Source of the DNA: Nitrosopumilus sp.
Lineage (GTDB): Archaea > Thermoproteota > Nitrososphaeria > Nitrososphaerales > Nitrosopumilaceae
Direction of reading: 5' to 3'
Assembly: GCA_965205215.1 (NCBI GenBank)
Contig: OZ242041.1
Coordinates: 1 to 64,000, forward strand
Length of the DNA: 64,000 nt
Shown here: one piece after another, positions 1 through 64,000 of the stretch
Layout: the number at the start of each line of letters is the position of its first letter
Numbering within the stretch: the stretch's first letter is position 1
The notes under the pieces: generated by a model
Seen by the model: only the letters and a program-made list of their open reading frames with translations
The model's database searches: none
What the model was told of the DNA's origin: nothing
Made by a program: the position numbers and the translations under genes

Positions 1-485
1 GGCTGTCCCGCACGATAAGGGAGGTTGCCGACTCGTACCACGTGGTGCACGTGCCGCCCCGTTCGATTGACGCAAGCGTGCGCCAGCACGGCCTCAACAG
101 ACTGGAGGCCAAGTATATGGCAAGGGTGATCGCAACGCTCGGGCCCGACTCGGCCATTGTGGACTCCTGCGACACGGATACCGCAAGGTTCGGCAGGCGC
201 ATATCGCGCATGTCAGGCAACTGCCGCGTCAGGTCATACCACCACGCGGACAGCCGGTTTGTGATAGTGTCCGCCGCGTCCATCCTGGCAAAGGTCGCGC
301 GCGACGACGCGATCGGGCGCCTTGCCAGGAGCAACCCCGGGATTGGAAGCGGGTATCCAAGCGACCGCAGATCCGTCTCCTTTCTCAGGTCGTACCACAA
401 GAAGAACCACGAGGTGCCCTCCTATGCGCGCAAGAGCTGGAGTCCGGTAAGGCGCCTGCTCGGGACGCTCGGCGCGCAGCAGTGA
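1..485 (+). CDS. rnhB: Ribonuclease HII (5' truncated by window edge)
   Basis: Motifs HHAD..FVIVSAASILAKVARD and GSGYPSD; frame open back to position 3. Confidence 0.93.
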   Translation, partial: LSRTIREVADSYHVVHVPPRSIDASVRQHGLNRLEAKYMARVIATLGPDSAIVDSCDTDTARFGRRISRMSGNCRVRSYHHADSRFVIVSAASILAKVARDDAIGRLARSNPGIGSGYPSDRRSVSFLRSYHKKNHEVPSYARKSWSPVRRLLGTLGAQQ

Positions 486-532
486 CAGCAACGGCAGCGC
501 CAGCGCGCAGTCCGCCGGCGCCGCGGCGCGCG

Positions 533-1213
533 TCAGTCAGGATACCTTGCAACGACCATTGCATGGTCCTTGTCGTACGGCTCCAGGTTTATGGACTCGA
601 CTATCTCAAACTCACCGCTCAGCTTTTTAGTCTCCTGCCTTATTACCTCCCACGGCTCCTTTACCACGTCTATGCTGCGCGTCTTTATCACAAGAAACAG
701 GTACCCGTCCCTTTTTAGGAACATCCTGCAGTTTGCCATCGCTATGGCCGTCTGGTCCGGCTGCGCAATATCGACGTATGCCACGTCCACCTTGCCGAAC
801 ACCGCAAAATAGTCGCCTGGCATCCTCGCGTCCTGCATGACGGGTATGATGTTCGGCCTGTGCGACGCCACCCTGTCCATAAAGTCCCTGGCCACCCTGC
901 TTGCGTGCTCTATCCCAAACAGGACGCCCGACTTCCCGATCATGTCCGATATGTGGCTTGCAGTCGTGCCAGTCGAGACGCCCAGGTACAGTATCCGGGA
1001 CCCGTTCCCAAAAGGAAAGGTCTCTAGCCCGTTCATGACGGCGGCCGCCAGTTTGGACCTGAACGGATCCCATATGCGGTACTCGGTCTTCTTTCTTACG
1101 AGCAGCTTCTCGCCGTACACCCTGTTTCCGGGGACCTGGTTCTCCGTGGCGGGCCTGTCCCTGCCCTCGAACTTTGTCAGGATGAACGGGGGGAACGGTT
1201 CTGGGGCGGCCAT
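533..1213 (-). CDS. flpA: Fibrillarin-like rRNA/tRNA 2'-O-methyltransferase
   Basis: VYGEK..EYRIWDPFRSKLAAA, ILYLG..TGTTASHISD, DIAQPDQ, LEPYDKDHA; ATG 1213 chosen as start, ORF extends to 1264. Confidence 0.95.
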   Translation of the reverse strand: MAAPEPFPPFILTKFEGRDRPATENQVPGNRVYGEKLLVRKKTEYRIWDPFRSKLAAAVMNGLETFPFGNGSRILYLGVSTGTTASHISDMIGKSGVLFGIEHASRVARDFMDRVASHRPNIIPVMQDARMPGDYFAVFGKVDVAYVDIAQPDQTAIAMANCRMFLKRDGYLFLVIKTRSIDVVKEPWEVIRQETKKLSGEFEIVESINLEPYDKDHAMVVARYPD

Positions 1214-1321
1214 GCGCAGATTGTCACTTGGATGTCCGGCGTATGAACGTATGGCGGCCGCCACGTGCAGAGGCAGTCCGTCGCGCGGACCGGCGAAAGC
1301 GCACGATCGCGGGGGGCCGCA

Positions 1322-2947
1322 CTACCGGAACCTCTTTCCCTTCTTTCTGTCCGCAGGTTTCCTGCCGCGCTTGTTTGCGCGGAATCTTGATGCGGCCGGC
1401 TTTGACCTGCCCTGCTTTGCCGCCTTTGCGGATCCGCCCTTCCTGCTGCTGCTGTTGCTGCCACCCCTGCCATGATAGCGGCCGTGGCCGTAGCCGCGGC
1501 CTCCGTCGTTGCCATCATCGTTATCATCAGCATCAGCATAACCACCACCAGCATTATCGTCATCCCACCGGCGACTGCCATAATCGTCACGTCCATACCT
1601 GGAGCCCTTTCGCCCCCCTCCTCCTCCTCCTCCTCGGGCCGCGCGCCCTTCTGTCGCCTCGGCCCTCTTGCGTGACCATTCCTGGCGTCCTCCCCCTCCG
1701 CGACTGCCGCCGCCACTGTTCCTCTTGCCTGAGCGGCCACCGCTCCTGCGGCCGTAATCCTGTCTCGGGGCCGTTCCACCGCCGCCGCCACCCCTCTCCA
1801 CCGGCTCGCGGAACTTTTCGCCTATCTCGCCTATCCTTACGTTCAGCTTCTCCAGAAGCGTCTTGTTGAGCTCCCCGCCCTCGCTGTATACGTCGACCCG
1901 GGCCGCTATGACGGCCTTTGCTGCTATTGCCCGCGCAATCTTGCCGCGCTGCCACCGGGGCGCCGCGTGCACCAGGGGGTGCTGGAACAGCAGCCCGTGC
2001 TTTGGCGGCTCGGAGCCGGTCTTCAGCGAGCGGAACAGGGCCCGCTCGGCCCCCAGTACCTGTATCGTGCTGGCGGGCAGCGACGCCATCTTCTTTATGC
2101 TGCCGATTCTTGCAAGCATCCTTGCGCTCAGGGCGGTGCCCAGTATTGCGGCCAGGTTGGGCGCCACGGCCCCCATCTCTTTGTCTACCAGCGCCTCCAG
2201 CCTCCTGCGCAGATCGTAAAACGAGATCAGCTGCCCCGCCATGGTCTGCACCATCTCAAGGCTCTGGTCCGTAATCTCGCCGCCCCTGCTGTTTGACGCG
2301 GCGACAAGGAGCATCTCCGTCTTCTCGCTTGGAAAGCCAGCCGCCTCAAACGACTCGGCCGTCAAGCCGTCGCGACGGCCCGCCAGCACTATGCGGGCGT
2401 ACCCCTCTATGCTGTCCACCATGTTCTCAAGCTCCGGAAAGTGGAGTCCGTACCACTCCTTTGTCCTGGAGCTGAGCGCGTTGGCAACCTTGTCTATCTC
2501 GTCAAGCGAGTTGACGGCCTGTATGACGTGCAGGTCGGAGCTGCTGGATACCTCGGTCACCTTTGATGACGACAGCCCCATGGCAAAATCCCTCAGCTTT
2601 GAGATGGCATCCCTTGCATCCGACGCAAGCCCCGACGATATGATCATCTGCTGTTTTGAGGCCCGGGCATCCTCGGCCTCCTGCCCCTTGAGCGCCTGGA
2701 CGTCGACTGACGCCCTGTTTAGCACGCCAAGCAGGGCGTCGTCGCCGGTGGACACCGCCGTGTTCAGGGACTCCAGATATGGCCCGAGGCCGCGGCACGA
2801 CTGCGGCGCCCTGCCTTCCTTTATCTCCAGATAGTCAGATACGGGATCGTCAAAGGCAAAGGTCCTTGCAACCGCGCCGTCCTCCTCGCTTACGATTATA
2901 ACTCCAAGCTCGGTGAGCAGCGCCCTGTACCGGCCGACCATGCGCAT
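1322..2947 (-). CDS. nop5: C/D box sRNP subunit Nop5 (Nop56/58) with long RGG/D-rich C-terminal tail
   Basis: EWYGLHFPEL, APNLAAILG, PASTIQVLGAERALF, PPKHGLLFQHP, RGKIARAIA; directly upstream of fibrillarin. Confidence 0.95.
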   Translation of the reverse strand: MRMVGRYRALLTELGVIIVSEEDGAVARTFAFDDPVSDYLEIKEGRAPQSCRGLGPYLESLNTAVSTGDDALLGVLNRASVDVQALKGQEAEDARASKQQMIISSGLASDARDAISKLRDFAMGLSSSKVTEVSSSSDLHVIQAVNSLDEIDKVANALSSRTKEWYGLHFPELENMVDSIEGYARIVLAGRRDGLTAESFEAAGFPSEKTEMLLVAASNSRGGEITDQSLEMVQTMAGQLISFYDLRRRLEALVDKEMGAVAPNLAAILGTALSARMLARIGSIKKMASLPASTIQVLGAERALFRSLKTGSEPPKHGLLFQHPLVHAAPRWQRGKIARAIAAKAVIAARVDVYSEGGELNKTLLEKLNVRIGEIGEKFREPVERGGGGGGTAPRQDYGRRSGGRSGKRNSGGGSRGGGGRQEWSRKRAEATEGRAARGGGGGGGRKGSRYGRDDYGSRRWDDDNAGGGYADADDNDDGNDGGRGYGHGRYHGRGGSNSSSRKGGSAKAAKQGRSKPAASRFRANKRGRKPADRKKGKRFR

Positions 2948-3174
2948 GACGTATTTGCGGCCCTTAAAAAGATACTATGAGCCGCGTCAGGTCCGCCCGC
3001 GCGCAATGGCGATACGCCACATGCGATGGCTGCGCGCGCCTGTCGCAGATCACGTGCGGAGACGCGCCGATCCGGCCACGCAGGTCCAAGTGCGGGACGC
3101 GGCGCGGCCCGCCGGGGCCGGATCGCCAGGCAGGCCGTACTGCCCAATTAACCGTTATATTCAAAGCACATCGC

Positions 3175-4098
3175 ATGACAGTTGTGAGTGACAGCCCCTC
3201 CCTGCAGACTGAGATAGGCCCCATCAGGCTCGAGAGGCCCGCCATGCTTGCCTCCGGCATACTTGGCATCTCCATGGATGTCTTTGAGAGCCTGTACGAC
3301 GCGGGGGCCGGCGCCGTCGTGACAAAGTCGCTGAGTCGCGAGCCGTGGGAGGGGTACCCGAATCCGACCGTCGTGGGACTAGGAGGCGGAGGATGGATAA
3401 ACGCGGTGGGGCTCTCAAACCCGGGGGCGCGCAACTTTGCTCCCATGATAAGGGAGAACAGCCGCGTTCCCGTGTTGGTCAGCATGGTGGGTTCCGTCGC
3501 GTCGGAGTTCGTGGACATGGTATCCGAGTTCTCCGGCTGCATGGTAACCGCGTACGAGCTCAACATGTCGTGTCCGCATGTTGAAAAGGTGGGCCTCGAG
3601 GTGGGGGACGACCCCGAGCTGGTGGCCGGAATCGTGCGTGCCGTAAAGGGGGCCGCGGCCGACGTGCCGGTGGCAGTAAAGGTCGGGCTGGGGTCGTCAA
3701 ACTATCTTGACACAGTGTCCGCCGCGGCCGACGCCGGAGCCGACGCAGTCACCGCCATCAACACGATACGATCGATTGCCATTGACGCGGAGGCGCAGAC
3801 GCCCATCCTCAGCCACGGGTACGGCGGCCTGTCCGGGACGCCGATAAAGCCGGTCGCCCTGCGGTGCGTCTACGAGATTGCGTCCAGCTACGAGATTCCG
3901 ATAATGGGATGCGGCGGGATATCCACGTGGGAGGACGCCGCGGAGTTCATCCTGGCAGGAGCCTCCGCGGTGCAGATTGGCAGCGCGCTCGGCGGCCACG
4001 GCTACGGGCTCTTCGGGGAGATAAACCGCGGGATCGCGTCATATATGGAACGCAAGGACATCGCAAGCATAGGGGAGATGGTGGGACTTGCCAGATAG
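3175..4098 (+). CDS. pyrD: Dihydroorotate dehydrogenase B catalytic subunit
   Basis: MLASGILG, NAVGLSNPG, ELNMSCPH, GGLSG..IKPVA, GCGGI; start placed at ATG 3175 after TATA-like TTATATT. Confidence 0.93.
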   Translation: MTVVSDSPSLQTEIGPIRLERPAMLASGILGISMDVFESLYDAGAGAVVTKSLSREPWEGYPNPTVVGLGGGGWINAVGLSNPGARNFAPMIRENSRVPVLVSMVGSVASEFVDMVSEFSGCMVTAYELNMSCPHVEKVGLEVGDDPELVAGIVRAVKGAAADVPVAVKVGLGSSNYLDTVSAAADAGADAVTAINTIRSIAIDAEAQTPILSHGYGGLSGTPIKPVALRCVYEIASSYEIPIMGCGGISTWEDAAEFILAGASAVQIGSALGGHGYGLFGEINRGIASYMERKDIASIGEMVGLAR

Positions 4099-4939
4099 GA
4101 CGCGTGACCATCCATTTCTGGTGACGGTGGAGGATGTGACGGACGAGACCCCCACCGTGCGCACCCTGGCGTTCTCAGACGACGTGATGGCGTCTGCAAG
4201 GCCGGGACAGTTTGCAATGGTATGGGTGCCGGGCTCATACGAGCTTCCGATGAGCGTGATGGTTGCGCCGGAGGAGGGACGCGCCGCATTTACGGTGAGG
4301 CGCCACGGCCCTGCATCGACCTCGCTTTACAACGTGAGCCCGGGCGACAAGATTGGCGTCCGCGGCCCCTATGGAAACTCGTTTGATGTGCGCGACGGAA
4401 GGCTCCTGCTGGTCGGAGGGGGTACGGGGCTCGTGCCGCTCATGAGGCTCGCGTCCCATGCGAGTACAAGCGGCAACAGCAGCCGCACAATCACCTTGGT
4501 GATGGGGGCCCGCACCGAGTCGGAGGTCTTTTTTGAGGACGCGGCGTCCGGGATGCTCTCTGCATGCCCCGGCAGCCGCGTCGTGGTGTGCACAGACGAC
4601 GGCACGCGCGGCACCAAGGGGCTGGTCACGGACGTGGTGGACGACATGCTTGCCGGGGACGGGGACGGCAGCTTTGACGCGGTGTACACGTGCGGGCCGG
4701 AACCCATGATGTACAAGGTGATGCAGTCCGCCCACAGGGGCGGCATCTTTGCCCAGGCCAGCCTTGAGCGCGTGATGAAGTGCGGCGCAGGCATATGCGG
4801 CAGCTGCGTGGCGGGCCCCGACGTGGTATGCCGGGACGGCACCGTGTTTGACGCCGACCACCTGCTGCGCGCAAACCCCGAGTTCGGCCACACATACAGG
4901 GACAAGTCCGGAGTGACCGCCCGCTGGCCACATCCATGA
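4088..4939 (+). CDS. pyrK: Dihydroorotate dehydrogenase electron transfer subunit
   Basis: PGQFAMVW, RGPYGN, GGGTG, CGPEPMM, MKCGAGICGSC..VC.DG 2Fe-2S motif; overlaps pyrD. Confidence 0.92.
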   Translation: MPDRTRDHPFLVTVEDVTDETPTVRTLAFSDDVMASARPGQFAMVWVPGSYELPMSVMVAPEEGRAAFTVRRHGPASTSLYNVSPGDKIGVRGPYGNSFDVRDGRLLLVGGGTGLVPLMRLASHASTSGNSSRTITLVMGARTESEVFFEDAASGMLSACPGSRVVVCTDDGTRGTKGLVTDVVDDMLAGDGDGSFDAVYTCGPEPMMYKVMQSAHRGGIFAQASLERVMKCGAGICGSCVAGPDVVCRDGTVFDADHLLRANPEFGHTYRDKSGVTARWPHP

Positions 4940-5069
4940 CGCGTCTAGCTTTTTCCTCCTACTCTCCCCCGCCCCTGCGCAGGCACGCGCCGCGCCGCAC
5001 GCGCGGCAGACTCCGGCCTTTTTATAGCTAGCAAGGTTTAAAACAAATCAAAGGGGGCAGAAAGCTGAT

Positions 5070-6794
5070 TTGCCCAGCCCCAAGATCGTGCTTACAGCGG
5101 ATCGTACACTGATGTCCACCTACAGGGGACTCTCTCTCGCTTCGTTCTTTGGCTGCGCCCCCGCGATAGACCCCTACCGCGACAAGAAGAGCCTGCTGTA
5201 CCGCATACTGGGAAACCAGGTCACGCCGAAGATCCTGTTTGACTTTATCTGCAACTACATACCGCACACCAACGGCGTTGCAAACTACGCCCCGTACGGG
5301 CTGCGAAAGCTTGAGGCGGGGCTCCTCAGGGACGGCTTTGCAAGGGAGGACGTGGTGGTGGCCCATCCGGACCACATTGAAAAGTTCATCGGGCCGGAGA
5401 CGCTTGCAATAGGCACCTACGAGATGGATCCGCTCGGGATGGGGCCCGTCACAATGACGTTCACGTACGGGCGCAAGCAGATATCCTACGACGAGTACTA
5501 CAACGCGGAGCTGCACCGGCGCATAAAGGCCGCAAAGGAGAGGACCGGATCAAAGGCAAAGGTAATCTCCGGCGCGTCCGGCACGTGGCAGTACAATTAT
5601 GATCCCGAAAAGATAGAGGAGTTCGGAATATACGCCATACTGGAGGGCGAGCTGGGCGGCATCGCGCCCGAGATTGACGGGCACGCCGGGCGCTTCTTCA
5701 ATTATCTGATCAAGGGCGACTTTGAGAACATGGATCCGTTCCGCAAGAGAAGCGACTTTAAGGTGAACATAAAGGAGTTTGAGCGCCACGACAAAAAGTT
5801 CTACGGCAGGTTCGTCAACTTTTGGAGCAGGCCCGACCTTGAGGAGATACCGGAGATCGTAGAGCCGAGCATACACGGGATGGTCGAGGTCATGCGCGGC
5901 TGCGGCCGGGGGTGCAAGTTCTGCGACGTGACGCTCCGGTCGCTCAGGTACTACCCGCCTGAAAAGGTCAAAAAGGAGATCGAGGTCAACATGAAAAAGG
6001 GCAACGCAAAGTCGGCCTGGATTCACAGCGACGACATATTCGTTTACGGCATGGATCCCCGCACGTCAAAAGGCATGGAGCCCAACCGGGAGGCGCTCGA
6101 GGAGCTCTTTACCGCCGTAATGTCGACGGGCGTGCCGCACACCAACCCGACGCACGGCACCCTTGCCGGGGCAATCGCCGACGAGCGGCTCATCCCGAAC
6201 ATATCAAAGATAATACGCGCGGGCCCCGACAACATGATCGGTGTGCAGGCCGGCTTTGAGACCGGCAGCCTGCGGCTCATTGACAAGTATGCGGACCGCA
6301 AGCTTGCCCCGTACTCGCCAAGCGAGTGGCACTGGGTCGTCAAGGAGGGGGTCAAGACGCTCAACGAGTACTACTGGGTTCCCGCGTTCACGCTGATAAT
6401 GGGGCTTGACAACGACGAGACGCCGGAGGACTCGTGGGAGACCATCGAGCTGCTAAGCGACCTTGAGCGCGAACAGCCAAACTCCATGTTTACGACGACG
6501 GCGCTGACGTTCGTGCCGATAGGGCTGCTTGAAAAGTCGGACTTTTTCAACATCGGAAACGAGATGCTTCCCGCGCAGCTCGGCGTGCTGTACAAGACGT
6601 GGCAGCACAACTTCAAGTACGGTATACAGAAGTTCATGAACAAGACGGGCTCCGCGGGGCCGCAGAGGTACTTTTTCAACATGCTTGCAAGGTCGCTTGG
6701 CGGCGTGCCGCTGGGCGCCATGGAGCGGTACGCGCGCAAAAAGAGCCGCGACCACGAGCGCGTGATAGAACAGATAAAGGCAAAGTACTGGTAG
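5070..6794 (+). CDS. B12-binding radical SAM protein, GDGT ring synthase (Grs)-like family
   Basis: CxxxCxxC in EVMRGCGRGCKFCDVT; N-terminal KIVLTADRTLM..APYGLRKLEA..DPLG.GP and HSDD resemble archaeal Grs/Gms-type lipid-modifying enzymes as I recall them. Confidence 0.75.
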   Translation: MPSPKIVLTADRTLMSTYRGLSLASFFGCAPAIDPYRDKKSLLYRILGNQVTPKILFDFICNYIPHTNGVANYAPYGLRKLEAGLLRDGFAREDVVVAHPDHIEKFIGPETLAIGTYEMDPLGMGPVTMTFTYGRKQISYDEYYNAELHRRIKAAKERTGSKAKVISGASGTWQYNYDPEKIEEFGIYAILEGELGGIAPEIDGHAGRFFNYLIKGDFENMDPFRKRSDFKVNIKEFERHDKKFYGRFVNFWSRPDLEEIPEIVEPSIHGMVEVMRGCGRGCKFCDVTLRSLRYYPPEKVKKEIEVNMKKGNAKSAWIHSDDIFVYGMDPRTSKGMEPNREALEELFTAVMSTGVPHTNPTHGTLAGAIADERLIPNISKIIRAGPDNMIGVQAGFETGSLRLIDKYADRKLAPYSPSEWHWVVKEGVKTLNEYYWVPAFTLIMGLDNDETPEDSWETIELLSDLEREQPNSMFTTTALTFVPIGLLEKSDFFNIGNEMLPAQLGVLYKTWQHNFKYGIQKFMNKTGSAGPQRYFFNMLARSLGGVPLGAMERYARKKSRDHERVIEQIKAKYW

Positions 6795-6942
6795 CCGCGT
6801 GCGCGCGGGACGGGACGCCTGCGCATCTGCAGTCCCTTTCGGGCCGGCGGCGCCCCTGCGCGTACGCGTCAGACCCTAGAAGGCCTGCAAAGACGGCCAT
6901 GGTCAGAACGGGGATTAACGCGGCCGCGTTCACGGCGCGCAT
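6676..6942 (-). pseudogene. Orphan signal-peptide remnant of a secreted protein
   Basis: MRAVNAAALIPVLTMAVFAGLLGSDAYA-Q then no recognisable domain; runs antisense into the radical SAM 3' end; TTTTAAT about 13-19 bp upstream of ATG. Confidence 0.45.
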
Positions 6943-6969
6943 ATGAATCCGTAGATTAAAAGATTTGTG

Positions 6970-6988
6970 TGTATTTGGTACAAATACA
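6970..6988. promoter_or_regulatory. Palindromic operator-like site
   Basis: TGTATTTG-GTA-CAAATACA, perfect 8-bp arms in an AT-rich intergenic patch. Confidence 0.45.
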
Positions 6989-7014
6989 GAACACATAAAG
7001 TATTTCGGCACCAT

Positions 7015-7087
7015 GGCGCTGTCCAGATCCCAACCGCGCCAAGATGTGCGCAGACCCGAGTCAGAAAGTTCCGAGCTGGACAGCACC
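7015..7087. repeat. 73-bp inverted-repeat element (mini-MITE candidate)
   Basis: GGCGCTGTCCAG...CTGGACAGCACC (11/12); left arm shares GGCGCTGTCCA with the IS end at 26272. Confidence 0.4.
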
Positions 7088-7254
7088 GTGCCAGCGAAAA
7101 AGACTCCGAGTCCCTTGGCGAACTAGGATCGGGCTGGCACTACCGTCAGCCCCCTTCCTCTCCCTCCCTCCCCCCTTCCTCCTCTCAGAGGTCACGAACT
7201 TGCAACAACGCCCCGCCTGCAAATACATAAATTCGTAGAAGAGGCCGCCCCTTC

Positions 7255-7437
7255 ATGGCAACTCACGGTTCGCTCACAAAGGCAGGCAAGGTCCGCGGCC
7301 AGACCCCCAAAGTCGAGGGCCGCAAGATTGTAGGAACTAGCTCCAGCCTCCGCAACAAGAGCAACTTTAGGAAGCGGTTTGTCCTTGGAAGATTTCCGGG
7401 CCAGAACAAGCCGGGTCAGAGAAGGCGAAGGCGCTAG
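7255..7437 (+). CDS. rps30e: 30S ribosomal protein S30e
   Basis: THGSLTKAGKVRGQTPKV signature. Confidence 0.96.
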   Translation: MATHGSLTKAGKVRGQTPKVEGRKIVGTSSSLRNKSNFRKRFVLGRFPGQNKPGQRRRRR

Positions 7438-7547
7438 GCCCCTATGCGTGACGCGCCGAGGCGTGCCACGTCATACGGCACTGCTGGGCCGATTAGGATG
7501 CGCCGCCTATTACGAAACAATATCTAGGAGATTGCCACAGTGAAGAA

Positions 7548-8597
7548 ATGCAAGGGAGCGTCGGACAGACCGCCAGAATCACCCATCGCGTGGCAGCGTC
7601 TACCGCCGTTCTGGTGCTGCTTGCAGTAGCCGGCGGCATTGCCGCGGCTGCATCTATTGACGAGGGCGCGTATGCGCAACAGCAGCAAGACGGCGAACAC
7701 CTTGAGTTTTACACCAACAGCAAGGTGTACGCACCGGACCACAAGCTCCAGGTGTACGGCATAGGGCTTCCAGAGGAGACACTTATCGTGCGCCTCTTTG
7801 CACCGGACGGTTCCATTGCAAAGTTCGATCAGATTACCACCGAACCGGACGGCTCGTTTAACTATGATCTGCTGATCTGGCCGCAACCGTCCTCCAGCTT
7901 TTCGTACGGGACGTACGCGGTGGAGGCCATCAGCACGGCACAGAACGGCGCGTCGCGCATAATAGACGTGAGATTCTCCTCGACGTCTGATCTAGTCGAC
8001 GTGCCGGTGGAGCGCTATATCAGCACGCTGGTCTTTGCGCCGGAGACGGCCGCCATCAACCAGCCGTTCCGGGTGTTCGTGCAGACCACCAGCGACGGGC
8101 TGCTCATCGGAAACGACCCGTCGGATCTATTGGCGAGCACGCACGTGCACCTGCCGTCTGGCGCATACGTGCCGCTTTCCGAATCGTTTGAGACTCTGCA
8201 CCAAGGCCTGTACTTTGTAGAGTATGTCCCGACAGAAGAGGGCACGCACATATTCCACGTGGTGGCCTTCAACCGCGGGACCACGTCGCACGGCTCGGCC
8301 GCCACCAACGTACTGAGCCAGGATCTGGGCGGAATCTCAGAGCAGATAATCTCACTCAACAAGATCCTAGACGAGACCTCCGAGGAGCTCGACGTGCTAA
8401 AGTCCGAGATAGAGGGGTTCGACTCGACGCTTGACCAGGCAAGCAGCAAGATAGACGAGAGTACGGGGACCATATCCACATCGGTGGCTTTTATAAGCGA
8501 GGCATCCTCGCAGCTCAACTCGCTCCTGTTTCCGATTATAGCCTCGATCGGGATTATCGTGGCGCTCCAGATTGCAATACTTGCACGCCGCAGGTGA
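7548..8597 (+). CDS. Membrane-anchored secreted hypothetical protein
   Basis: Signal peptide ending AYA-Q, beta-rich domains, coiled coil, C-terminal TM helix followed by RRR. Confidence 0.8.
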   Translation: MQGSVGQTARITHRVAASTAVLVLLAVAGGIAAAASIDEGAYAQQQQDGEHLEFYTNSKVYAPDHKLQVYGIGLPEETLIVRLFAPDGSIAKFDQITTEPDGSFNYDLLIWPQPSSSFSYGTYAVEAISTAQNGASRIIDVRFSSTSDLVDVPVERYISTLVFAPETAAINQPFRVFVQTTSDGLLIGNDPSDLLASTHVHLPSGAYVPLSESFETLHQGLYFVEYVPTEEGTHIFHVVAFNRGTTSHGSAATNVLSQDLGGISEQIISLNKILDETSEELDVLKSEIEGFDSTLDQASSKIDESTGTISTSVAFISEASSQLNSLLFPIIASIGIIVALQIAILARRR

Positions 8598-8637
8598 TCG
8601 ACTCACGGTTATAATGCCCGTGTGAGTTATCATCTGT

Positions 8638-11600
8638 ATGACTGCACGAGACTACCGCACAGGCGCCGCGGCAGCCTGCGCCGCCGTGGCCGCGCTGGCG
8701 GTGATGTCGGGTGTAGCGGCGACGGTGGCAGTACCCGGACTGATGCAGGATCTGGGGCCCCTTGGCGCATACGAACCATGGACGGCGTACGGGACGGGCC
8801 TGGCCGCCGGCCCGGCCCTTGCCGCATCCCCCGCGTACGACGCGTCCACATACAAGATGGCTGCCGCATCGTCCCCGGCGCCGTCATGGAGCATCTTCTC
8901 AGAGGAGCCACCCGGGTGGCTTTGGCAAGGTTCGGGCGCCGTGGAAACCTCTGCATATCGCGGGACTTATGACTCTGCAATTATCAGGTTTGGCCCCGGA
9001 TCCCTTGAGGATAACGCCGGCGGAAGCTGGGCGGACGAGGACAGCCGCCGCTATCTAGTCTTTGGCGGCGGAAGCTGGGAGGATCGCGGTAATGCCGCGT
9101 CATCCGCATCACCGTTGACACACTCATCATCATCATCATCGTCCCCCGCTCAACCCCGCACGCTTCAGGACGACGCGGCCCGGCGGCCCGGCGGCGGATT
9201 TTTCACGGTTGCCACACTGCACCCCGAGTCCGCATCCGATCTCTCCTCAAGGGGGTTCGTGGTAATCCCAGACAGGCCGCTTGACTTGCACGCGCCGCCC
9301 GCCGCCCTAGCAGGTTCCCCCACAGGTACGCCAGGCTTCAAGGAAGCCCCGCACCTACACGTTGCATCCGGCTCCGGCGGGGCCGGCAGCGGGGACGCAA
9401 CGGGCATACTCGACATAGTGGGACTCGGGACCAGCGGAGGGGGCGGCATCGGCATCGCCGAGAAATACGGCGCCACGGGAGCCGGCGTTACCATTGCCAT
9501 CGTGGATACGGGCGTGGATTTTTCAAACCCCGACATTCAGCACGCACTTGCAAGGGATCCCACCACAAACCATCCCGTCATGCTCGATCCCGACGGGCAG
9601 GGCATAGTCATAACCAACAGCACGTTTTATGCGAGCATATCGGACAGCGGTACGATCAGGAGCCACACGGGGGAAGTCCCGGAGGGGTTTGACTCTGTCG
9701 TGTACGTGGCCGAAGACGGCGGCGTCTATCTGGATATAGAACAGGGCGGCAGGGGGACTACCATACCGGTGTACAACTCGCTCTACCCTCAGATCGGAAG
9801 CTCCCCCGTACTGAACGGGACGCTTGAGCATGACATGCGGATAGGGCTCGACGACAGGGACTACATACGCTCGCAGAGCGGTGCATACAGGCTGGGCGCG
9901 ATATTCCAGATGGGGGCGCCGGGACTCGGGGACGGGCAGCCTACCAGGATCCAGGTGGTGCCGGTCCTGGTGATCGACTCCGCCCTGCCGGGCGTGTATG
10001 ACACCATAATACCGGACATGAGCACCTCGTGGCAGGACTATACCCGCGGGCAGGGCACCCTAGAACTGGACTTTGACTTTACAGACGAGCGCCCCATCGT
10101 CCTTGGAAGCGGCGGGGAGTTTCTCACATACGACTCAGACGAGGACGGGACGGCCGATTATACGGCGGGGACGGCCGGGGCGAGGGTGCTGGACGTATTT
10201 GCCGTAATGAACGACACGCTGACGTCGCACCAGAACGAGGCGCTCGGGGCGGTTAACGGGACGCTGCTCCCGGGACTCGACCCCGACGGCCGGTTCTTTG
10301 GCGTGATGAGCGACTACGAGGGGCACGGCACGGCGAGCTCCGCCACGATCGTGTCGGCAGGCAAGATGACGTACGACATATACAACGACACGGGCAGCTA
10401 CGTCATAGGGGGTGTGGCGCCAGACGCGCGCATACTCCCGGTAAAGGCGCTCTGGCTTGGGGACGCGCTGTACGGCTGGCTCTGGGCCGCCGGCTTTGAC
10501 AACGAGGGCTCCGCGTGGTCGTATTCCGGGGCCCCGCGGGCAGACATCATATCGAACAGCTGGGGCGTCTCGGCGTTTCCAAACGTGGGCGCCGCGCCGG
10601 GCCACGACATGCTCTCCCTTGTAGTCGACATGCTTTCCGTGCCGCGCTCCTTTGATGACAGCTATCCCGGGGTGGTTGTCGTGTCAAGCGCCGGCAACTC
10701 GGGTCACGGGTACGGGACGCTCGGGACGCCGGGCGCGTCCTCCTTTGGGATATCTGCAGGGGCCAGTACGAACAACGTCTTTGTTGGGTACGGTCCCTTC
10801 AAGGACCAGCCGAGGTTCGGAGGCAGCGGCGGCGGCGGCGAAGATAACGACACCGGCGCTACTGACCGCGCCCCGCGCTCGTACCACCGCGGACACGTGG
10901 TAGACTTTAGCGGCCGGGGCCCCGGCATAATCGGAGACGTCAGGCCCGACCTGGTCAGCGTAGGGGCATACGGCTTCGTGCCACGCAGCATTATGGGCGC
11001 GTCCCAGAATGCAGACACGCGTGACCCGTTCACGCTGTTCGGGGGGACCAGCATGGCGGGGCCCGCGATAGCGGGCGCGGCGGCCGTAGTCATGAGCGAG
11101 ATGACGGAGAACCAGATGGATTACGACCCGTTTGTGATAAAGAACATCCTGATGTCCACCGCGCGCGACATGGGCAACGATCCGTTCGTGCAGGGCGCGG
11201 GCCTCGCCGACGCGGGGGCGGCCCTAAGGTTCGTCCACAAGGAGGGCGGGATTTTTGTGGTGCACAATGACGACTCCTATCAGAATATACGCGGCATGCT
11301 TCGGCCGGCTATATCGTCCTCAAACATCACGGACACGGGGATAGGCAAGTTCGACCTTCCCGACCGCGACATACCCATGACCGCGTGGTTTGCGGGCCAC
11401 CTGCAGCCCGGCTCGAGGTCCACGGCCACGTTCACAATCGAGAACCCGGGGCCCGACGCGGTCGACGTGTCCATATCGCCGCAGAAGATGTCGCTTGTGA
11501 GTCACGCTAGTCTCAACGGCACCACCGTGCCGCGGCAGCAGGATCCCGTACTCAACGATACCGACGCGTACGTTCCAAACTATGTAAGGCTCGCCGACGT

Positions 11601-13281
11601 GCGCCCCGACGAGGGCCTTGCGGGCCTGTTCGGCGATGGAAGGACGATTCCTGCCGACGCGTCGCTGCTTGTGCTCAGCGTCAACTTTGCATTCTCCGAT
11701 TTTATGAACATGTCCGCCGACGTGTACGCCGACGACATAGGGATAGCCTCCCTGTACCTGTACGACTGGGTCGACAGAGACGGGGATCTGGAGATAACAA
11801 GCGGCGAACTCCTGCTTGTGACGCGGGGCGGCTCGTGGGGCACAACGCAGGAGATCCGCGTGTCGGATCCTGCCGACAAGTTCGAGGGCGTTCCGATGGC
11901 CGGAATATATCCGGTGCCGCTAAGATACTCATATTGGGTGGGGCCCAACGGCGCCAACGCGACGGCGCTGGACTATACGGTGTCTGCAAGCTATTACGCG
12001 AGGGAGAAGTGGGAGGACGTCTGGCCTGAGCAGCGCTCGGTATCCGTCCCGCCGCAGGACTCAAGGCAGGTTGACGTCACACTGATCATACCCGGCGATA
12101 CAGACGCGGGCATACACCACGGGTTCGTCGCCTTTGAGGGCGATCATCACGCTGCAAACGTGCCGGTGTCGTTTGCAGTAACGCCTGTCATACAGGATGC
12201 GGGCTCCCGGATCGTCTTTGGTGGCGGAGGCGCCTTGGCCAACGCGTCAGGATCCGGGGCGGCGGAGGCATCCCCGTCATACCCGGACGTCACGTACTCC
12301 AACGGCCACACGAGGGGCGCCTTTGACATGGTGGGGCGCTACATGGCCGGGGACTGGCGGCACCACCACTTTGAGGTTGCAGACCCGGCCATAAGCGCGG
12401 CTTCGGTCATGATATCCTGGGAGTCGGAGGACACGAGCGTGTCTGCATTCGTGGCCGATCCCGCGGGCCGCATAATCCAGACAAACGTCCCGTCCGGCGT
12501 CTTCGGACACTTTCTTGACTGGCCGTCAGTCGACTGGCTTGGGTACACGCCGTTCAGCGAGGGCGGGGGGTTCTATCCCGTATCCGGTGGCGCGGAGGGC
12601 GCGACGTCCACGTTCATGACGGTTCCAATCAACGGCACCGGGACGTACGCCATAATGACCCACACGACACTGTACGGGGGGAATTCGGTCACAGAACCCG
12701 TAGGCATAGAGGTCAGGTTCTATGGTGGCGATGGCGGTGGCGACAATGACGCAAGGCATGATACTGGCAGCTCCGAGTTTGGCACGGGAGCCGGCCCGAT
12801 GAATCCCGCTGCCGGCGCAGACAGCAGTGATAACTACCGTCACGATCCGGATGCTGCACAAAAGGACACAACTGAGGACGGGGCGGCCACGGAGGAGGAG
12901 GCATCCGCAACGATGTCCCCGCCTGAACCGGCCGCCTCCGACACTCAACTGCCTCCTGCAGACGACGCAAGCCAGCCTGCCGCAGGCTCATTGTCTGCAG
13001 TAACCGCCGGAGAGGCCGGCCCCGGGTTTGGCACGGGCGCCGTAGCTGGTTTGGCGGCGGGCGCCGCCATAACGGCCGCGATTTTCATAGTGATCAAAAG
13101 GACTAGGCCGGCATCAGTGGGGCCGGCGCCGCCTGGCGCTGATGTCGTCGGCACAGTGCACGGCGACGGCGACGGCGACCGTCGTAGTGTCCACACCTAC
13201 GACGGCGACGGCGACGGCAACAACAGGAACGCCAGATACGGCGCGCTGAGCCGGGCTCCGGGTGCGCGCCAATCCGCTTAG
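8638..13281 (+). CDS. Membrane-anchored S8 (subtilisin-like) serine peptidase
   Basis: Catalytic motifs IVDTGVD, GHGT, SAGNSG, GGTSMA; N-terminal hydrophobic leader; C-terminal TM; TTATAA at 8609-8614. Confidence 0.92.
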   Translation: MTARDYRTGAAAACAAVAALAVMSGVAATVAVPGLMQDLGPLGAYEPWTAYGTGLAAGPALAASPAYDASTYKMAAASSPAPSWSIFSEEPPGWLWQGSGAVETSAYRGTYDSAIIRFGPGSLEDNAGGSWADEDSRRYLVFGGGSWEDRGNAASSASPLTHSSSSSSSPAQPRTLQDDAARRPGGGFFTVATLHPESASDLSSRGFVVIPDRPLDLHAPPAALAGSPTGTPGFKEAPHLHVASGSGGAGSGDATGILDIVGLGTSGGGGIGIAEKYGATGAGVTIAIVDTGVDFSNPDIQHALARDPTTNHPVMLDPDGQGIVITNSTFYASISDSGTIRSHTGEVPEGFDSVVYVAEDGGVYLDIEQGGRGTTIPVYNSLYPQIGSSPVLNGTLEHDMRIGLDDRDYIRSQSGAYRLGAIFQMGAPGLGDGQPTRIQVVPVLVIDSALPGVYDTIIPDMSTSWQDYTRGQGTLELDFDFTDERPIVLGSGGEFLTYDSDEDGTADYTAGTAGARVLDVFAVMNDTLTSHQNEALGAVNGTLLPGLDPDGRFFGVMSDYEGHGTASSATIVSAGKMTYDIYNDTGSYVIGGVAPDARILPVKALWLGDALYGWLWAAGFDNEGSAWSYSGAPRADIISNSWGVSAFPNVGAAPGHDMLSLVVDMLSVPRSFDDSYPGVVVVSSAGNSGHGYGTLGTPGASSFGISAGASTNNVFVGYGPFKDQPRFGGSGGGGEDNDTGATDRAPRSYHRGHVVDFSGRGPGIIGDVRPDLVSVGAYGFVPRSIMGASQNADTRDPFTLFGGTSMAGPAIAGAAAVVMSEMTENQMDYDPFVIKNILMSTARDMGNDPFVQGAGLADAGAALRFVHKEGGIFVVHNDDSYQNIRGMLRPAISSSNITDTGIGKFDLPDRDIPMTAWFAGHLQPGSRSTATFTIENPGPDAVDVSISPQKMSLVSHASLNGTTVPRQQDPVLNDTDAYVPNYVRLADVRPDEGLAGLFGDGRTIPADASLLVLSVNFAFSDFMNMSADVYADDIGIASLYLYDWVDRDGDLEITSGELLLVTRGGSWGTTQEIRVSDPADKFEGVPMAGIYPVPLRYSYWVGPNGANATALDYTVSASYYAREKWEDVWPEQRSVSVPPQDSRQVDVTLIIPGDTDAGIHHGFVAFEGDHHAANVPVSFAVTPVIQDAGSRIVFGGGGALANASGSGAAEASPSYPDVTYSNGHTRGAFDMVGRYMAGDWRHHHFEVADPAISAASVMISWESEDTSVSAFVADPAGRIIQTNVPSGVFGHFLDWPSVDWLGYTPFSEGGGFYPVSGGAEGATSTFMTVPINGTGTYAIMTHTTLYGGNSVTEPVGIEVRFYGGDGGGDNDARHDTGSSEFGTGAGPMNPAAGADSSDNYRHDPDAAQKDTTEDGAATEEEASATMSPPEPAASDTQLPPADDASQPAAGSLSAVTAGEAGPGFGTGAVAGLAAGAAITAAIFIVIKRTRPASVGPAPPGADVVGTVHGDGDGDRRSVHTYDGDGDGNNRNARYGALSRAPGARQSA

Positions 13282-14009
13282 TTTGTCTTGATTCTCACAA
13301 CGTCTTGATCCTCACATATCGCATAATTGCGCAGCACCGTGTCAATGCAGTAATGCGCCGAATCCGACGAGACTTTTCGCCGTACCTCCGAATCCCGGGT
13401 ATGCCCGAATATCTGCCTCGTGTGAGGTATGTCCACAAACTCGTCATAGTCGCACCATATCAGGCCGCCCACGCTGTTGGATCCGCCCCTGCTGTACCCG
13501 GCCTCCAAAAACGGGTGCGGGACGTTTCCGTCCGACGCCCCGGCAAGATCCTCTGCTGCGCGGCAGAGGACATCCTGCACAGTCTCCGATTCGGTCCTGC
13601 GCTGCTGCGCGTACAACTTGTTTGAGAATCCAGCGTGAGTGCACAACCATCCGGTACCCGCCGCCCCTATCCAGTAGTAGAGGCGCAGCTTGGCCCAGTC
13701 TATCCCGTACGAGTCGATGACGCGCCGCTTGGCATCCGAGTACCCGCTGCACCTGTAATCTGCATTGCCCGCCATATAGTGCAGGTCGTGGTTCCCAAGC
13801 AGGTGTATCCTGCCGCCCTCCTCACCGTCGTACTCTAGAGAGCGCGCGAGCCACTTTGCAGTCCGTTCTGTCATCTCCGGACCGTCTCCAAAGTCGTCAA
13901 AATAGTCGCCCAGAAATACAGTCAGGTCGGGGCGCTCCCGGCTTATTATCTCCTCTGCCGTCTGATACCGGTGGTGTATGTCCGGTATGACGAGGGTCTT
14001 GTTCCCCAT
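13278..14009 (-). CDS. Calcineurin-like metallophosphoesterase
   Basis: PDIH, LGDYFD, LGNHD, THAG, FGHT; ATG 14009 likely start. Confidence 0.88.
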   Translation of the reverse strand: MGNKTLVIPDIHHRYQTAEEIISRERPDLTVFLGDYFDDFGDGPEMTERTAKWLARSLEYDGEEGGRIHLLGNHDLHYMAGNADYRCSGYSDAKRRVIDSYGIDWAKLRLYYWIGAAGTGWLCTHAGFSNKLYAQQRRTESETVQDVLCRAAEDLAGASDGNVPHPFLEAGYSRGGSNSVGGLIWCDYDEFVDIPHTRQIFGHTRDSEVRRKVSSDSAHYCIDTVLRNYAICEDQDVVRIKTN

Positions 14010-14175
14010 GGCGTGCCTGCGGCACATGGGCTAATACCTGTTTGCCGCATCCCGCGCGGCAGTACCCCAGAATCAGCGCGTACCGCCCATACGCAGCCGC
14101 ATGGAAACGCGACGGTTCTGGTACCGTACCCATCAAATAGATATCTTTATTATACCGTACTTTTTTATGCCACAT

Positions 14176-15414
14176 ATGGAGGACATGAAACTCAGCAGCT
14201 TGGAGGGCGTCGGCCCAGTTACAACACGCAAGCTGTCTGATGCGGGAATCCACAACGTCATGGATCTCATAGTCCGCGGCCCCGTCGAAATCGCGGAGAT
14301 AACCGGGATGGAGAAGGACACGGCAGAGAAGATCGTCAACAAGGCCAGGCAGCACCTGGTCGACGGCGGCAAGCTGGCCGGGGACTTTGTGAGCGCAAGC
14401 GAGATCTACGATAACAGGCAGAAGATCGGACGCATTACGACCGGTACCGACTGCCTCGACTCCCTCTTTGGAGGAGGACTTGAGACCCAGGCACTTACCG
14501 AGGTGTATGGCGAATTTGGATGCGGCAAGACGCAGTTCGCCCACACCATGTCGGTGATGGTCCAGAAATCCAAGGAAGAGGGAGGACTCGAGGGCGGTGT
14601 TCTGTATATAGACACGGAGAACACGTTTAGGCCCGAGAGGATCGTCTCGATTGCAAAGGCCCACGGCATGGATCCCCTGCAGGTTCTGCAGAACATTACC
14701 GTGGCGCGCGCGCACAGCAGCTCACACCAGACGCTGATTCTGGAGAGCGCGGGTCCGGTAATCGAGGCAAACAACATCAAACTGATTGTTGCAGACTCGG
14801 CAGTCGGGCTGTTCCGTTCTGAATACCTCGGACGCGGGACCCTCTCAAACAGGCAGCAGAAGATCAACCATTTCGTACACCTGCTGTCCCGCTATGCAGA
14901 GATCTACAACTGCGCCGCAATTGCAACCAACCAGGTCATGGCATCACCGGACGTCTTCTTCGGGGATCCGACCCGGCCCATAGGCGGAAACGTAGTCGCC
15001 CATACGAGCACCTACCGGATCTACTTTAAAAAGGCCGGAAAGAAGCGGATCGCCCGCATGGTCGACAGCCCGCACCACCCAGAGGAGGAAGTACTCTTCG
15101 CCTTGGGCGAGGCGGGCGTAATAGACATCGAGAATGCAGAGTCCGCGACCAAGACAAGAAAGACAAAGTCTGCTTCCGCCGCGGCCGCCACCGCCGCCGC
15201 CGCGACAGTGGCAAAGCCCGAGGATGCGGCGCCTGCAGATCCCAAGGCGTCTTCTCCTGCCGCCAAGGCCAAGGCTGCCCCTGCCAGAAAGGCAAAGTCT
15301 GCAAAGACCGCAGACGACGCCGCCCCGGCAGCGGAGTCCGCAACGGACGTCCCAGAGGCGGCCGACCTTGACGAGGAGATAGACCTCACAGATGTAGAGC
15401 TCTCCGACGAGTAG
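14176..15414 (+). CDS. radA: DNA repair and recombination protein RadA with A/K/P-rich tail
   Basis: HhH LEGVGP, Walker A GEFGCGKTQ, YIDTENTFRPER, RPIGGNVVAH; TTTATTATA upstream supports ATG 14176. Confidence 0.96.
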   Translation: MEDMKLSSLEGVGPVTTRKLSDAGIHNVMDLIVRGPVEIAEITGMEKDTAEKIVNKARQHLVDGGKLAGDFVSASEIYDNRQKIGRITTGTDCLDSLFGGGLETQALTEVYGEFGCGKTQFAHTMSVMVQKSKEEGGLEGGVLYIDTENTFRPERIVSIAKAHGMDPLQVLQNITVARAHSSSHQTLILESAGPVIEANNIKLIVADSAVGLFRSEYLGRGTLSNRQQKINHFVHLLSRYAEIYNCAAIATNQVMASPDVFFGDPTRPIGGNVVAHTSTYRIYFKKAGKKRIARMVDSPHHPEEEVLFALGEAGVIDIENAESATKTRKTKSASAAAATAAAATVAKPEDAAPADPKASSPAAKAKAAPARKAKSAKTADDAAPAAESATDVPEAADLDEEIDLTDVELSDE

Positions 15415-15418
15415 CTTC

Positions 15419-15442
15419 TATTCCTTTTTTTCTTCTTTTTTC
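15419..15442 (+). terminator. Oligo(T) archaeal terminator of radA
   Basis: T-rich pyrimidine run (TTCC-T7-CTTC-T6) a few bases after the stop codon. Confidence 0.6.
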
Positions 15443-15633
15443 AAAAACACTGGAATCACCGTCCGCGCCCGGTCCGACACGCTGCCGCCTTCTTGCACGG
15501 CGGCCTGGGGTGGCCCGAGCCCGTACCCGTAACACTGCGGGCAGGCAATGGAAACTGTAGGAGTCGGTGACAACTACCGGCGTGAGGGCCAGCAGGTATA
15601 CTAGATTAAATAGGGTTCCGAGTCCGCCCCTGC

Positions 15634-15936
15634 ATGGCAACCAAAAAGTCGCACGGCCGCTCCCACGGGTTCAGGCACAAGTCCCGCTCCGTCATGAAGA
15701 AGAGGGCCCCCCGCGGCGTGTCATTTCTGCTGCGCGAATACCAGGCGGGGCAACAGGCGCTCGTCATAATAGACCCGCGGCAGCACAAGGGACTCCCACA
15801 CAGGAGATACCATGGTAAGGTCGGGGTCGTAACCGAGGTGGGCCGGAGGGCCATAACGCTTGACGTAAAGCTTGGAAACAAGACCAAAACCTTAATCACT
15901 AGGCTGGATCACATAAAGCCGTTCGGTGTGTCGTAA
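15634..15936 (+). CDS. rpl21e: 50S ribosomal protein L21e
   Basis: HGFRHKSR, KGLPHRRYHGKVGVV, HIKP. Confidence 0.96.
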   Translation: MATKKSHGRSHGFRHKSRSVMKKRAPRGVSFLLREYQAGQQALVIIDPRQHKGLPHRRYHGKVGVVTEVGRRAITLDVKLGNKTKTLITRLDHIKPFGVS

Positions 15937-16265
15937 TGGAAGAGGTACAGGACAGGCAATCCATCTCGCTTGCAGAGGTAAAGGAGATACTTGGCAAGGT
16001 GGAGCCGGAGGACATGGATCAGATACAGCGCTGGACGTTTGACTATGTCTCAAAATTTGCCACTACGGACTCCAAGAATGCAGCGGAGATGAAAAAACTC
16101 CTCATCAAGGACTGTAGCCTCACGGAGGACGAGGCAGTCGAGATTGTGAACATCAAGCCCACCAGCATGGCCGAGCTGCGCTCATTTACGTTCGGATGGA
16201 AAAAGCTCATACTTGCAGAGACCCTGGAGAAGATGCTCAAGATAGTACGAGAGCACTCCTCCTAG
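15936..16265 (+). CDS. rpo4: RNA polymerase subunit Rpo4 (RpoF)
   Basis: ISLAEVKEIL, QRWTFDYVSKF, AVEIVNIKP; canonical position after rpl21e. Confidence 0.9.
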   Translation: MEEVQDRQSISLAEVKEILGKVEPEDMDQIQRWTFDYVSKFATTDSKNAAEMKKLLIKDCSLTEDEAVEIVNIKPTSMAELRSFTFGWKKLILAETLEKMLKIVREHSS

Positions 16266-16394
16266 TCCGGGTATGATGACGGTGATTATAGCATGATTGC
16301 GTGCCGGCGGCAACAATAACCGTGGCGGTGGCGGCAGTAGTAGTTGGTGAAAAGGATTGCGTCAGCTGCTTTCTAATCGGGGGGCAGGTTCGCG

Positions 16395-16964
16395 TTGAAC
16401 GCCGACCCGCCAAAGGCAAGAACGTACGAGGAGTATGCGTACGTACTTGGCCCCACGCGCCGCGGCCGCTCATCCGTCGTCAGGGGCAAGGAGGGCACTA
16501 TAGTAACGGCAGTGGGCGAGAACAAGCTCACGCTGCTGGAGCTGCTTGGCGTGCCGGGATCCGGGTTTACAAACGGAGAGCGGCTCCGCATCGGCAAGAC
16601 CGGCAGGACAAAGGTGGCATCGGTTCTGGGAAAGGTCTCATACGAGATGCTGTCAGAGTCCGCCAAGAACGAGCTGCAGGGGGTGATAACCACGATCGTG
16701 ACAAACAACGAGCAGAAATTTGTATCGTACCTCAACAATGCCGGCCCGATAACCCCACGCGTGCATGCGCTGGAGCTGATACCCGGCATAGGCAAGACGT
16801 ACATGAACGCGATGCTTGACGAGCGGGAGCGCCAACGGTTCGAGAGCTACGCGGATCTGCAGGAGCGGGTGGGCCTCAGCGACCCTGTCGGGCACATAGC
16901 CGAGCGCATAGTGTCTGAGATGAGCGGCCAGAGCCGGCGAGTCAACATATTTGTAAAGAGGTAG
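16395..16964 (+). CDS. DUF655 family putative RNA-binding protein
   Basis: EEYAYVL, LTLLEL, PITPRVHALELIPGIGK, FESYADL; conserved archaeal rpl21e-rpoF-DUF655-ksgA order. Confidence 0.9.
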   Translation: MNADPPKARTYEEYAYVLGPTRRGRSSVVRGKEGTIVTAVGENKLTLLELLGVPGSGFTNGERLRIGKTGRTKVASVLGKVSYEMLSESAKNELQGVITTIVTNNEQKFVSYLNNAGPITPRVHALELIPGIGKTYMNAMLDERERQRFESYADLQERVGLSDPVGHIAERIVSEMSGQSRRVNIFVKR

Positions 16965-16974
16965 GCGCCTAGAA

Positions 16975-18147
16975 ATGACGCCGATTGCAGCCACGCACGC
17001 CGCCCTTGAGGCCGTCGCCGCGCGCAGAGGCGCGTCCGCCTTGGCCGCCGCATTGCACGGTTCCCCCACAAATCAGCCCCCCAGTGACAGGGGCGCATCC
17101 CGTGGGCGAAAGGCGGGACCGGACGGTCCTGTCAGCGGCACGGGGGGCGGCATCAGTGACGGCAACGGCCGTCCCAACACGTCTGGGGGTCGCGGCCGCA
17201 GGACGGTCGGAAGCGTCCGCCAAAAGAAGGGCATGGGGCAGCACTTTCTGGTATCCAGGGGCGTGGCCGAGCGCATAGTCTCTGCCGCCGGGATCAGGGA
17301 CGGCGAAGCGGTGTTTGAGTTGGGAACCGGGCGCGGCATCCTGACCGGCCTGCTGTGCAAAAGGGCCTCCCGCGTGGTCTCTGTGGAGCTGGACCAAGAA
17401 CTGGCAGACGGGGCGCGCACGGCGCTCTCAGAGTTTGGAAACCTGCAGGTCGTGCGGGGCGACGGGCTCGGCCCTGCGAAGGGGAGAAACACGGCAGACA
17501 GCCACTCTACGGTGTCCACCTCTGACTGCGCCGTCTTTGTATCGAACCTGCCCTACTCGCGCAGCCGGCGTGCGGTGGAGCAGCTTGCATCCTCCTGCTT
17601 TGAGCGCTGCATCATAATGGTCCAAAGGGAGTTTGCGTCAAAGCTGCTCGCGGGCGCCTCGCCCCGCGGGGAGAAAAGTCGCCGCGCCGGTGACGAACGT
17701 GGCGGCCCGCGCGCGCGCGGCAGGAGGCGCGCAATCAGTGTGGTGGCCCAGTACTGCTTTGAGATACGCGCCATAATGGACGTTCCGGCCTCCTGCTTTG
17801 AGCCCAGGCCCGGGGTGGATTCGGTGGTCCTCGCGATGGTTCGAAGGCGCACGCTCGAGGGCGCTCGAATCTCTATGATCAACCGCATCTTCTCATACAG
17901 GCGCAAGCGGGTTTCCACTCTGGTAGGTATGATATGCGGCGGCGGTGGTGATGGCGGCGGTGTCGACGATGACAGCGGCCATAATGGCCACGGCAAGGAT
18001 GCCGGCGGCCGCGCCTCCGGCCGCCGACTGCATGCAGACGGCACACATGGCGAGGTGCGCGGCGGTTCGGACAGGCCGCTGCGCCTCGACGATCTGTCCG
18101 TCCAGGACGTGGTGGATTTGGCGGACTCTGTGCTTGCAAGGGTGTGA
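16975..18147 (+). CDS. rsmA: 16S rRNA adenine dimethyltransferase (KsgA/Dim1) with low-complexity insertions; start uncertain
   Basis: GQHFL, ELGTGRGILT, VSNLPYS, MVQREFA, F.PRP.VDS, F..RRK. Confidence 0.88.
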   Translation: MTPIAATHAALEAVAARRGASALAAALHGSPTNQPPSDRGASRGRKAGPDGPVSGTGGGISDGNGRPNTSGGRGRRTVGSVRQKKGMGQHFLVSRGVAERIVSAAGIRDGEAVFELGTGRGILTGLLCKRASRVVSVELDQELADGARTALSEFGNLQVVRGDGLGPAKGRNTADSHSTVSTSDCAVFVSNLPYSRSRRAVEQLASSCFERCIIMVQREFASKLLAGASPRGEKSRRAGDERGGPRARGRRRAISVVAQYCFEIRAIMDVPASCFEPRPGVDSVVLAMVRRRTLEGARISMINRIFSYRRKRVSTLVGMICGGGGDGGGVDDDSGHNGHGKDAGGRASGRRLHADGTHGEVRGGSDRPLRLDDLSVQDVVDLADSVLARV

Positions 18148-18768
18148 ATGATGCCGGACGCTCCACGCGACTCTGCTGCAAGCCGTGCGCGGGAAGGGCT
18201 CCCGCCCGCACGAACGAAGCCCGCGGTGGAACAGGACGAGTATCCGCCGTCGGAGGACACCTTTTTTCTTGCCGACTACATAGAACGCGCACCCAGTGGT
18301 TTGACGGCCTTGGATGTGGGAAGCGGCTCCGGGTACATCACAAAGCTGTTGCACGACTCGTTTGAGTTCGTGGTTGGGACCGACATCAACTGCAGGGTGC
18401 TCCGGAACCAGTCTGGCGCATACCGCACGGAGAACCTGGTATGCTGCAGCGGCTCTGACGCGATACGCGCAGGGTTCGACCTTGCAGTGTGCAACCCCCC
18501 GTACCTTGCGACGGATTCGGTCACGTTCGAGTCGACTGACGGAGGGCCGGGCGGCCTGGAGGTGCCTGCCCGCATACTGGACTCGGTATACGGCAACGTG
18601 CGCCCCGGCGGCAGACTTGCCATCGTAACCACCACGCTCTCCGACTATGACGGCCTGATGAGGCATGCCATGATGACGGGCTTTGCCGACGCCCGCATCG
18701 TGGCAAGAAAGAAACTGTTCTTTGAGGAGCTGCTGCTGGTGGAGTGCTCAGTGGCAGCGGGCGCCTAG
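18148..18768 (+). CDS. HemK/N6AMT1-type methyltransferase
   Basis: YPPSEDTFFL, LDVGSGSG, NPPY, DGG..G.EV, LFFEEL. Confidence 0.9.
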   Translation: MMPDAPRDSAASRAREGLPPARTKPAVEQDEYPPSEDTFFLADYIERAPSGLTALDVGSGSGYITKLLHDSFEFVVGTDINCRVLRNQSGAYRTENLVCCSGSDAIRAGFDLAVCNPPYLATDSVTFESTDGGPGGLEVPARILDSVYGNVRPGGRLAIVTTTLSDYDGLMRHAMMTGFADARIVARKKLFFEELLLVECSVAAGA

Positions 18769-19799
18769 CGGCGCAGCGACTCTTTTGCCTTTGCGCATAT
18801 GGCGTCTGCCATCTGGGTGGTCTTTGCATCGCCCCCGATGTCCCACGTTACGGTCCTGCCCTCGTTGACCACCGATTCGGTGGCGGCAAATATGGCGTCG
18901 GCAATGTCCGCCTCGCCGAGATACCTTGCCATCCACGCCCCTGAGCATATGGCCGCGACCGGGTTCACGACGTTCTGGCCCGCAAACTGAGGGGCGCTGC
19001 CGTGGGCCGCCTCGAACATTGCAAAGCGGTCGCCGATGTTTGCAGAGTATATGAGCCCGATTGACCCCACGAGTCCGGATGCCAGCTCGGATACAATGTC
19101 CATGAAGAGGTTCGTGCTGACCAGGACTGCTCCGTTGAACTGGGCAGGGTTGACCACAAGCTGCTGCATTATGTTGTCGATGTAGATCTCGGAGAGCTCC
19201 ATCTCCGTGTTAAGCACTCCCCGCTGCGCCGCGTCCCAGAATATCCCATCAGTCTCCTTTAGGATGTTTCTCTTTGTGATCGCGACGATCTTCTTCATGC
19301 CGTGGTCAGACGCCCACCTGACGGCGGCGTTTATGATGCGCTCGCTGCCCTGCCTCGTTATCTTCCTGATTGCAATGGCCGTATCCTCCGTTATGCGGGC
19401 CTCGATGCCGGTATAGAGCCCCTCTGTCGCCTCCCTAAAGCAGACGCAGTCAAGCCCGGCATCCGGCGAGAGCCGGCTGTACGTCTTGGTGGGCCTGATG
19501 TTTGCATACAGGTCAAACTTCTGCCGCAGCGTGACGGCCACGCTCCTCGGGGCGTCGGGCACCGGTATGGTCGTGGTGGGCCCCTTGAAGCAGGCGTCTG
19601 ACCCCTCCAGTATCCCCATGGTCTCGTCTGGTATGTACGACTTGTCCGTCCTGCCGTTGCGGTCCCACTGCTCCGAGCCGGCCTCGCACATCACAATCTC
19701 CGCCTGGAGGCCGCACTCCCCGACCACCATGAGCATGGCGTCCACCACCTCCGGTCCTATGCCGTCGCCCTTCATCACGGCCGCAGTCTTTGTGCCCAA
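18765..19799 (-). CDS. Isocitrate/isopropylmalate dehydrogenase family protein
   Basis: GDGIGPEV, LRQKFDLYANIRP, REATEGLY, NLFMDIVSE, FEAAHGSAP, TWDIGG. Confidence 0.92.
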   Translation of the reverse strand: MGTKTAAVMKGDGIGPEVVDAMLMVVGECGLQAEIVMCEAGSEQWDRNGRTDKSYIPDETMGILEGSDACFKGPTTTIPVPDAPRSVAVTLRQKFDLYANIRPTKTYSRLSPDAGLDCVCFREATEGLYTGIEARITEDTAIAIRKITRQGSERIINAAVRWASDHGMKKIVAITKRNILKETDGIFWDAAQRGVLNTEMELSEIYIDNIMQQLVVNPAQFNGAVLVSTNLFMDIVSELASGLVGSIGLIYSANIGDRFAMFEAAHGSAPQFAGQNVVNPVAAICSGAWMARYLGEADIADAIFAATESVVNEGRTVTWDIGGDAKTTQMADAICAKAKESLRR

Positions 19800-20189
19800 G
19801 TCATGCTGAGACGGGCGCGATATTATTTAATCCTTTGAGGCGGTGTGGCAAGGCAGTTTGATCCCTCCGCGCGTGCCGGCGACGTGGCGGCCTCGCGAAC
19901 CCCATCCCCCATAGGGCCGAATCCTGTCGTCCCGCTCCGTCATGCGCAAGAAACCCGGCCTTTTTCAGACTAATATGATCAAGCCGAGGCCGCACGGGGG
20001 GTTCGTCTGAAAAGTACAACAAGTCGGCAGGGACAAACATCTCTACCGGTTACCAACGATCATCCAAAAAGCGGCAGGCGGGTCTACAGATCTCCTAAGT
20101 GGATCGATGCACGGCCTCTGGAGGGGGAAGCTAAACTGTTACGGGGGCAAAGTCGACAGAGTTTTTAGCATCCAGTGCGCCTCGTGATC

Positions 20190-20609
20190 ATGGATGCAAG
20201 ATCAGCCGTATTGATATCTATTGCCTGTGTCTTGGCCTTCTCTCTGGCCAATTATGCGGAGGCACGTGGTGGTTCGGCCCCCCCGTTCCTGCAGATATTG
20301 GACGTCTCCGGGAATGGGCTTGAAACCGTATCTGCGGGCCAGCAGATGCAGATCGTGTCGTATTTGTCCAACCCTCAGGATCGCGCGCAGGCGTTCGCCT
20401 ACTTTGTTCAGATCCAGGATCCTGACGGAACCGTCGTGTCCCTAGCGTGGCTCTCGGGCGCCCTGGAGGCGGGACAGGAGATCCGTCCGGCGGTATCGTG
20501 GACGCCAACAGAGGCGGGCACGTACACCGCCACGTCGTTCGTGTGGGAGTCGCTCGACAACCCGACCCCGTTGCTGTATCCTCTGCTGGTCGACATCACT
20601 GTAAGCTAG
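20190..20609 (+). CDS. Small secreted Ig-like protein resembling the C-terminal domain of AOA S-layer proteins
   Basis: Signal peptide, then FAYFVQIQD..G.VVSLAW..G.L..GQ...PAVSWTP...GTYTAT.FVWES.DNP. Confidence 0.7.
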   Translation: MDARSAVLISIACVLAFSLANYAEARGGSAPPFLQILDVSGNGLETVSAGQQMQIVSYLSNPQDRAQAFAYFVQIQDPDGTVVSLAWLSGALEAGQEIRPAVSWTPTEAGTYTATSFVWESLDNPTPLLYPLLVDITVS

Positions 20610-20813
20610 TATACGCAAAAAATGCAAGTTTTTTTGTCGTGACAGCGACCCCAGGCAACCAGTACGCCAAGTATTCCCATTTTTTACCGCCCTCCTACCC
20701 GCTGGCTGCCGACGGCGCCGCCGTCCCGGGTGTCCGCGCGTTGGGTGGCGGCCTGCGCCGTGATCGCCCCATACGGACTATAGTACGTGTTTAATACCAT
20801 CCTTCTGCCAGGT

Positions 20814-21593
20814 ATGATCGTGAAGATTGTCCAGATCTCTGATCTGCATGTAGGCTCCCAGTTCCTTCCAGAAAAGTTCGAGGCGCTGCTCTCTGAGGTC
20901 AACGGCATGCGTCCCGATGTCATTGTTGTTACGGGCGACCTGACAAACGAGGGGCTGGTCAGGGAGTACGAGAAGGCAAGGTCGCTGATCTCAAGGTTTG
21001 ACGCGGGCAAGATAATCGCCATAAGCGGGAACCACGACTACCGCAACACGGGCTACCTGCTCTTCAGAAAGTACTTTCCCTTCCAGTCGGTCAACGAGCT
21101 TGGCGACAACACCGTGCTGATAACGGTGGGCACCGCCCGCCCCGACAGGAACGACGGCGAGGTGGGCTACCGCCAGAACCTGTGGATCGAGCGGACGCTG
21201 CAAAAGTACGCCGGAAAGACAAAGATCGTGGCAATGCACCACCACCTGATAGCCATCCCCGACACGGGATCCGACCAGCTTACGGTGGTGGACGCCGGCG
21301 ACGTGCTGAGGACGATCCTCGAGACCGGAGTAGATCTCGTCCTGTGCGGGCACAAGCACAGGCCCTGGCTGTGGGCCTTTGGAGGGCTGACCGTGGTCAA
21401 CGCGGGCACGGCCACATCCGAGCGCGTCCGCGGGCTGTTCGAGAACACGTACAACATAGTCACGATAAACGATGAGACGGGCAAGGCGGACGTGGACCTC
21501 AAGATGGTGGGGGGCCGCAGGCTGCCGCTCAAAGACATCGTAAGGAACTACGCCCAGTTTCACGAGGAGTACAGCACCACCGCCCCGGCCTGA
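20814..21593 (+). CDS. Metallophosphoesterase (CpdA/Icc-like)
   Basis: SDLH, TGDLT, GNHD, HHH, GHKH; TTTAATA at ~20790 supports ATG 20814. Confidence 0.9.
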   Translation: MIVKIVQISDLHVGSQFLPEKFEALLSEVNGMRPDVIVVTGDLTNEGLVREYEKARSLISRFDAGKIIAISGNHDYRNTGYLLFRKYFPFQSVNELGDNTVLITVGTARPDRNDGEVGYRQNLWIERTLQKYAGKTKIVAMHHHLIAIPDTGSDQLTVVDAGDVLRTILETGVDLVLCGHKHRPWLWAFGGLTVVNAGTATSERVRGLFENTYNIVTINDETGKADVDLKMVGGRRLPLKDIVRNYAQFHEEYSTTAPA

Positions 21594-21680
21594 CTGCCGC
21601 GGCGTGGGGGGCGTAGGCCGGATTGAAAGGCCGCCGCCGACAGAATCAGTTTAATTGTGCGGCTTGGCGCCTTCCTGCGT

Positions 21681-21764
21681 GCGGGGATCGCCTAGCCCGG
21701 TAGGGCGTGGGATTGCTAATCCCATGTTCGAAAGAACTCGGGGGTTCAAATCCCCCTCCCCGCG
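21681..21764 (+). tRNA. tRNA-Ser(GCT), intronless, long variable arm, no encoded CCA
   Basis: Acceptor GCGGGGA/TCCCCGC, anticodon arm TGGGA-TT GCT AA-TCCCA, variable arm GTTC-GAAA-GAAC, T arm GGGGG-TTCAAAT-CCCCC; TTTAATT upstream. Confidence 0.97.
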
Positions 21765-21841
21765 CTCTCATACCTAGCTCCCGAATTGGAGGCAGAACCC
21801 TTGACAAATACTGATGTTTTACATGTGACACACGTGGTGTC

Positions 21842-22048
21842 ATGATGGAAGATATCACGATCACGGTAATCAAGTACACTTGTGAGCAGTGCGGCGGTAC
21901 TTGGACGATCCCGAAAGGCACCAAAACTCCGAGTATATGCCTAGTACAAACATGCCGATCGCCCTATTGGAACAGACAGATCTCCCGTCCCAAGGCCAGC
22001 AAGATAGTAAAATCCGTCCGGGCAGGAACCTACAAACCAGACACATGA
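21842..22048 (+). CDS. Small C4 zinc-finger protein of mobile-element type
   Basis: CEQCGGTW...PSIC....CRSPYWN; TTTTACA and palindrome TGACAC-N5-GTGTCA (21826-21842) upstream. Confidence 0.7.
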   Translation: MMEDITITVIKYTCEQCGGTWTIPKGTKTPSICLVQTCRSPYWNRQISRPKASKIVKSVRAGTYKPDT

Positions 22049-22275
22049 CGACTGGCAGATTTTGCCACGTGCGTCCTTACGTGTAGGGCGCACGGCAAGA
22101 GCGCAGCCCGCGAGGTTGTCCGACTAATATGAAGGACACGTGAATTCATACGTATGGATCAAGACATCCACAGGGCTGACTGCAGCCAATCTTCAAGATA
22201 CAGATCCGTTGCCATGACACAAAATATCAAAATCATGTCATTACGGTTTATATGGCAAAATCGTGAGTTGGTTGC

Positions 22276-22416
22276 ATGGCTTTGAGGGAAGTAAAACCAA
22301 TGGATGACAAGCAGTGGGAGCAGGTAACCAGCCAGTTGAAAGCTGGCCCCACTGAAGAATCGATCAATACCGTGAAAGCTGCCCTAGAGCGTGCCGGTAA
22401 ATTGAAAGAAGCATAG
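22276..22416 (+). CDS. 46-aa putative antitoxin (not in ORF track)
   Basis: MALREVKPMDDKQWEQVTSQLKAGPTEESINTVKAALERAGKLKEA; TTTATATG ~25 bp upstream; ends 14 bp before the GNAT start. Confidence 0.75.
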   Translation: MALREVKPMDDKQWEQVTSQLKAGPTEESINTVKAALERAGKLKEA

Positions 22417-22430
22417 ATTTCACTCTAATC

Positions 22431-22955
22431 ATGACTCCAGACATTGATTTTAGCAGAGACGTTTCTATCGTCATGTTAGATCCAGCCATGTCCATAGATG
22501 CCGAATTCGAATGCAAGGATCCATCATACACGGAATACTATCGCGTCACTGCGTTCAGCGACATGAAGGAGGGAATGGGCCAAACCTGGCTTTGCATGTA
22601 CAAGAAAAAAATGATCGGGTTTGTCACGATCGCGATGGCGCACATGAGGCCAGAAAGGGATGAGCGGCTGCAGGGAAAAGGGTACGGGAACATTCCTGCA
22701 TTGCTGATCGGCCACCTGGCAACCCACAAGGACTATGAAAGGAAGGGAGTAGGAACAAGTCTCATAGCGTGGGCAATCAGGGAAGCCGTGAGCCATTCCA
22801 AAAGAGTCGGATGCAGGGTAGTCATGCTAAACCCGGAAGACGATCCAGAAGTCAGGGGTTTCTATGCCAAGCGGGGGTTTACTTATGTGCCTCAGGATGA
22901 CAAGGAACGGGATGCTTTTTACCTGGACATCCAGACACGGCGCAGCGACGAGTGA
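22431..22955 (+). CDS. GNAT acetyltransferase, AtaT/TacT toxin-like
   Basis: F.C...Y..Y, IGFVTI, IPALLIGHLATHKDYERKGVG, VGCRVV, GFYAKRGF. Confidence 0.82.
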   Translation: MTPDIDFSRDVSIVMLDPAMSIDAEFECKDPSYTEYYRVTAFSDMKEGMGQTWLCMYKKKMIGFVTIAMAHMRPERDERLQGKGYGNIPALLIGHLATHKDYERKGVGTSLIAWAIREAVSHSKRVGCRVVMLNPEDDPEVRGFYAKRGFTYVPQDDKERDAFYLDIQTRRSDE

Positions 22956-23124
22956 TCGGTCATGATCATGGAGCTACAGGTGACGGCTTTGCGTCTTGGC
23001 CTTCCGGCATCCTCTCCTCTGTCTCGTACTCTTCGGCAGTTGTCCCGCCGTTGACGAATTTGGTCTTTGGCAGGCCAAGCGGCGACTGTTGTTGCGGCCG
23101 CTGCACCATGGATGGCGCACTTTT

Positions 23125-23532
23125 CTGCTCCGGCTTGCAATCAAGAGGTCCGGAAGGCCTGCGCCCATACTGTCCGACAACGACTCGGGCGTTGTGGGCC
23201 AGGGCGGCAGAAGGAAGAAGCCGGCAGGAAGGTGGCAGCCGACTGCCTTTGAGGAGGAGCCGCTCGAGATCGGCACCGTCCCGATAAACCCCAGGCCGTA
23301 CCACCCCCAGACGAACGGCAAGCTTGAGAGGCTCCACCGCAGCCCGGAGGATGAGATCTGGAGCTATGGGGGCTTGGAGGCATGCACCGGCCATTACAAC
23401 GAGGCATGGCTGCACTTTTCCCTCGGTATTGACAACTACGAGACTCCCCTGATGGCATTCAGGAACAAGAAGGCAGCCGAAACGATCAGGAAAAAGGACC
23501 CGGGATGGATGGAGAGGGACGTCCATGAATAG
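23125..23532 (+). pseudogene. IS481/IS3-type integrase-core transposase fragment
   Basis: AIKRSGRPAPILSDN and RPYHPQTNGKLERLHRS..YNE...HFSL...TP; N-terminal half missing, motifs eroded. Confidence 0.8.
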
Positions 23533-23931
23533 CGGACCGACTTTTCATATGCTACGCTCGATACCCCGGCATGGCCACGCCACCATCCGGCCTTGGCGAT
23601 CAGATGGCAGATTTTCCCTACATGTATACTTTAGATCCCCCATCTAGGCATGGTCTGCGTTGGTCTGGGTCTAAAATAGTCGGTAAAACCCGTCTCGTCC
23701 CTCCGGAGTCAAACTCACCCCCCACGGTAGGTTTGAATACTTCACACGAATGATTGCAGAAGGCGAATGGGGGCGCTCACAGTATTCCCCCACTCTTACT
23801 TATTTTACAACGCATAGCATTTGTTCGACTCATGCCCTTATCTATCCCCGGGCTAAGTTTGTTTCCATTCATATAGTCACAATCCGAATGGATTCAGGCC
23901 AGCAAATAACGCGTCAAAATAAGTTGTTTGC

Positions 23932-25002
23932 TTATTCTGCTCTCCTTTTACATTCTTTTAAAAAATCTGGCAGGTCAATGTACCATTTGATTTTTTCTTT
24001 TTTGATTTTCGATTCAAAGTGAAAATGTCTTAGATCACCTACATTAGACGGATGTTCGTCGTAAAACTCATTGATAATTTTTTCGTACAGTTTTATTTCC
24101 TTTTCAGATAAGTAGTCTTTAGAATAGCTGTTAGTTGGGATCATTCCGTTCAGATTCCGTTCTATGCATAGGAGGTGATTTTTGACTAGATCGTTCAAGC
24201 ATGTCTGAATGCCACCAATTATTATACGATATCCTTCCAAAACATCTTTTGACAGAGGGATGAGGATTATGTCTTTGAACGGATCCGACCCTTCTAGCAC
24301 AGGTGTATGAGAGTCAAATCTGGAAAGAATCCCGTCGCCTCGTCGCACTTCCGCCCCAGGTATCAGCGGTGCGCCCCCGTGCTTGAATCTTCTAAATGCC
24401 GGATGGTGAGTACTGCCAAATTCGCCTATTTGGACAAACATCCGTCTCAACTCTGCAATATTTTTTTGCATGATCTTCTCAACAAGCGCTCTTTCTTCAT
24501 CCTCAAAACCCAGTCGGCCGGGATTCCCGTACCCAAGAATTCGGCCAATATCCTCAGCAGAGAAAGAGTTTACACTCCTGAAAAATTCCTCAATCATTCT
24601 ACCTACATCGGCTTGGTTTTTATCAGATGGATCCAACAGTTTGTGATACAAGATTTTTCTCCTAAACGATTCCGATAAAACAACAAGATCTTCAATATAC
24701 AGCATGATGCCAGAAATTATATCCATTTGAAACATCGATTTTGCCTTGATTTTTTCTTCATGAGAAAAGTTTTCCAGAAAAAATGTGCCTGCATCTATTT
24801 CGCTTAGGGAGTTCAGGGAAGTTTTGAGTAGCATCCCTCTCATAGGCAGAATGTTTTGAACATAGTTTCGAAGAAGTAAATAGTTTTTTTTGATCTCATC
24901 ACTTCTTTCTACTGCATTTGTATCCTCGTCAATAGTCTCGGGTTCTTCATCCCAAATCCGATCTACAGTATTATCAGTGGAGGTCATATTATCACACACC
25001 AA
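23932..25002 (-). CDS. Hypothetical helical protein, possible HEPN-like nuclease
   Basis: 356-aa ORF in AT-rich DNA, so likely real; FRRFKHG motif; function inferred only. Confidence 0.65.
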   Translation of the reverse strand: MVCDNMTSTDNTVDRIWDEEPETIDEDTNAVERSDEIKKNYLLLRNYVQNILPMRGMLLKTSLNSLSEIDAGTFFLENFSHEEKIKAKSMFQMDIISGIMLYIEDLVVLSESFRRKILYHKLLDPSDKNQADVGRMIEEFFRSVNSFSAEDIGRILGYGNPGRLGFEDEERALVEKIMQKNIAELRRMFVQIGEFGSTHHPAFRRFKHGGAPLIPGAEVRRGDGILSRFDSHTPVLEGSDPFKDIILIPLSKDVLEGYRIIIGGIQTCLNDLVKNHLLCIERNLNGMIPTNSYSKDYLSEKEIKLYEKIINEFYDEHPSNVGDLRHFHFESKIKKEKIKWYIDLPDFLKECKRRAE

Positions 25003-25168
25003 TTAAAAAGAAGATTTTGCATATGATATATCATCCGGTTGCAAAATATCAGAGTCGGCTCCCTGTTTCTGTAACGAGTGTGAGAATTTGTCACTAGATC
25101 AAAATGCCGTAAACATGTCGCACACTGACAAAACGGAGTTATGCCAAAGTTGACGTGCACGTTCAGAG

Positions 25169-25714
25169 TCATGCAGTATAGGCCTCCTTCACATTCATTC
25201 TTGGCATATAATCAGAGAGCTCGTCAAAATCATTATCAAAGGTGGCAATTTGACTACAATTCATTCGTTTTGCCAACACCGCATGCAATGTATCAGCAGG
25301 AGACAATCCATCATGGATAACTCCACGTTTGGAGTGGGCTTGTACAGTCCCCGGATATTTTTTTATCAGACTTGTTGCTTCGATTGATACGGCACCAAAA
25401 TTCATACTGACACCAGAATCGACTTCTTTTGCGGTCCCAGAGACAATCATAAAATTCTCATTGAGTTCATAAATTGCATGTAGCGCCAGATCAACCTTGT
25501 TTTTCCAATATGCCACATCGGTTTTATTGCGAGTCACGAGAATATTTCGTATTCCCTTGATCATTTCGTTTAGAGCAAAGTTAGAAATTATTCCGAGATA
25601 TTTCCGGCCAGATTCTATGTCTTTTATAAAATCAGTACATGGTTTGGCAGTGGCAGTACGTGACGGTAGCAACCAATAAAGCAAAACATTAGTGTCAATA
25701 TAGATTCGTTCCAA
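25169..25714 (-). CDS. PIN-domain (VapC-like) ribonuclease
   Basis: IYIDTNVL, NEM, DTLH, IATFDNDF; TTG at 25714 lies 1 bp after the upstream stop (ORF extends to 25741). Confidence 0.85.
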   Translation of the reverse strand: MERIYIDTNVLLYWLLPSRTATAKPCTDFIKDIESGRKYLGIISNFALNEMIKGIRNILVTRNKTDVAYWKNKVDLALHAIYELNENFMIVSGTAKEVDSGVSMNFGAVSIEATSLIKKYPGTVQAHSKRGVIHDGLSPADTLHAVLAKRMNCSQIATFDNDFDELSDYMPRMNVKEAYTA

Positions 25715-25715
25715 C

Positions 25716-26021
25716 TTACTGATCCAATTGTGCAATGCCAATTTCCATGGCTTCGTCAGTCAGATCTACGTCGCGGCCCAGCATGCCAGATGCCCTCTCT
25801 GCGGTACCAGATTTCGGCGTAGGCATAGGAGCATCTTCAAAAAACATTCTCCAGAATAACTCCTTGGCAGAGATGTCGCTTTGGTCGTTGCTTTCATTCT
25901 CGTCAATACCAGAAGCTTCTAATGTATAGTCTATGGCAAGTTTATCAGATGGGCCAATCAGAATTCTAGAAACATAAATACCCACTGTGGAAAGTCCTTC
26001 TTCATACTTCAATGAAGACAT
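25716..26021 (-). CDS. Acidic 101-aa putative antitoxin
   Basis: Directly upstream of and coupled to the PIN gene; TTTAAA at 26045-26050. Confidence 0.65.
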   Translation of the reverse strand: MSSLKYEEGLSTVGIYVSRILIGPSDKLAIDYTLEASGIDENESNDQSDISAKELFWRMFFEDAPMPTPKSGTAERASGMLGRDVDLTDEAMEIGIAQLDQ

Positions 26022-26270
26022 GTATTGGATATAACATACTCAAATTTAAATCGCGTCACTAGATCAGTTGTAACTCCCGATTTTGCGATTCTTCCTTCCC
26101 TTGCACGACCTCTCGAGCTCTTCCCGTTTAGCACGGTTCATGCCTTGCCTGCAAGAGATCTGATTCACATACTTTGTTTGGACAGTTACGTGTTCACGAA
26201 CTTTGGCTTTTTAATACAGCTATACGGTCTAATATTATCGAGGTTCGTGCACTTGATTCATACAATGATC

Positions 26271-27525
26271 CGGCGCTGTCCAACTTTTCACCGCCAAAGT
26301 CACGAAAAGCTTAAAGATCATGACGCACCCGGATGGCAAAGCTTATTGATCATATTGTAGCCGCCACGCCAATGGCTTCCAAAAGAAGCAGGAAGGACGG
26401 CAAGAAAAGACAGGATGCCCATGTGCGGGCATGCAAGGCGGAGCGGCGAAGGCAGAAGATCAAGGAGTGCCGCGACTACAAGACGTACGAGAGGAGGCGA
26501 AAAGGCGGGGGCAGGGTGAAGAGGATTAGGATTAAACAGCTAACGAAACTGATCCGCGACGCCCTTCGAACGCCACCGATACGAACGTTTCCAGGATCGT
26601 GTGTGTTGGTGTGGACATGACATACCGCGGCCACTCGTACCGCAGACACGTCGAGTACCCGGATGAGCATTCAGGCTCCGTAGGCATGTACGGGCTAAAA
26701 AGAGTTCCCTTGAAATCCGGCCTCCACGGCTGGGCATCGGAGCTTGCAGGCGACATGGAGTTCGTGCTGGACCTTCTAGCCGGACAGGCCGGGGACTGCG
26801 CGCGCGGCACCCTGTTGGGCGACTCGTCGGGGTTCTCCATAGTCAAATATGAGGACTGGGAGGACGCCGGGCGCGGGATCATATCCGGGCGCGAGTTCAA
26901 CAAGCTGCACATACTGGTCGCGCCGCACGGCAGGATCGCGGCGTGCGCGGTAACCGCGGGGCGGAGGCACGACTCGCCTGTATTCCGCGAGATGTACGGG
27001 CGCATACCGCGTGGAGGCGGCCACGCCATACTGGACGCCGCGTACCTGCGCAGGGCAAACTGCGCGCAGATTGCGCGCAGCGAACGCAAGCCGGTCATAT
27101 GCCCAGAGAGGAACTCCCGGGCAAGGGGGCTGCATCCGATGGGCCGGATGCTCAAGTGGTACGAGGACGACCGCGACGGGTTTGGCAGGGCATGCCACCA
27201 GCGGAGCCCGGTCGAGGCCGCGTCCTCCGTCATCAAGGAGAGGTTTGGCGCCGTCGCGCGCGCAAAGACGTTCCGCATGAGGCAGCTGCAGCTCGCGCTA
27301 AAGTGCGTCTGCTGCAATCTCGTCGCCTGATTCCGCATCAGCCTACAGGGGGGCAGCGTACCCCCCAGCGTACGCTGTAGACGAGCTCTCCACGCGCGTC
27401 CAGGACCCGGAGATCTGCCGCCGGACACGCCGCAATTGTGGCAGAGACGGATCCGTCCACTGCGCCAAAGCCTGTCTAAATGTCCATAAAATCGGGGCGT
27501 GACTTGCAAGGGTTGGACGGCGCCG
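26271..27525 (+). mobile_element. IS5-family element with candidate terminal inverted repeats
   Basis: CGGCGCTGTCCAAC (26271-26284) vs GTTGGACGGCGCCG (27512-27525), 13/14 match; no clear target duplication. Confidence 0.6.
26372..27330 (+). pseudogene. Frameshifted IS5-family (DDE_Tnp_1-like) transposase
   Basis: Basic N-terminus in one frame; GDSSGF, KLH, HDSP, LDAAY, RSPVE..S.IK..FG in another; break near 26570-26620. Confidence 0.82.
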
Positions 27526-27744
27526 CTACGTGTGGCGTACGGCCCCAACCCGGCGATTGTCCCCGGGTCCTCGCGCTCTAGCCCGCGGCACACCTCCCCG
27601 CGGTGCCGGATGGCGTCCCCGCCACCTGCGAGTCCGCTTGGCTCCCGTGTCGCGGCGCGCGCGAAATCATGAAGCGCGGTTCGTTCGAAAAGCAGGCCGC
27701 GAACGGGCCAACGGTTCCCGCATCGGTGCGGTGGCGGTGTTCTG

Positions 27745-28905
27745 CTAGCGCCGCAGAAGGGGCAGTACCTCGCCGGCGAACCGCGCCGCGGCCGCTTCGG
27801 CCTCACGGGTTGACGGGATGAAATTCGGGCCGGCGATGACAAACTTCGTCACCCCGAGTTTCCGGAGCTCGGTCAGCTTGTCGGCGCAATGCTCCGGGGG
27901 TCCGGCAATCGCGTACCTGTCCATAAAATCGTCGGTGAGTGCCGCGGCCTGCTGCCCGGCCTGCCGGCCGTGCTCGTCCATGTTGTAGCGGTCGTGCAGC
28001 CTATGAAGGACCCCGGCTTGCGAGTCGTCGACCGGGCCTACCACTTCGCCGTACATTGCGGAGAAGCGGGCGAACAACCCCGCGGATGGGCGACCCAGCT
28101 CGCGGGCCGCGGCCGGATCGTCATCGCAGGCTACATTGACGCAGGCGCCAAACCTGAGGCTGTCGATGTCCCGACCGGCGCGGCGGGCCGCCTCGCGCGC
28201 GGTCTGGATGCCCCAGGCGACGCGCCTAGGGTCGGCGCCGACGGCCAGTATGATTCTGTCGGCCTGCCGGGCGGCTATGCCGATGACGCGGGGCCCTGTT
28301 GCCGTGACCTCGACCGGCACCTTCGGCTCGTCCGGTTCACCGCCGGCCCAGCAGATGGAGCTGTGCCCGGGCGCTTTCGCGAGGCTGATCCGGTCCACGG
28401 GCGGGGCCGCCTCGTCGGGGATGTTGGATTCCTCAAAACCCACCTCGCCGCCTGCCAGGTAGGTCTGGAGATGCTCAAGGTAGGCCTCAAACCACTTCAG
28501 ATGAGCCGGCGCGCGGCCAAGGTGCGCGAGTGCACTGTCGCCGCGGCCAATGCCGAGTATCATGCGGCCCCCCGAGAAGCGCTGGAGCGTAAATGCCGAG
28601 GTGGCGGTCACCGAGGCGTGGCGGGTGACGGGGTTCGTCACGTAGGTGGCGAGGCCAAGCGTGTCAGTTACGGCGGCCGCGAGCGTGAGGCATACGTAGG
28701 GGTCTCCCGTCCGGCTCTGGGAGTCCCCCAACCCGATGCCGTCCCAACCCTGCGCCTCGGCCCGCCGGGCAGAGTCTGCCATTCCCGTGGGTTCAGACAA
28801 GAGCCAAGTCCAGAATTCCGTGTCCGGCAAGTCACCGTCCCCACTGCCGGAGCCTCTCTTTTTGATGTCACTTTTTGCACCCAGTGCACCCACTATCCCC
28901 TGCAT
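27745..28905 (-). CDS. LLM-class (luciferase-like, probably F420/flavin-dependent) oxidoreductase
   Basis: AEAQGWD.....DSQ....DPYV, VTNPVTRHASVTA, SGGRMILGIGRGDS, ATGPR, IAGPPEHC. Confidence 0.88.
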   Translation of the reverse strand: MQGIVGALGAKSDIKKRGSGSGDGDLPDTEFWTWLLSEPTGMADSARRAEAQGWDGIGLGDSQSRTGDPYVCLTLAAAVTDTLGLATYVTNPVTRHASVTATSAFTLQRFSGGRMILGIGRGDSALAHLGRAPAHLKWFEAYLEHLQTYLAGGEVGFEESNIPDEAAPPVDRISLAKAPGHSSICWAGGEPDEPKVPVEVTATGPRVIGIAARQADRIILAVGADPRRVAWGIQTAREAARRAGRDIDSLRFGACVNVACDDDPAAARELGRPSAGLFARFSAMYGEVVGPVDDSQAGVLHRLHDRYNMDEHGRQAGQQAAALTDDFMDRYAIAGPPEHCADKLTELRKLGVTKFVIAGPNFIPSTREAEAAAARFAGEVLPLLRR

Positions 28906-31900
28906 ACGTACCCGGCTCCATCCAGGAATGCCTCAGGATACACCACGCTGATCATATTCCTGATCTCGCGCATGGCCTTGTCACTCGGATCGTACTTTCC
29001 GTCTTCAAGCTCCGCGAGCATCTCGTCAAAGCTGAATTTTGTGCCAAACTGGTCGCCAAACGACCTGTCGGCCTCTAGCAGGTTCACGGTGATCACGGGG
29101 CCGTTGGGGTGGCTTATGTCGATTGTGAGAAACTCTTCATCCAGCTGCCCGTCAAGAGGCGAGCTTTGCTGCATCATCTCCGAATCGGACAGCTTGGCGT
29201 TCGGGGGCATGCTGAGCAGCTCTGTAACTGTGCCGTTGACCGTAATGCTGCCCGGCAGGAAGTCGTGGACAGTCCTGAAGGCGATGTTTCCATCAGGCGT
29301 GGCCTGGCCCCTGCGCTTTTCTGGGACCTGCTCGCCAAACGCGTTGCCGTATGCTGCTGCAAACATCTCATGGTATATCGCAAGCGTCTTGGCCATGGCG
29401 GCCTCCCGGCTGTCCCCCATATCCGTGAAGGCAAGGTACGTCTCGCCGAGGTTGGCCGCCACCGTAAACATTATGACGTTTTCGCGGTTTCTGACCTCCC
29501 CGCCCTGCGCGACGATCTCGTCGCCAAAGTAATTCCCCGACGACATGTTGACAAACAGGGTACTCAGGTCCAGCTTTCCGTTCTCAATATCCGTGGCGGA
29601 TTCGGGAGTCACCGTGTCCCCCCTTCTTACGTCAAACAGGTCGTGCGCAACCAGCTGCAGCACTCCCAGATCCTGCAGCGTGATCGTGGTGGCGTGTCTG
29701 CCTGCGCCGTTGGGATCAGGGAGGCCCGGCACGTGCCGGACCGTGATGACGACTGTGTCCGTGTCAGCCAACGTGCCGTCGGACACCGTAAGGGTGAACG
29801 TGATGCCGGTGGCCGACGTGACGTTGGGCGCCGTGAATGTAGGGCTTGGGCCCGTCAGGGTAATCCGGGGGGTGCCGTCGCTTGCCCACGAGTACGACAG
29901 GGCGTCTGAATTAGGATCACTGGAACGGGAGCCGTCCAGGGTGACAGTGGCGCCCCCGCTTACGGTCTGGTCCGCACCCGCGTCTGCCGTCGGGGGCTGG
30001 TTGGCCACCGGCACGTCCCGGACCGTGATGACGACTGTGTCCGTGTCAGTCAGTGTGCCGTCAAATACCGCGAGGGTGAACGTGATGTCGGTGGTCGACG
30101 TGACGTTGGGCGCCGTGAATACCGGGCTCTGGCCCGTCAGGGTGACCCGGGGGGTGCTGCTAGCCCACGAGTACGCCAGGGCGTCTGAATCCGGATCACT
30201 GGAGCGGGAGCCGTCCAGGGTGATGCTGACGCCCTCGTTTACCGTCTGGTCGGGGCCCGCGTCGGCCACCGGCGGTTGGTTGGTGGACGGCGGTGGCTGC
30301 TGCTGCGCGTCCAGGACCGTGATGACGACTGTGTCCGTGTCAGTCAGTGTGCCGTCGGACACCGTAAGGGTGAACGTGATGCCGGTGGCCGACGTGACGT
30401 TGGGCGCCGTGAATGTAGGGCTTGGGCCCGTCAGGGTAATCCGGGGGGTGCCGTCGCTTGCCCACGAGTACGACAGGGCGTCTGAATTAGGATCACTGGA
30501 GCGGGAGCCGTCCAGCGTGACCGTGGCGCCCCCGCTTACGGTCTGGTCTGCACCCGCGTCGGCCACCGGCGGTTGGTTGGTGGGTGGCGGTGGCTGCTGC
30601 TGCGCGTCCAGGACCGTGATGACGACTGTGTCCGTGTCAGTCAGTGTGCCGTCGGACACCGTAAGGGTGAACGTGATGCCGGTGGCCGACGTGACGTTGG
30701 GCGCCGTGAATACCGGGCTCTGGCCCGTCAGGGTAATCCGGGGGGTGCTGTCGCTTGCCCACGAGTACGCCAGGGTGTCGCCGCCGTTAGGGTCAGAGGA
30801 GCGCGATCCGTCCAGTGTGACCGTGGCGCCCTCGTTTACCGTCCGGTCCGCACCCGCGTCCGCAGCCGGGGGCTGGTTGGTGGGTGGCGGCGGTGGCGGC
30901 GGTGGCGGCGGTGGCGTTGGCGGTGTTGGCGGCGTTGGCTGCTGCTGCGCGTCCAGGACCGTGATGACGACTGTGTCCGTGTCAGTCAGTGTGCCGTCGG
31001 ACACCGTAAGGGTGAACACTATGCGCTGCTGCGAGCCGACTGCCGGCGCCGTAAACGTCGGGCTTGCCGCCGTGGCGCTTGAGAGCGTCACCGTGGGTGT
31101 GCCCGACGTCTGCGCCCACGAGTACGTCAGGGCGTCTGAATTTGGATCGCTGGAGCGCGAGCCGTCCAGTGTGACCGTGGCGCCCTCGCTTACCGTCCGG
31201 TCCGCACCCGCGTCCGCGGTCGGGGGCAGGTTGGGGAGCGGTACGCCCTGGTCTGCCACCGCGATCGGGTAGACTGAGCGCAGGTCGTACTCGTTTACGT
31301 CGTTTCCGTTATTACCCAGCACGAACATCTTGGTGCCGTCGGCTGAGAACGCCACGTCCTCTGGATAGTCCTCCTGCGCCGAGACGTCAAAGTCGCGGAC
31401 GAAGGACGCCGTGGAGACGTCGAATGCGGCGGTCAGGTTGTACTCGTTTACGCCGTCACCGTCAAAACCCACCACGAACATCTTGGAGCCGTCGCCTGAG
31501 AACGCCACGCCTGATGGGGCGGCCTCCTGCGCCCTGACGGAAAAGGAGTCGACGAATGCCGCCGTGGAGACGTCAAACGGGACGGTCAGGTCGTACTCGC
31601 TTACTTCGTCCCAGGTGGTACCCACCACGAACATCCTGGTCCCGTCGCCGGAGAACGCCATGCCCCGCGGGGCGGTCTCCTGCGCCCTGATGGAAAAGGA
31701 GTCGACGAATGCCGCCGTGGAGACGTCAAATGCGGCGGACAGGGAGTACTCGTTTACGTCGTCCCCGAAGCCACCCAGAACGAACATCCTGGTCCCGTCG
31801 CCGGAGAACGCCACGCTTTGCGGAGATCTCTCCTGCCCTCCGATGCCAAAGTCGCGGACGTAGGACGCCGTGGAGACGTCAAATGCGGCGGACAGGGAGT

Positions 31901-34010
31901 ACTCGTTTACGTCGTCCCCGGAACCGTCCACCACGAACATCCTGGTCCCGTCGCCGGAGAACGCCATGCCCCGCGGGGTGGTATCCTGCGCCCTGACGGA
32001 AAAGGAGTCGACGAACGTGGCCGTGGAGACGTCGAACGTGCCGACGATTTCGTTCCCTTCGACATCTTGCACCGCCCCGGGCTCTATGGTCAGCTCCGGT
32101 ACGGTCATTGCCGCGACCGTCCCGCGGTGCGATGGAGTGAGGGTGAACGATACGGTTGCAGAGTCGGCAGAGGTGCCGAGCTCGGATGCAGTCAGCGTTA
32201 CGCCGCCCGTGTAGTTGCCCGACTCCCTCACGTGTATCTTGGCGGCATCCACGTTTGCCGCGGGCGTGACGTCTATAACCTCTGAAAAGGTGATCGTCAG
32301 CACCCCCGTGGAACTGGCAAGCCCGGCGAAGAGGAACTCCGGGGGCGGATCCACGTTGTTTACGGTGACGGTTACGGTATCGGGGGGCGAGTCGACGGTC
32401 CCGTCGCTTACCACGAGCGTGAACGTGATGTCGGTGGACGACGTGACAAACGGCGCCGCAAACACCGGGCTCTGGCCCGTCAGGGTGATCCGCGGGGTGC
32501 TGTCGCTCGTCCACGAGTACGTCAGGGTGTCGCCGGAATCGGGATCGGAGGAGCCCGAGCCGTCCAGGGTGACCGTGGAGCCCTCGTTTACCGTCCGGTC
32601 GAGGCCGGCGTCCGCAGTCGGCGGGTGGTTGTCCACCACAATCGGGTAGACGGAGCGCAGGTCGTACTCGTTTACGTTGTCTTCGGCAGTGCCCACCACG
32701 AACATCTTGGCGCCGCCGCCGGAGAATGCCACGCCTGACGGAAGGATCTCCTGCGCCGAGACGTCAAAGGCGGTGACGTGGGTCGCCGTGGAGACGTCAA
32801 ATGCGGTGGACAGGGCGTACTCGTTTACGTCCTCTCCGTCACCACCCGTCACGAACATCTTGGCGCCGTCGCCGGAGAATGCCATGCCCCATGGACGGAT
32901 CTCCTGCGCCGAGACGCCAAAGGCGTCTACGAACGTCGCCGTGGAGACGTCAAATGCGGTGGACAGGGCGTACTCGTTTACGTCGTTTCCGTCATCACCC
33001 ACCACGAACATCTTGGCGCCGTCGCCGGAGAATGCCACGTCGTGTGGAAAGGTATCCTGCCCCCCGACGGAAAAGGCGTCGACGAATGTAGCCGTGGAGG
33101 CGTCAAATGCGGTGGACAGGGTGTACTCGTTTACGTCGTCCCCGGCAGTGCCCACCACGAACATCTTGGCGCCGTCGCCGGAGAATGCCACGCCTGACGG
33201 ACTGGACTCCTGCGCCGAGACGTCAAAGGCGTCTACGAACGTCGCCGTGGAGGCGTCAAATGCGGTGGACAGTGTATACTCGTTTACGTCGGCCCCGTCA
33301 AAACCCACCACGAACATCTTGGCGCCGTCGCCGGAGAACGCCACGCCTGACGGATTGGTCTCCTGTGCCGAGACGTCGAATGCGTCGACGAATGTAGCCG
33401 TGGAGACGTCAAACGTGCCGGCGATTGCGTTCCCGTCAGTGTCTTGCACCGCCCCGGGCTCTATGGTCAGTTCCGGCGCGGCCATCCCCGCGACCGTTGT
33501 ACGGTGCGGCGTGGTGAGGGTGAAAGATATGGTGGCAGAGTCGGCAGTCGTGCCAAGCTCTGATGCAGCCAGCGTTATGCCGCCCGTGTAGCTGCCCGAC
33601 TCCCTCACGTGTATCTTGGCAGATACGACGTTTGCCGCGGGCGTGACGTCTATATCCTCTGAAAAGGTGATCGTCAGCACCCCAGTGGACGGGTCAAGCG
33701 TGGAGGATACGAACGCCGGGGGCCCCGTCTGGGCCCACGCGTAACCCGGCATGAATCCGTGTCCCGCCGGATGCGGCGCCATGTGAGGCCCAAGATCCTG
33801 CTGCATCAGCAGGTGGCCCGCAGACGCGGCTGCCAGCAGCAGCAGCACCGCCGCCAGCACGGCCGTCACCCGGAGCCCGGACGCGCCGCGGCGCCGGGCC
33901 CGCGGCGCCCTCCCCCGGGCCGCGCGCGCAGGGCCGCCTGCCGGCGCCGCGGACGCAGGGATCGCCGCGCTGGTCTGGCCGGTCCCCGGCCCGCGTCTCG
34001 CGGGCGTCAT
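28893..34010 (-). CDS. Giant secreted repeat protein C (~1705 aa): 2x Ig-like+5-blade propeller, 6 PKD-like domains, unknown ~270-aa C-terminal domain
   Basis: Leader with H-region and PGYAWA-Q; 51-aa FDVST..PxGVAFSGDG..MFV..NEY repeats; PxADAG.D.TV.EG..VTLDGS domains; ATG 34010 overlaps upstream TGA. Confidence 0.88.
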   Translation of the reverse strand: MTPARRGPGTGQTSAAIPASAAPAGGPARAARGRAPRARRRGASGLRVTAVLAAVLLLLAAASAGHLLMQQDLGPHMAPHPAGHGFMPGYAWAQTGPPAFVSSTLDPSTGVLTITFSEDIDVTPAANVVSAKIHVRESGSYTGGITLAASELGTTADSATISFTLTTPHRTTVAGMAAPELTIEPGAVQDTDGNAIAGTFDVSTATFVDAFDVSAQETNPSGVAFSGDGAKMFVVGFDGADVNEYTLSTAFDASTATFVDAFDVSAQESSPSGVAFSGDGAKMFVVGTAGDDVNEYTLSTAFDASTATFVDAFSVGGQDTFPHDVAFSGDGAKMFVVGDDGNDVNEYALSTAFDVSTATFVDAFGVSAQEIRPWGMAFSGDGAKMFVTGGDGEDVNEYALSTAFDVSTATHVTAFDVSAQEILPSGVAFSGGGAKMFVVGTAEDNVNEYDLRSVYPIVVDNHPPTADAGLDRTVNEGSTVTLDGSGSSDPDSGDTLTYSWTSDSTPRITLTGQSPVFAAPFVTSSTDITFTLVVSDGTVDSPPDTVTVTVNNVDPPPEFLFAGLASSTGVLTITFSEVIDVTPAANVDAAKIHVRESGNYTGGVTLTASELGTSADSATVSFTLTPSHRGTVAAMTVPELTIEPGAVQDVEGNEIVGTFDVSTATFVDSFSVRAQDTTPRGMAFSGDGTRMFVVDGSGDDVNEYSLSAAFDVSTASYVRDFGIGGQERSPQSVAFSGDGTRMFVLGGFGDDVNEYSLSAAFDVSTAAFVDSFSIRAQETAPRGMAFSGDGTRMFVVGTTWDEVSEYDLTVPFDVSTAAFVDSFSVRAQEAAPSGVAFSGDGSKMFVVGFDGDGVNEYNLTAAFDVSTASFVRDFDVSAQEDYPEDVAFSADGTKMFVLGNNGNDVNEYDLRSVYPIAVADQGVPLPNLPPTADAGADRTVSEGATVTLDGSRSSDPNSDALTYSWAQTSGTPTVTLSSATAASPTFTAPAVGSQQRIVFTLTVSDGTLTDTDTVVITVLDAQQQPTPPTPPTPPPPPPPPPPPTNQPPAADAGADRTVNEGATVTLDGSRSSDPNGGDTLAYSWASDSTPRITLTGQSPVFTAPNVTSATGITFTLTVSDGTLTDTDTVVITVLDAQQQPPPPTNQPPVADAGADQTVSGGATVTLDGSRSSDPNSDALSYSWASDGTPRITLTGPSPTFTAPNVTSATGITFTLTVSDGTLTDTDTVVITVLDAQQQPPPSTNQPPVADAGPDQTVNEGVSITLDGSRSSDPDSDALAYSWASSTPRVTLTGQSPVFTAPNVTSTTDITFTLAVFDGTLTDTDTVVITVRDVPVANQPPTADAGADQTVSGGATVTLDGSRSSDPNSDALSYSWASDGTPRITLTGPSPTFTAPNVTSATGITFTLTVSDGTLADTDTVVITVRHVPGLPDPNGAGRHATTITLQDLGVLQLVAHDLFDVRRGDTVTPESATDIENGKLDLSTLFVNMSSGNYFGDEIVAQGGEVRNRENVIMFTVAANLGETYLAFTDMGDSREAAMAKTLAIYHEMFAAAYGNAFGEQVPEKRRGQATPDGNIAFRTVHDFLPGSITVNGTVTELLSMPPNAKLSDSEMMQQSSPLDGQLDEEFLTIDISHPNGPVITVNLLEADRSFGDQFGTKFSFDEMLAELEDGKYDPSDKAMREIRNMISVVYPEAFLDGAGYVCRG
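30880..32345. repeat. ~1.45-kb direct repeat, copy 1 (copy 2 at ~36715-38185)
   Basis: Near-identical Ig-propeller-PKD-polyPro block in genes B and C, offset ~5842 bp. Confidence 0.85.
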
Positions 34011-34245
34011 CCCGACCACGCCCCCGCGACCCTGATGGTCGCCTCGACGCCCCAGTCTCCCGGACCGCCGCCGCCGCCGCCGCCGCCGCCGTCATACCGG
34101 GCGCGAATCTTCACCTTGTATTCCTCGTCCTCCTCCAGGCCGGTGATGGTCCGGGAGGGTTCGGCCGGGAAGGCGTTGCCGGTCAGGTCCGTCCAGGTCA
34201 GGTAGGGATCGCCGGCCTTGGCCCGGGATACCCGGTAGTCGACCG
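33410..34245. repeat. ~0.83-kb gene-junction direct repeat, copy 1 (copy 2 at ~45550-46365)
   Basis: FN3 end + ATGA overlap + leader + first Ig domain near-identical; ATG-to-ATG offset 12142 bp. Confidence 0.88.
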
Positions 34246-34465
34246 GTGCCTCGCTGGGAATGTCCCACGTTATGGTTGTGGCGCCGGGTGCGGTGCTGTT
34301 CAGGGTTATGCCGGATATTTCGCGGGGCCCCACTTGCTGCTGCTGGGATACGGGCGGGTCGTCGTCGTCGTCGTCGTCGCTGCCGCCGTCCCGTCGCCGC
34401 AGTAATAGCCGCCGCCACTGCTGTTGCTGTCGTCGGCGGGGCCGCGACGGCCGAGTGCGGATCAT
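34007..34465 (-). CDS. Stand-alone FN3 domain ORF, or frameshifted C-terminus of gene B
   Basis: PREISGITL..W..P...DYRVS.AK.GDPY..W....GNAFP...TITGLEE..EYKVK.RARY; ATGA overlaps at both ends. Confidence 0.6.
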   Translation of the reverse strand: MIRTRPSRPRRRQQQQWRRLLLRRRDGGSDDDDDDDPPVSQQQQVGPREISGITLNSTAPGATTITWDIPSEAPVDYRVSRAKAGDPYLTWTDLTGNAFPAEPSRTITGLEEDEEYKVKIRARYDGGGGGGGGGPGDWGVEATIRVAGAWSG

Positions 34466-37400
34466 CGGCAGACCCTCGGGGCGACCGGCTGTGGCGGCGT
34501 GACGGGCGGATCCGGCATGCCGCCGGGGCCGTCGTCGTCGTCGTCGCCGGCGGCAAGGGTGGTGATTATAACGGGGATCGAGTGTTCCGACGTGCCGCCG
34601 GGGCCGAGCGCCGCGACCGCGAACTCGTACGTGGTGCCGGGCGCCAACCCCCGCACCACATACGAGGTGTCAGCGGAGCCGGTGTCTGGCACCAACACGA
34701 TAAGCTCGGGCTGGACTGCCGGGATCCTGTACAGTATCACATACCCGGTTACTGGAGTGTCGCCTGTGGGGGCGTCCCAGGACAGCACCGCGGTGGAGGC
34801 GGTGACGGTGGCGTTTGCAAGGTTTGCCGGCGGGGGCGGCGTGTCCGCCTGGCGGTCGGGCAGCTGCACCCCGCGCGGGGAGCCGGGGTCGGCGGCGGGG
34901 GTGAAAGTGGCCGACACCAGTGCCCTGCTGTCCCCGGCAAAGAACGCGACTCCCACGGGCGAGTCGCTCGCGGCCGGGACTGGTATGGACGCGGCCGGGG
35001 CCGTGCCCGGGGGCGGGAGGTCAAACGGCGCGGACAGGGCGTACGAGAGCACGGTGCCGCTGCCGGCGCGGGCAGAGGCCGTCACGAGCAGGACCGTGCC
35101 GTCCGCGGATATGGCCACGTCTGATATGGAGCCGTACGAGGGCGGTATCGTGAGGGAGTCCGCGGGGGCGCCGGACGACGGGTCAAACGGGGTCTCCAGG
35201 GCGTACGAGAGTATGAAGCCGCCGCCCCTGGGCGCGGGGACGGCGGCGTACATTATGGTGCCGTTGTGGGAAAACGCCGCGCCGGCGGGGGCGGAGAACT
35301 GGCTGGAGGAGAGTACGGCGGGGTCGGAGAGGAAGGCAGTCGAGATGTCAAAGGGGGTGGAGAGCGAGTACTCGAGTATGTACGCGTGGGCGACGTCGTG
35401 GGAGGACGCCGGATGCAGTGGTACGGCGGCGGCCCGGGGGGAGGGGGAGGAGGAGGGCGGCAGGAACGCAGGCGCGATGCCGGCGGGGCCGCCATATCCG
35501 AAGAGGGCCGGGACGGGCGGCTGCATCGCGGAGGCAGAGGCGCCTGCAGACGCGCCCGTGGTGACGAACATCTTCATGCCGTCCAGCGACACCGTAATGC
35601 TGGTGGGCTGCCCGTACTCTGCCGGGATATCCACGGTGTCGTTGCGGAAGACGGCGGACGCCGGGTCGTGGGGTACGGTCAGGTCGTACGAGAGTATGGT
35701 GCCGTTGGCGGCGCCGGTGGTGGGGGCGGCAGTTATGATCAGTATGGAGCCGTTGTACGACATGGCCGCGTCCGTTATGGTGGCGTTGGGTAAGGTGACC
35801 ATGGTGACGTTCTCGGGGGCCAGTCCCGCGCCCATGGGCGTCGACGGCACGTCCCGTACCGTGATTGTGACGGTGTCAGTGGCAGTCAGCGCGCCGTCAA
35901 ATACCGCAAGGGTGAATACAATGTCCGTGCCAGACGTGACGCTGGGCGCCGTGAATACCGGGGTCGGGCCCGTCAGGGTGATCCGGGGGGTGCCGTCGCT
36001 CGTCCACAGGTATGACAAATCGTCGGAGTCCGGATCCTCGGAACCGGTGCCGTCGAGCGTGACCGTTACACCCTCGCTTACGGTCTGGTCGTCGCCGGCA
36101 TCGGCTACAGGCGGCCGGTTGGGTGGGATGTCGTTGACTGTAATGACAACCGTGTCCGTGGCAGTCAGCGCGCCGTCAGATACGGTGAGGGCGAATACAA
36201 TGTCCGTGCCAGACGTGACGCTGGGCGCCACAAACGTCGGACTTGCCGCCGTGGCGCTTGAGAGCGTCACCGCGGGGGTGCCTGCCGTCTGGGTCCACGA
36301 GTACGTCAGGGGGTCTGAGTCCGGGTCGGTGGAGCCCGAGCCGTCCAGCGTGACCGTGTCGCCCTCGTATGCGGTCTGGTCCGCGCCCGCGTCCGCAACC
36401 GGGGGCAGGTTGCCCCCCGTCACGTTTTGGACGGTGATTGTGACGGTGTCCGTGGCAGTCAGCGCGCCGTCAGATACGGTGAGGGCGAATACAATGTCCG
36501 TGTCAGACGTGACGCTGGGCGCCACAAACGTCGGGCTTGCCGCCGTGGCGCTTGAGAGCGTCACCGTGGGTGTGCCCGACGTCTGCGCCCACGAGTACGT
36601 TATAGTGTCGCCGGGGTTCGGATCACTGGAACGGGAGCCGTCCAGCGTGACCGTCACACCCTCGTTTACGGTCTGGTCCGTACCCGCGTTAGCAACCGGG
36701 GGCTGGTTGGTGGGTGGCGGCGGTGGCGGCGGTGGCGGCGGTGGCGGCGGTGGCGGCGGTGGCGGCGGTGGTGTTGGCTGCTGCTGCGCGTCCAGGACCG
36801 TGATGACGACTGTGTCCGTGTCAGTCAGTGTGCCGTCAGACACCGTAAGGGTGAACACTATGCGTTGCTGCGAGTCGACTGCCGGCGCCGTAAACGTCGG
36901 GCTTGCCGCCGTGGCGCTTGAGAGCGTCACCGTGGGTGTGCCCGACGTCTGCGCCCACGAGTACGTCAGGGTGTCGCCGGGGTTCGGATCACTGGAACGG
37001 GAGCCGTCCAGTCTGACCGTGGCGCCCTCGCTTACCGTCCGGTCCGCACCCGCGTCCGCGGTCGGGGGCAGGTTGGGGAGCGGTACGCCCCGGTCTGCCA
37101 CCGCGATCGGGTAGACGGATCTCAGGTCGTACTCGTTTACGTCGTTTCCGTTATTACCCAGCACGAACATCTTGGCGCCGTCGCCGGAGAACGCCACGTC
37201 CTCTGGATAGTCCTCCTGCGCCGAGACGTCAAAGTCGCGGACGAACGTCGCCGTGGAGACGTCGAATGCGGCGGTCAGGTTGTACTCGTTTACGGCGTCT
37301 CCGTCAAAACCCACCACGAACATCTTGGAGCCGTCGCCTGAGAACGCCACGCCTGATGGAAGGGTCTCCTGCGCCCTGACGGAAAAGGAGTCGACGAATG

Positions 37401-40400
37401 CCGCCGTGGAGACGTCAAACGGGACGGTCAGGTCGTACTCGCTTACTTCGTCCCAGGTGGTACCCACCACGAACATCTTGGAGCCGTCGCCGGAGAACGC
37501 CATGCCCCGCGGAGCGGTCTCCTGCGCCCTGATGGAAAAGGAGTCGACGAATGCCGCCGTGGAGACGTCAAATACAGTGGACAGGACGTACTCGTTTACG
37601 TCGTCCCCGAAGCCACCCAGCACGAACATCCTGGTCCCGTCGCCGGAGAACGCCACGCTTTGCGGAGATCTCTCCTGCCCTCCGATGCCAAAGTCGCGGA
37701 CGAATGTGGCCGTGGAGACGTCGAATGCGGCGGACAGGGAGTACTCGTTTACGTCGTCCCCGGAACCGTCCACCACGAACATCCTGGTCCCGTCGCCGGA
37801 GAACGCCATGCCCCGCGGGGTGGTATCCTGCGCCCTGACGGAAAAGGAGTCGACGAACCTCGCCGTGGAGACGTCAAACGTGCCGACGATCGCGTTCCCT
37901 TCAGCATCCCGCACCGCCCCGGGCTCTATGGTCAGCTCCGGTACGGTCATTGCCGCGACCGTCCCGCGGTGCGATGGAGTGAGGGTGAACGATATGGCGG
38001 CAGAGTCCGTAGTGGTGTCAAGCTCGGCGGCAGTCAGCGTTATGCCGCCCGTGTAGTTGCCCGACTCCCTCACGTGTATCTTGGCAGATACGACGTTTGC
38101 CGCGGGCGTTACATCTACATCCTCCGAAAAGGTGATCGTCAGCACCCCCGTGGAACTGGCAAGCCCGGCGAAGAGGAACGCCGGGGGCGGGTCGGCCGGC
38201 TCTATCACCGTGATCGGGTAGACGGAGGCCAGGGAGTACTCGTTTACGTCGTTTCCGGTATCGCCCACCACGAACATCTTGGCGCCGTCGCCGGAGAACG
38301 CCACGCCTGATGGACGGGTCTCCTGCGCCCTGACGGAAAAGGCGTCGACGAACGTCGCCGTGGAGGCGTCGAATGCGGCGGACAGGGAGTACTCGTTTAC
38401 GTCGTCCCCGGCACCACCCAGCACGAACATCTTGGCGCCGTTGCCTGAGAACGCCACGTCCTCTGGGGCGGTATCCTGCCCCGAGACGTCGAATGCGTCG
38501 ACAAACGTCGCCGTGGAGGCGTCGAATGCAACGGACAGGGTATACTCGTTTACGTCCTCTCCGGCATGGCCCACCACGAACATCCTGGTCCCGTCGCCGG
38601 AGAACGCCATGCCCCGCGGAAGGGTCTCCTGCCCCGAGACGTCGAATGCGTCGACGAATGCAGCCGTGGAGGCGTCAAATGCGGTGGTCAGTCCGTACTC
38701 GTTTACGTCGTCCCCGTCAGAACCCAACACGAACATCCTGGCGCCGTCGCCGGAGAACGCCACGTCTTCTGGATAGGCATCCTGCCCCCCGACGCCAAAG
38801 GCGTCGACGAACCTCGCCGTGGAGGCGTCAAATGCGGCGGACAGTGTATACTCGTTTACGTCGTCCCCGGCAGTGCCCACCACGAACATCCTGGCGCCGT
38901 CGCCTGAGAACGCCACGCCTGACGGACTGGCCTCCTGCGCCGAGACGTCAAATGCGTCGACGAACCTCGCCGTGGAGACGTCAAACGTGCCGACTATCGT
39001 ATTGCCGTCAGTGTCTTGCACCGCCCCGGGCTCTATGGTCAGCTCCGGTACGGTCATTGCCGCGACCGCCTCACGGTGCGGTGTGGTGAGGGCGAACGAT
39101 ACGGTGGCAGAGTCGGCATCCGTAACAAGCTCGGCCGCAGTCAGCGTTATGCCGCCCGCGTAGCTGCCCGACTCCCTCACGTGTATCTTGGCAGATACGA
39201 CGTTTGTTTCGGGCGTGGCGTCTATGGTTTCTGAAAAGGTGATCGCCAGCACCCCCGTGGACGTGTCAAGTGAGGATAAGACGAACTCCGGGGGCGGGCT
39301 GGCGGGGGGAGTCGCGCCCCGCACCGTTACGGTGACGGCGTCCGTGTCAGTCTGCGAGGCCGCATTGGTTACGGTAAGGGCGAATACCAGGGTGGCCGCA
39401 CTGCCGGGGGCGGCGAACGTGGGCGAGGCCGTGTTGCCGCCTGCAAGCGTTACGGTGGCGCCCGAGGTCTGGCTCCACGAGTATCCGGTGGCGCCAGTCG
39501 AGCCCGAGCCGTCAAGCGTTACGGTGGAGCCGGCAGGTACAGTCTGGTCGGGGCCGGCGTCGGCATCCAGGGGCGGGGCCTGCGAGACGTCCCGTATGGC
39601 AAGCGCCATGGAATCAGTCGCCTGCAGGGCGCCGTCGCTCACGGTCAGGCTCAGCGTAACCGCGGCGTCCGAGTCCACCTGCGGAAGCGTGACTGCGGGG
39701 TTGAGCGCGGACGTGTCCGAGAACGTTACGACAGGCGACGCCGGGGACTGGCTCCAGGAATACGTCAGGGCGTCGCCGTCGGGGTCCGACGCGGCGGCGC
39801 CGGGCGAAAACGTCTCCCCCTCGTCAAGGGCGCGGTCTGCGCCGGCGTCCGCAACCGGGGCCTGGTTGGCAGGGTCTGCCACCGTGATCGGGTAGACGGA
39901 GGCCAGGGCGTACTCGTTTACGTCGTCTTCGGCACTGCCCGTCACGAACATCCTGGAGCCGTCGCCGGAGAATGTGACGCCTGTCGGGTTGTTGTCCTGC
40001 CCCGAGACGTCGAATGCGCCGGCGTGGGTCGCCGTGGAGACGTCGAATGCGGCGGACAGGCGGTACTCGTGTACGTCGCCACTGCCGGTGCCCGTCACGA
40101 ACATCCTGGAGCCGTCGGCTGAGAACGCCACGCCCGTCGGAAAGGTGTCCTGCCCCCCGACGAAAAAGGAGTCGACGAACGTCGCCGTGGAGGCGTCAAA
40201 CGGGAAGGACAGGGTGTACTCGTTTACGTCGTCCCCGTTAGTACCCAGCACGAACATCTTGGTGCCGTCGGCTGAGAACGCCACGTCCTGCGGGACGGTC
40301 TCCTGCGCCCTGACGTCGAACGCGTCGACGAATGTCCTCGTGGAGGCGTCAAATGCGGTGGACAGGTCGTACTCGTTTACGCCGCTCCGTTGGGTGCCCA

Positions 40401-43400
40401 CCACGAACATCTTGGAGCCGTCGCCGGAGAACGCCATGCCCGTTGGGGTGGTCTCCTGCGCCGAGACGGAGGTGTCGTCGACGAATGTAGCCGTGGAGGC
40501 GTCGAATGCGGTGGACAGGTCGTACTCGTTTATGTCCTCTCCGAGAAAGCCCACCACGAACATCTTGGAGCCGTCGCCGGAGAACGCGACGTCCGCTGGA
40601 ACGCCGTCCTGCCCCGAGACGTCGAATGCGTCGACGAACGTCGCCGTGGTGACGTCAAACGTGCCGACTATCGTATTGCCGGCGGTGTCTTGCACCGCCC
40701 CGGGCTCTATGGTAAGCTCCGGTTCGGTCATTGCCGCGACCGTCTCGTTGTGCGGTGTAGTGAGGGTGAACGATACGGTTGCAGAGTCCGTAGTGGTGTC
40801 AAGCTCGGAGGCAGTCAGCGTTATGCCGCCCGTATGGTTGCCTGACTCCCTCACGTGTATCTTGGAGGTGTCGACGTTTGCCGCGGGCGTGACGTCCACA
40901 TCCTCCGAAAAGGTGATCGTCAGCGCCCCCGTGGACGGGTCAAGCACGGAGGAGACGAACGCCGGGGGCGGATCCACGTTGTTTACGGTGACGGTTACGG
41001 TATCGGGGGGCGAGTCGGCGGTCCCGTCGTTCACCACGAGCGTGAACGTGATGCCGGTGGACGACGTGACATCCGGCGCGGTAAACGTCGGGCTCTCGCC
41101 CGTCAGGGTGATCCGCGGGGTGCTGTCGCTCGTCCACGAGTACTCCAGGGTGTCGCCGGAATCGGGATCGGAGGAGCCCGAGCCGTCCAGGGTGACCGTG
41201 GAGCCCTCGTTTACCGTCCGGTCGAGGCCGGCGTCCGCAGTCGGCGGGCGGTTGGCCAGCGTGATCGGGTAGACGGAGGCCAGGTCGTACTCGTTTATGT
41301 CCTCTCCGAGAAAGCCCACCACGAACATCTTGGAGCCGTCGCCGGAGAACGCGACGTCCGCTGGAACGCCGTCCTGCCCCGAGACGTCGAATGCGTCGAC
41401 GAATGCAGCCGTGGAGGCGTCGAATGCGGAGGACAGGGCATACTCGTTTACGTCGTCTTCGGCACTGTCCACCACGAACATCCTGGAGCCGTCGCTTGAG
41501 AACGCCACGCCCGTGGGATTGGACGCCTGCGCCGAGACGTCGAATGCGCCGGCGTGGGTCGCCGTGGAGACGTCGAACGCGGCGGTCAGGGAGTACTCGT
41601 GTACGTCGCCACTGCCGGTGCCAGTCACGAACATCCTGGAGCCGTCGGCTGAGAACGCCACGCCCGTCGGAAAGGTGTCCTGCCCCCCGACGAAAAAGGA
41701 GTCGACGAACGTCGCCGTGGAGGCGTCAAACGGGGGGGACAGTCCGTACTCGTTTACGTCGTCCCCGTTAGCACCCAGCACGAACATCTTGGTGCCGTCG
41801 GCTGAGAACGCCACGTCCTGCGGACTGGTCTCCTGCTCCCTGACGTCGAACGCGTCGACGAATGTCCTCGTGGAGGCGTCAAATGCGGTGGACAGGGTGT
41901 ACTCGTTTACGTCGCTCCCTTGGGTGCCCGTCACGAACATCTTGGAGCCGTCGCCGGAGAACGCCATGCCCGTTGGGGTGGTCTCCTGCGCCGAGACGGA
42001 GGTGTCGTCGACAAAGTCCGCCGTGGAGACGTCAAACGTGCCGACTATCGTATTGCCGGCGGCGTCCTTGACGGCCCCGGGCTCCATGGTCAGCTCCGGT
42101 ACGGTCATTGCCGCGACCGCTTCGCGGTGCGATGTGGTAAGGGTGAACGATACGGTTGCAGAGTCCGTAGTGGTGCCGAGCTCGGAGGCAGCCAGCGTTA
42201 TGCCGCCCGTGTAGCTGCCCGACTCCCTCACGTGTATCTTGGAGGTGTCGACGTTTGCCGCGGGCGTGACGTCCACATCCTCCGAAAAGGTGATCGCCAG
42301 CGCCCCCGTGGACGTGTCAAGTGTGGAGGAGACGAACTTCGGGGGCGGGTCATGTACCACGTTGTCTACGGTTATGGTTACGGTGTCGGGTGGCGAGTCG
42401 GCGGTCCCGTCGCTTACCACGAGCGTGAACGTGATGTCGGTGGACGACGTGACAAACGGCGCCGTAAACGTCGGGCGCTCGCCCGCCAGGGTGATCTGCG
42501 GGGTGCTGTCGCTCGTCCACGAGTACTCCAAGGTGGCGCCAAAGTCGGGATCGGAGGAGCCCGAGCCGTCAAGCGTCACGGTGGCTCCCTCGTTTACCGT
42601 CTGGCCGGGGCCGGCGTCCGCAGTCGGCGGGTGGTTGTCCACTACAATCGGGTAGACGGAGGCCAGGTCGTACTCGTTTACGGCGTCTTCGGCACTGCCC
42701 ACCACGAACATCTTGGTGCCGTCGCTTGAGAATGCCATGCCTGTTGGAGTGGCCTCCTGCGCCTCGACACTAAAGGCGTCGACGAACGTCGCCGTGGAGA
42801 TGTCGAATGCGGTGGACAGGGTGTACTCGTTTACGTCGTTTCCGTCATTGCCCAGCACGAACATCTTGGAGCCGTCGCCGGATAACGCCACGTCTTGTGG
42901 ACTGGAATCCTGCGCCGAGACGGAGGTGTCGTCGACGAACGTCGCCGTGGAGATGTCGAATGCGGTGGACAGGGTGTACTCGTTTACGGCGTCTAGGCCA
43001 GTACCCACCACGAACATCTTGGAGCCGTTGCCTGAGAACGCCACGCCTCCCAAAAGGAGATGCCCCGGGAGGTCAAAGGTGTGGACGTATTCCGCCGTGG
43101 AGGCGTCGAATGCGGTGGACAGGGAGTACTCGTGTACGTCGCCACTGGAAACACCCACCACGAACATCTTGGAGCCGTCGCCTGAGAACGCCACGCCTTC
43201 TGGATCGGTCTCATTCCCCGAGACGTCAAAGGCGTCGACGAACGTCGCCGTGGAGACGTTGAATGCAGTGGACAGGGTGTACTCGTTTACGTCGTCCCCG
43301 GCACCACCCAGCACGAACATCTTGGAGCCGTCGCCGGATAACGCCACGCCTGTTGGACGGGTCTCCTGCCCCGAGACGTCAAATGCGTCGACGAATGTAG

Positions 43401-46152
43401 CCGCGGAGACGTCAAACGTGCTGACGATCGCGTTCCCGTCAGTGTCTTGCACCGCCCCGGGATCTATGGTCAGTTCCGGCGTGGTCATCCCCGCGACCGT
43501 TGTACGGTGCGGCGTGGTGAGGGTGAACGATATGGTGGCAGAGTCGGCAGTCGTGCCAAGCTCGGAGGCAGTCAGCGTTATGCCGCCAGTATAGTTGCCC
43601 GACTCCCTCACGTGTATCTTGGCAGCATCCACGCTTGCCGCGGGCGTTACATCTACAACCTCTGAAAAGGTGATCGTCAGCACCCCGGTGGACGGGTCAA
43701 ACCCGGCGGAGACGAACTTCGGGGGCGTGTCGGCCAGGTCGGTGGCAGGCGGGGCCCCGGAGACCTCCACCTCGACAGTCCGCCAGTTGCTGCCGCTCTC
43801 GAAGACCAAGAAGCCCGTGGCCGTCACGTTGGCCGTGTACCGGCGGTTCTCGTCTGGGGCGGCCTTGAAGGCGAGCGTGTCGCCTTTGAACTCGAAGAGG
43901 TTCGAGTCGCCGCCGTCCACAATGGTATAGGCGGGGCCGTGCTGGTTCAGGGGATTGTTCTGGGCCATGATCCCGGTGACGTTCAGCGAGGAGCCGGAGG
44001 CGTCAAACTCGGCGGTGCCCGGCGTGATGTACCAGTTCCCCAGGTTCTGGTCAAAGTCGGCGGCGTTAAAGAACATGCTGGACATGGTGGTGACGCCAGA
44101 GACGTCCCAGGTCGATATGTTGCCGTTGAAGGAGGAGGCGCCGAAAAACATGCCGGACATGTCGGTGACGTCAGAGACGTCCCATCCGTCGAGGGGCTGG
44201 TTGAAGTCGGCGGCGTTAAAGAACATGCTGGACATGTCGGTGACCGAGGAGACGTCCCATCCGTCGAGGGGCTGGTTGAAGTCGGCGGCGCCGGAGAACA
44301 TGCTGTGCATGGTGGTGACGCCAGAGACGTCCCAGGAGCCGATTGCGCCGTTGAAGGAGGAGGCGCCGAGGAACATCTCCCACATGCTACTCACGCCCTC
44401 CAGGTTGGGCTTGTCTGTCGCGTTGTAGGCCATGCTGCTTGCATCCTCAAAGGCGCTGTCCATGCTGGCCCACGAGCTGTTGCCCCACTGCTGGATGTAG
44501 GCCAGCCTCGCGGCGTTCGCCGGCGGGGTGGATCCAAGGTCTATCCGGGTCAGCCCGCCGGTCACCGAGACGGTGTAGGTGCCGGCCTCCTCGTAGGTAT
44601 GGGACTGGCGGCTGGAGACGCCGGTGGTGTCGGCGGTGCCGTCGCCCCACGATATGGTGATGCCGGACCCGCTGACGGGCAGCGTTATCTGCTGGTTGGC
44701 CGAGGTAGTGGTCCAGGTGGTGACAAAGGCGTGGGCGGGCGGGTCGTCCGGGTCGGCGGGCGGGCCGCCGTCCGACAACGTGATGTTGTAGACGGAGGCT
44801 AGGTCGTACTCGTTTATGTCGTTTCCGTCATTACCCGCCACGAACATCTTGGCGCCGTCGCCGGAGAACGCCACGTCTTGTGGAGAGTCATCCTGCCCAC
44901 TGACGGAAAAGGAGTCGACGAATGTCGCCGTGGAGACGTCGAATGCGGTGGACAGGTCGTACTCGTTTATGTCGTCTCCGTCATTACCCGCCACGAACAT
45001 CTTGGCGCCGTTGCCTGAGAACGCCACGCCTGTTGGAACGGTATCCTGCTCCCCGACGAAAAAGGAGTCGACGAACGTCGCCGTGGAGGCGTCAAATGCG
45101 GCGGTCAGGGAGTACTCGTTTATGTCGTCTCCGTCACCACCCACCACGAACATCTTGGCGCCGTTGCCTGAGAACGCCACGCCTGTTGGAAAGGTGTCCT
45201 GCCCCCTGACGGAAATGGCGCTGCCGGCTGTAGCCGTGGAGACGTTGAATGCGGTGGACAGCAAGTACTCGGTTACTTTGGTGTTGCTGTTACCCACCAT
45301 GAACATCTTGGCGCCGTCGCCGGAGAACGCCACGCCTGCTGGATATTCATCCTGCGCCCCGATGTTAAAGTCGCGGACGAAGGTCGCCGTGGAGACGTCG
45401 AATGCGGTGGACAGGGAGTACTCGTTTACGTAGGCACGGGTCTCGCCCACCATGAACATCTTGGTCCCGTCGCCGGAGAACGCCACGCCTGTTGGAAAGG
45501 TGTCCTGCCCCCCGACGGAAAAGGAGTCGACGAATGTAGCCGTGGAGACGTCAAACGTGCCGGCGATTGGATTGCCGTCAGTGTCCTTGACGGCCCCGGG
45601 GTCTATGGTCAGCTCCGGTACAGTCATTGCCGTGACCGCTTCACGGTGCGGTGTAGTGAGGGTGAACGATACGGTGTCAGAGTCGGCAGTCGTGCCGAGC
45701 TCGGAGGCAGCCAGCGTTATGCCGCCCGTGTAGCTGCCCGACTCCCTCACGTGTATCTTGGAGGCGTCCACGTTTGATGCGGGCGTTACGTCTATAATTT
45801 CAGAAAAGGTGATCGTCAGCACCCTCGTGGACGGGTCAAGTGTGGAGGATACGAACGCCGGGGGCCCCGTCTGGGCCCACGCGTAACCCGGCATGAATCC
45901 GTGTCCCGCCGGATGCGGCGCCATGTACGGCTCAAGATCCTGCTGCATCAGCAGGTGGCCTGCAGACGCGGCTGCCAGCAGCAGCAGCACCGCCGCCAGC
46001 ACGGCCGTCGCCCGGAGCCCGGACGCGCCGCGGCGCCGGGCCCGCGGCGCCCTCCCCCGGGCCGCGCGCGCAGGGCCGCCCGCCGACGCCGCGGACGCGG
46101 GGATCGCCGCGCTGGTCTGGCCGGTCCCCGGCCCGCGCCTCGCGGGCGTCAT
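34462..46152 (-). CDS. Giant secreted repeat protein B (3896 aa): 6x Ig-like+5-blade propeller, DUF285/BspA-type block, PKD-like domains, polyproline, divergent propeller, FN3
   Basis: Same leader as gene C; repeats read directly from the translation. Confidence 0.9.
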   Translation of the reverse strand: MTPARRGPGTGQTSAAIPASAASAGGPARAARGRAPRARRRGASGLRATAVLAAVLLLLAAASAGHLLMQQDLEPYMAPHPAGHGFMPGYAWAQTGPPAFVSSTLDPSTRVLTITFSEIIDVTPASNVDASKIHVRESGSYTGGITLAASELGTTADSDTVSFTLTTPHREAVTAMTVPELTIDPGAVKDTDGNPIAGTFDVSTATFVDSFSVGGQDTFPTGVAFSGDGTKMFMVGETRAYVNEYSLSTAFDVSTATFVRDFNIGAQDEYPAGVAFSGDGAKMFMVGNSNTKVTEYLLSTAFNVSTATAGSAISVRGQDTFPTGVAFSGNGAKMFVVGGDGDDINEYSLTAAFDASTATFVDSFFVGEQDTVPTGVAFSGNGAKMFVAGNDGDDINEYDLSTAFDVSTATFVDSFSVSGQDDSPQDVAFSGDGAKMFVAGNDGNDINEYDLASVYNITLSDGGPPADPDDPPAHAFVTTWTTTSANQQITLPVSGSGITISWGDGTADTTGVSSRQSHTYEEAGTYTVSVTGGLTRIDLGSTPPANAARLAYIQQWGNSSWASMDSAFEDASSMAYNATDKPNLEGVSSMWEMFLGASSFNGAIGSWDVSGVTTMHSMFSGAADFNQPLDGWDVSSVTDMSSMFFNAADFNQPLDGWDVSDVTDMSGMFFGASSFNGNISTWDVSGVTTMSSMFFNAADFDQNLGNWYITPGTAEFDASGSSLNVTGIMAQNNPLNQHGPAYTIVDGGDSNLFEFKGDTLAFKAAPDENRRYTANVTATGFLVFESGSNWRTVEVEVSGAPPATDLADTPPKFVSAGFDPSTGVLTITFSEVVDVTPAASVDAAKIHVRESGNYTGGITLTASELGTTADSATISFTLTTPHRTTVAGMTTPELTIDPGAVQDTDGNAIVSTFDVSAATFVDAFDVSGQETRPTGVALSGDGSKMFVLGGAGDDVNEYTLSTAFNVSTATFVDAFDVSGNETDPEGVAFSGDGSKMFVVGVSSGDVHEYSLSTAFDASTAEYVHTFDLPGHLLLGGVAFSGNGSKMFVVGTGLDAVNEYTLSTAFDISTATFVDDTSVSAQDSSPQDVALSGDGSKMFVLGNDGNDVNEYTLSTAFDISTATFVDAFSVEAQEATPTGMAFSSDGTKMFVVGSAEDAVNEYDLASVYPIVVDNHPPTADAGPGQTVNEGATVTLDGSGSSDPDFGATLEYSWTSDSTPQITLAGERPTFTAPFVTSSTDITFTLVVSDGTADSPPDTVTITVDNVVHDPPPKFVSSTLDTSTGALAITFSEDVDVTPAANVDTSKIHVRESGSYTGGITLAASELGTTTDSATVSFTLTTSHREAVAAMTVPELTMEPGAVKDAAGNTIVGTFDVSTADFVDDTSVSAQETTPTGMAFSGDGSKMFVTGTQGSDVNEYTLSTAFDASTRTFVDAFDVREQETSPQDVAFSADGTKMFVLGANGDDVNEYGLSPPFDASTATFVDSFFVGGQDTFPTGVAFSADGSRMFVTGTGSGDVHEYSLTAAFDVSTATHAGAFDVSAQASNPTGVAFSSDGSRMFVVDSAEDDVNEYALSSAFDASTAAFVDAFDVSGQDGVPADVAFSGDGSKMFVVGFLGEDINEYDLASVYPITLANRPPTADAGLDRTVNEGSTVTLDGSGSSDPDSGDTLEYSWTSDSTPRITLTGESPTFTAPDVTSSTGITFTLVVNDGTADSPPDTVTVTVNNVDPPPAFVSSVLDPSTGALTITFSEDVDVTPAANVDTSKIHVRESGNHTGGITLTASELDTTTDSATVSFTLTTPHNETVAAMTEPELTIEPGAVQDTAGNTIVGTFDVTTATFVDAFDVSGQDGVPADVAFSGDGSKMFVVGFLGEDINEYDLSTAFDASTATFVDDTSVSAQETTPTGMAFSGDGSKMFVVGTQRSGVNEYDLSTAFDASTRTFVDAFDVRAQETVPQDVAFSADGTKMFVLGTNGDDVNEYTLSFPFDASTATFVDSFFVGGQDTFPTGVAFSADGSRMFVTGTGSGDVHEYRLSAAFDVSTATHAGAFDVSGQDNNPTGVTFSGDGSRMFVTGSAEDDVNEYALASVYPITVADPANQAPVADAGADRALDEGETFSPGAAASDPDGDALTYSWSQSPASPVVTFSDTSALNPAVTLPQVDSDAAVTLSLTVSDGALQATDSMALAIRDVSQAPPLDADAGPDQTVPAGSTVTLDGSGSTGATGYSWSQTSGATVTLAGGNTASPTFAAPGSAATLVFALTVTNAASQTDTDAVTVTVRGATPPASPPPEFVLSSLDTSTGVLAITFSETIDATPETNVVSAKIHVRESGSYAGGITLTAAELVTDADSATVSFALTTPHREAVAAMTVPELTIEPGAVQDTDGNTIVGTFDVSTARFVDAFDVSAQEASPSGVAFSGDGARMFVVGTAGDDVNEYTLSAAFDASTARFVDAFGVGGQDAYPEDVAFSGDGARMFVLGSDGDDVNEYGLTTAFDASTAAFVDAFDVSGQETLPRGMAFSGDGTRMFVVGHAGEDVNEYTLSVAFDASTATFVDAFDVSGQDTAPEDVAFSGNGAKMFVLGGAGDDVNEYSLSAAFDASTATFVDAFSVRAQETRPSGVAFSGDGAKMFVVGDTGNDVNEYSLASVYPITVIEPADPPPAFLFAGLASSTGVLTITFSEDVDVTPAANVVSAKIHVRESGNYTGGITLTAAELDTTTDSAAISFTLTPSHRGTVAAMTVPELTIEPGAVRDAEGNAIVGTFDVSTARFVDSFSVRAQDTTPRGMAFSGDGTRMFVVDGSGDDVNEYSLSAAFDVSTATFVRDFGIGGQERSPQSVAFSGDGTRMFVLGGFGDDVNEYVLSTVFDVSTAAFVDSFSIRAQETAPRGMAFSGDGSKMFVVGTTWDEVSEYDLTVPFDVSTAAFVDSFSVRAQETLPSGVAFSGDGSKMFVVGFDGDAVNEYNLTAAFDVSTATFVRDFDVSAQEDYPEDVAFSGDGAKMFVLGNNGNDVNEYDLRSVYPIAVADRGVPLPNLPPTADAGADRTVSEGATVRLDGSRSSDPNPGDTLTYSWAQTSGTPTVTLSSATAASPTFTAPAVDSQQRIVFTLTVSDGTLTDTDTVVITVLDAQQQPTPPPPPPPPPPPPPPPPPPPPTNQPPVANAGTDQTVNEGVTVTLDGSRSSDPNPGDTITYSWAQTSGTPTVTLSSATAASPTFVAPSVTSDTDIVFALTVSDGALTATDTVTITVQNVTGGNLPPVADAGADQTAYEGDTVTLDGSGSTDPDSDPLTYSWTQTAGTPAVTLSSATAASPTFVAPSVTSGTDIVFALTVSDGALTATDTVVITVNDIPPNRPPVADAGDDQTVSEGVTVTLDGTGSEDPDSDDLSYLWTSDGTPRITLTGPTPVFTAPSVTSGTDIVFTLAVFDGALTATDTVTITVRDVPSTPMGAGLAPENVTMVTLPNATITDAAMSYNGSILIITAAPTTGAANGTILSYDLTVPHDPASAVFRNDTVDIPAEYGQPTSITVSLDGMKMFVTTGASAGASASAMQPPVPALFGYGGPAGIAPAFLPPSSSPSPRAAAVPLHPASSHDVAHAYILEYSLSTPFDISTAFLSDPAVLSSSQFSAPAGAAFSHNGTIMYAAVPAPRGGGFILSYALETPFDPSSGAPADSLTIPPSYGSISDVAISADGTVLLVTASARAGSGTVLSYALSAPFDLPPPGTAPAASIPVPAASDSPVGVAFFAGDSRALVSATFTPAADPGSPRGVQLPDRQADTPPPPANLANATVTASTAVLSWDAPTGDTPVTGYVILYRIPAVQPELIVLVPDTGSADTSYVVRGLAPGTTYEFAVAALGPGGTSEHSIPVIITTLAAGDDDDDGPGGMPDPPVTPPQPVAPRVCR

Positions 46153-49100
46153 CCCTGCCCCGACCCCGCGACCCTGATGGTCGCCTCGACGCTCCAGTCT
46201 CCCGGACCGCCGCCGCCGTCATACCGGGCGCGAACCTTCACCTTGTACTCCTCGTCCTCCTCCAGGCCGGTGATGGTCCAGGAGGGTTCGGTCGGGAAGG
46301 CGTTGCCGGTCAGGTCCGTCCAGGTCAGGTAGGGATCGCCGGCCTTGGCCCAGGACACCCGGTAGTCGCGGGGCGCCTCGGCGGGCGCGTCCCAGCTGGC
46401 CAAGATGGTCCCGGGCTGGGTGCTGCTAAGGGTGATCCCGCCGACATGGCGCGGGTCGCGCGGGGTGGCGGCGGCCTCCGGTGAGGGCTCGCCGCTGCCC
46501 ACGGCGTTGATCGCGATGACCCGCACCGCATAGGGCGTGCCGTCGGCCAGCCCGGTGATGCTGTGGGCGGTTCCGGTGACGGTCGCCTGGCCGATGTCGG
46601 CGGGCGCGTCCCAGCTGCCCGCCCCCTCCTTCCACTGGACCGTATAGCCGGTGATCCGCTCGCCGCCGTCAGAGGGCGGCGGCTGCCAGGAGACGTCCAG
46701 GGTCCCGCTGGCGGCCGGCGAGACGCTCAGGCCGCGCGGGGATCCCGGGACGGAGCTGGGGGGAATGTCGGTGATGGTGATGATAACCGTGGCGGTGGCG
46801 GTGGCGTTGCGGGTGTCGGTGACGCTCAGGGTGAAGGTGACGGGCGTGTCGGCGTCGACGAGCGGGGCGACGAACGAGGGGGCCAGCGTGTCGGAGCCGG
46901 TGATGGGGATGCCGAGGGCCGAGTCGTGGGTCCAAGTATAGGCGAGGGTGTCCCCGGGGTCGGCGTCATAGGCGGTTCCGGCCAGCGCGACGGCATTGCC
47001 CTCGGCGACGGCCCTGTCTGATCCTGCCCCGGCCGTCGGCGGGCTGTTGGCGCCGTCGGCGATGGTGATGATAACCGAGTCGGTGGCGGTGGCGTTGCGG
47101 GGGTCGGTGACGCTCAGGGTGAAGGTGACGGCCGTGTCCGAGTCGACGTTGGGTGCGGTAAACGACGGGGTCAGCGTGTCGGAGCCGGTGATGGGGATGC
47201 CGAGGGCCGAGTCGTGGGACCAGGAGTAGGTCGCCGGCCGGTCGCCGGCGTGGATGGCGATGCCGGAGAGCGTCACCGCGGACCCCTCGGCGACGGTCAG
47301 GTCGGGGCCGGCGTCGGCCGTCGGCGGCAGGCTGACCGCGGGGACGTCTGAGACTGTGACGGTGGCCGTGTCGGTGGAGGCGGCCGTCCCGTCGGTGACC
47401 GTCAGGGTGAACTCGACTGGGACGTCAGAATCGACGGGCGGGGCGGTGAACGAGGGGGTCAGCGTGTCGGAGCCGGCCACCTGGATGGCCAGCGTGCCGT
47501 TGTGGGTCCACGAGTAAACCAGGACGTCCCCCGGGTCGGCGTCGGCGGCGGTCCCGGCCAGCGTGACGGTATCGCCCTCGGCGACGGCCAGGTCGGGGCC
47601 GGCGTCGGCCGTCGGCTGGCGGTTGGCCGGCGGCCCCGGTACGGTGACCTCGAGCGTGCGCGAGTTGCCCGCGCCAAAGTCCCCGGTGGAGGTTATGGTG
47701 ACGGTGTAGGACGACTTGGCGTGGCCGTCCGGGGCGGGCTTGAGCCTGAGTGTGGAGTTCTCGATCTCAAAGGATGACGAGTCAGCGTCCGGGCCCAGTC
47801 CGTACGTCGGGCCCTGCCCGTCGAGGAAGGCGTTCTGGGCCGAGATGTGCCCGACCGTCAGGGCCTCATCGCCGTCCCGGGCGGCCGCGCCGTCCAGCAC
47901 GATGTACCAGCTGCCCAGGTTCTGGTCAAAGGAGGAGGCGCCCGTGAACATGTGGGACATGTCGGCCGCGGCCGAGACGTCCCAGGCGGACAGATCCTGG
48001 TTGAAGGAGGAGGCGCGGCCGAACATGCCAAACAGGTCGGCCGCGGCCGAGACGTCCCATGCGTTGAGCGGCTGGTCGAAGGAGGAGGCGCCGGCGAACA
48101 TGCGCATCATGGTGGTCGCGGCCGAGACGTCCCAGTCGGAGATGTCCCCGTTGAAGGAGGCGGCGCCCCGGAACATGTCCGACATGTCGGCCGCGGCCGA
48201 GACGTCCCAGTCGGAGATGTCCCCGTTGAAGGAGGCGGCGCTGTCGAACATTCCGGCCGTGCTGGCGACGCCGGAGACGTCCCAGGAGGAGATGTCCCCG
48301 TTGAAGGAGGTGGCTCCGGCGAACATGGCGGACATGTCGGTGACCGAGGAGACGTCCCAGGCGTTGAGCGGCTGGTCGAAGGAGTCGGCGTGTAAGAACA
48401 TGCCCGACATGGTGGTCGCGGCCGAGACGTCCCAGGCGTTGAGCGGCTGGTCGAAGGAGTCGGCTATGTCGAACATGTGCGACATGTCGGTGACCGAGGA
48501 GACGTCCCAGGAGGAGATGTCCTGGTCGAAGGAGGAGGCATGGAACATGCGCGACATGTCGGTGACCGAGGAGACGTCCCAGGCGTTGAGCGGCTGGTCG
48601 AAGGAGCGGGCGCTGACGAACATGGCGGACATGTCGGTGACCGAGGAGACGTCCCAGGCGTTGAGCGGCTGGTCGAAGGAGCGGGCGCCGGCGAACATGT
48701 CGGACATGTCGGTGACCGAGGAGACGTCCCAGGCGTTGAGCGGCTGGTCGAAGGAGGAGGCGGAGCGGAACATGGCGGACATGGTGGTCGCGGCCGAGAC
48801 GTCCCAGTCGGAGATGTCCCCGTTGAAGGAGGCGGCGCGGTGGAACATCCGGTCCATGTCGGTAACGCGCGAGAGGTTGGGGACATCGGTTGCACGGTAG
48901 ACCATGTTTGCCGCCCAGGCAAATGCAGAGTCCATTGACTCCCACCGCGCACTGCCCCACTGCTCTATGGATACCAGTTTCTTCGCGTCTGGGTGGCCGT
49001 CGAGCACTATTCTGGTGATACCGTCGGATATGCTCACCGTGTAGGTTCCGGGAACGTCGTAGGAGTGGGTCCGGGTTCCCGAAACGCCGGTGTCAACCTG

Positions 49101-52100
49101 GCCGTCGCCCCAGCTGATTGTGTACTGGCCGCTGGCCGGGATCGTTATCGATTCACCCGGTTGGGTTGTCCTCCAGGTGGTGACAAAGCTGGAGCCGTCC
49201 GGTGCGCCGCGCGCCTGCGCCGGGTCGGTGTTGGCGCTGTCCGATATGGTAACCGTCATGGTGTCAGATGTGGTGGAGGTGCCGTCTGTGACCGTCAGGG
49301 TGAACACGACCGGCGTGTCGGAGACGACGTTGGGGGCCGTGAACGAGGGGGACAGCGTGTCGCCACCATCAAGCGTTATGGCCAGCGTGCCGTTGTGGGT
49401 CCACGCGTATGCCAGGACGTCCTCGGGGTCGGCGTCAGTAGCCGTTCCCGTCAGGGTCACCTCGGATCCTTCCGCGACGGACTGGTCCGACCCGGCGTCT
49501 GCGGCCGGCGGGCTGTTGGCGCTGTCCGATATGGTAACCGTCATGGTGTCAGATGTGGTGGAGGTGCCGTCTGTGACCGTCAGGGTGAACTCGACCGGCG
49601 TGGCGGAGACGACGTTGGGGGCCGTGAACGAGGGGGACAGCGTGTCGCCACCATCAAGCGTTATGGCCAGCGTGCCGTTGTGGGTCCACGCGTATGCCAG
49701 GACGTCCTCGGGGTCGGCGTCAGTAGCCGTTCCCGTCAGGGTCACCTCGGATCCTTCCGCGACGGACTGGTCCGACCCGGCGTCTGCGGCCGGCGGGCTG
49801 TTGGCGCTGTCCGATATGGTAACCGTCATGGTGTCAGATATGGTGGAGGTGCCGTCTGTGACCGTCAGGGTGAACACGACCGGCGTGTCGGAGACGACGT
49901 TGGGGGCCGTGAACGAGGGGGACAGCGTGTCGCCACCATCAAGCGTTATGGCCAGCGTGCCGTTGTGGGTCCACGCGTATGCCAGGACGTCCTCGGGGTC
50001 GGCGTCAGTAGCCGTTCCCGTCAGGGTCACCTCGGATCCTTCCGCGACGGACTGGTCCGACCCGGCGTCTGCGGCCGGCGGGCTGTTGGCGCTGTCCGAT
50101 ATGGTAACCGTCATGGTGTCAGATGTGGTGGAGGTGCCGTCTGTGACCGTCAGGGTGAACTCGACCGGCGTGGCGGAGACGACGTTGGGGGCCGTGAACG
50201 AGGGGGACAGCGTGTCGCCACCATCAAGCGTTATGGCCAGCGTGCCGTTGTGGGTCCACGCGTATGCCAGGACGTCCTCGGGGTCGGCGTCAGTAGCCGT
50301 TCCCGTCAGGGTCACCTCGGATCCTTCCGCGACGGACTGGTCCGACCCGGCGTCTGCGGCCGGCGGGCTGTTGGCGCTGTCCGATATGGTAACCGTCATG
50401 GTGTCAGATGTGGTGGAGGTGCCGTCTGTGACCGTCAGGGTGAACACGACCGGCGTGTCGGAGACGACGTTGGGGGCCGTGAACGAGGGGGACAGCGTGT
50501 CGCCACCATCAAGCGTTATGGCCAGCGTGCCGTTGTGGGTCCACGCGTATGCCAGGACGTCCTCGGGGTCGGCGTCAGTAGCCGTTCCCGTCAGGGTCAC
50601 CTCGGATCCTTCCGCGACGGACTGGTCCGACCCGGCGTCTGCGGCCGGCGGGCTGTTGGCGCTGTCCGATATGGTAACCGTCATGGTGTCAGATGTGGTG
50701 GAGGTGCCGTCTGTGACCGTCAGGGTGAACTCGACCGGCGTGGCGGAGACGACGTTGGGGGCCGTGAACGAGGGGGTCGGCGTGTCGCCGCCATCAAGCG
50801 TTATGGTCGAGGATCCGTTGTGGGTCCACGCGTATGCCAGGACGTCCTCGGGGTCGGCGTCAGTAGCCGTTCCCGTCAGGGTCACCTCGGATCCTTCCGC
50901 GACGGACTGGTCCGACCCGGCGTCTGCGGCCGGCGGGCTGTTGGCGCTGTCCGATATGGTAACCGTCATGGTGTCAGATGTGGTGGAGGTGCCGTCTGTG
51001 ACCGTCAGGGTGAACTCGACCGGCGTGTCGGAGACGACGTTGGGTGCCGTGAACGAGGGGGTCGGCGTGTCGCCGCCATCAAGCGTTATGGTCGAGGATC
51101 CGTTGTGGGTCCACGAGTATGCCAGGGTGTCCTCGGGGTCGGCGTCAGTAGCCGTTCCGGCCAACGTGACTGTATCGCCCTCGGCCACTGACTGGTCCGG
51201 CCCTGCCTCGACTGCCGGCGGGCTGTTGGCGCTGTCCGATATGGTAACCGTCATGGTGTCAGATATGGTGGAGGTGCCGTCTGTGACCGTCAGGGTGAAC
51301 TCGACCGGCGTGTCGGAGACGACGTTGGGTGCCGTGAACGAGGGGGACAGAGCGGCCGCGTCGTCCAGTGTGATGGCCAGCGTGCCGTTGTGGGTCCACG
51401 CGTAGTCCAGGGTGTCCTCGGGGTCGGCGTCAGTAGCCGTTCCCGTCAGGGTCACCTCGGATCCTTCCGCGACGGACTGGTCGGCGCCCGCGTCGACTGC
51501 CGGCGGGCTGTTGGCGCTGTCCGATATGGTAACCGTCATGGTGTCAGATGTGGTGGAGGTGCCGTCTGTGACCGTCAGGGTGAACTCGACTGGGACGTCA
51601 GAGACGACGTTGGGTGCCGTGAACGAGGGGGACAGAGCGGCCGCGTCGTCCAGTGTGATGGCCAGCGTGCCGTTGTGGGTCCACGCGTAGTCCAGGGTGT
51701 CCTCGGGGTCGGCGTCAGTAGCCGTTCCCGTCAGGGTCACCTCGGATCCTTCCGCGACGGACTGGTCGGCGCCCGCGTCGACTGCCGGCGGGCTGTTGGC
51801 GCTGTCCGATATGGTAACCGTCATGGTGTCAGATGTGGTGGAGGTGCCGTCTGTGACCGTCAGGGTGAACTCGACTGGGACGTCAGAGACGACGTTGGGT
51901 GCCGTGAACGAGGGGGACAGAGCGGCCGCGTCGTCCAGTGTGATGGCCAGCGTGCCGTTGTGGGTCCACGCGTAGTCCAGGGTGTCCTCGGGGTCGGCGT
52001 CAGTAGCCGTTCCCGTCAGGGTCACCTCGGATCCTTCCGCGACGGACTGGTCGGCGCCCGCGTCGACTGCCGGCGGGCTGTTGGCGCTGTCCGATATGGT

Positions 52101-55100
52101 AACCGTCATGGTGTCAGATGTGGTGGAGGTGCCGTCTGTGACCGTCAGGGTGAACTCGACTGGGACGTCAGAGACGACGTTGGGTGCCGTGAACGAGGGG
52201 GACAGAGCGGCCGCGTCGTCCAGTGTGATGGCCAGCGTGCCGTTGTGGGTCCACGTGTATGCCAGGGTGTCCTCGGGGTCGGCGTCAGTAGCCGTTCCGG
52301 CCAGCGTGACTGTATCGCCCTCGGCCACTGACTGGTCCGGCCCTGCCTCGACTGCCGGCGGGCTGTTGGCGCTGTCCTCGATGGTAACTGTCATGGTGTC
52401 AGATGTGGTGGAGGTGCCGTCTGTGACCGTCAGGGTGAACTCTACCGGCGTGGCGGAGACGACGTTGGGTGCCGTGAACGAGGGGGACAGCGTGTCGCCG
52501 CCATCAAGCGTTATGGTCGAGGATCCGTTGTGGGTCCACGCGTAGTCCAGGGTGTCCTCGGGGTCGGCGTCAGTAGCCGTTCCCGTCAGGGTCACCTCGG
52601 ATCCTTCCGCGACGGACTGGTCCGACCCGGCGTCTGCGGCCGGCGGGCTGTTGGCGCTGTCCGATATGGTAACCGTCATGGTGTCAGATGTGGTGGAGGT
52701 GCCGTCTGTGACCGTCAGGGTGAACTCTACCGGCGTGGCGGAGACGACGTTGGGTGCCGTGAACGAGGTGGACAGTGCAGCCGCGTCGTCCAGTGTGATG
52801 GCCAGCGTGCCGTTGTGGGTCCACGTGTATACCAGGGTGTCCTCGGGGTCGGCGTCACTCGAGGTTCCCGTCAGGGTCACCTCGGATCCTTCCGCTACGG
52901 ACTGGTCGGCGCCCGCGTCGACTGCCGGCGGGCTGTTGGCGCTGTCCGATATGGTAACCGTCATGGTGTCAGATGTGGTGGAGGTGCCGTCTGTGACCGT
53001 CAGGGTGAACTCTACCGGCGTGGCGGAGACGACGTTGGGTGCCGTGAACGAGGGGGACAGAGCGGCCGCGTCGTCCAGTGTGATGGCCAGCGTGCCGTTG
53101 TGGGTCCACGTGTATGCCAGGGTGTCCTCGGGGTCGGCGTCAGTAGCCGTTCCGGCCAGCGTGACTGTATCGCCCTCGGCCACTGACTGGTCCGGCCCTG
53201 CCTCGACTGCCGGCGGGCTGTTGGCGCTGTCCTCGATGGTAACTGTCATGGTGTCAGATGTGGTGGAGGTGCCGTCTGTGACCGTCAGGGTGAACTCTAC
53301 CGGCGTGGCGGAGACGACGTTGGGTGCCGTGAACGAGGTGGACAGTGCAGCCGCGTCGTCCAGTGTGATGGCCAGCGTGCCGTTGTGGGTCCACGTGTAT
53401 ACCAGGGTGTCCTCGGGGTCGGCGTCAGTAGCCGTTCCGGCCAGCGTGACTGTATCGCCCTCGGCCACTGACTGGTCCGACCCGGCGTCTGCGGCCGGCG
53501 GGCTGTTGGCGCTGTCCGATATGGTAACCGTCATGGTGTCAGATGTGGTGGAGGTGCCGTCTGTGACCGTCAGGGTGAACTCGACCGGCGTGGCGGAGAC
53601 GACGTTGGGTGCCGTGAACGAGGTGGACAGAGCGGCCGCGTCGTCCAGTGTGATGGCCAGCGTGCCGTTGTGGGTCCACGTGTATACCAGGGTGTCCTCG
53701 GGGTCGGCGTCAGTAGCCGTTCCCGTCAGGGTCACCTCGGATCCTTCCGCGACGGACTGATCCGACCCGGCGTCTGCGGCCGGCGGGCTGTTGGCGCTGT
53801 CCGATATGGTAACCGTCATGGTGTCAGATGTGGTGGAGGTGCCGTCTGTGACCGTCAGGGTGAACTCGACCGGCGTGGCGGAGACGACGTTGGGTGCCGT
53901 GAACGAGGGGGACAGCGTGTCGCCGCCATCAAGCGTTATGGTCGAGGATCCGTTGTGGGTCCACGAGTATGCCAGGGTGTCCTCGGGGTCGGCGTCAGTG
54001 GCGGTTCCGGCCAGCGTGACTGTATCGCCCTCGGCCACTGACTGGTCCGACCCGGCGTCTGCGGCCGGCGGGCTGTTGGCGCTGTCCGATATGGTAACCG
54101 TCATGGTGTCAGATGTGGTGGAGGTGCCGTCTGTGACCGTCAGGGTGAACTCGACTGGGACATCAGAGACGACGTTGGGTGCCGTGAACGAGGGGGACAG
54201 CGTGTCGCCGCCATCAAGCGTTATGGTCGAGGATCCGTTGTGGGTCCACGCGTAGTCCAGGGTGTCCTCGGGGTCGGCGTCAGTAGCCGTTCCCGTCAGG
54301 GTCACCTCGGATCCTTCCGCGACGGACTGGTCCGACCCGGCGTCTGCGGCCGGCGGGCTGTTGGCGCTGTCCGATATGGTAACCGTCATGGTGTCAGATG
54401 TGGTGGAGGTGCCGTCTGTGACCGTCAGGGTGAACTCGACCGGCGTGGCGGAGACGACGTTGGGTGCCGTGAACGAGGTGGACAGTGCAGCCGCGTCGTC
54501 CAGTGTGATGGCCAGCGTGCCGTTGTGGGTCCACGCGTATGCCAGGACGTCCTCGGGGTCGGCGTCACTCGAGGTTCCCGTCAGGGTCACCTCGGATCCT
54601 TCCGCTACGGACTGGTCGGCGCCCGCGTCGACTGCCGGCGGGCTGTTGGCGCTGTCCGATATGGTAACCGTCATGGTGTCAGATGTGGTGGAGGTGCCGT
54701 CTGTGACCGTCAGGGTGAACTCTACCGGCGTGGCGGAGACGACGTTGGGTGCCGTGAACGAGGTGGACAGTGCAGCCGCGTCGTCCAGTGTGATGGCCAG
54801 CGTGCCGTTGTGGGTCCACGTGTATGCCAGGGTGTCCTCGGGGTCGGCGTCACTCGAGGTTCCCGTCAGGGTCACCTCGGATCCTTCCGCGACGGACTGG
54901 TCCGACCCGGCGTCTGCGGCCGGCGGGCTGTTGGCGCTGTCCGATATGGTAACCGTCATGGTGTCAGATGTGGTGGAGAGCCCGTCTGTGACCGTCAGGG
55001 TGAACTCGACTGGGACGTCAGAATCGACGTTGGGTGCCGTGAACGAGGGGGTCGGCGTGTCGCCTCCATCAAGCGTTATGGCCAGCGTGCCGTTGCGGGT

Positions 55101-58100
55101 CCACGCGTATGCCAGGACGTCCTCGGGGTCGGCGTCAGTAGCCGTTCCGGCCAGCGCGACGGTCTCGCCCTCTGTCACGGACTGGTCCGGCCCTGCCTCG
55201 ACGGCCGGCGGATTATTCGGCAGGATGCCGGCGGTGGCCACTGTGACAGTCCCGGTGGCGGGGTCGGCGCCAAAGTCCGCCCCGTCGGCCCTGATCCTCA
55301 CCTGGTGCTCGCCCGCCTCCAGTCCGAGGCCCGGCCTGAGCCGCAGGACGCCGTCGGCGTCCACCTCGAACTTGTCGGAGTTGGGGCCGGCAGGATCCAC
55401 CGTGTAGGCCGGGTTGTGGCCGGCCAGGTACCCGTTCTGGGGCAGGATGGTGCCCGCGGCCCCGTCGCTGGCGGCGATGGTATGGCCGTCCAGGGTGACA
55501 TACCAGGGGCCCAGGTCCTGGTCGAAGAGGGTGGCGCCATCGAACATCGAGCTCATGTCGGCGGCGGCCGAGACGTTCCAGGGCGAGATATCCTGGTCAA
55601 AGGAGGAGGCGCCCGAGAACATGTAGGACGTGTCGGTGACTGCCGAGACGTCCCATCCCGATACGTCCCGGTCAAAGGAGGAGGCGCCATCGAACATGCC
55701 GGACATGGAGGTGACTGCCGAGACGTCCCATCCCGATACGTCGCCGTCAAAGGAGGAGGCGCCGTAGAACATGATGTTCATGTTGGTGACTGCCGAGACG
55801 TCCCATCCCGATACGTTGCCGTCAAAGGAGGAGGCGCCCGAGAACATGGCGTTCATGTTGGTGACTGCCGAGACGTCCCATCCCGATACGTCCCGGTCAA
55901 AGGAGGAGGCGCCCGAGAACATGGCCGGCATGGAGGTGACTGCCGAGACGTCCCATCCCGATACGTTGCCGTCAAAGGAGGAGGCGCCCGAGAACATGCC
56001 GGACATGTCGGTGACTGCCGAGACGTCCCATCCCGATACGTCGCCGTCAAAGGAGGAGGCGCCGTAGAACATGTAGGACATGTCTGCGATGCCCGAGACG
56101 TCCCATCCCGATACGTCGCCGTCAAAGGAGGAGGCGCCCGAGAACATCGAGGCCGTGCTGCCCGCCCCGGACAGGTCGGGGGCGTCCGCGGCCCTGTAGG
56201 CCATGTTGGACGCGCCCATAAAGGCCCTGTCCATGGTGGTCCAGGGGATGTCGCCCCACTGGTCTATCGAGGCCAGCCTGGCGGCGTTGGCAGGGTCGCC
56301 GGCCAGGGAGATCCTCTCAAAGCCGCCGGTGATCGAGATGGTGTGGTTGCCGGGCTGCCCGTAGGCGTGCGTCCGGTCGCCGGAGACGCCGGTCTGGACG
56401 GTGCCGTCGCCCCAGTCGATGTCATAGGCGGCCGTCGAGCCCCCGACGGGGATGCTCACCTGCTCGCCGGGGGCGGTGGTCCTCCAGGTGGTGACAAAGC
56501 TGTGGCCGTCCAGCACGTCGCGCGCGGCCGGCGGGACGTCGGCGATGGTGATTGTGACGGTGTCAGATATGGTGGAGGTGCCGTCGGTGACCGTCAGGGT
56601 GAACTCGATGGTAACGTCTGCGTCGACCTCCGGGGCGACAAACGACGGCGACAGCGTGCCGGCTCCGCTCATCTGGATGGCGGCGGTGCCGTTGTGGGTC
56701 CACGTGTAGTCCAGGACGTCCCCCGGGTCGGCGTCAGAAGCGGTCCCGGCCAGCGTGACGGTATCGCCCTCGGCCACGGACTGGTCCGGCCCTGCGTCTG
56801 CGGCCGGCGGGCGGTTGGCCGGGGCGGACCCCGTGACGGTGACGGTCGCGTCCCCGCTCCAGTCGCCGGAGGGGGCGCCGTCGTAGCGGGCCAGCAGCCT
56901 CACCTTGTAGGGCTGGTCCTCCTCCAGGCCTGTGATGGTGTGGCGCGGCTCGGCCGGGAAGGCGTTGCCCGACAGGTCCTCAAAGCCCTTGTAGGGCTCG
57001 CCCGCCCTGGCCCAGGATATCCTGTAGTCGGCGGGGCCCTCGGAGGGGGGCTCCCAGGAGGCCTCCAGCACGCCGGGGACCGAGCTGACCAGGGTAATCC
57101 TGCCTATGTCGCGGGGCCCGGGCGGCCCGGACGGCTCCAGCACGGCGGTGTTTACGGGCGGGTCGTTGGCCGGATCGTTCAGGATCGTGACGACCGCGGC
57201 GTCCGAGGCGGCGCCGCCGTAGCTGTCGGTGACGCTCAGGGTAAATGTGACGGTGGCGTTGCCGGCGTAGAGCCGGGGGGCGGCAAACGAGGCCGACGGG
57301 GCCGCCGGGTCGTCCAGGGTGATGCCCAGGTCCGGCCTGTCGTGCGTCCACGAGTAGGCCAGGGCGTACTCGGAGCCGGAGGCCGAGCCCTCCAGGGTCA
57401 CCTCGGAGCCCTCCACGACTGCCAGGTCGGCCCCGGCGTCGGCGGCCAGGCCGGCGTTGGCGCCGTCCGGGATGGTGATTGTGACGGTGTCAGATGCGGT
57501 GTCCGTCCCGTCGGTGACCGTCAGGGTGAACTCGACGGCGGTGGCCCCCAGGACGTCGGGCGCGGCAAACGAGGGGGACGGGGCCGACGGGTCGTCCAGC
57601 GTGATGCCCAGGTCCGGCCTGTCGTGGGTCCACGAATATGCCAGGACGTCCCCCGGGTCGGCGTCAGTGGCGGTCCCGGCCAGCGTGACGGTATCGCCCT
57701 CGGCCACGGTCCGGTCGGCGCCCGCGTCGACTGCCGGCGGGCTGTTGGCCGATCCCGTGACGGTGATGATCGCGTCCCCGCTCCAGGCGCCGGAGGTGCC
57801 GCTGTAGGTGGCGCGCACCTGCACCTTGTAGGGCTGGCCCGCCTCCAGACCGGTGATGGTATGGTCCGGCTCGGTCGGGTAGGCGTTGCCGTCCGGATCC
57901 CTGAAGGACGGGTAGGACTCGCCCACCTTGGCCCAGGTGACCCGGTAGCCGGCGGGGCCCTCGGTGGGAGGCTCCCAGGAGGCCTCCAGCACTCCGGGGA
58001 CCGAGCTGACCAGGGTGATCCTGCCGATGTCGCGGGAATCGCGCGGGCTGGGCGGCTCCAGCACGGCGGTGTTTACGGGCGGGTCGTTGGCAGGATCGTT

Positions 58101-61100
58101 CAGGATCGTGACGACCGCGGCGTCCGAGGCGGTCGCGCCGTACTGGTCGGTGACGCTCAGGGTAAAGGTGACGGTGGTGCTGCTGGCGTAGACCACCGGG
58201 GCGGCAAACGAGGGGGACAGTGCAGACGGGTCGTCCAGCGTGATGCCCAGGTCCGGCCTGTCGTGCGTCCACGAGTAGGCCAGGGCGTACTCGGAGCCGG
58301 AGGCCGAGCCCGCCAGGGTCACCTCGGAGCCCTCCCCGACTGCCAGGTCGGCTCCGGCGTCGGCGGCCAGGTCGGCGTTGGCGCCGTCCGGGATGGTGAT
58401 TGTGACGGTGTCAGATACGGTGGCCCTCCCGTCGGTGACCGTCAGGGTGAACTCGACGGCGGTGGCCCCCAGGACGTCGGGCGCGGCAAACGAGGGGGAC
58501 AGTGCAGACGGGTCGTCCAGCGTGACGTTCAGGTCCGGCCTGTCGTGGGTCCACGAATATGCCAGGACGTCCCCCGGGTCGGCGTCAGTGGCGGTCCCGG
58601 CCAGCGTGACGGTCTCGCCCTCGGCCACGGTCCGGTCGGCGCCCGCGTCGACTGCCGGCGGGCTGTTGACCTGCCCCACGACGGTGATGATCGCGTCCCC
58701 GCTCCAGGCGCCGGAGGGGCCTGCGTCGTAGCGGGCCAGCAGCCTCACCTTGTAGGGCTGGTCCTCCTCCAGGCCGGTGATGGTGTGGCGCGGCTCGGCC
58801 GGGAAGGCGTTGCCCGACAGGTCCTCAAAGCCCCTGTAGGGCTCGCCCACCTTGGCCCAGGATATCCGGTAGTCGGCGGGGCCGTCGGTGGGAGGCTCCC
58901 AGGAGGCCTCCAGCGCCCCGGGGGCCGAGCTGGACAGGGTGATCCTGCCTATGTCGCGGGGCCCTGGCGGCCCGGACGGCTCCAGCACGGCGGTGTTTAC
59001 GGGCGGGTCGTTGGCCGGATCGTTCAGGATTGTGACGACCGCGGCGTCCGAACCGGTCGCGTTGTACTGGTCGGTGGCGCTCAGGGTAAAGGTGACGGTG
59101 GCGTTGCCGGCGTAGAGCCGGGGGGCGGCAAACGAGGTGGACAGTGCAGCCGCGTCGTCCAGTGCGATGCCCAGATCCGGCCGGTCGTGCGTCCACGAGT
59201 AGGCCAGGACGTCCCCGGGGTAGGCGCCGGAGGCCGTTCCGGCCAGGAACACCTCGGATCCCTCTGCCACAGTCTGGTCGGCGCCGGCGCCGACAGTCGG
59301 ATGGCCCCTGGCGGATCCCGCGACGGTGATGATCGCGTCCCCGCTCCAGGCGCCGGAGGCGCCGTTGTAGACGGCGCGCATCTTCACCTTGTAGGGCTGG
59401 CCCTCCTCCAGGCCGGTGATGGTGTGGCGCGGCTCGGTCGGGTAGGCGTTGCCCGACAGGTCCTCAAATCCCCTGTAGGACTCGCCCGCCCTGGCCCAGG
59501 ATATCCGGTAGTTGGCGGGGCTGTCGGAGGGCTCCTCCCAGGAGGCCTCCAGCGCCCCGGGTACCGAGCTGGACAGGGTGATCCTGCCTATGTCGCGGGG
59601 CCCTGGCGGCCCGGGCGGCTCCAGCACGACGGTGTCTGACGGGTCGTTGGCAGGATCGTTCAGTATTGTGACGAGCGCGGTGTCCGAGGCGGCGGCCCCG
59701 AGGCTGTCGGTGACGGTCAGCGTAAAGGAGACGGGCGTGTCGGCGGTGACGTTGGGGGCGGTGAACGACGGGGAGAGCGTGTCGGCGCCCGAGACGGCGA
59801 TGCCCAGGTCCGGCCGGTCGTGGGTCCACCGGTAGGCGGGGGCATAGTAGTCCGAGCCGGTGGCGGCGCCCTCCAGGGTCACCCCGGAGCCCTCGGCCGC
59901 TGTCAGGTCGGCCCCGGCGTCGGCCGTCGGGGCGGCCGTATGGAGCACATCTATGGGCCGGTCGGCGGTGCCGGCTATCCCGCGGCCGGACAGGCCAAAG
60001 ACTGCGTCCTCGTCGACGTCCAGCTGGGGAGCGGACATGGCCGCCACCTCCGAGCGCTGCGCGTCGGCCAGCACGAAGGTGAGGGTGGCGCCGGAGGCCG
60101 GCCCCGCCTGGGCGCCGTCCAGCCGGACGCCGCCGGCGTCCCGGCCCTGCTCGCGGACGTGCAGGCGATCATGGTTGGCCGTCCCGTTGAGCGGCTCGCT
60201 GAAGGTGATGGTGAGCCTGCCGTCGCCTGTCGCGTAGGCGGCCGAGGCAAGCTCGGGTTCGGTGGAGGTGACCGTGACGGTCCTGGTGGCGGGGTCGGCG
60301 CCAAAGTACACCCCGGCGGCCAGGATTCTCACCTGGTGCTCGCCCGCCTCCAGTCCGAGGCCCGGCCTGAGCCGCAGGACGCCGTCGGCGTCCACCTCGA
60401 ACTTGTCGGAGTTGGGGCCGGCAGGGTCCACCGCGTAGGCCGGGCGGTGGCCGGCCAGGTACTCGTTCTGCGGCGAGATTGTGCCGACTGCCCCCCCGGC
60501 GGCGAGGGCATGGCCGTCCAGTGTGACATACCAGGGGCCCAGGTCCTGGTCAAAGAGGGTGGCGCCGCTGAACATGTTGTCCATGTAGAGTACAGAGGAG
60601 ACGTCCCATCCGGAGACGTCCTGGTTGAAGGAGGAGGCCCTGTTGAACATGTACTCCATGTAGAGTACAGAGGAGACGTCCCATCCGGAGACGTCCTGGT
60701 CAAAGGAGGAGGCGCCGTCGAACATGGCGAACGTTTCGGTGACGGCGCCGACGTCCCATCCGGAGATGTCCTGGTCAAAGGAGGAGGCGCCCGCGAACAT
60801 GATGGCCATGCTGGTCACCTGCGAGACGTCCCATCCGGAGACGTCCTGGTCAAAGGAGGAGGCGCCGCTGAACATGTTGCCCATGTCGGTGACGCCGGAC
60901 ACGTCCCAGGCGGACAGGTCGCCGTCAAAGGAGGAGGCGCCCGCGAACATGGATCGCATGTCGGTCACGCCCGAGACGTCCCAGGATGACAGGTTGCCGT
61001 CAAAGGAGGAGGCGCCGTTGAACATCGAGACCGTGCTGTCCACCCCGGTCAGGTCGGGCGCGTCGGCCGCCCGGTAGACCATGTTGGCGGCCCCGGCAAA

Positions 61101-61685
61101 CGCCCCGTCCATGTCAGTCCAGGAGATGGCGCCCCACTGGTCTATCGAGGCCAGACTGGCGGCGTTGGCCCTGTCGCCGGCCAGGGAGATCCTCTCAAAG
61201 CCGCCGGTGATCGAGACGGTGTGGTTGCCGGGCTGCCCGTAGGTGTGCGTCTGGTCGCCGGAGACGCCGGTCTGGACGGTGCCGTCGCCCCAGTCGATGT
61301 TATAGGAGGCCGTCGAGCCCCCGACGGGGATGGTTATCGTCTGGTCGGCGGCGGTGGTCCTCCAGGTGGTGACAAACGGGCCGGTCCCGGACTCGGCAAA
61401 CGCGTAGCCGGGCAGCAGTCCGTCCCCGGCCAAATCCAGCGCGGGCATCAGCATGGATCCGTGCCCCGCCGGATGCGGCGCCGTGTGCGGCCCAAGATCC
61501 TGCTGCGTCAGCAGGTAACCCGCAGACGCGGCTGCCAGCAGCAGCAGCGCCGCCGCCAGCACGGCCATCATCAGGAGTCCCGACGTGCCGCTGCGCCCCT
61601 GTCCCGGCCGCGCGCGCCAGGCCGCCTGCCGGCGCCGCGGACGCGGGATCGCCGCGCGGTTTGATCCAAAATGCGTTATGTTCAT
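46149..61685 (-). CDS. Giant secreted repeat protein A (~5180 aa): 3 DUF285/BspA-type blocks, >30 PKD-like domains, 6 FN3 domains
   Basis: Leader ending PGYAFA-E; 25-aa WDVS.VT.M..MF..A.SF repeats; ATG 61685 preferred, ORF open to 61733. Confidence 0.9.
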   Translation of the reverse strand: MNITHFGSNRAAIPRPRRRQAAWRARPGQGRSGTSGLLMMAVLAAALLLLAAASAGYLLTQQDLGPHTAPHPAGHGSMLMPALDLAGDGLLPGYAFAESGTGPFVTTWRTTAADQTITIPVGGSTASYNIDWGDGTVQTGVSGDQTHTYGQPGNHTVSITGGFERISLAGDRANAASLASIDQWGAISWTDMDGAFAGAANMVYRAADAPDLTGVDSTVSMFNGASSFDGNLSSWDVSGVTDMRSMFAGASSFDGDLSAWDVSGVTDMGNMFSGASSFDQDVSGWDVSQVTSMAIMFAGASSFDQDISGWDVGAVTETFAMFDGASSFDQDVSGWDVSSVLYMEYMFNRASSFNQDVSGWDVSSVLYMDNMFSGATLFDQDLGPWYVTLDGHALAAGGAVGTISPQNEYLAGHRPAYAVDPAGPNSDKFEVDADGVLRLRPGLGLEAGEHQVRILAAGVYFGADPATRTVTVTSTEPELASAAYATGDGRLTITFSEPLNGTANHDRLHVREQGRDAGGVRLDGAQAGPASGATLTFVLADAQRSEVAAMSAPQLDVDEDAVFGLSGRGIAGTADRPIDVLHTAAPTADAGADLTAAEGSGVTLEGAATGSDYYAPAYRWTHDRPDLGIAVSGADTLSPSFTAPNVTADTPVSFTLTVTDSLGAAASDTALVTILNDPANDPSDTVVLEPPGPPGPRDIGRITLSSSVPGALEASWEEPSDSPANYRISWARAGESYRGFEDLSGNAYPTEPRHTITGLEEGQPYKVKMRAVYNGASGAWSGDAIITVAGSARGHPTVGAGADQTVAEGSEVFLAGTASGAYPGDVLAYSWTHDRPDLGIALDDAAALSTSFAAPRLYAGNATVTFTLSATDQYNATGSDAAVVTILNDPANDPPVNTAVLEPSGPPGPRDIGRITLSSSAPGALEASWEPPTDGPADYRISWAKVGEPYRGFEDLSGNAFPAEPRHTITGLEEDQPYKVRLLARYDAGPSGAWSGDAIITVVGQVNSPPAVDAGADRTVAEGETVTLAGTATDADPGDVLAYSWTHDRPDLNVTLDDPSALSPSFAAPDVLGATAVEFTLTVTDGRATVSDTVTITIPDGANADLAADAGADLAVGEGSEVTLAGSASGSEYALAYSWTHDRPDLGITLDDPSALSPSFAAPVVYASSTTVTFTLSVTDQYGATASDAAVVTILNDPANDPPVNTAVLEPPSPRDSRDIGRITLVSSVPGVLEASWEPPTEGPAGYRVTWAKVGESYPSFRDPDGNAYPTEPDHTITGLEAGQPYKVQVRATYSGTSGAWSGDAIITVTGSANSPPAVDAGADRTVAEGDTVTLAGTATDADPGDVLAYSWTHDRPDLGITLDDPSAPSPSFAAPDVLGATAVEFTLTVTDGTDTASDTVTITIPDGANAGLAADAGADLAVVEGSEVTLEGSASGSEYALAYSWTHDRPDLGITLDDPAAPSASFAAPRLYAGNATVTFTLSVTDSYGGAASDAAVVTILNDPANDPPVNTAVLEPSGPPGPRDIGRITLVSSVPGVLEASWEPPSEGPADYRISWARAGEPYKGFEDLSGNAFPAEPRHTITGLEEDQPYKVRLLARYDGAPSGDWSGDATVTVTGSAPANRPPAADAGPDQSVAEGDTVTLAGTASDADPGDVLDYTWTHNGTAAIQMSGAGTLSPSFVAPEVDADVTIEFTLTVTDGTSTISDTVTITIADVPPAARDVLDGHSFVTTWRTTAPGEQVSIPVGGSTAAYDIDWGDGTVQTGVSGDRTHAYGQPGNHTISITGGFERISLAGDPANAARLASIDQWGDIPWTTMDRAFMGASNMAYRAADAPDLSGAGSTASMFSGASSFDGDVSGWDVSGIADMSYMFYGASSFDGDVSGWDVSAVTDMSGMFSGASSFDGNVSGWDVSAVTSMPAMFSGASSFDRDVSGWDVSAVTNMNAMFSGASSFDGNVSGWDVSAVTNMNIMFYGASSFDGDVSGWDVSAVTSMSGMFDGASSFDRDVSGWDVSAVTDTSYMFSGASSFDQDISPWNVSAAADMSSMFDGATLFDQDLGPWYVTLDGHTIAASDGAAGTILPQNGYLAGHNPAYTVDPAGPNSDKFEVDADGVLRLRPGLGLEAGEHQVRIRADGADFGADPATGTVTVATAGILPNNPPAVEAGPDQSVTEGETVALAGTATDADPEDVLAYAWTRNGTLAITLDGGDTPTPSFTAPNVDSDVPVEFTLTVTDGLSTTSDTMTVTISDSANSPPAADAGSDQSVAEGSEVTLTGTSSDADPEDTLAYTWTHNGTLAITLDDAAALSTSFTAPNVVSATPVEFTLTVTDGTSTTSDTMTVTISDSANSPPAVDAGADQSVAEGSEVTLTGTSSDADPEDVLAYAWTHNGTLAITLDDAAALSTSFTAPNVVSATPVEFTLTVTDGTSTTSDTMTVTISDSANSPPAADAGSDQSVAEGSEVTLTGTATDADPEDTLDYAWTHNGSSTITLDGGDTLSPSFTAPNVVSDVPVEFTLTVTDGTSTTSDTMTVTISDSANSPPAADAGSDQSVAEGDTVTLAGTATDADPEDTLAYSWTHNGSSTITLDGGDTLSPSFTAPNVVSATPVEFTLTVTDGTSTTSDTMTVTISDSANSPPAADAGSDQSVAEGSEVTLTGTATDADPEDTLVYTWTHNGTLAITLDDAAALSTSFTAPNVVSATPVEFTLTVTDGTSTTSDTMTVTISDSANSPPAADAGSDQSVAEGDTVTLAGTATDADPEDTLVYTWTHNGTLAITLDDAAALSTSFTAPNVVSATPVEFTLTVTDGTSTTSDTMTVTIEDSANSPPAVEAGPDQSVAEGDTVTLAGTATDADPEDTLAYTWTHNGTLAITLDDAAALSPSFTAPNVVSATPVEFTLTVTDGTSTTSDTMTVTISDSANSPPAVDAGADQSVAEGSEVTLTGTSSDADPEDTLVYTWTHNGTLAITLDDAAALSTSFTAPNVVSATPVEFTLTVTDGTSTTSDTMTVTISDSANSPPAADAGSDQSVAEGSEVTLTGTATDADPEDTLDYAWTHNGSSTITLDGGDTLSPSFTAPNVVSATPVEFTLTVTDGTSTTSDTMTVTIEDSANSPPAVEAGPDQSVAEGDTVTLAGTATDADPEDTLAYTWTHNGTLAITLDDAAALSPSFTAPNVVSDVPVEFTLTVTDGTSTTSDTMTVTISDSANSPPAVDAGADQSVAEGSEVTLTGTATDADPEDTLDYAWTHNGTLAITLDDAAALSPSFTAPNVVSDVPVEFTLTVTDGTSTTSDTMTVTISDSANSPPAVDAGADQSVAEGSEVTLTGTATDADPEDTLDYAWTHNGTLAITLDDAAALSPSFTAPNVVSDVPVEFTLTVTDGTSTTSDTMTVTISDSANSPPAVDAGADQSVAEGSEVTLTGTATDADPEDTLDYAWTHNGTLAITLDDAAALSPSFTAPNVVSDTPVEFTLTVTDGTSTISDTMTVTISDSANSPPAVEAGPDQSVAEGDTVTLAGTATDADPEDTLAYSWTHNGSSTITLDGGDTPTPSFTAPNVVSDTPVEFTLTVTDGTSTTSDTMTVTISDSANSPPAADAGSDQSVAEGSEVTLTGTATDADPEDVLAYAWTHNGSSTITLDGGDTPTPSFTAPNVVSATPVEFTLTVTDGTSTTSDTMTVTISDSANSPPAADAGSDQSVAEGSEVTLTGTATDADPEDVLAYAWTHNGTLAITLDGGDTLSPSFTAPNVVSDTPVVFTLTVTDGTSTTSDTMTVTISDSANSPPAADAGSDQSVAEGSEVTLTGTATDADPEDVLAYAWTHNGTLAITLDGGDTLSPSFTAPNVVSATPVEFTLTVTDGTSTTSDTMTVTISDSANSPPAADAGSDQSVAEGSEVTLTGTATDADPEDVLAYAWTHNGTLAITLDGGDTLSPSFTAPNVVSDTPVVFTLTVTDGTSTISDTMTVTISDSANSPPAADAGSDQSVAEGSEVTLTGTATDADPEDVLAYAWTHNGTLAITLDGGDTLSPSFTAPNVVSATPVEFTLTVTDGTSTTSDTMTVTISDSANSPPAADAGSDQSVAEGSEVTLTGTATDADPEDVLAYAWTHNGTLAITLDGGDTLSPSFTAPNVVSDTPVVFTLTVTDGTSTTSDTMTVTISDSANTDPAQARGAPDGSSFVTTWRTTQPGESITIPASGQYTISWGDGQVDTGVSGTRTHSYDVPGTYTVSISDGITRIVLDGHPDAKKLVSIEQWGSARWESMDSAFAWAANMVYRATDVPNLSRVTDMDRMFHRAASFNGDISDWDVSAATTMSAMFRSASSFDQPLNAWDVSSVTDMSDMFAGARSFDQPLNAWDVSSVTDMSAMFVSARSFDQPLNAWDVSSVTDMSRMFHASSFDQDISSWDVSSVTDMSHMFDIADSFDQPLNAWDVSAATTMSGMFLHADSFDQPLNAWDVSSVTDMSAMFAGATSFNGDISSWDVSGVASTAGMFDSAASFNGDISDWDVSAAADMSDMFRGAASFNGDISDWDVSAATTMMRMFAGASSFDQPLNAWDVSAAADLFGMFGRASSFNQDLSAWDVSAAADMSHMFTGASSFDQNLGSWYIVLDGAAARDGDEALTVGHISAQNAFLDGQGPTYGLGPDADSSSFEIENSTLRLKPAPDGHAKSSYTVTITSTGDFGAGNSRTLEVTVPGPPANRQPTADAGPDLAVAEGDTVTLAGTAADADPGDVLVYSWTHNGTLAIQVAGSDTLTPSFTAPPVDSDVPVEFTLTVTDGTAASTDTATVTVSDVPAVSLPPTADAGPDLTVAEGSAVTLSGIAIHAGDRPATYSWSHDSALGIPITGSDTLTPSFTAPNVDSDTAVTFTLSVTDPRNATATDSVIITIADGANSPPTAGAGSDRAVAEGNAVALAGTAYDADPGDTLAYTWTHDSALGIPITGSDTLAPSFVAPLVDADTPVTFTLSVTDTRNATATATVIITITDIPPSSVPGSPRGLSVSPAASGTLDVSWQPPPSDGGERITGYTVQWKEGAGSWDAPADIGQATVTGTAHSITGLADGTPYAVRVIAINAVGSGEPSPEAAATPRDPRHVGGITLSSTQPGTILASWDAPAEAPRDYRVSWAKAGDPYLTWTDLTGNAFPTEPSWTITGLEEDEEYKVKVRARYDGGGGPGDWSVEATIRVAGSGQG
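49231..55215. repeat. 21 tandem 285-bp units (95-aa PKD-like domains)
   Basis: TTGGCGCTGTCC anchor recurs at 49231, 49516 ... 54931 with exact 285-bp spacing. Confidence 0.93.
56830..59880. repeat. Tandem PKD/FN3 super-repeat (~921-924 bp period)
   Basis: Four FN3 copies (PRDIGRITL/SRDIGRITL) interleaved with WTHDRPDL-type PKD domains. Confidence 0.8.
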
Positions 61686-61690
61686 TTTAT

Positions 61691-61718
61691 GGCTTTCATA
61701 ATGCCCATTATGATGCGG
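61691..61718. promoter_or_regulatory. dif/Xer-like palindromic site 1
   Basis: GGCTTTCATAA-TGCCCA-TTATGATGCGG (11-6-11), 5 bp upstream of the gene A ATG. Confidence 0.55.
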
Positions 61719-61839
61719 GATTTGGAACCACATGCAGGTCCGGCGGGTTCATCACATTCGAAATCCTGCATCATAACGCGCGGGGGCGGGCAGCCCACTT
61801 CGTAATGTTTTTATGTATTTTATGCAAACGTTCAACATC

Positions 61840-61867
61840 GTGTATGATAATGGGCATTATGACGCCA
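61840..61867. promoter_or_regulatory. dif/Xer-like palindromic site 2 (inverted relative to site 1)
   Basis: GTGTATGATAA-TGGGCA-TTATGACGCCA; spacer is the reverse complement of the site 1 spacer. Confidence 0.55.
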
Positions 61868-61973
61868 AAATAGAGCTATAGTGCCGGATATATTGCATAA
61901 TTCACGTCCATAACCATGGCCGGGATCAAAAGCCCTCAAGGGACAGACCTGCCAAGCAGAGGCGGACTTTGAT

Positions 61974-62034
61974 CCTTTTTTCTCCCCTTCTCACCTTCTC
62001 CCCTTCTCTCCCCCTCCCCCCCCCCCCACTCCCC
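61974..62034. repeat. Polypyrimidine tract with C12 run (62016-62027)
   Basis: ~60 nt almost purely C/T; minus strand has multiple G4+ runs. Confidence 0.7.
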
Positions 62035-62517
62035 GTACCACGCACGGCATGGCAGCGGCCAAGGCGGCCGGACCCGCGGCGCCGGCAGAGGACGGGGCCT
62101 CTCCCATGCACGGCGCCGGGTCCGGGCGCAGGTACCTCCCCCCTGCGCGGAGGGACGGCCGCCCCATGCACGAAAAACCAGAGGGGCGACGGCATGCGGC
62201 GCCGTACCGGCGGCGGCATGCGGCTCCCCGGGGCACGCGGCGCAGGGTTCGGCACGAAGGCACTCATCCGGTATGTCGCAGAAGTGAAGCGGCGGTTCGG
62301 AAATGGGCGCGGTCCCGGACGGGGCGCCCCACTCCCCACCTACGCGCGCGCGAGCTGCAAATGACGCGCCGCATGCGGCGCGTTGCGCAGCCTGCTGCCC
62401 GGATGCGCGCGGGGGCGCTTCCCAGCTGGGCCCGCCAGGCCGCAGCCCGGCAGGGTGGCGGCTTCCCATGATTGAACCGCACAACAGAAATAAACATGAT
62501 GGGCAAGAGTCTGGCAT

Positions 62518-64000
62518 ATGATCCGGGCGCAAAGGGCCCCGCTGCCTGGCGGCGCGGGTACAGGGGCGCTGCTGGTGCCCCTGGCGGTGGCAGTCGCGCT
62601 GACGGCAGTGGTTCTGGGGACGGCGCAGCCATACTTGCACAGCCTGTCCGGGGATGTCGACGCGCCATACCCGGACACGCCGGCCGCCGCCCCCGGGTGG
62701 CACGCCTTCGCGCAGTCCGTCCAGGCCGTGCTGGACCTGAGGCCGGCCGGCCACATCTCCGACGGCGATCCCGGCGCCCCGGAGCTCGACGGCGCGACAG
62801 ACATAGCCACATTCGAGACCGGCGGGCACGTCTACGCGGCCGTCGCGTCGTTTGACGACGACGGCGTCCAGATCCTCAACGTCACCGACCCGGCCAACGT
62901 CTCCGGGGTCGGTAGCATCACCGACGGCGATCCCGGCACCCCGGAGCTTGACACCGCAAGCGGCATCGCCACCTTCGAGGCCGGCGGGCACGTCTACGCG
63001 GCCGTCGCGTCAGACGCCGACGACGGCGTGCAGATCCTCAACCTCACCGACCCGGCCAACATCGCCGGGGTCGGCAGCGTCAACGACGGCGATCCCGGCG
63101 TCCCGGAGCTCGACGGCGCCCGCGGCATCGCCACATTCGAGACCGGCGGGCGCGTCTACGCGGCCGTCGCCGCGTCCGGCGACGACGCGGTCCAGATCCT
63201 CGACCTCACCGACCCGGCCAACGTCTCCGGGGCCGGCAGCATCACCGACGGAGATCCCGGCGCCCCGGCGCTCAACGGCGCAAGCGACATCGACACATTC
63301 GAGACCGGCGGGCACGTCTACGCGGCCGTCGCGTCAGACTACGACGATGCCGTCCAGATCCTCAACCTCACCGACCCGGCCAACATAGCCGGGACCGACA
63401 GCATCGCCGACGGCGATCCGGGCGGCCCGAGCATCGGCGGCGCGCTGGGCATCGCCACATTCGAGACCGGCGGGCACGTCTACGCGGCCGTCGCGTCGTT
63501 TGACGACGACGCAGTCCAGATCCTCAACGTCACCGACCCGGCCAACATCTCCGTGGCCGGCAGCATCGCCGACGGCGATCCCGGCGCCCCGGCGCTCAAC
63601 GGCGCGTTCGGCATCGCCACCTTCGAGATCGGAGAGCGGCACGTCTACGCGGCCGTCGCGTCAATCTACGATGATGCCGTCCAGATCCTCAACCTCACCG
63701 ACCCGGCCAACATCACCGGGGCCGGCCACGTCGCCGACGGCGATCCCGGCGCCCATGAGCTCGACGGCGCAAGCGACGTCACCACCTTTGAGACCGGCGG
63801 CCGCACCTACGCGGCCGTCACGTCATCCCGCGACAACGGAGTCCAGATCGTCCAGCTGGCCGCCGCGCGCGCCCCGCCGGCCGTCGACGCCGGCCCCGAC
63901 CAGGCCGTCCGGGAGGGAACCGAGGTCGCGCTCAACGGAACTGCCTCCGGCCCGGATCCCGGCGACAGCATCTCCTACCTGTGGAGCCACGACCGGCCCG
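62518..64000 (+). CDS. Secreted repeat protein D (3' truncated, absent from ORF track): 7x 54-aa LVIVD-like propeller repeats, then PKD-like domain
   Basis: MIRAQRAPL..LLVPLAVAVALTAVVLG..PGWHAFA-Q; DGDPG repeats at 62761, 62923, 63085, 63247, 63409, 63571, 63736; no stop before window end. Confidence 0.88.
   Translation, partial: MIRAQRAPLPGGAGTGALLVPLAVAVALTAVVLGTAQPYLHSLSGDVDAPYPDTPAAAPGWHAFAQSVQAVLDLRPAGHISDGDPGAPELDGATDIATFETGGHVYAAVASFDDDGVQILNVTDPANVSGVGSITDGDPGTPELDTASGIATFEAGGHVYAAVASDADDGVQILNLTDPANIAGVGSVNDGDPGVPELDGARGIATFETGGRVYAAVAASGDDAVQILDLTDPANVSGAGSITDGDPGAPALNGASDIDTFETGGHVYAAVASDYDDAVQILNLTDPANIAGTDSIADGDPGGPSIGGALGIATFETGGHVYAAVASFDDDAVQILNVTDPANISVAGSIADGDPGAPALNGAFGIATFEIGERHVYAAVASIYDDAVQILNLTDPANITGAGHVADGDPGAHELDGASDVTTFETGGRTYAAVTSSRDNGVQIVQLAAARAPPAVDAGPDQAVREGTEVALNGTASGPDPGDSISYLWSHDRP

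Follow-up and report, generated by a model that had tools for sequence, protein, structure and literature searches.

Programmed DNA inversion that switches surface structures is a textbook strategy of bacteria, and tyrosine-recombinase invertible promoters are exemplified by E. coli fimS with FimB/FimE and by the mpl promoters of Mycoplasma penetrans. Operator pairs that work through DNA looping are known from gal, ara, and lac. In the Xer/dif system, as described in the accessible part of Cortez et al. 2010 (PMC2958812), the recombinases are XerC/D in bacteria and XerA in Euryarchaeota and Crenarchaeota. The accessible sections of a review of archaeal tyrosine recombinases (PMC8371274) mention phase variation driven by such enzymes in general terms only, while an inverton survey (PMC11602134) names archaea in its reference list only. 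Our literature search found no report of programmed surface-structure inversion in archaea. Here we describe a locus in the 2.1-Mb genome of an ammonia-oxidising archaeon, located within a window of 64,000 nucleotides (the whole stretch of DNA that was analysed), which shares features with each of these systems.

Two inverted sites upstream of a giant gene

Gene A (46149..61685, minus strand) encodes a giant surface protein in which BspA/DUF285-like, PKD-like, and FN3-like repeats were recognised by eye, and it opens a three-gene string at 28893-61733. Its open frame extends to 61733 (5194 codons), and translation probably begins at the ATG at 61685, since the DNA encoding its Arg-rich N-terminus is conserved in the two downstream giant genes. 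On the other side lies gene D (62518..64000, plus strand), a giant gene of 3752 codons that continues to 73776 in the genome and is followed by a gene of 2471 codons. The earlier note had described genes A and D as divergent, which they are; however, a GC-rich spacer of about 590 bp (61926..62517) without coding-like codon bias, containing a pyrimidine tract and a C12 run (62016-62027), stands between the AT-rich site region and gene D.

The proximal 18-bp site (61696..61713; TCATAATGCCCATTATGA) is located 11 bp upstream of the likely ATG of gene A and has CATAA/TTATG arms around an asymmetric centre, TGCCCA. The distal site (61845..61862; TGATAATGGGCATTATGA) has the centre TGGGCA, the exact inverse of TGCCCA. 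With their immediate flanks, the two read GGCTTTCATAA-TGCCCA-TTATGATGCGG (61691-61718) and GTGTATGATAA-TGGGCA-TTATGACGCCA (61840-61867). A sequence check bore out the earlier note's proposal of paired 11-6-11 sites, inverted with identical centres and 149 bp apart from start to start, and the TATA-like sequence (TTTTTATGTATTTTATG, 61808-61824) and cluster of ten pentamers that it had pointed out are both present. The ten CATAA/TTATG pentamers in 260 bp around the sites are the genome maximum, the next best count being 6 and the genome mean 1.54 per kb. The 16-mer TCATAATGCCCATTAT has exactly two copies in the window, one per strand (0.06 expected; count reached in 0/100 shuffles), and the whole genome holds just one additional match when at most one mismatch is allowed. 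The inverted repeat of the site pair reaches 33 nt at 82% (61696-61728 / 61830-61862), and the proximal site has the arms of about 11 bp and 6-bp spacer of a dif site, with the inner 6 nt of the arms palindromic and the outer part weakly so.

Each site is also a near-palindrome by itself, in an 8-2-8 register (TCATAATG-CC-CATTATGA). As a result, the inverted relation within the 18-bp cores (17/18 positions inverted vs 15/18 direct) hangs on the central CC/GG, plus weak flanks. This symmetry is what one would expect under the main rival explanation, a fixed regulatory module in which nothing inverts and the near-palindromes are operators of a dimeric or tetrameric protein that loops the 148-bp promoter region. 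The protein could possibly be the recombinase-like protein described below, acting as a non-catalytic regulator, with the loop repressing or setting the level of giant-gene transcription. We consider such a module somewhat less likely than an invertible switch. Phased pentamers near the proximal site (61676, 61687, 61697, and 61708) are in its favour, as is a third CATAA half-site, held by an inverted partial copy of the proximal site's inner flank (61757..61781; 25 nt, 84% complementary to 61703-61727), with CATAACGCGC kept in 4/5 cassettes of the family to which the site pair belongs.

A family of five cassettes at giant genes

The earlier note had suggested a motif search upstream of other giant genes, and a genome-wide scan returned a five-member family of homologous cassettes of about 185 bp at the 5' ends of giant-gene operons (61696, 981720, 1109718, 1227653, and 1973311). 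Each precedes a gene longer than 2000 codons, always in the same orientation, and the site spacing is 147-149 bp. A DNA search of 150 genus relatives did not find a homologous cassette, which counts against an invertible switch; two congeneric species (G002 and G107) carry look-alike site pairs, spaced 167 bp, beside a recombinase gene.

When the five cassettes from this genome and one each from G002 and G107 were compared, the central 10 nt of the partner sites agreed at 10/10 positions inverted vs 6-8/10 direct in 7/7 cassettes. The 6-bp centre varies by cassette type (TGCCCA, GGATCA, TGGCTA, and TTAAGA), with the partners matched in 7/7, and CATAA/TTATG arms are found in 6/7 proximal sites. 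Of the 18 positions, the partners share 16-18 in four cassettes of this genome and 15 in the fifth, c981k. Between cassette types the diverged interiors are about 44% identical, and the sites are the best-conserved part of the cassette. Homology between types stops at the motif G(C/G)CA(A/C)AATAG, which is found outside the distal site in 5/5 cassettes; beside gene A, the conserved outer flank of the distal site is 61863..61880 (CGCCAAAATAGAGCTATA). Homology-dependent strand exchange requires just this, arms that are conserved and an asymmetric centre that is free to vary yet matched between partners, and the anatomy of the sites is that of simple tyrosine-recombinase core sites.

The looped-operator explanation draws on this family as well. 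Near-perfect palindromes (0-2 arm mismatches in the 8-2-8 register) are seen in 5/6 cassettes scored in register, and the spacing is rigid: the 147-149 bp here and the 167 bp of the other species correspond to about 14 and 16 turns of the helix, which puts both sites on one face. However, a symmetric regulator gives no reason for non-palindromic centres that are identical between partners and change between types, and in the neighbourhoods compared the cassettes have no transcription-factor gene, or other conventional regulator gene, as a recurrent neighbour.

A second possibility, which we regard as improbable, is that the switch has decayed or become frozen, or that the cassette is a relic: having recombined in the past, or having come in as a small element with terminal inverted repeats, it would now be duplicated upstream DNA of paralogous giant genes, lacking site-specific activity. 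The giant genes and their upstream regions are indeed paralogous, all copies share one orientation, and 3/5 cassettes have no recombinase nearby. In contrast, the conservation of the sites and the retained partner identity amid diverged interiors argue for current selection or homogenisation, and neither target-site duplications at the cassettes nor copies in unrelated contexts were found.

The interior of the gene A cassette (61714..61844; 131 bp) is homologous to those of the other four, in identical orientation. Bracketed by both sites is the sole strong BRE/TATA-like element near gene A (61803..61824), as scored with the genome's own promoter matrix. The earlier note had this promoter reading away from gene A; the scores do not support this, the element reaching 15.7 bits when read toward gene A (61807-61822, with transcription predicted to start near 61786) vs 10.8 bits away from it (61803-61818, predicted start near 61839). 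The preferred direction varies among the five cassettes, which score 15.7, 10.5, 12.1, 11.6, and 10.7 toward the giant gene and 10.8, 8.2, 15.3, 12.7, and 12.8 away from it, and the promoter direction of the gene A cassette is ambiguous. An element that scores well both ways suits a fixed module, and it also means that a flip might alter little. The B-type giant genes begin 207-452 nt past their cassette, across GC-rich DNA without a TATA of its own, such that the cassette holds the sole upstream promoter-like DNA.

The same repeats might instead act in RNA, with the sites pairing as a long-range stem in one leader, or the proximal site pairing with 61757-61781, so as to control how the giant-gene mRNA is translated or how stable it is. 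Folding energies are -70.9 kcal/mol (z = -4.9) for the whole cassette and -34.9 kcal/mol (z = -2.6) for the leftward leader predicted at 61790-61680, although such folding figures arise from any inverted repeat. RNAalifold on seven cassettes kept a long-range stem of about 21 pairs, with two-sided changes in 18/33 predicted pairs. Against this, site-site pairing leaves unexplained why the sites are palindromic with arms conserved across species, the inner hairpins are unlike between the A and B cassette types, and a transcript with both sites needs a promoter outside the cassette, where none was identified. We therefore judge an RNA-level element quite improbable.

An atypical tyrosine-recombinase family

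The candidate enzyme belongs to an atypical tyrosine-recombinase family of about 500 aa with five paralogs in this genome, 5/5 of which are at most 2.5 kb from a gene of at least 1500 codons. The cassettes at 1973311 and 1227653 are 385 and 867 bp from recombinase genes, i.e., a recombinase adjoins 2/5 cassettes. For the gene A cassette the nearest copy, at 84430-86007 and thus beyond the window, is 22.6 kb away, a point against the switch. The order is giant frame, site pair, recombinase in G002 and site pair, recombinase in G107. Also against it, among 32 recombinase genes scanned only 3 have a cassette-like pair at most 900 bp upstream, to which the 1227653 cassette can be added (near site 867 bp away).

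The family membership and two-domain fold of the enzyme are supported by a PF00589 match of 31.9 bits (cut-off 27.1) and by an AlphaFold model (pLDDT 77), for which the best structural matches in Foldseek were XerA (5hxy and 4a8e), lambda Int, XerH, and Cre (E = 1e-6 to 1e-3), with the XerA structures closest. Across 19/19 sequences of the family, K272, H351, R354, H377, and Y383 are invariant. The catalytic signature R...K...HxxR...H/W...Y is broken at Arg-I, where the family has an invariant Asp229; its GLD aligns to GIR of a canonical integrase from the same genome (hhalign probability 79%). In Cre, both catalytic arginines are essential according to the accessible part of PMC2965224. The Asp is a point against the switch and for a fixed module, whereas the invariant Tyr, His-x-x-Arg, His, and Lys would be unexpected had catalysis been lost, and the invariant R270 may be a substitute for Arg-I. 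A tRNA gene is present at 6/25 homologue loci in relatives, one abutting the recombinase frame, which hints that the family is catalytically active. Being patchy (29/100 genus relatives) and multi-copy, it is not a housekeeping gene.

The earlier note had pointed to XerA, and this was not supported: the search for canonical XerA in the genome yielded at best 33.3 bits with NF040815, vs a cut-off of 220, and the accessible part of Cortez et al. 2010 (PMC2958812) has Thaumarchaea without xerA. The lack of a XerA hit also bears on whether the locus is a dif site at which a XerA-type system would resolve chromosome dimers, or else an ORB-bearing replication origin. The 11-6-11-like architecture, the CATAA-N6-TTATG core, and the AT-rich region with inverted repeats would fit. 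However, the genome has five pairs of such sites, ten in all, where a dif system has one, and the single Cdc6_C gene, at 420075, has its own ORB-like inverted pair (418874/419010). The strand switches of poly-G/C runs, too, point to an origin near 0.42-0.48 Mb and a terminus near 1.5 Mb, both distant from 61.7 kb. Sequence evidence, within its reach, already refutes this explanation, and we give it next to no credence.

A proposed invertible promoter compared with known systems

The best single reading of the locus, to which we give a little less than even chances, is an invertible promoter switch with tyrosine-recombinase core sites around a 131-bp segment. Each CATAA/TTATG arm would be bound by one recombinase monomer, and strand exchange would take place within the 6-bp asymmetric centre (TGCCCA), which is identical between partners. 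With the partners inverted, recombination would turn over the 131-bp interior. Because the interior carries the sole strong BRE/TATA-like element near the gene A start, a flip would alter whether, or from how far, transcription enters the 33-kb giant-adhesin gene string. The enzyme is probably one of the five atypical paralogs rather than XerA, and it would act in trans on the gene A cassette and from a cis-proximal position at two sister cassettes. Inversion itself, as well as which orientation is ON and which paralog acts, is an inference only.

The switch proposed in the earlier note gains core-site anatomy, a cassette family, and syntenic recombinases, whereas the orientation data count against it. 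Inversion was not observed in Logan contigs of two runs, X1 and X2, which for the gene A cassette hold the reference orientation only. The X1 contig (1152 bp, 61271-62422) and the X2 contig (757 bp, 61271-62027) both have 0 differences from the reference, and no strand-changing joint is listed for them within 61690-61870; both runs come from a single study, and contigs drop rare or minority variants. All cassettes (7/7) have one orientation relative to their flanks or the recombinase gene, and the TATA-like element adjoins the distal site in all five cassettes here and in that of G002. A single orientation, in cassettes and contigs alike, is also what a fixed module would give. Held against the usual marks of an inverton, the locus has inverted repeats around a short segment (17/18, 131-bp interior) and an associated recombinase gene, and only one orientation was seen in the contigs of the two runs and in the cassettes here and in G002.

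A broader claim, which we put forward somewhat more tentatively, is that this may be the first archaeal inverton family, with five dif-like cassettes flipped by an uncharacterised recombinase clade of about 500 aa without Arg-I, giant adhesin operons that phase-vary, and a 6-bp crossover serving as a private address for each cassette type. If the cassettes flip, ammonia-oxidising archaea with giant adhesins have bet-hedging control of the cell surface, and thaumarchaeal genomes, lacking XerA, put a divergent clade of recombinases to work in gene control. The known chemistry of the enzyme family would be broadened by a member without Arg-I, and the cassettes would supply short archaeal recombination sites whose 6-bp centres can be programmed. 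Should flipping not occur, what is left is still a conserved architecture of looped operators, serving the genome's largest genes and read by some protein.

Like looping operator pairs, the locus has two palindromes that are about 150 bp apart, face the same side of the helix, and enclose a promoter. Unlike them, it has asymmetric yet partner-matched centres and recombinase synteny, and no cognate conventional repressor gene was found. With Xer/dif it shares two imperfectly inverted arms, a 6-bp spacer, a CATAA...TTATG core, and an enzyme whose closest structures are XerA; in contrast to the one terminus site of that system, there are ten sites here, in five inverted pairs at gene 5' ends, a XerA orthologue was not found, and the enzyme family is patchy and multi-copy. 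Bacterial invertible promoters differ from the present case in that the host here is an archaeon, with a BRE/TATA promoter and with mRNAs that mostly lack leaders, its sites are complete palindromic core sites of the dif-like type instead of simple inverted repeats, its recombinase has about 500 aa with Asp at Arg-I, and inversion is only proposed. They resemble it in having short inverted repeats around a promoter segment of about 130-300 bp upstream of surface-structure genes, a recombinase gene adjoining some copies, and several homologous switches per genome.

Cassette 61696 and its surroundings

The sites that an earlier note had described as a dif/Xer-like inverted pair between two divergent giant surface-protein genes, gene A and gene D, are present where it had placed them. 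They form cassette 61696, which consists of a proximal site (61696-61713), a 131-bp interior and a distal site (61845-61862). The 16-mer TCATAATGCCCATTAT occurs in a single copy per strand in the window (61696-61711 plus, 61847-61862 minus) against an expectation of 0.06 matches, a count reached in 0 of 100 shuffles, and only one additional match at up to one mismatch exists across the 2,098,239-bp genome. In the repeat search, the inverted repeat proved to be 33 nt long with 82% identity (61696-61728 / 61830-61862), and a second inverted pair of 25 nt at 84% was found (61703-61727 / 61757-61781). The inverted arrangement itself stands, with 17/18 positions matching inverted vs 15/18 direct, but each site is also a near-palindrome in an 8-2-8 register (TCATAATG-CC-CATTATGA), so that within the 18-bp cores the orientation rests on the central CC vs GG and on weaker flanks. 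The cluster of CATAA/TTATG pentamers was likewise borne out, as its 10 copies in 260 bp are the genome maximum (runner-up window 6; genome mean 1.54 per kb).

An exact-pattern scan of the genome contig database with the 18-mer returned at least 119 loci in unrelated bacteria, which are chance matches and uninformative, and a scan of metagenome contigs for AATGCCCATT-N130-144-AATGGGCATT returned 18 loci, about the chance number, none with palindromic arms. Elsewhere in the genome, a 20-nt segment at 2018807-2018826 (L003 1498-1517) matches the distal site and its outer flank at 19/20 positions (GCGTCAT-ATGCCCATTATC); it sits within an apparent low-GC coding region and is estimated to be too good for chance.

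The window is the opening 64 kb of a single-contig archaeal genome of 60% GC and encodes Nop56/58 and RadA; the genome also encodes AmoA, which identifies the organism as an archaeal ammonia oxidiser. The first in a string of three giant genes is gene A (minus strand, 46149-61733; 5194 codons). Its start is likely the ATG at 61685, which leaves 11 bp to the proximal site, because its Arg-rich N-terminal coding stretch (61560-61657) has 77-85% identity to the beginnings of the two giant genes that lie downstream. Gene D starts at 62518 and is preceded by 590 bp of GC-rich sequence in which coding-like codon bias is absent. Small ORFs beginning in the sites or at 61774 were dropped, since they showed no conservation across cassettes (partly judged by eye). 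Also in the window, a tRNA-Ser(GCT) gene is followed by a low-GC island (21681-26500; 40-50% vs 60%) with GNAT and PIN-domain genes and ORFs without family. The island, where no integrase turned up, may be what is left of an integrated element.

The genome holds 62 homopolymer G or C runs of at least 10 nt, one of them in the window (62016-62027) and several at most about 100 nt ahead of the starts of giant genes (692856, 982246, 1227960, 1956570). On the plus strand, C-runs occupy the arc between about 1.53 Mb and 0.41 Mb that includes position 0, and G-runs the stretch 0.48-1.48 Mb, a distribution that implies one strand switch at the origin (~0.42 Mb) and another near 1.5 Mb. We rejected cassette 61696 as a replication origin because the genome's only Cdc6_C gene maps, together with an ORB-like pair, to 419-420 kb; this inverted pair (TTGGAGTGGAAATGAAGG / CCTTCGTTTCCACTCCAC, 136 bp apart, 418874-419027), 1 kb from the Cdc6_C gene, is probably the origin. 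A dispersed palindromic element of about 40 nt (core AATCATAGAGCTCTATGATT, flanks CCCGGAAA/TTTCCGGG) occurs at 25 places, for example at 625903, 626042, 626165, 963591, 1128174 and 1222978, with some copies directly past giant genes and near an integrase gene (1128888-1130138).

A family of cassettes and the anatomy of its sites

Scanning the genome for 18-mers paired in inverted orientation at a distance of 120-180 bp (at least 16/18 matching) yielded five homologous cassettes, each located upstream of a gene that exceeds 2000 codons, the setting in which the earlier note had suggested a search. Two are A-type (61696 and 1973311; TTACAATGCCCATTGTAA / TTACAATGGGCATTGTAA, both perfect palindromes except at the centre) and three are B-type (1227653, 1109718 and 981720; GCATAA-GGATCA-TTAT(G/A)C). 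Site spacing is 149, 148, 148, 148 and 147 bp, and when the cassettes are aligned with the giant gene to one side the layout is identical in all five. The region of homology begins at the proximal site and ends about 25 bp past the distal one, with the motif G(C/G)CA(A/C)AATAG conserved in this last stretch. Interiors align at 0.67 identity direct vs 0.40 flipped among A-type cassettes and at 0.85-0.94 vs ~0.4 among B-type cassettes, with ~0.44 between the types. In a Pfam scan, the genes neighbouring the cassettes gave nothing beyond an Mrr-like fragment, DndB and three ORFs without family, and on this content we rejected them as regulators.

Two further cassettes were found through the recombinase described below, in two other species of the genus. 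In G002, a 1837-codon open frame (minus) is followed by CATAATGGCTATTATG, 167 bp further by CGTAATAGCCATTATG, and then by a recombinase gene (plus); the G107 pair, TAATTAAGATTA and TAATCTTAATTA, has a spacing of 167 bp and precedes a recombinase gene by about 130 bp. Eight tandem copies of GGCAGGTTTGG (L212 5915-6005) stand between the G002 site pair and its recombinase gene, and the equivalent place at cassette 61696 holds a pyrimidine tract with a period of ~8 nt (61980-62011).

Across the seven cassettes, the arms are CATAA/TTATG in six of seven proximal sites, exceptions being both sites of cassette 1973311 (TACAA/TTGTA) and the G107 proximal site, and the 6-bp centres seen are TGCCCA, GGATCA, TGGCTA and TTAAGA. 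With cassette 981720 re-registered using the scan coordinates, the central 10 nt match between partners at 10/10 positions inverted vs 6-8/10 direct in every cassette. Judged from the sequences, conserved arms around a variable, asymmetric, partner-matched centre are what one would expect to see at simple tyrosine-recombinase core sites, whose arms are read by protein and at which strand exchange requires identical overlap regions.

We tentatively favour an active invertible switch. A doubtful but serious alternative is that the sites are fixed operators held in a loop, as their palindromic form and helical phasing (148 and 167 bp being ~14 and 16 turns) would suit; a symmetric regulator, however, leaves the concerted change of non-palindromic centre positions in both sites without a reason. 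Quite unlikely is an RNA element, for which the strong folding of the inverted repeat (z = -4.9 and -2.6) and two-sided changes in the long-range stem could speak. Matched recombination sites would give the same folding and stem changes, the palindromic arms are left without explanation, and the inner hairpins are not common to A-type and B-type cassettes. By our own count, partner-site differences are transition-only in five independent cases, all one way, which are too few to use as a sign of single-strand G-U pairing.

Promoter-like element and orientation

Among 409 genes with a free upstream region, there is an AT peak at -29 to -23, indicating that most mRNAs are leaderless, and an A-rich stretch at -34 to -32. 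Under a matrix derived from them, for which random genome positions have a 99.9th percentile of 8.9, the AT-rich element of each cassette (61803-61824 in cassette 61696) does well in both directions: 10.8, 8.2, 15.3, 12.7 and 12.8 away from the giant gene, and 15.7, 10.5, 12.1, 11.6 and 10.7 toward it. The promoter that the earlier note had read as pointing away from gene A therefore has no established direction, cassette 61696 having the first score of each series. Between the cassette and the start of B-type giant genes lie 207-452 nt of GC-rich sequence that includes a G12-14 run; these genes lack a TATA of their own, which makes the cassette the only promoter-like DNA upstream.

Two sequencing runs of one study, X1 and X2, match the stretch, and their assembled Logan contigs (61271-62422 and 61271-62027, respectively) cross cassette 61696, the one cassette examined, with zero differences and no strand-changing joint. 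The single orientation seen would suit looped operators. As evidence against inversion it is weak, since contigs drop minority variants, the best-matching run may be the genome's own source sample, and one cassette was covered. No RNA datasets were among the runs matching the stretch. Run X2 also yielded, at higher depth, contigs with 10-16 differences from the window at 60900-61400 and 62350-62900, which cover the flanking 5' parts of the giant genes and then depart from the window (loose end 61376); these are a second strain or paralogous giant genes in the same sample.

No DNA homologue was found for the A-type cassette in 40 relatives, for the B-type cassette in 150 genus relatives or for the centre-pair pattern in 150 relatives, so orientation can be compared across species only for G002 and G107. 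Their interiors, aligned direct vs flipped against the others, scored within the shuffle range. The TATA-like element adjoins the distal site in all five cassettes of this genome and in that of G002, whereas the strongest element of G107 adjoins the other site; the interiors are too diverged for this position to be a basis for calling a flip.

A candidate recombinase and known systems

The XerA-type enzyme that the earlier note had invoked in trans did not materialise: there is no canonical XerA in the genome (NF040815 best 33 bits vs a cut-off of 220), in agreement with Cortez et al. 2010 (PMC2958812), who describe Thaumarchaea as lacking xerA. Identification as dif was rejected for the same lack and because there are many sites. 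The genome does encode five paralogs of a ~500-aa protein (84430, 601720, 1223141, 1225329, 1973859) that matches PF00589 at 31.9 bits (cut-off 27.1), has a weak SAM-like N-domain and scores 26-34 bits with XerA, XerC and XerD models. Its AlphaFold model, from 19 sequences (pLDDT 77), has structural matches to XerA (5hxy, 4a8e), lambda Int, XerH, IntI and Cre. K272, H351, R354, H377 and Y383 are invariant in all 19, and the canonical Arg-I position is an invariant Asp: an alignment with hhalign probability 79% pairs its GLD with the GIR of an ordinary integrase encoded in this genome. This missing Arg-I is a further point for looped operators; the also invariant R270 might substitute for it. 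IntDOT may be a precedent for an active recombinase without Arg-I, but PMC2034462 has no statement on arginine to this effect, and we do not count it as evidence.

Each of the five paralogs has a gene of at least 1500 codons within 2.5 kb, and two of the cassettes have a recombinase gene at a distance of 385 bp and 867 bp, respectively; the paralog closest to cassette 61696 is 22.6 kb off, past the gene D string. Of 100 genus relatives, 29 carry the family, often in multiple copies. A tRNA gene is present at 6 of the 25 loci that hold homologues in relatives, in one case directly against the recombinase frame, which suggests that some members are integrases of mobile elements. A cassette-like pair stands within 900 bp upstream in just 3 of the 32 family genes scanned; counting all exact 12-nt inverted pairs gives 7/32 upstream vs 2/31 in the downstream control. 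The divergent paralog locus at 602 kb has no site pair, and a GTACGTCAACGT pair upstream of the 85-kb paralog, neither palindromic nor AT-rich, was taken as chance. On the distal side of recombinase-less cassettes, tblastn found no recombinase pseudogene remnants (E at least 0.24).

That the cassettes are a relic is unlikely, and explanations other than those discussed are very unlikely. We found no published archaeal inverton, including in the accessible part of the review PMC8371274, and archaea appear in PMC11602134 only within its reference list. In its design, the cassette matches the tyrosine-recombinase invertons of bacteria.
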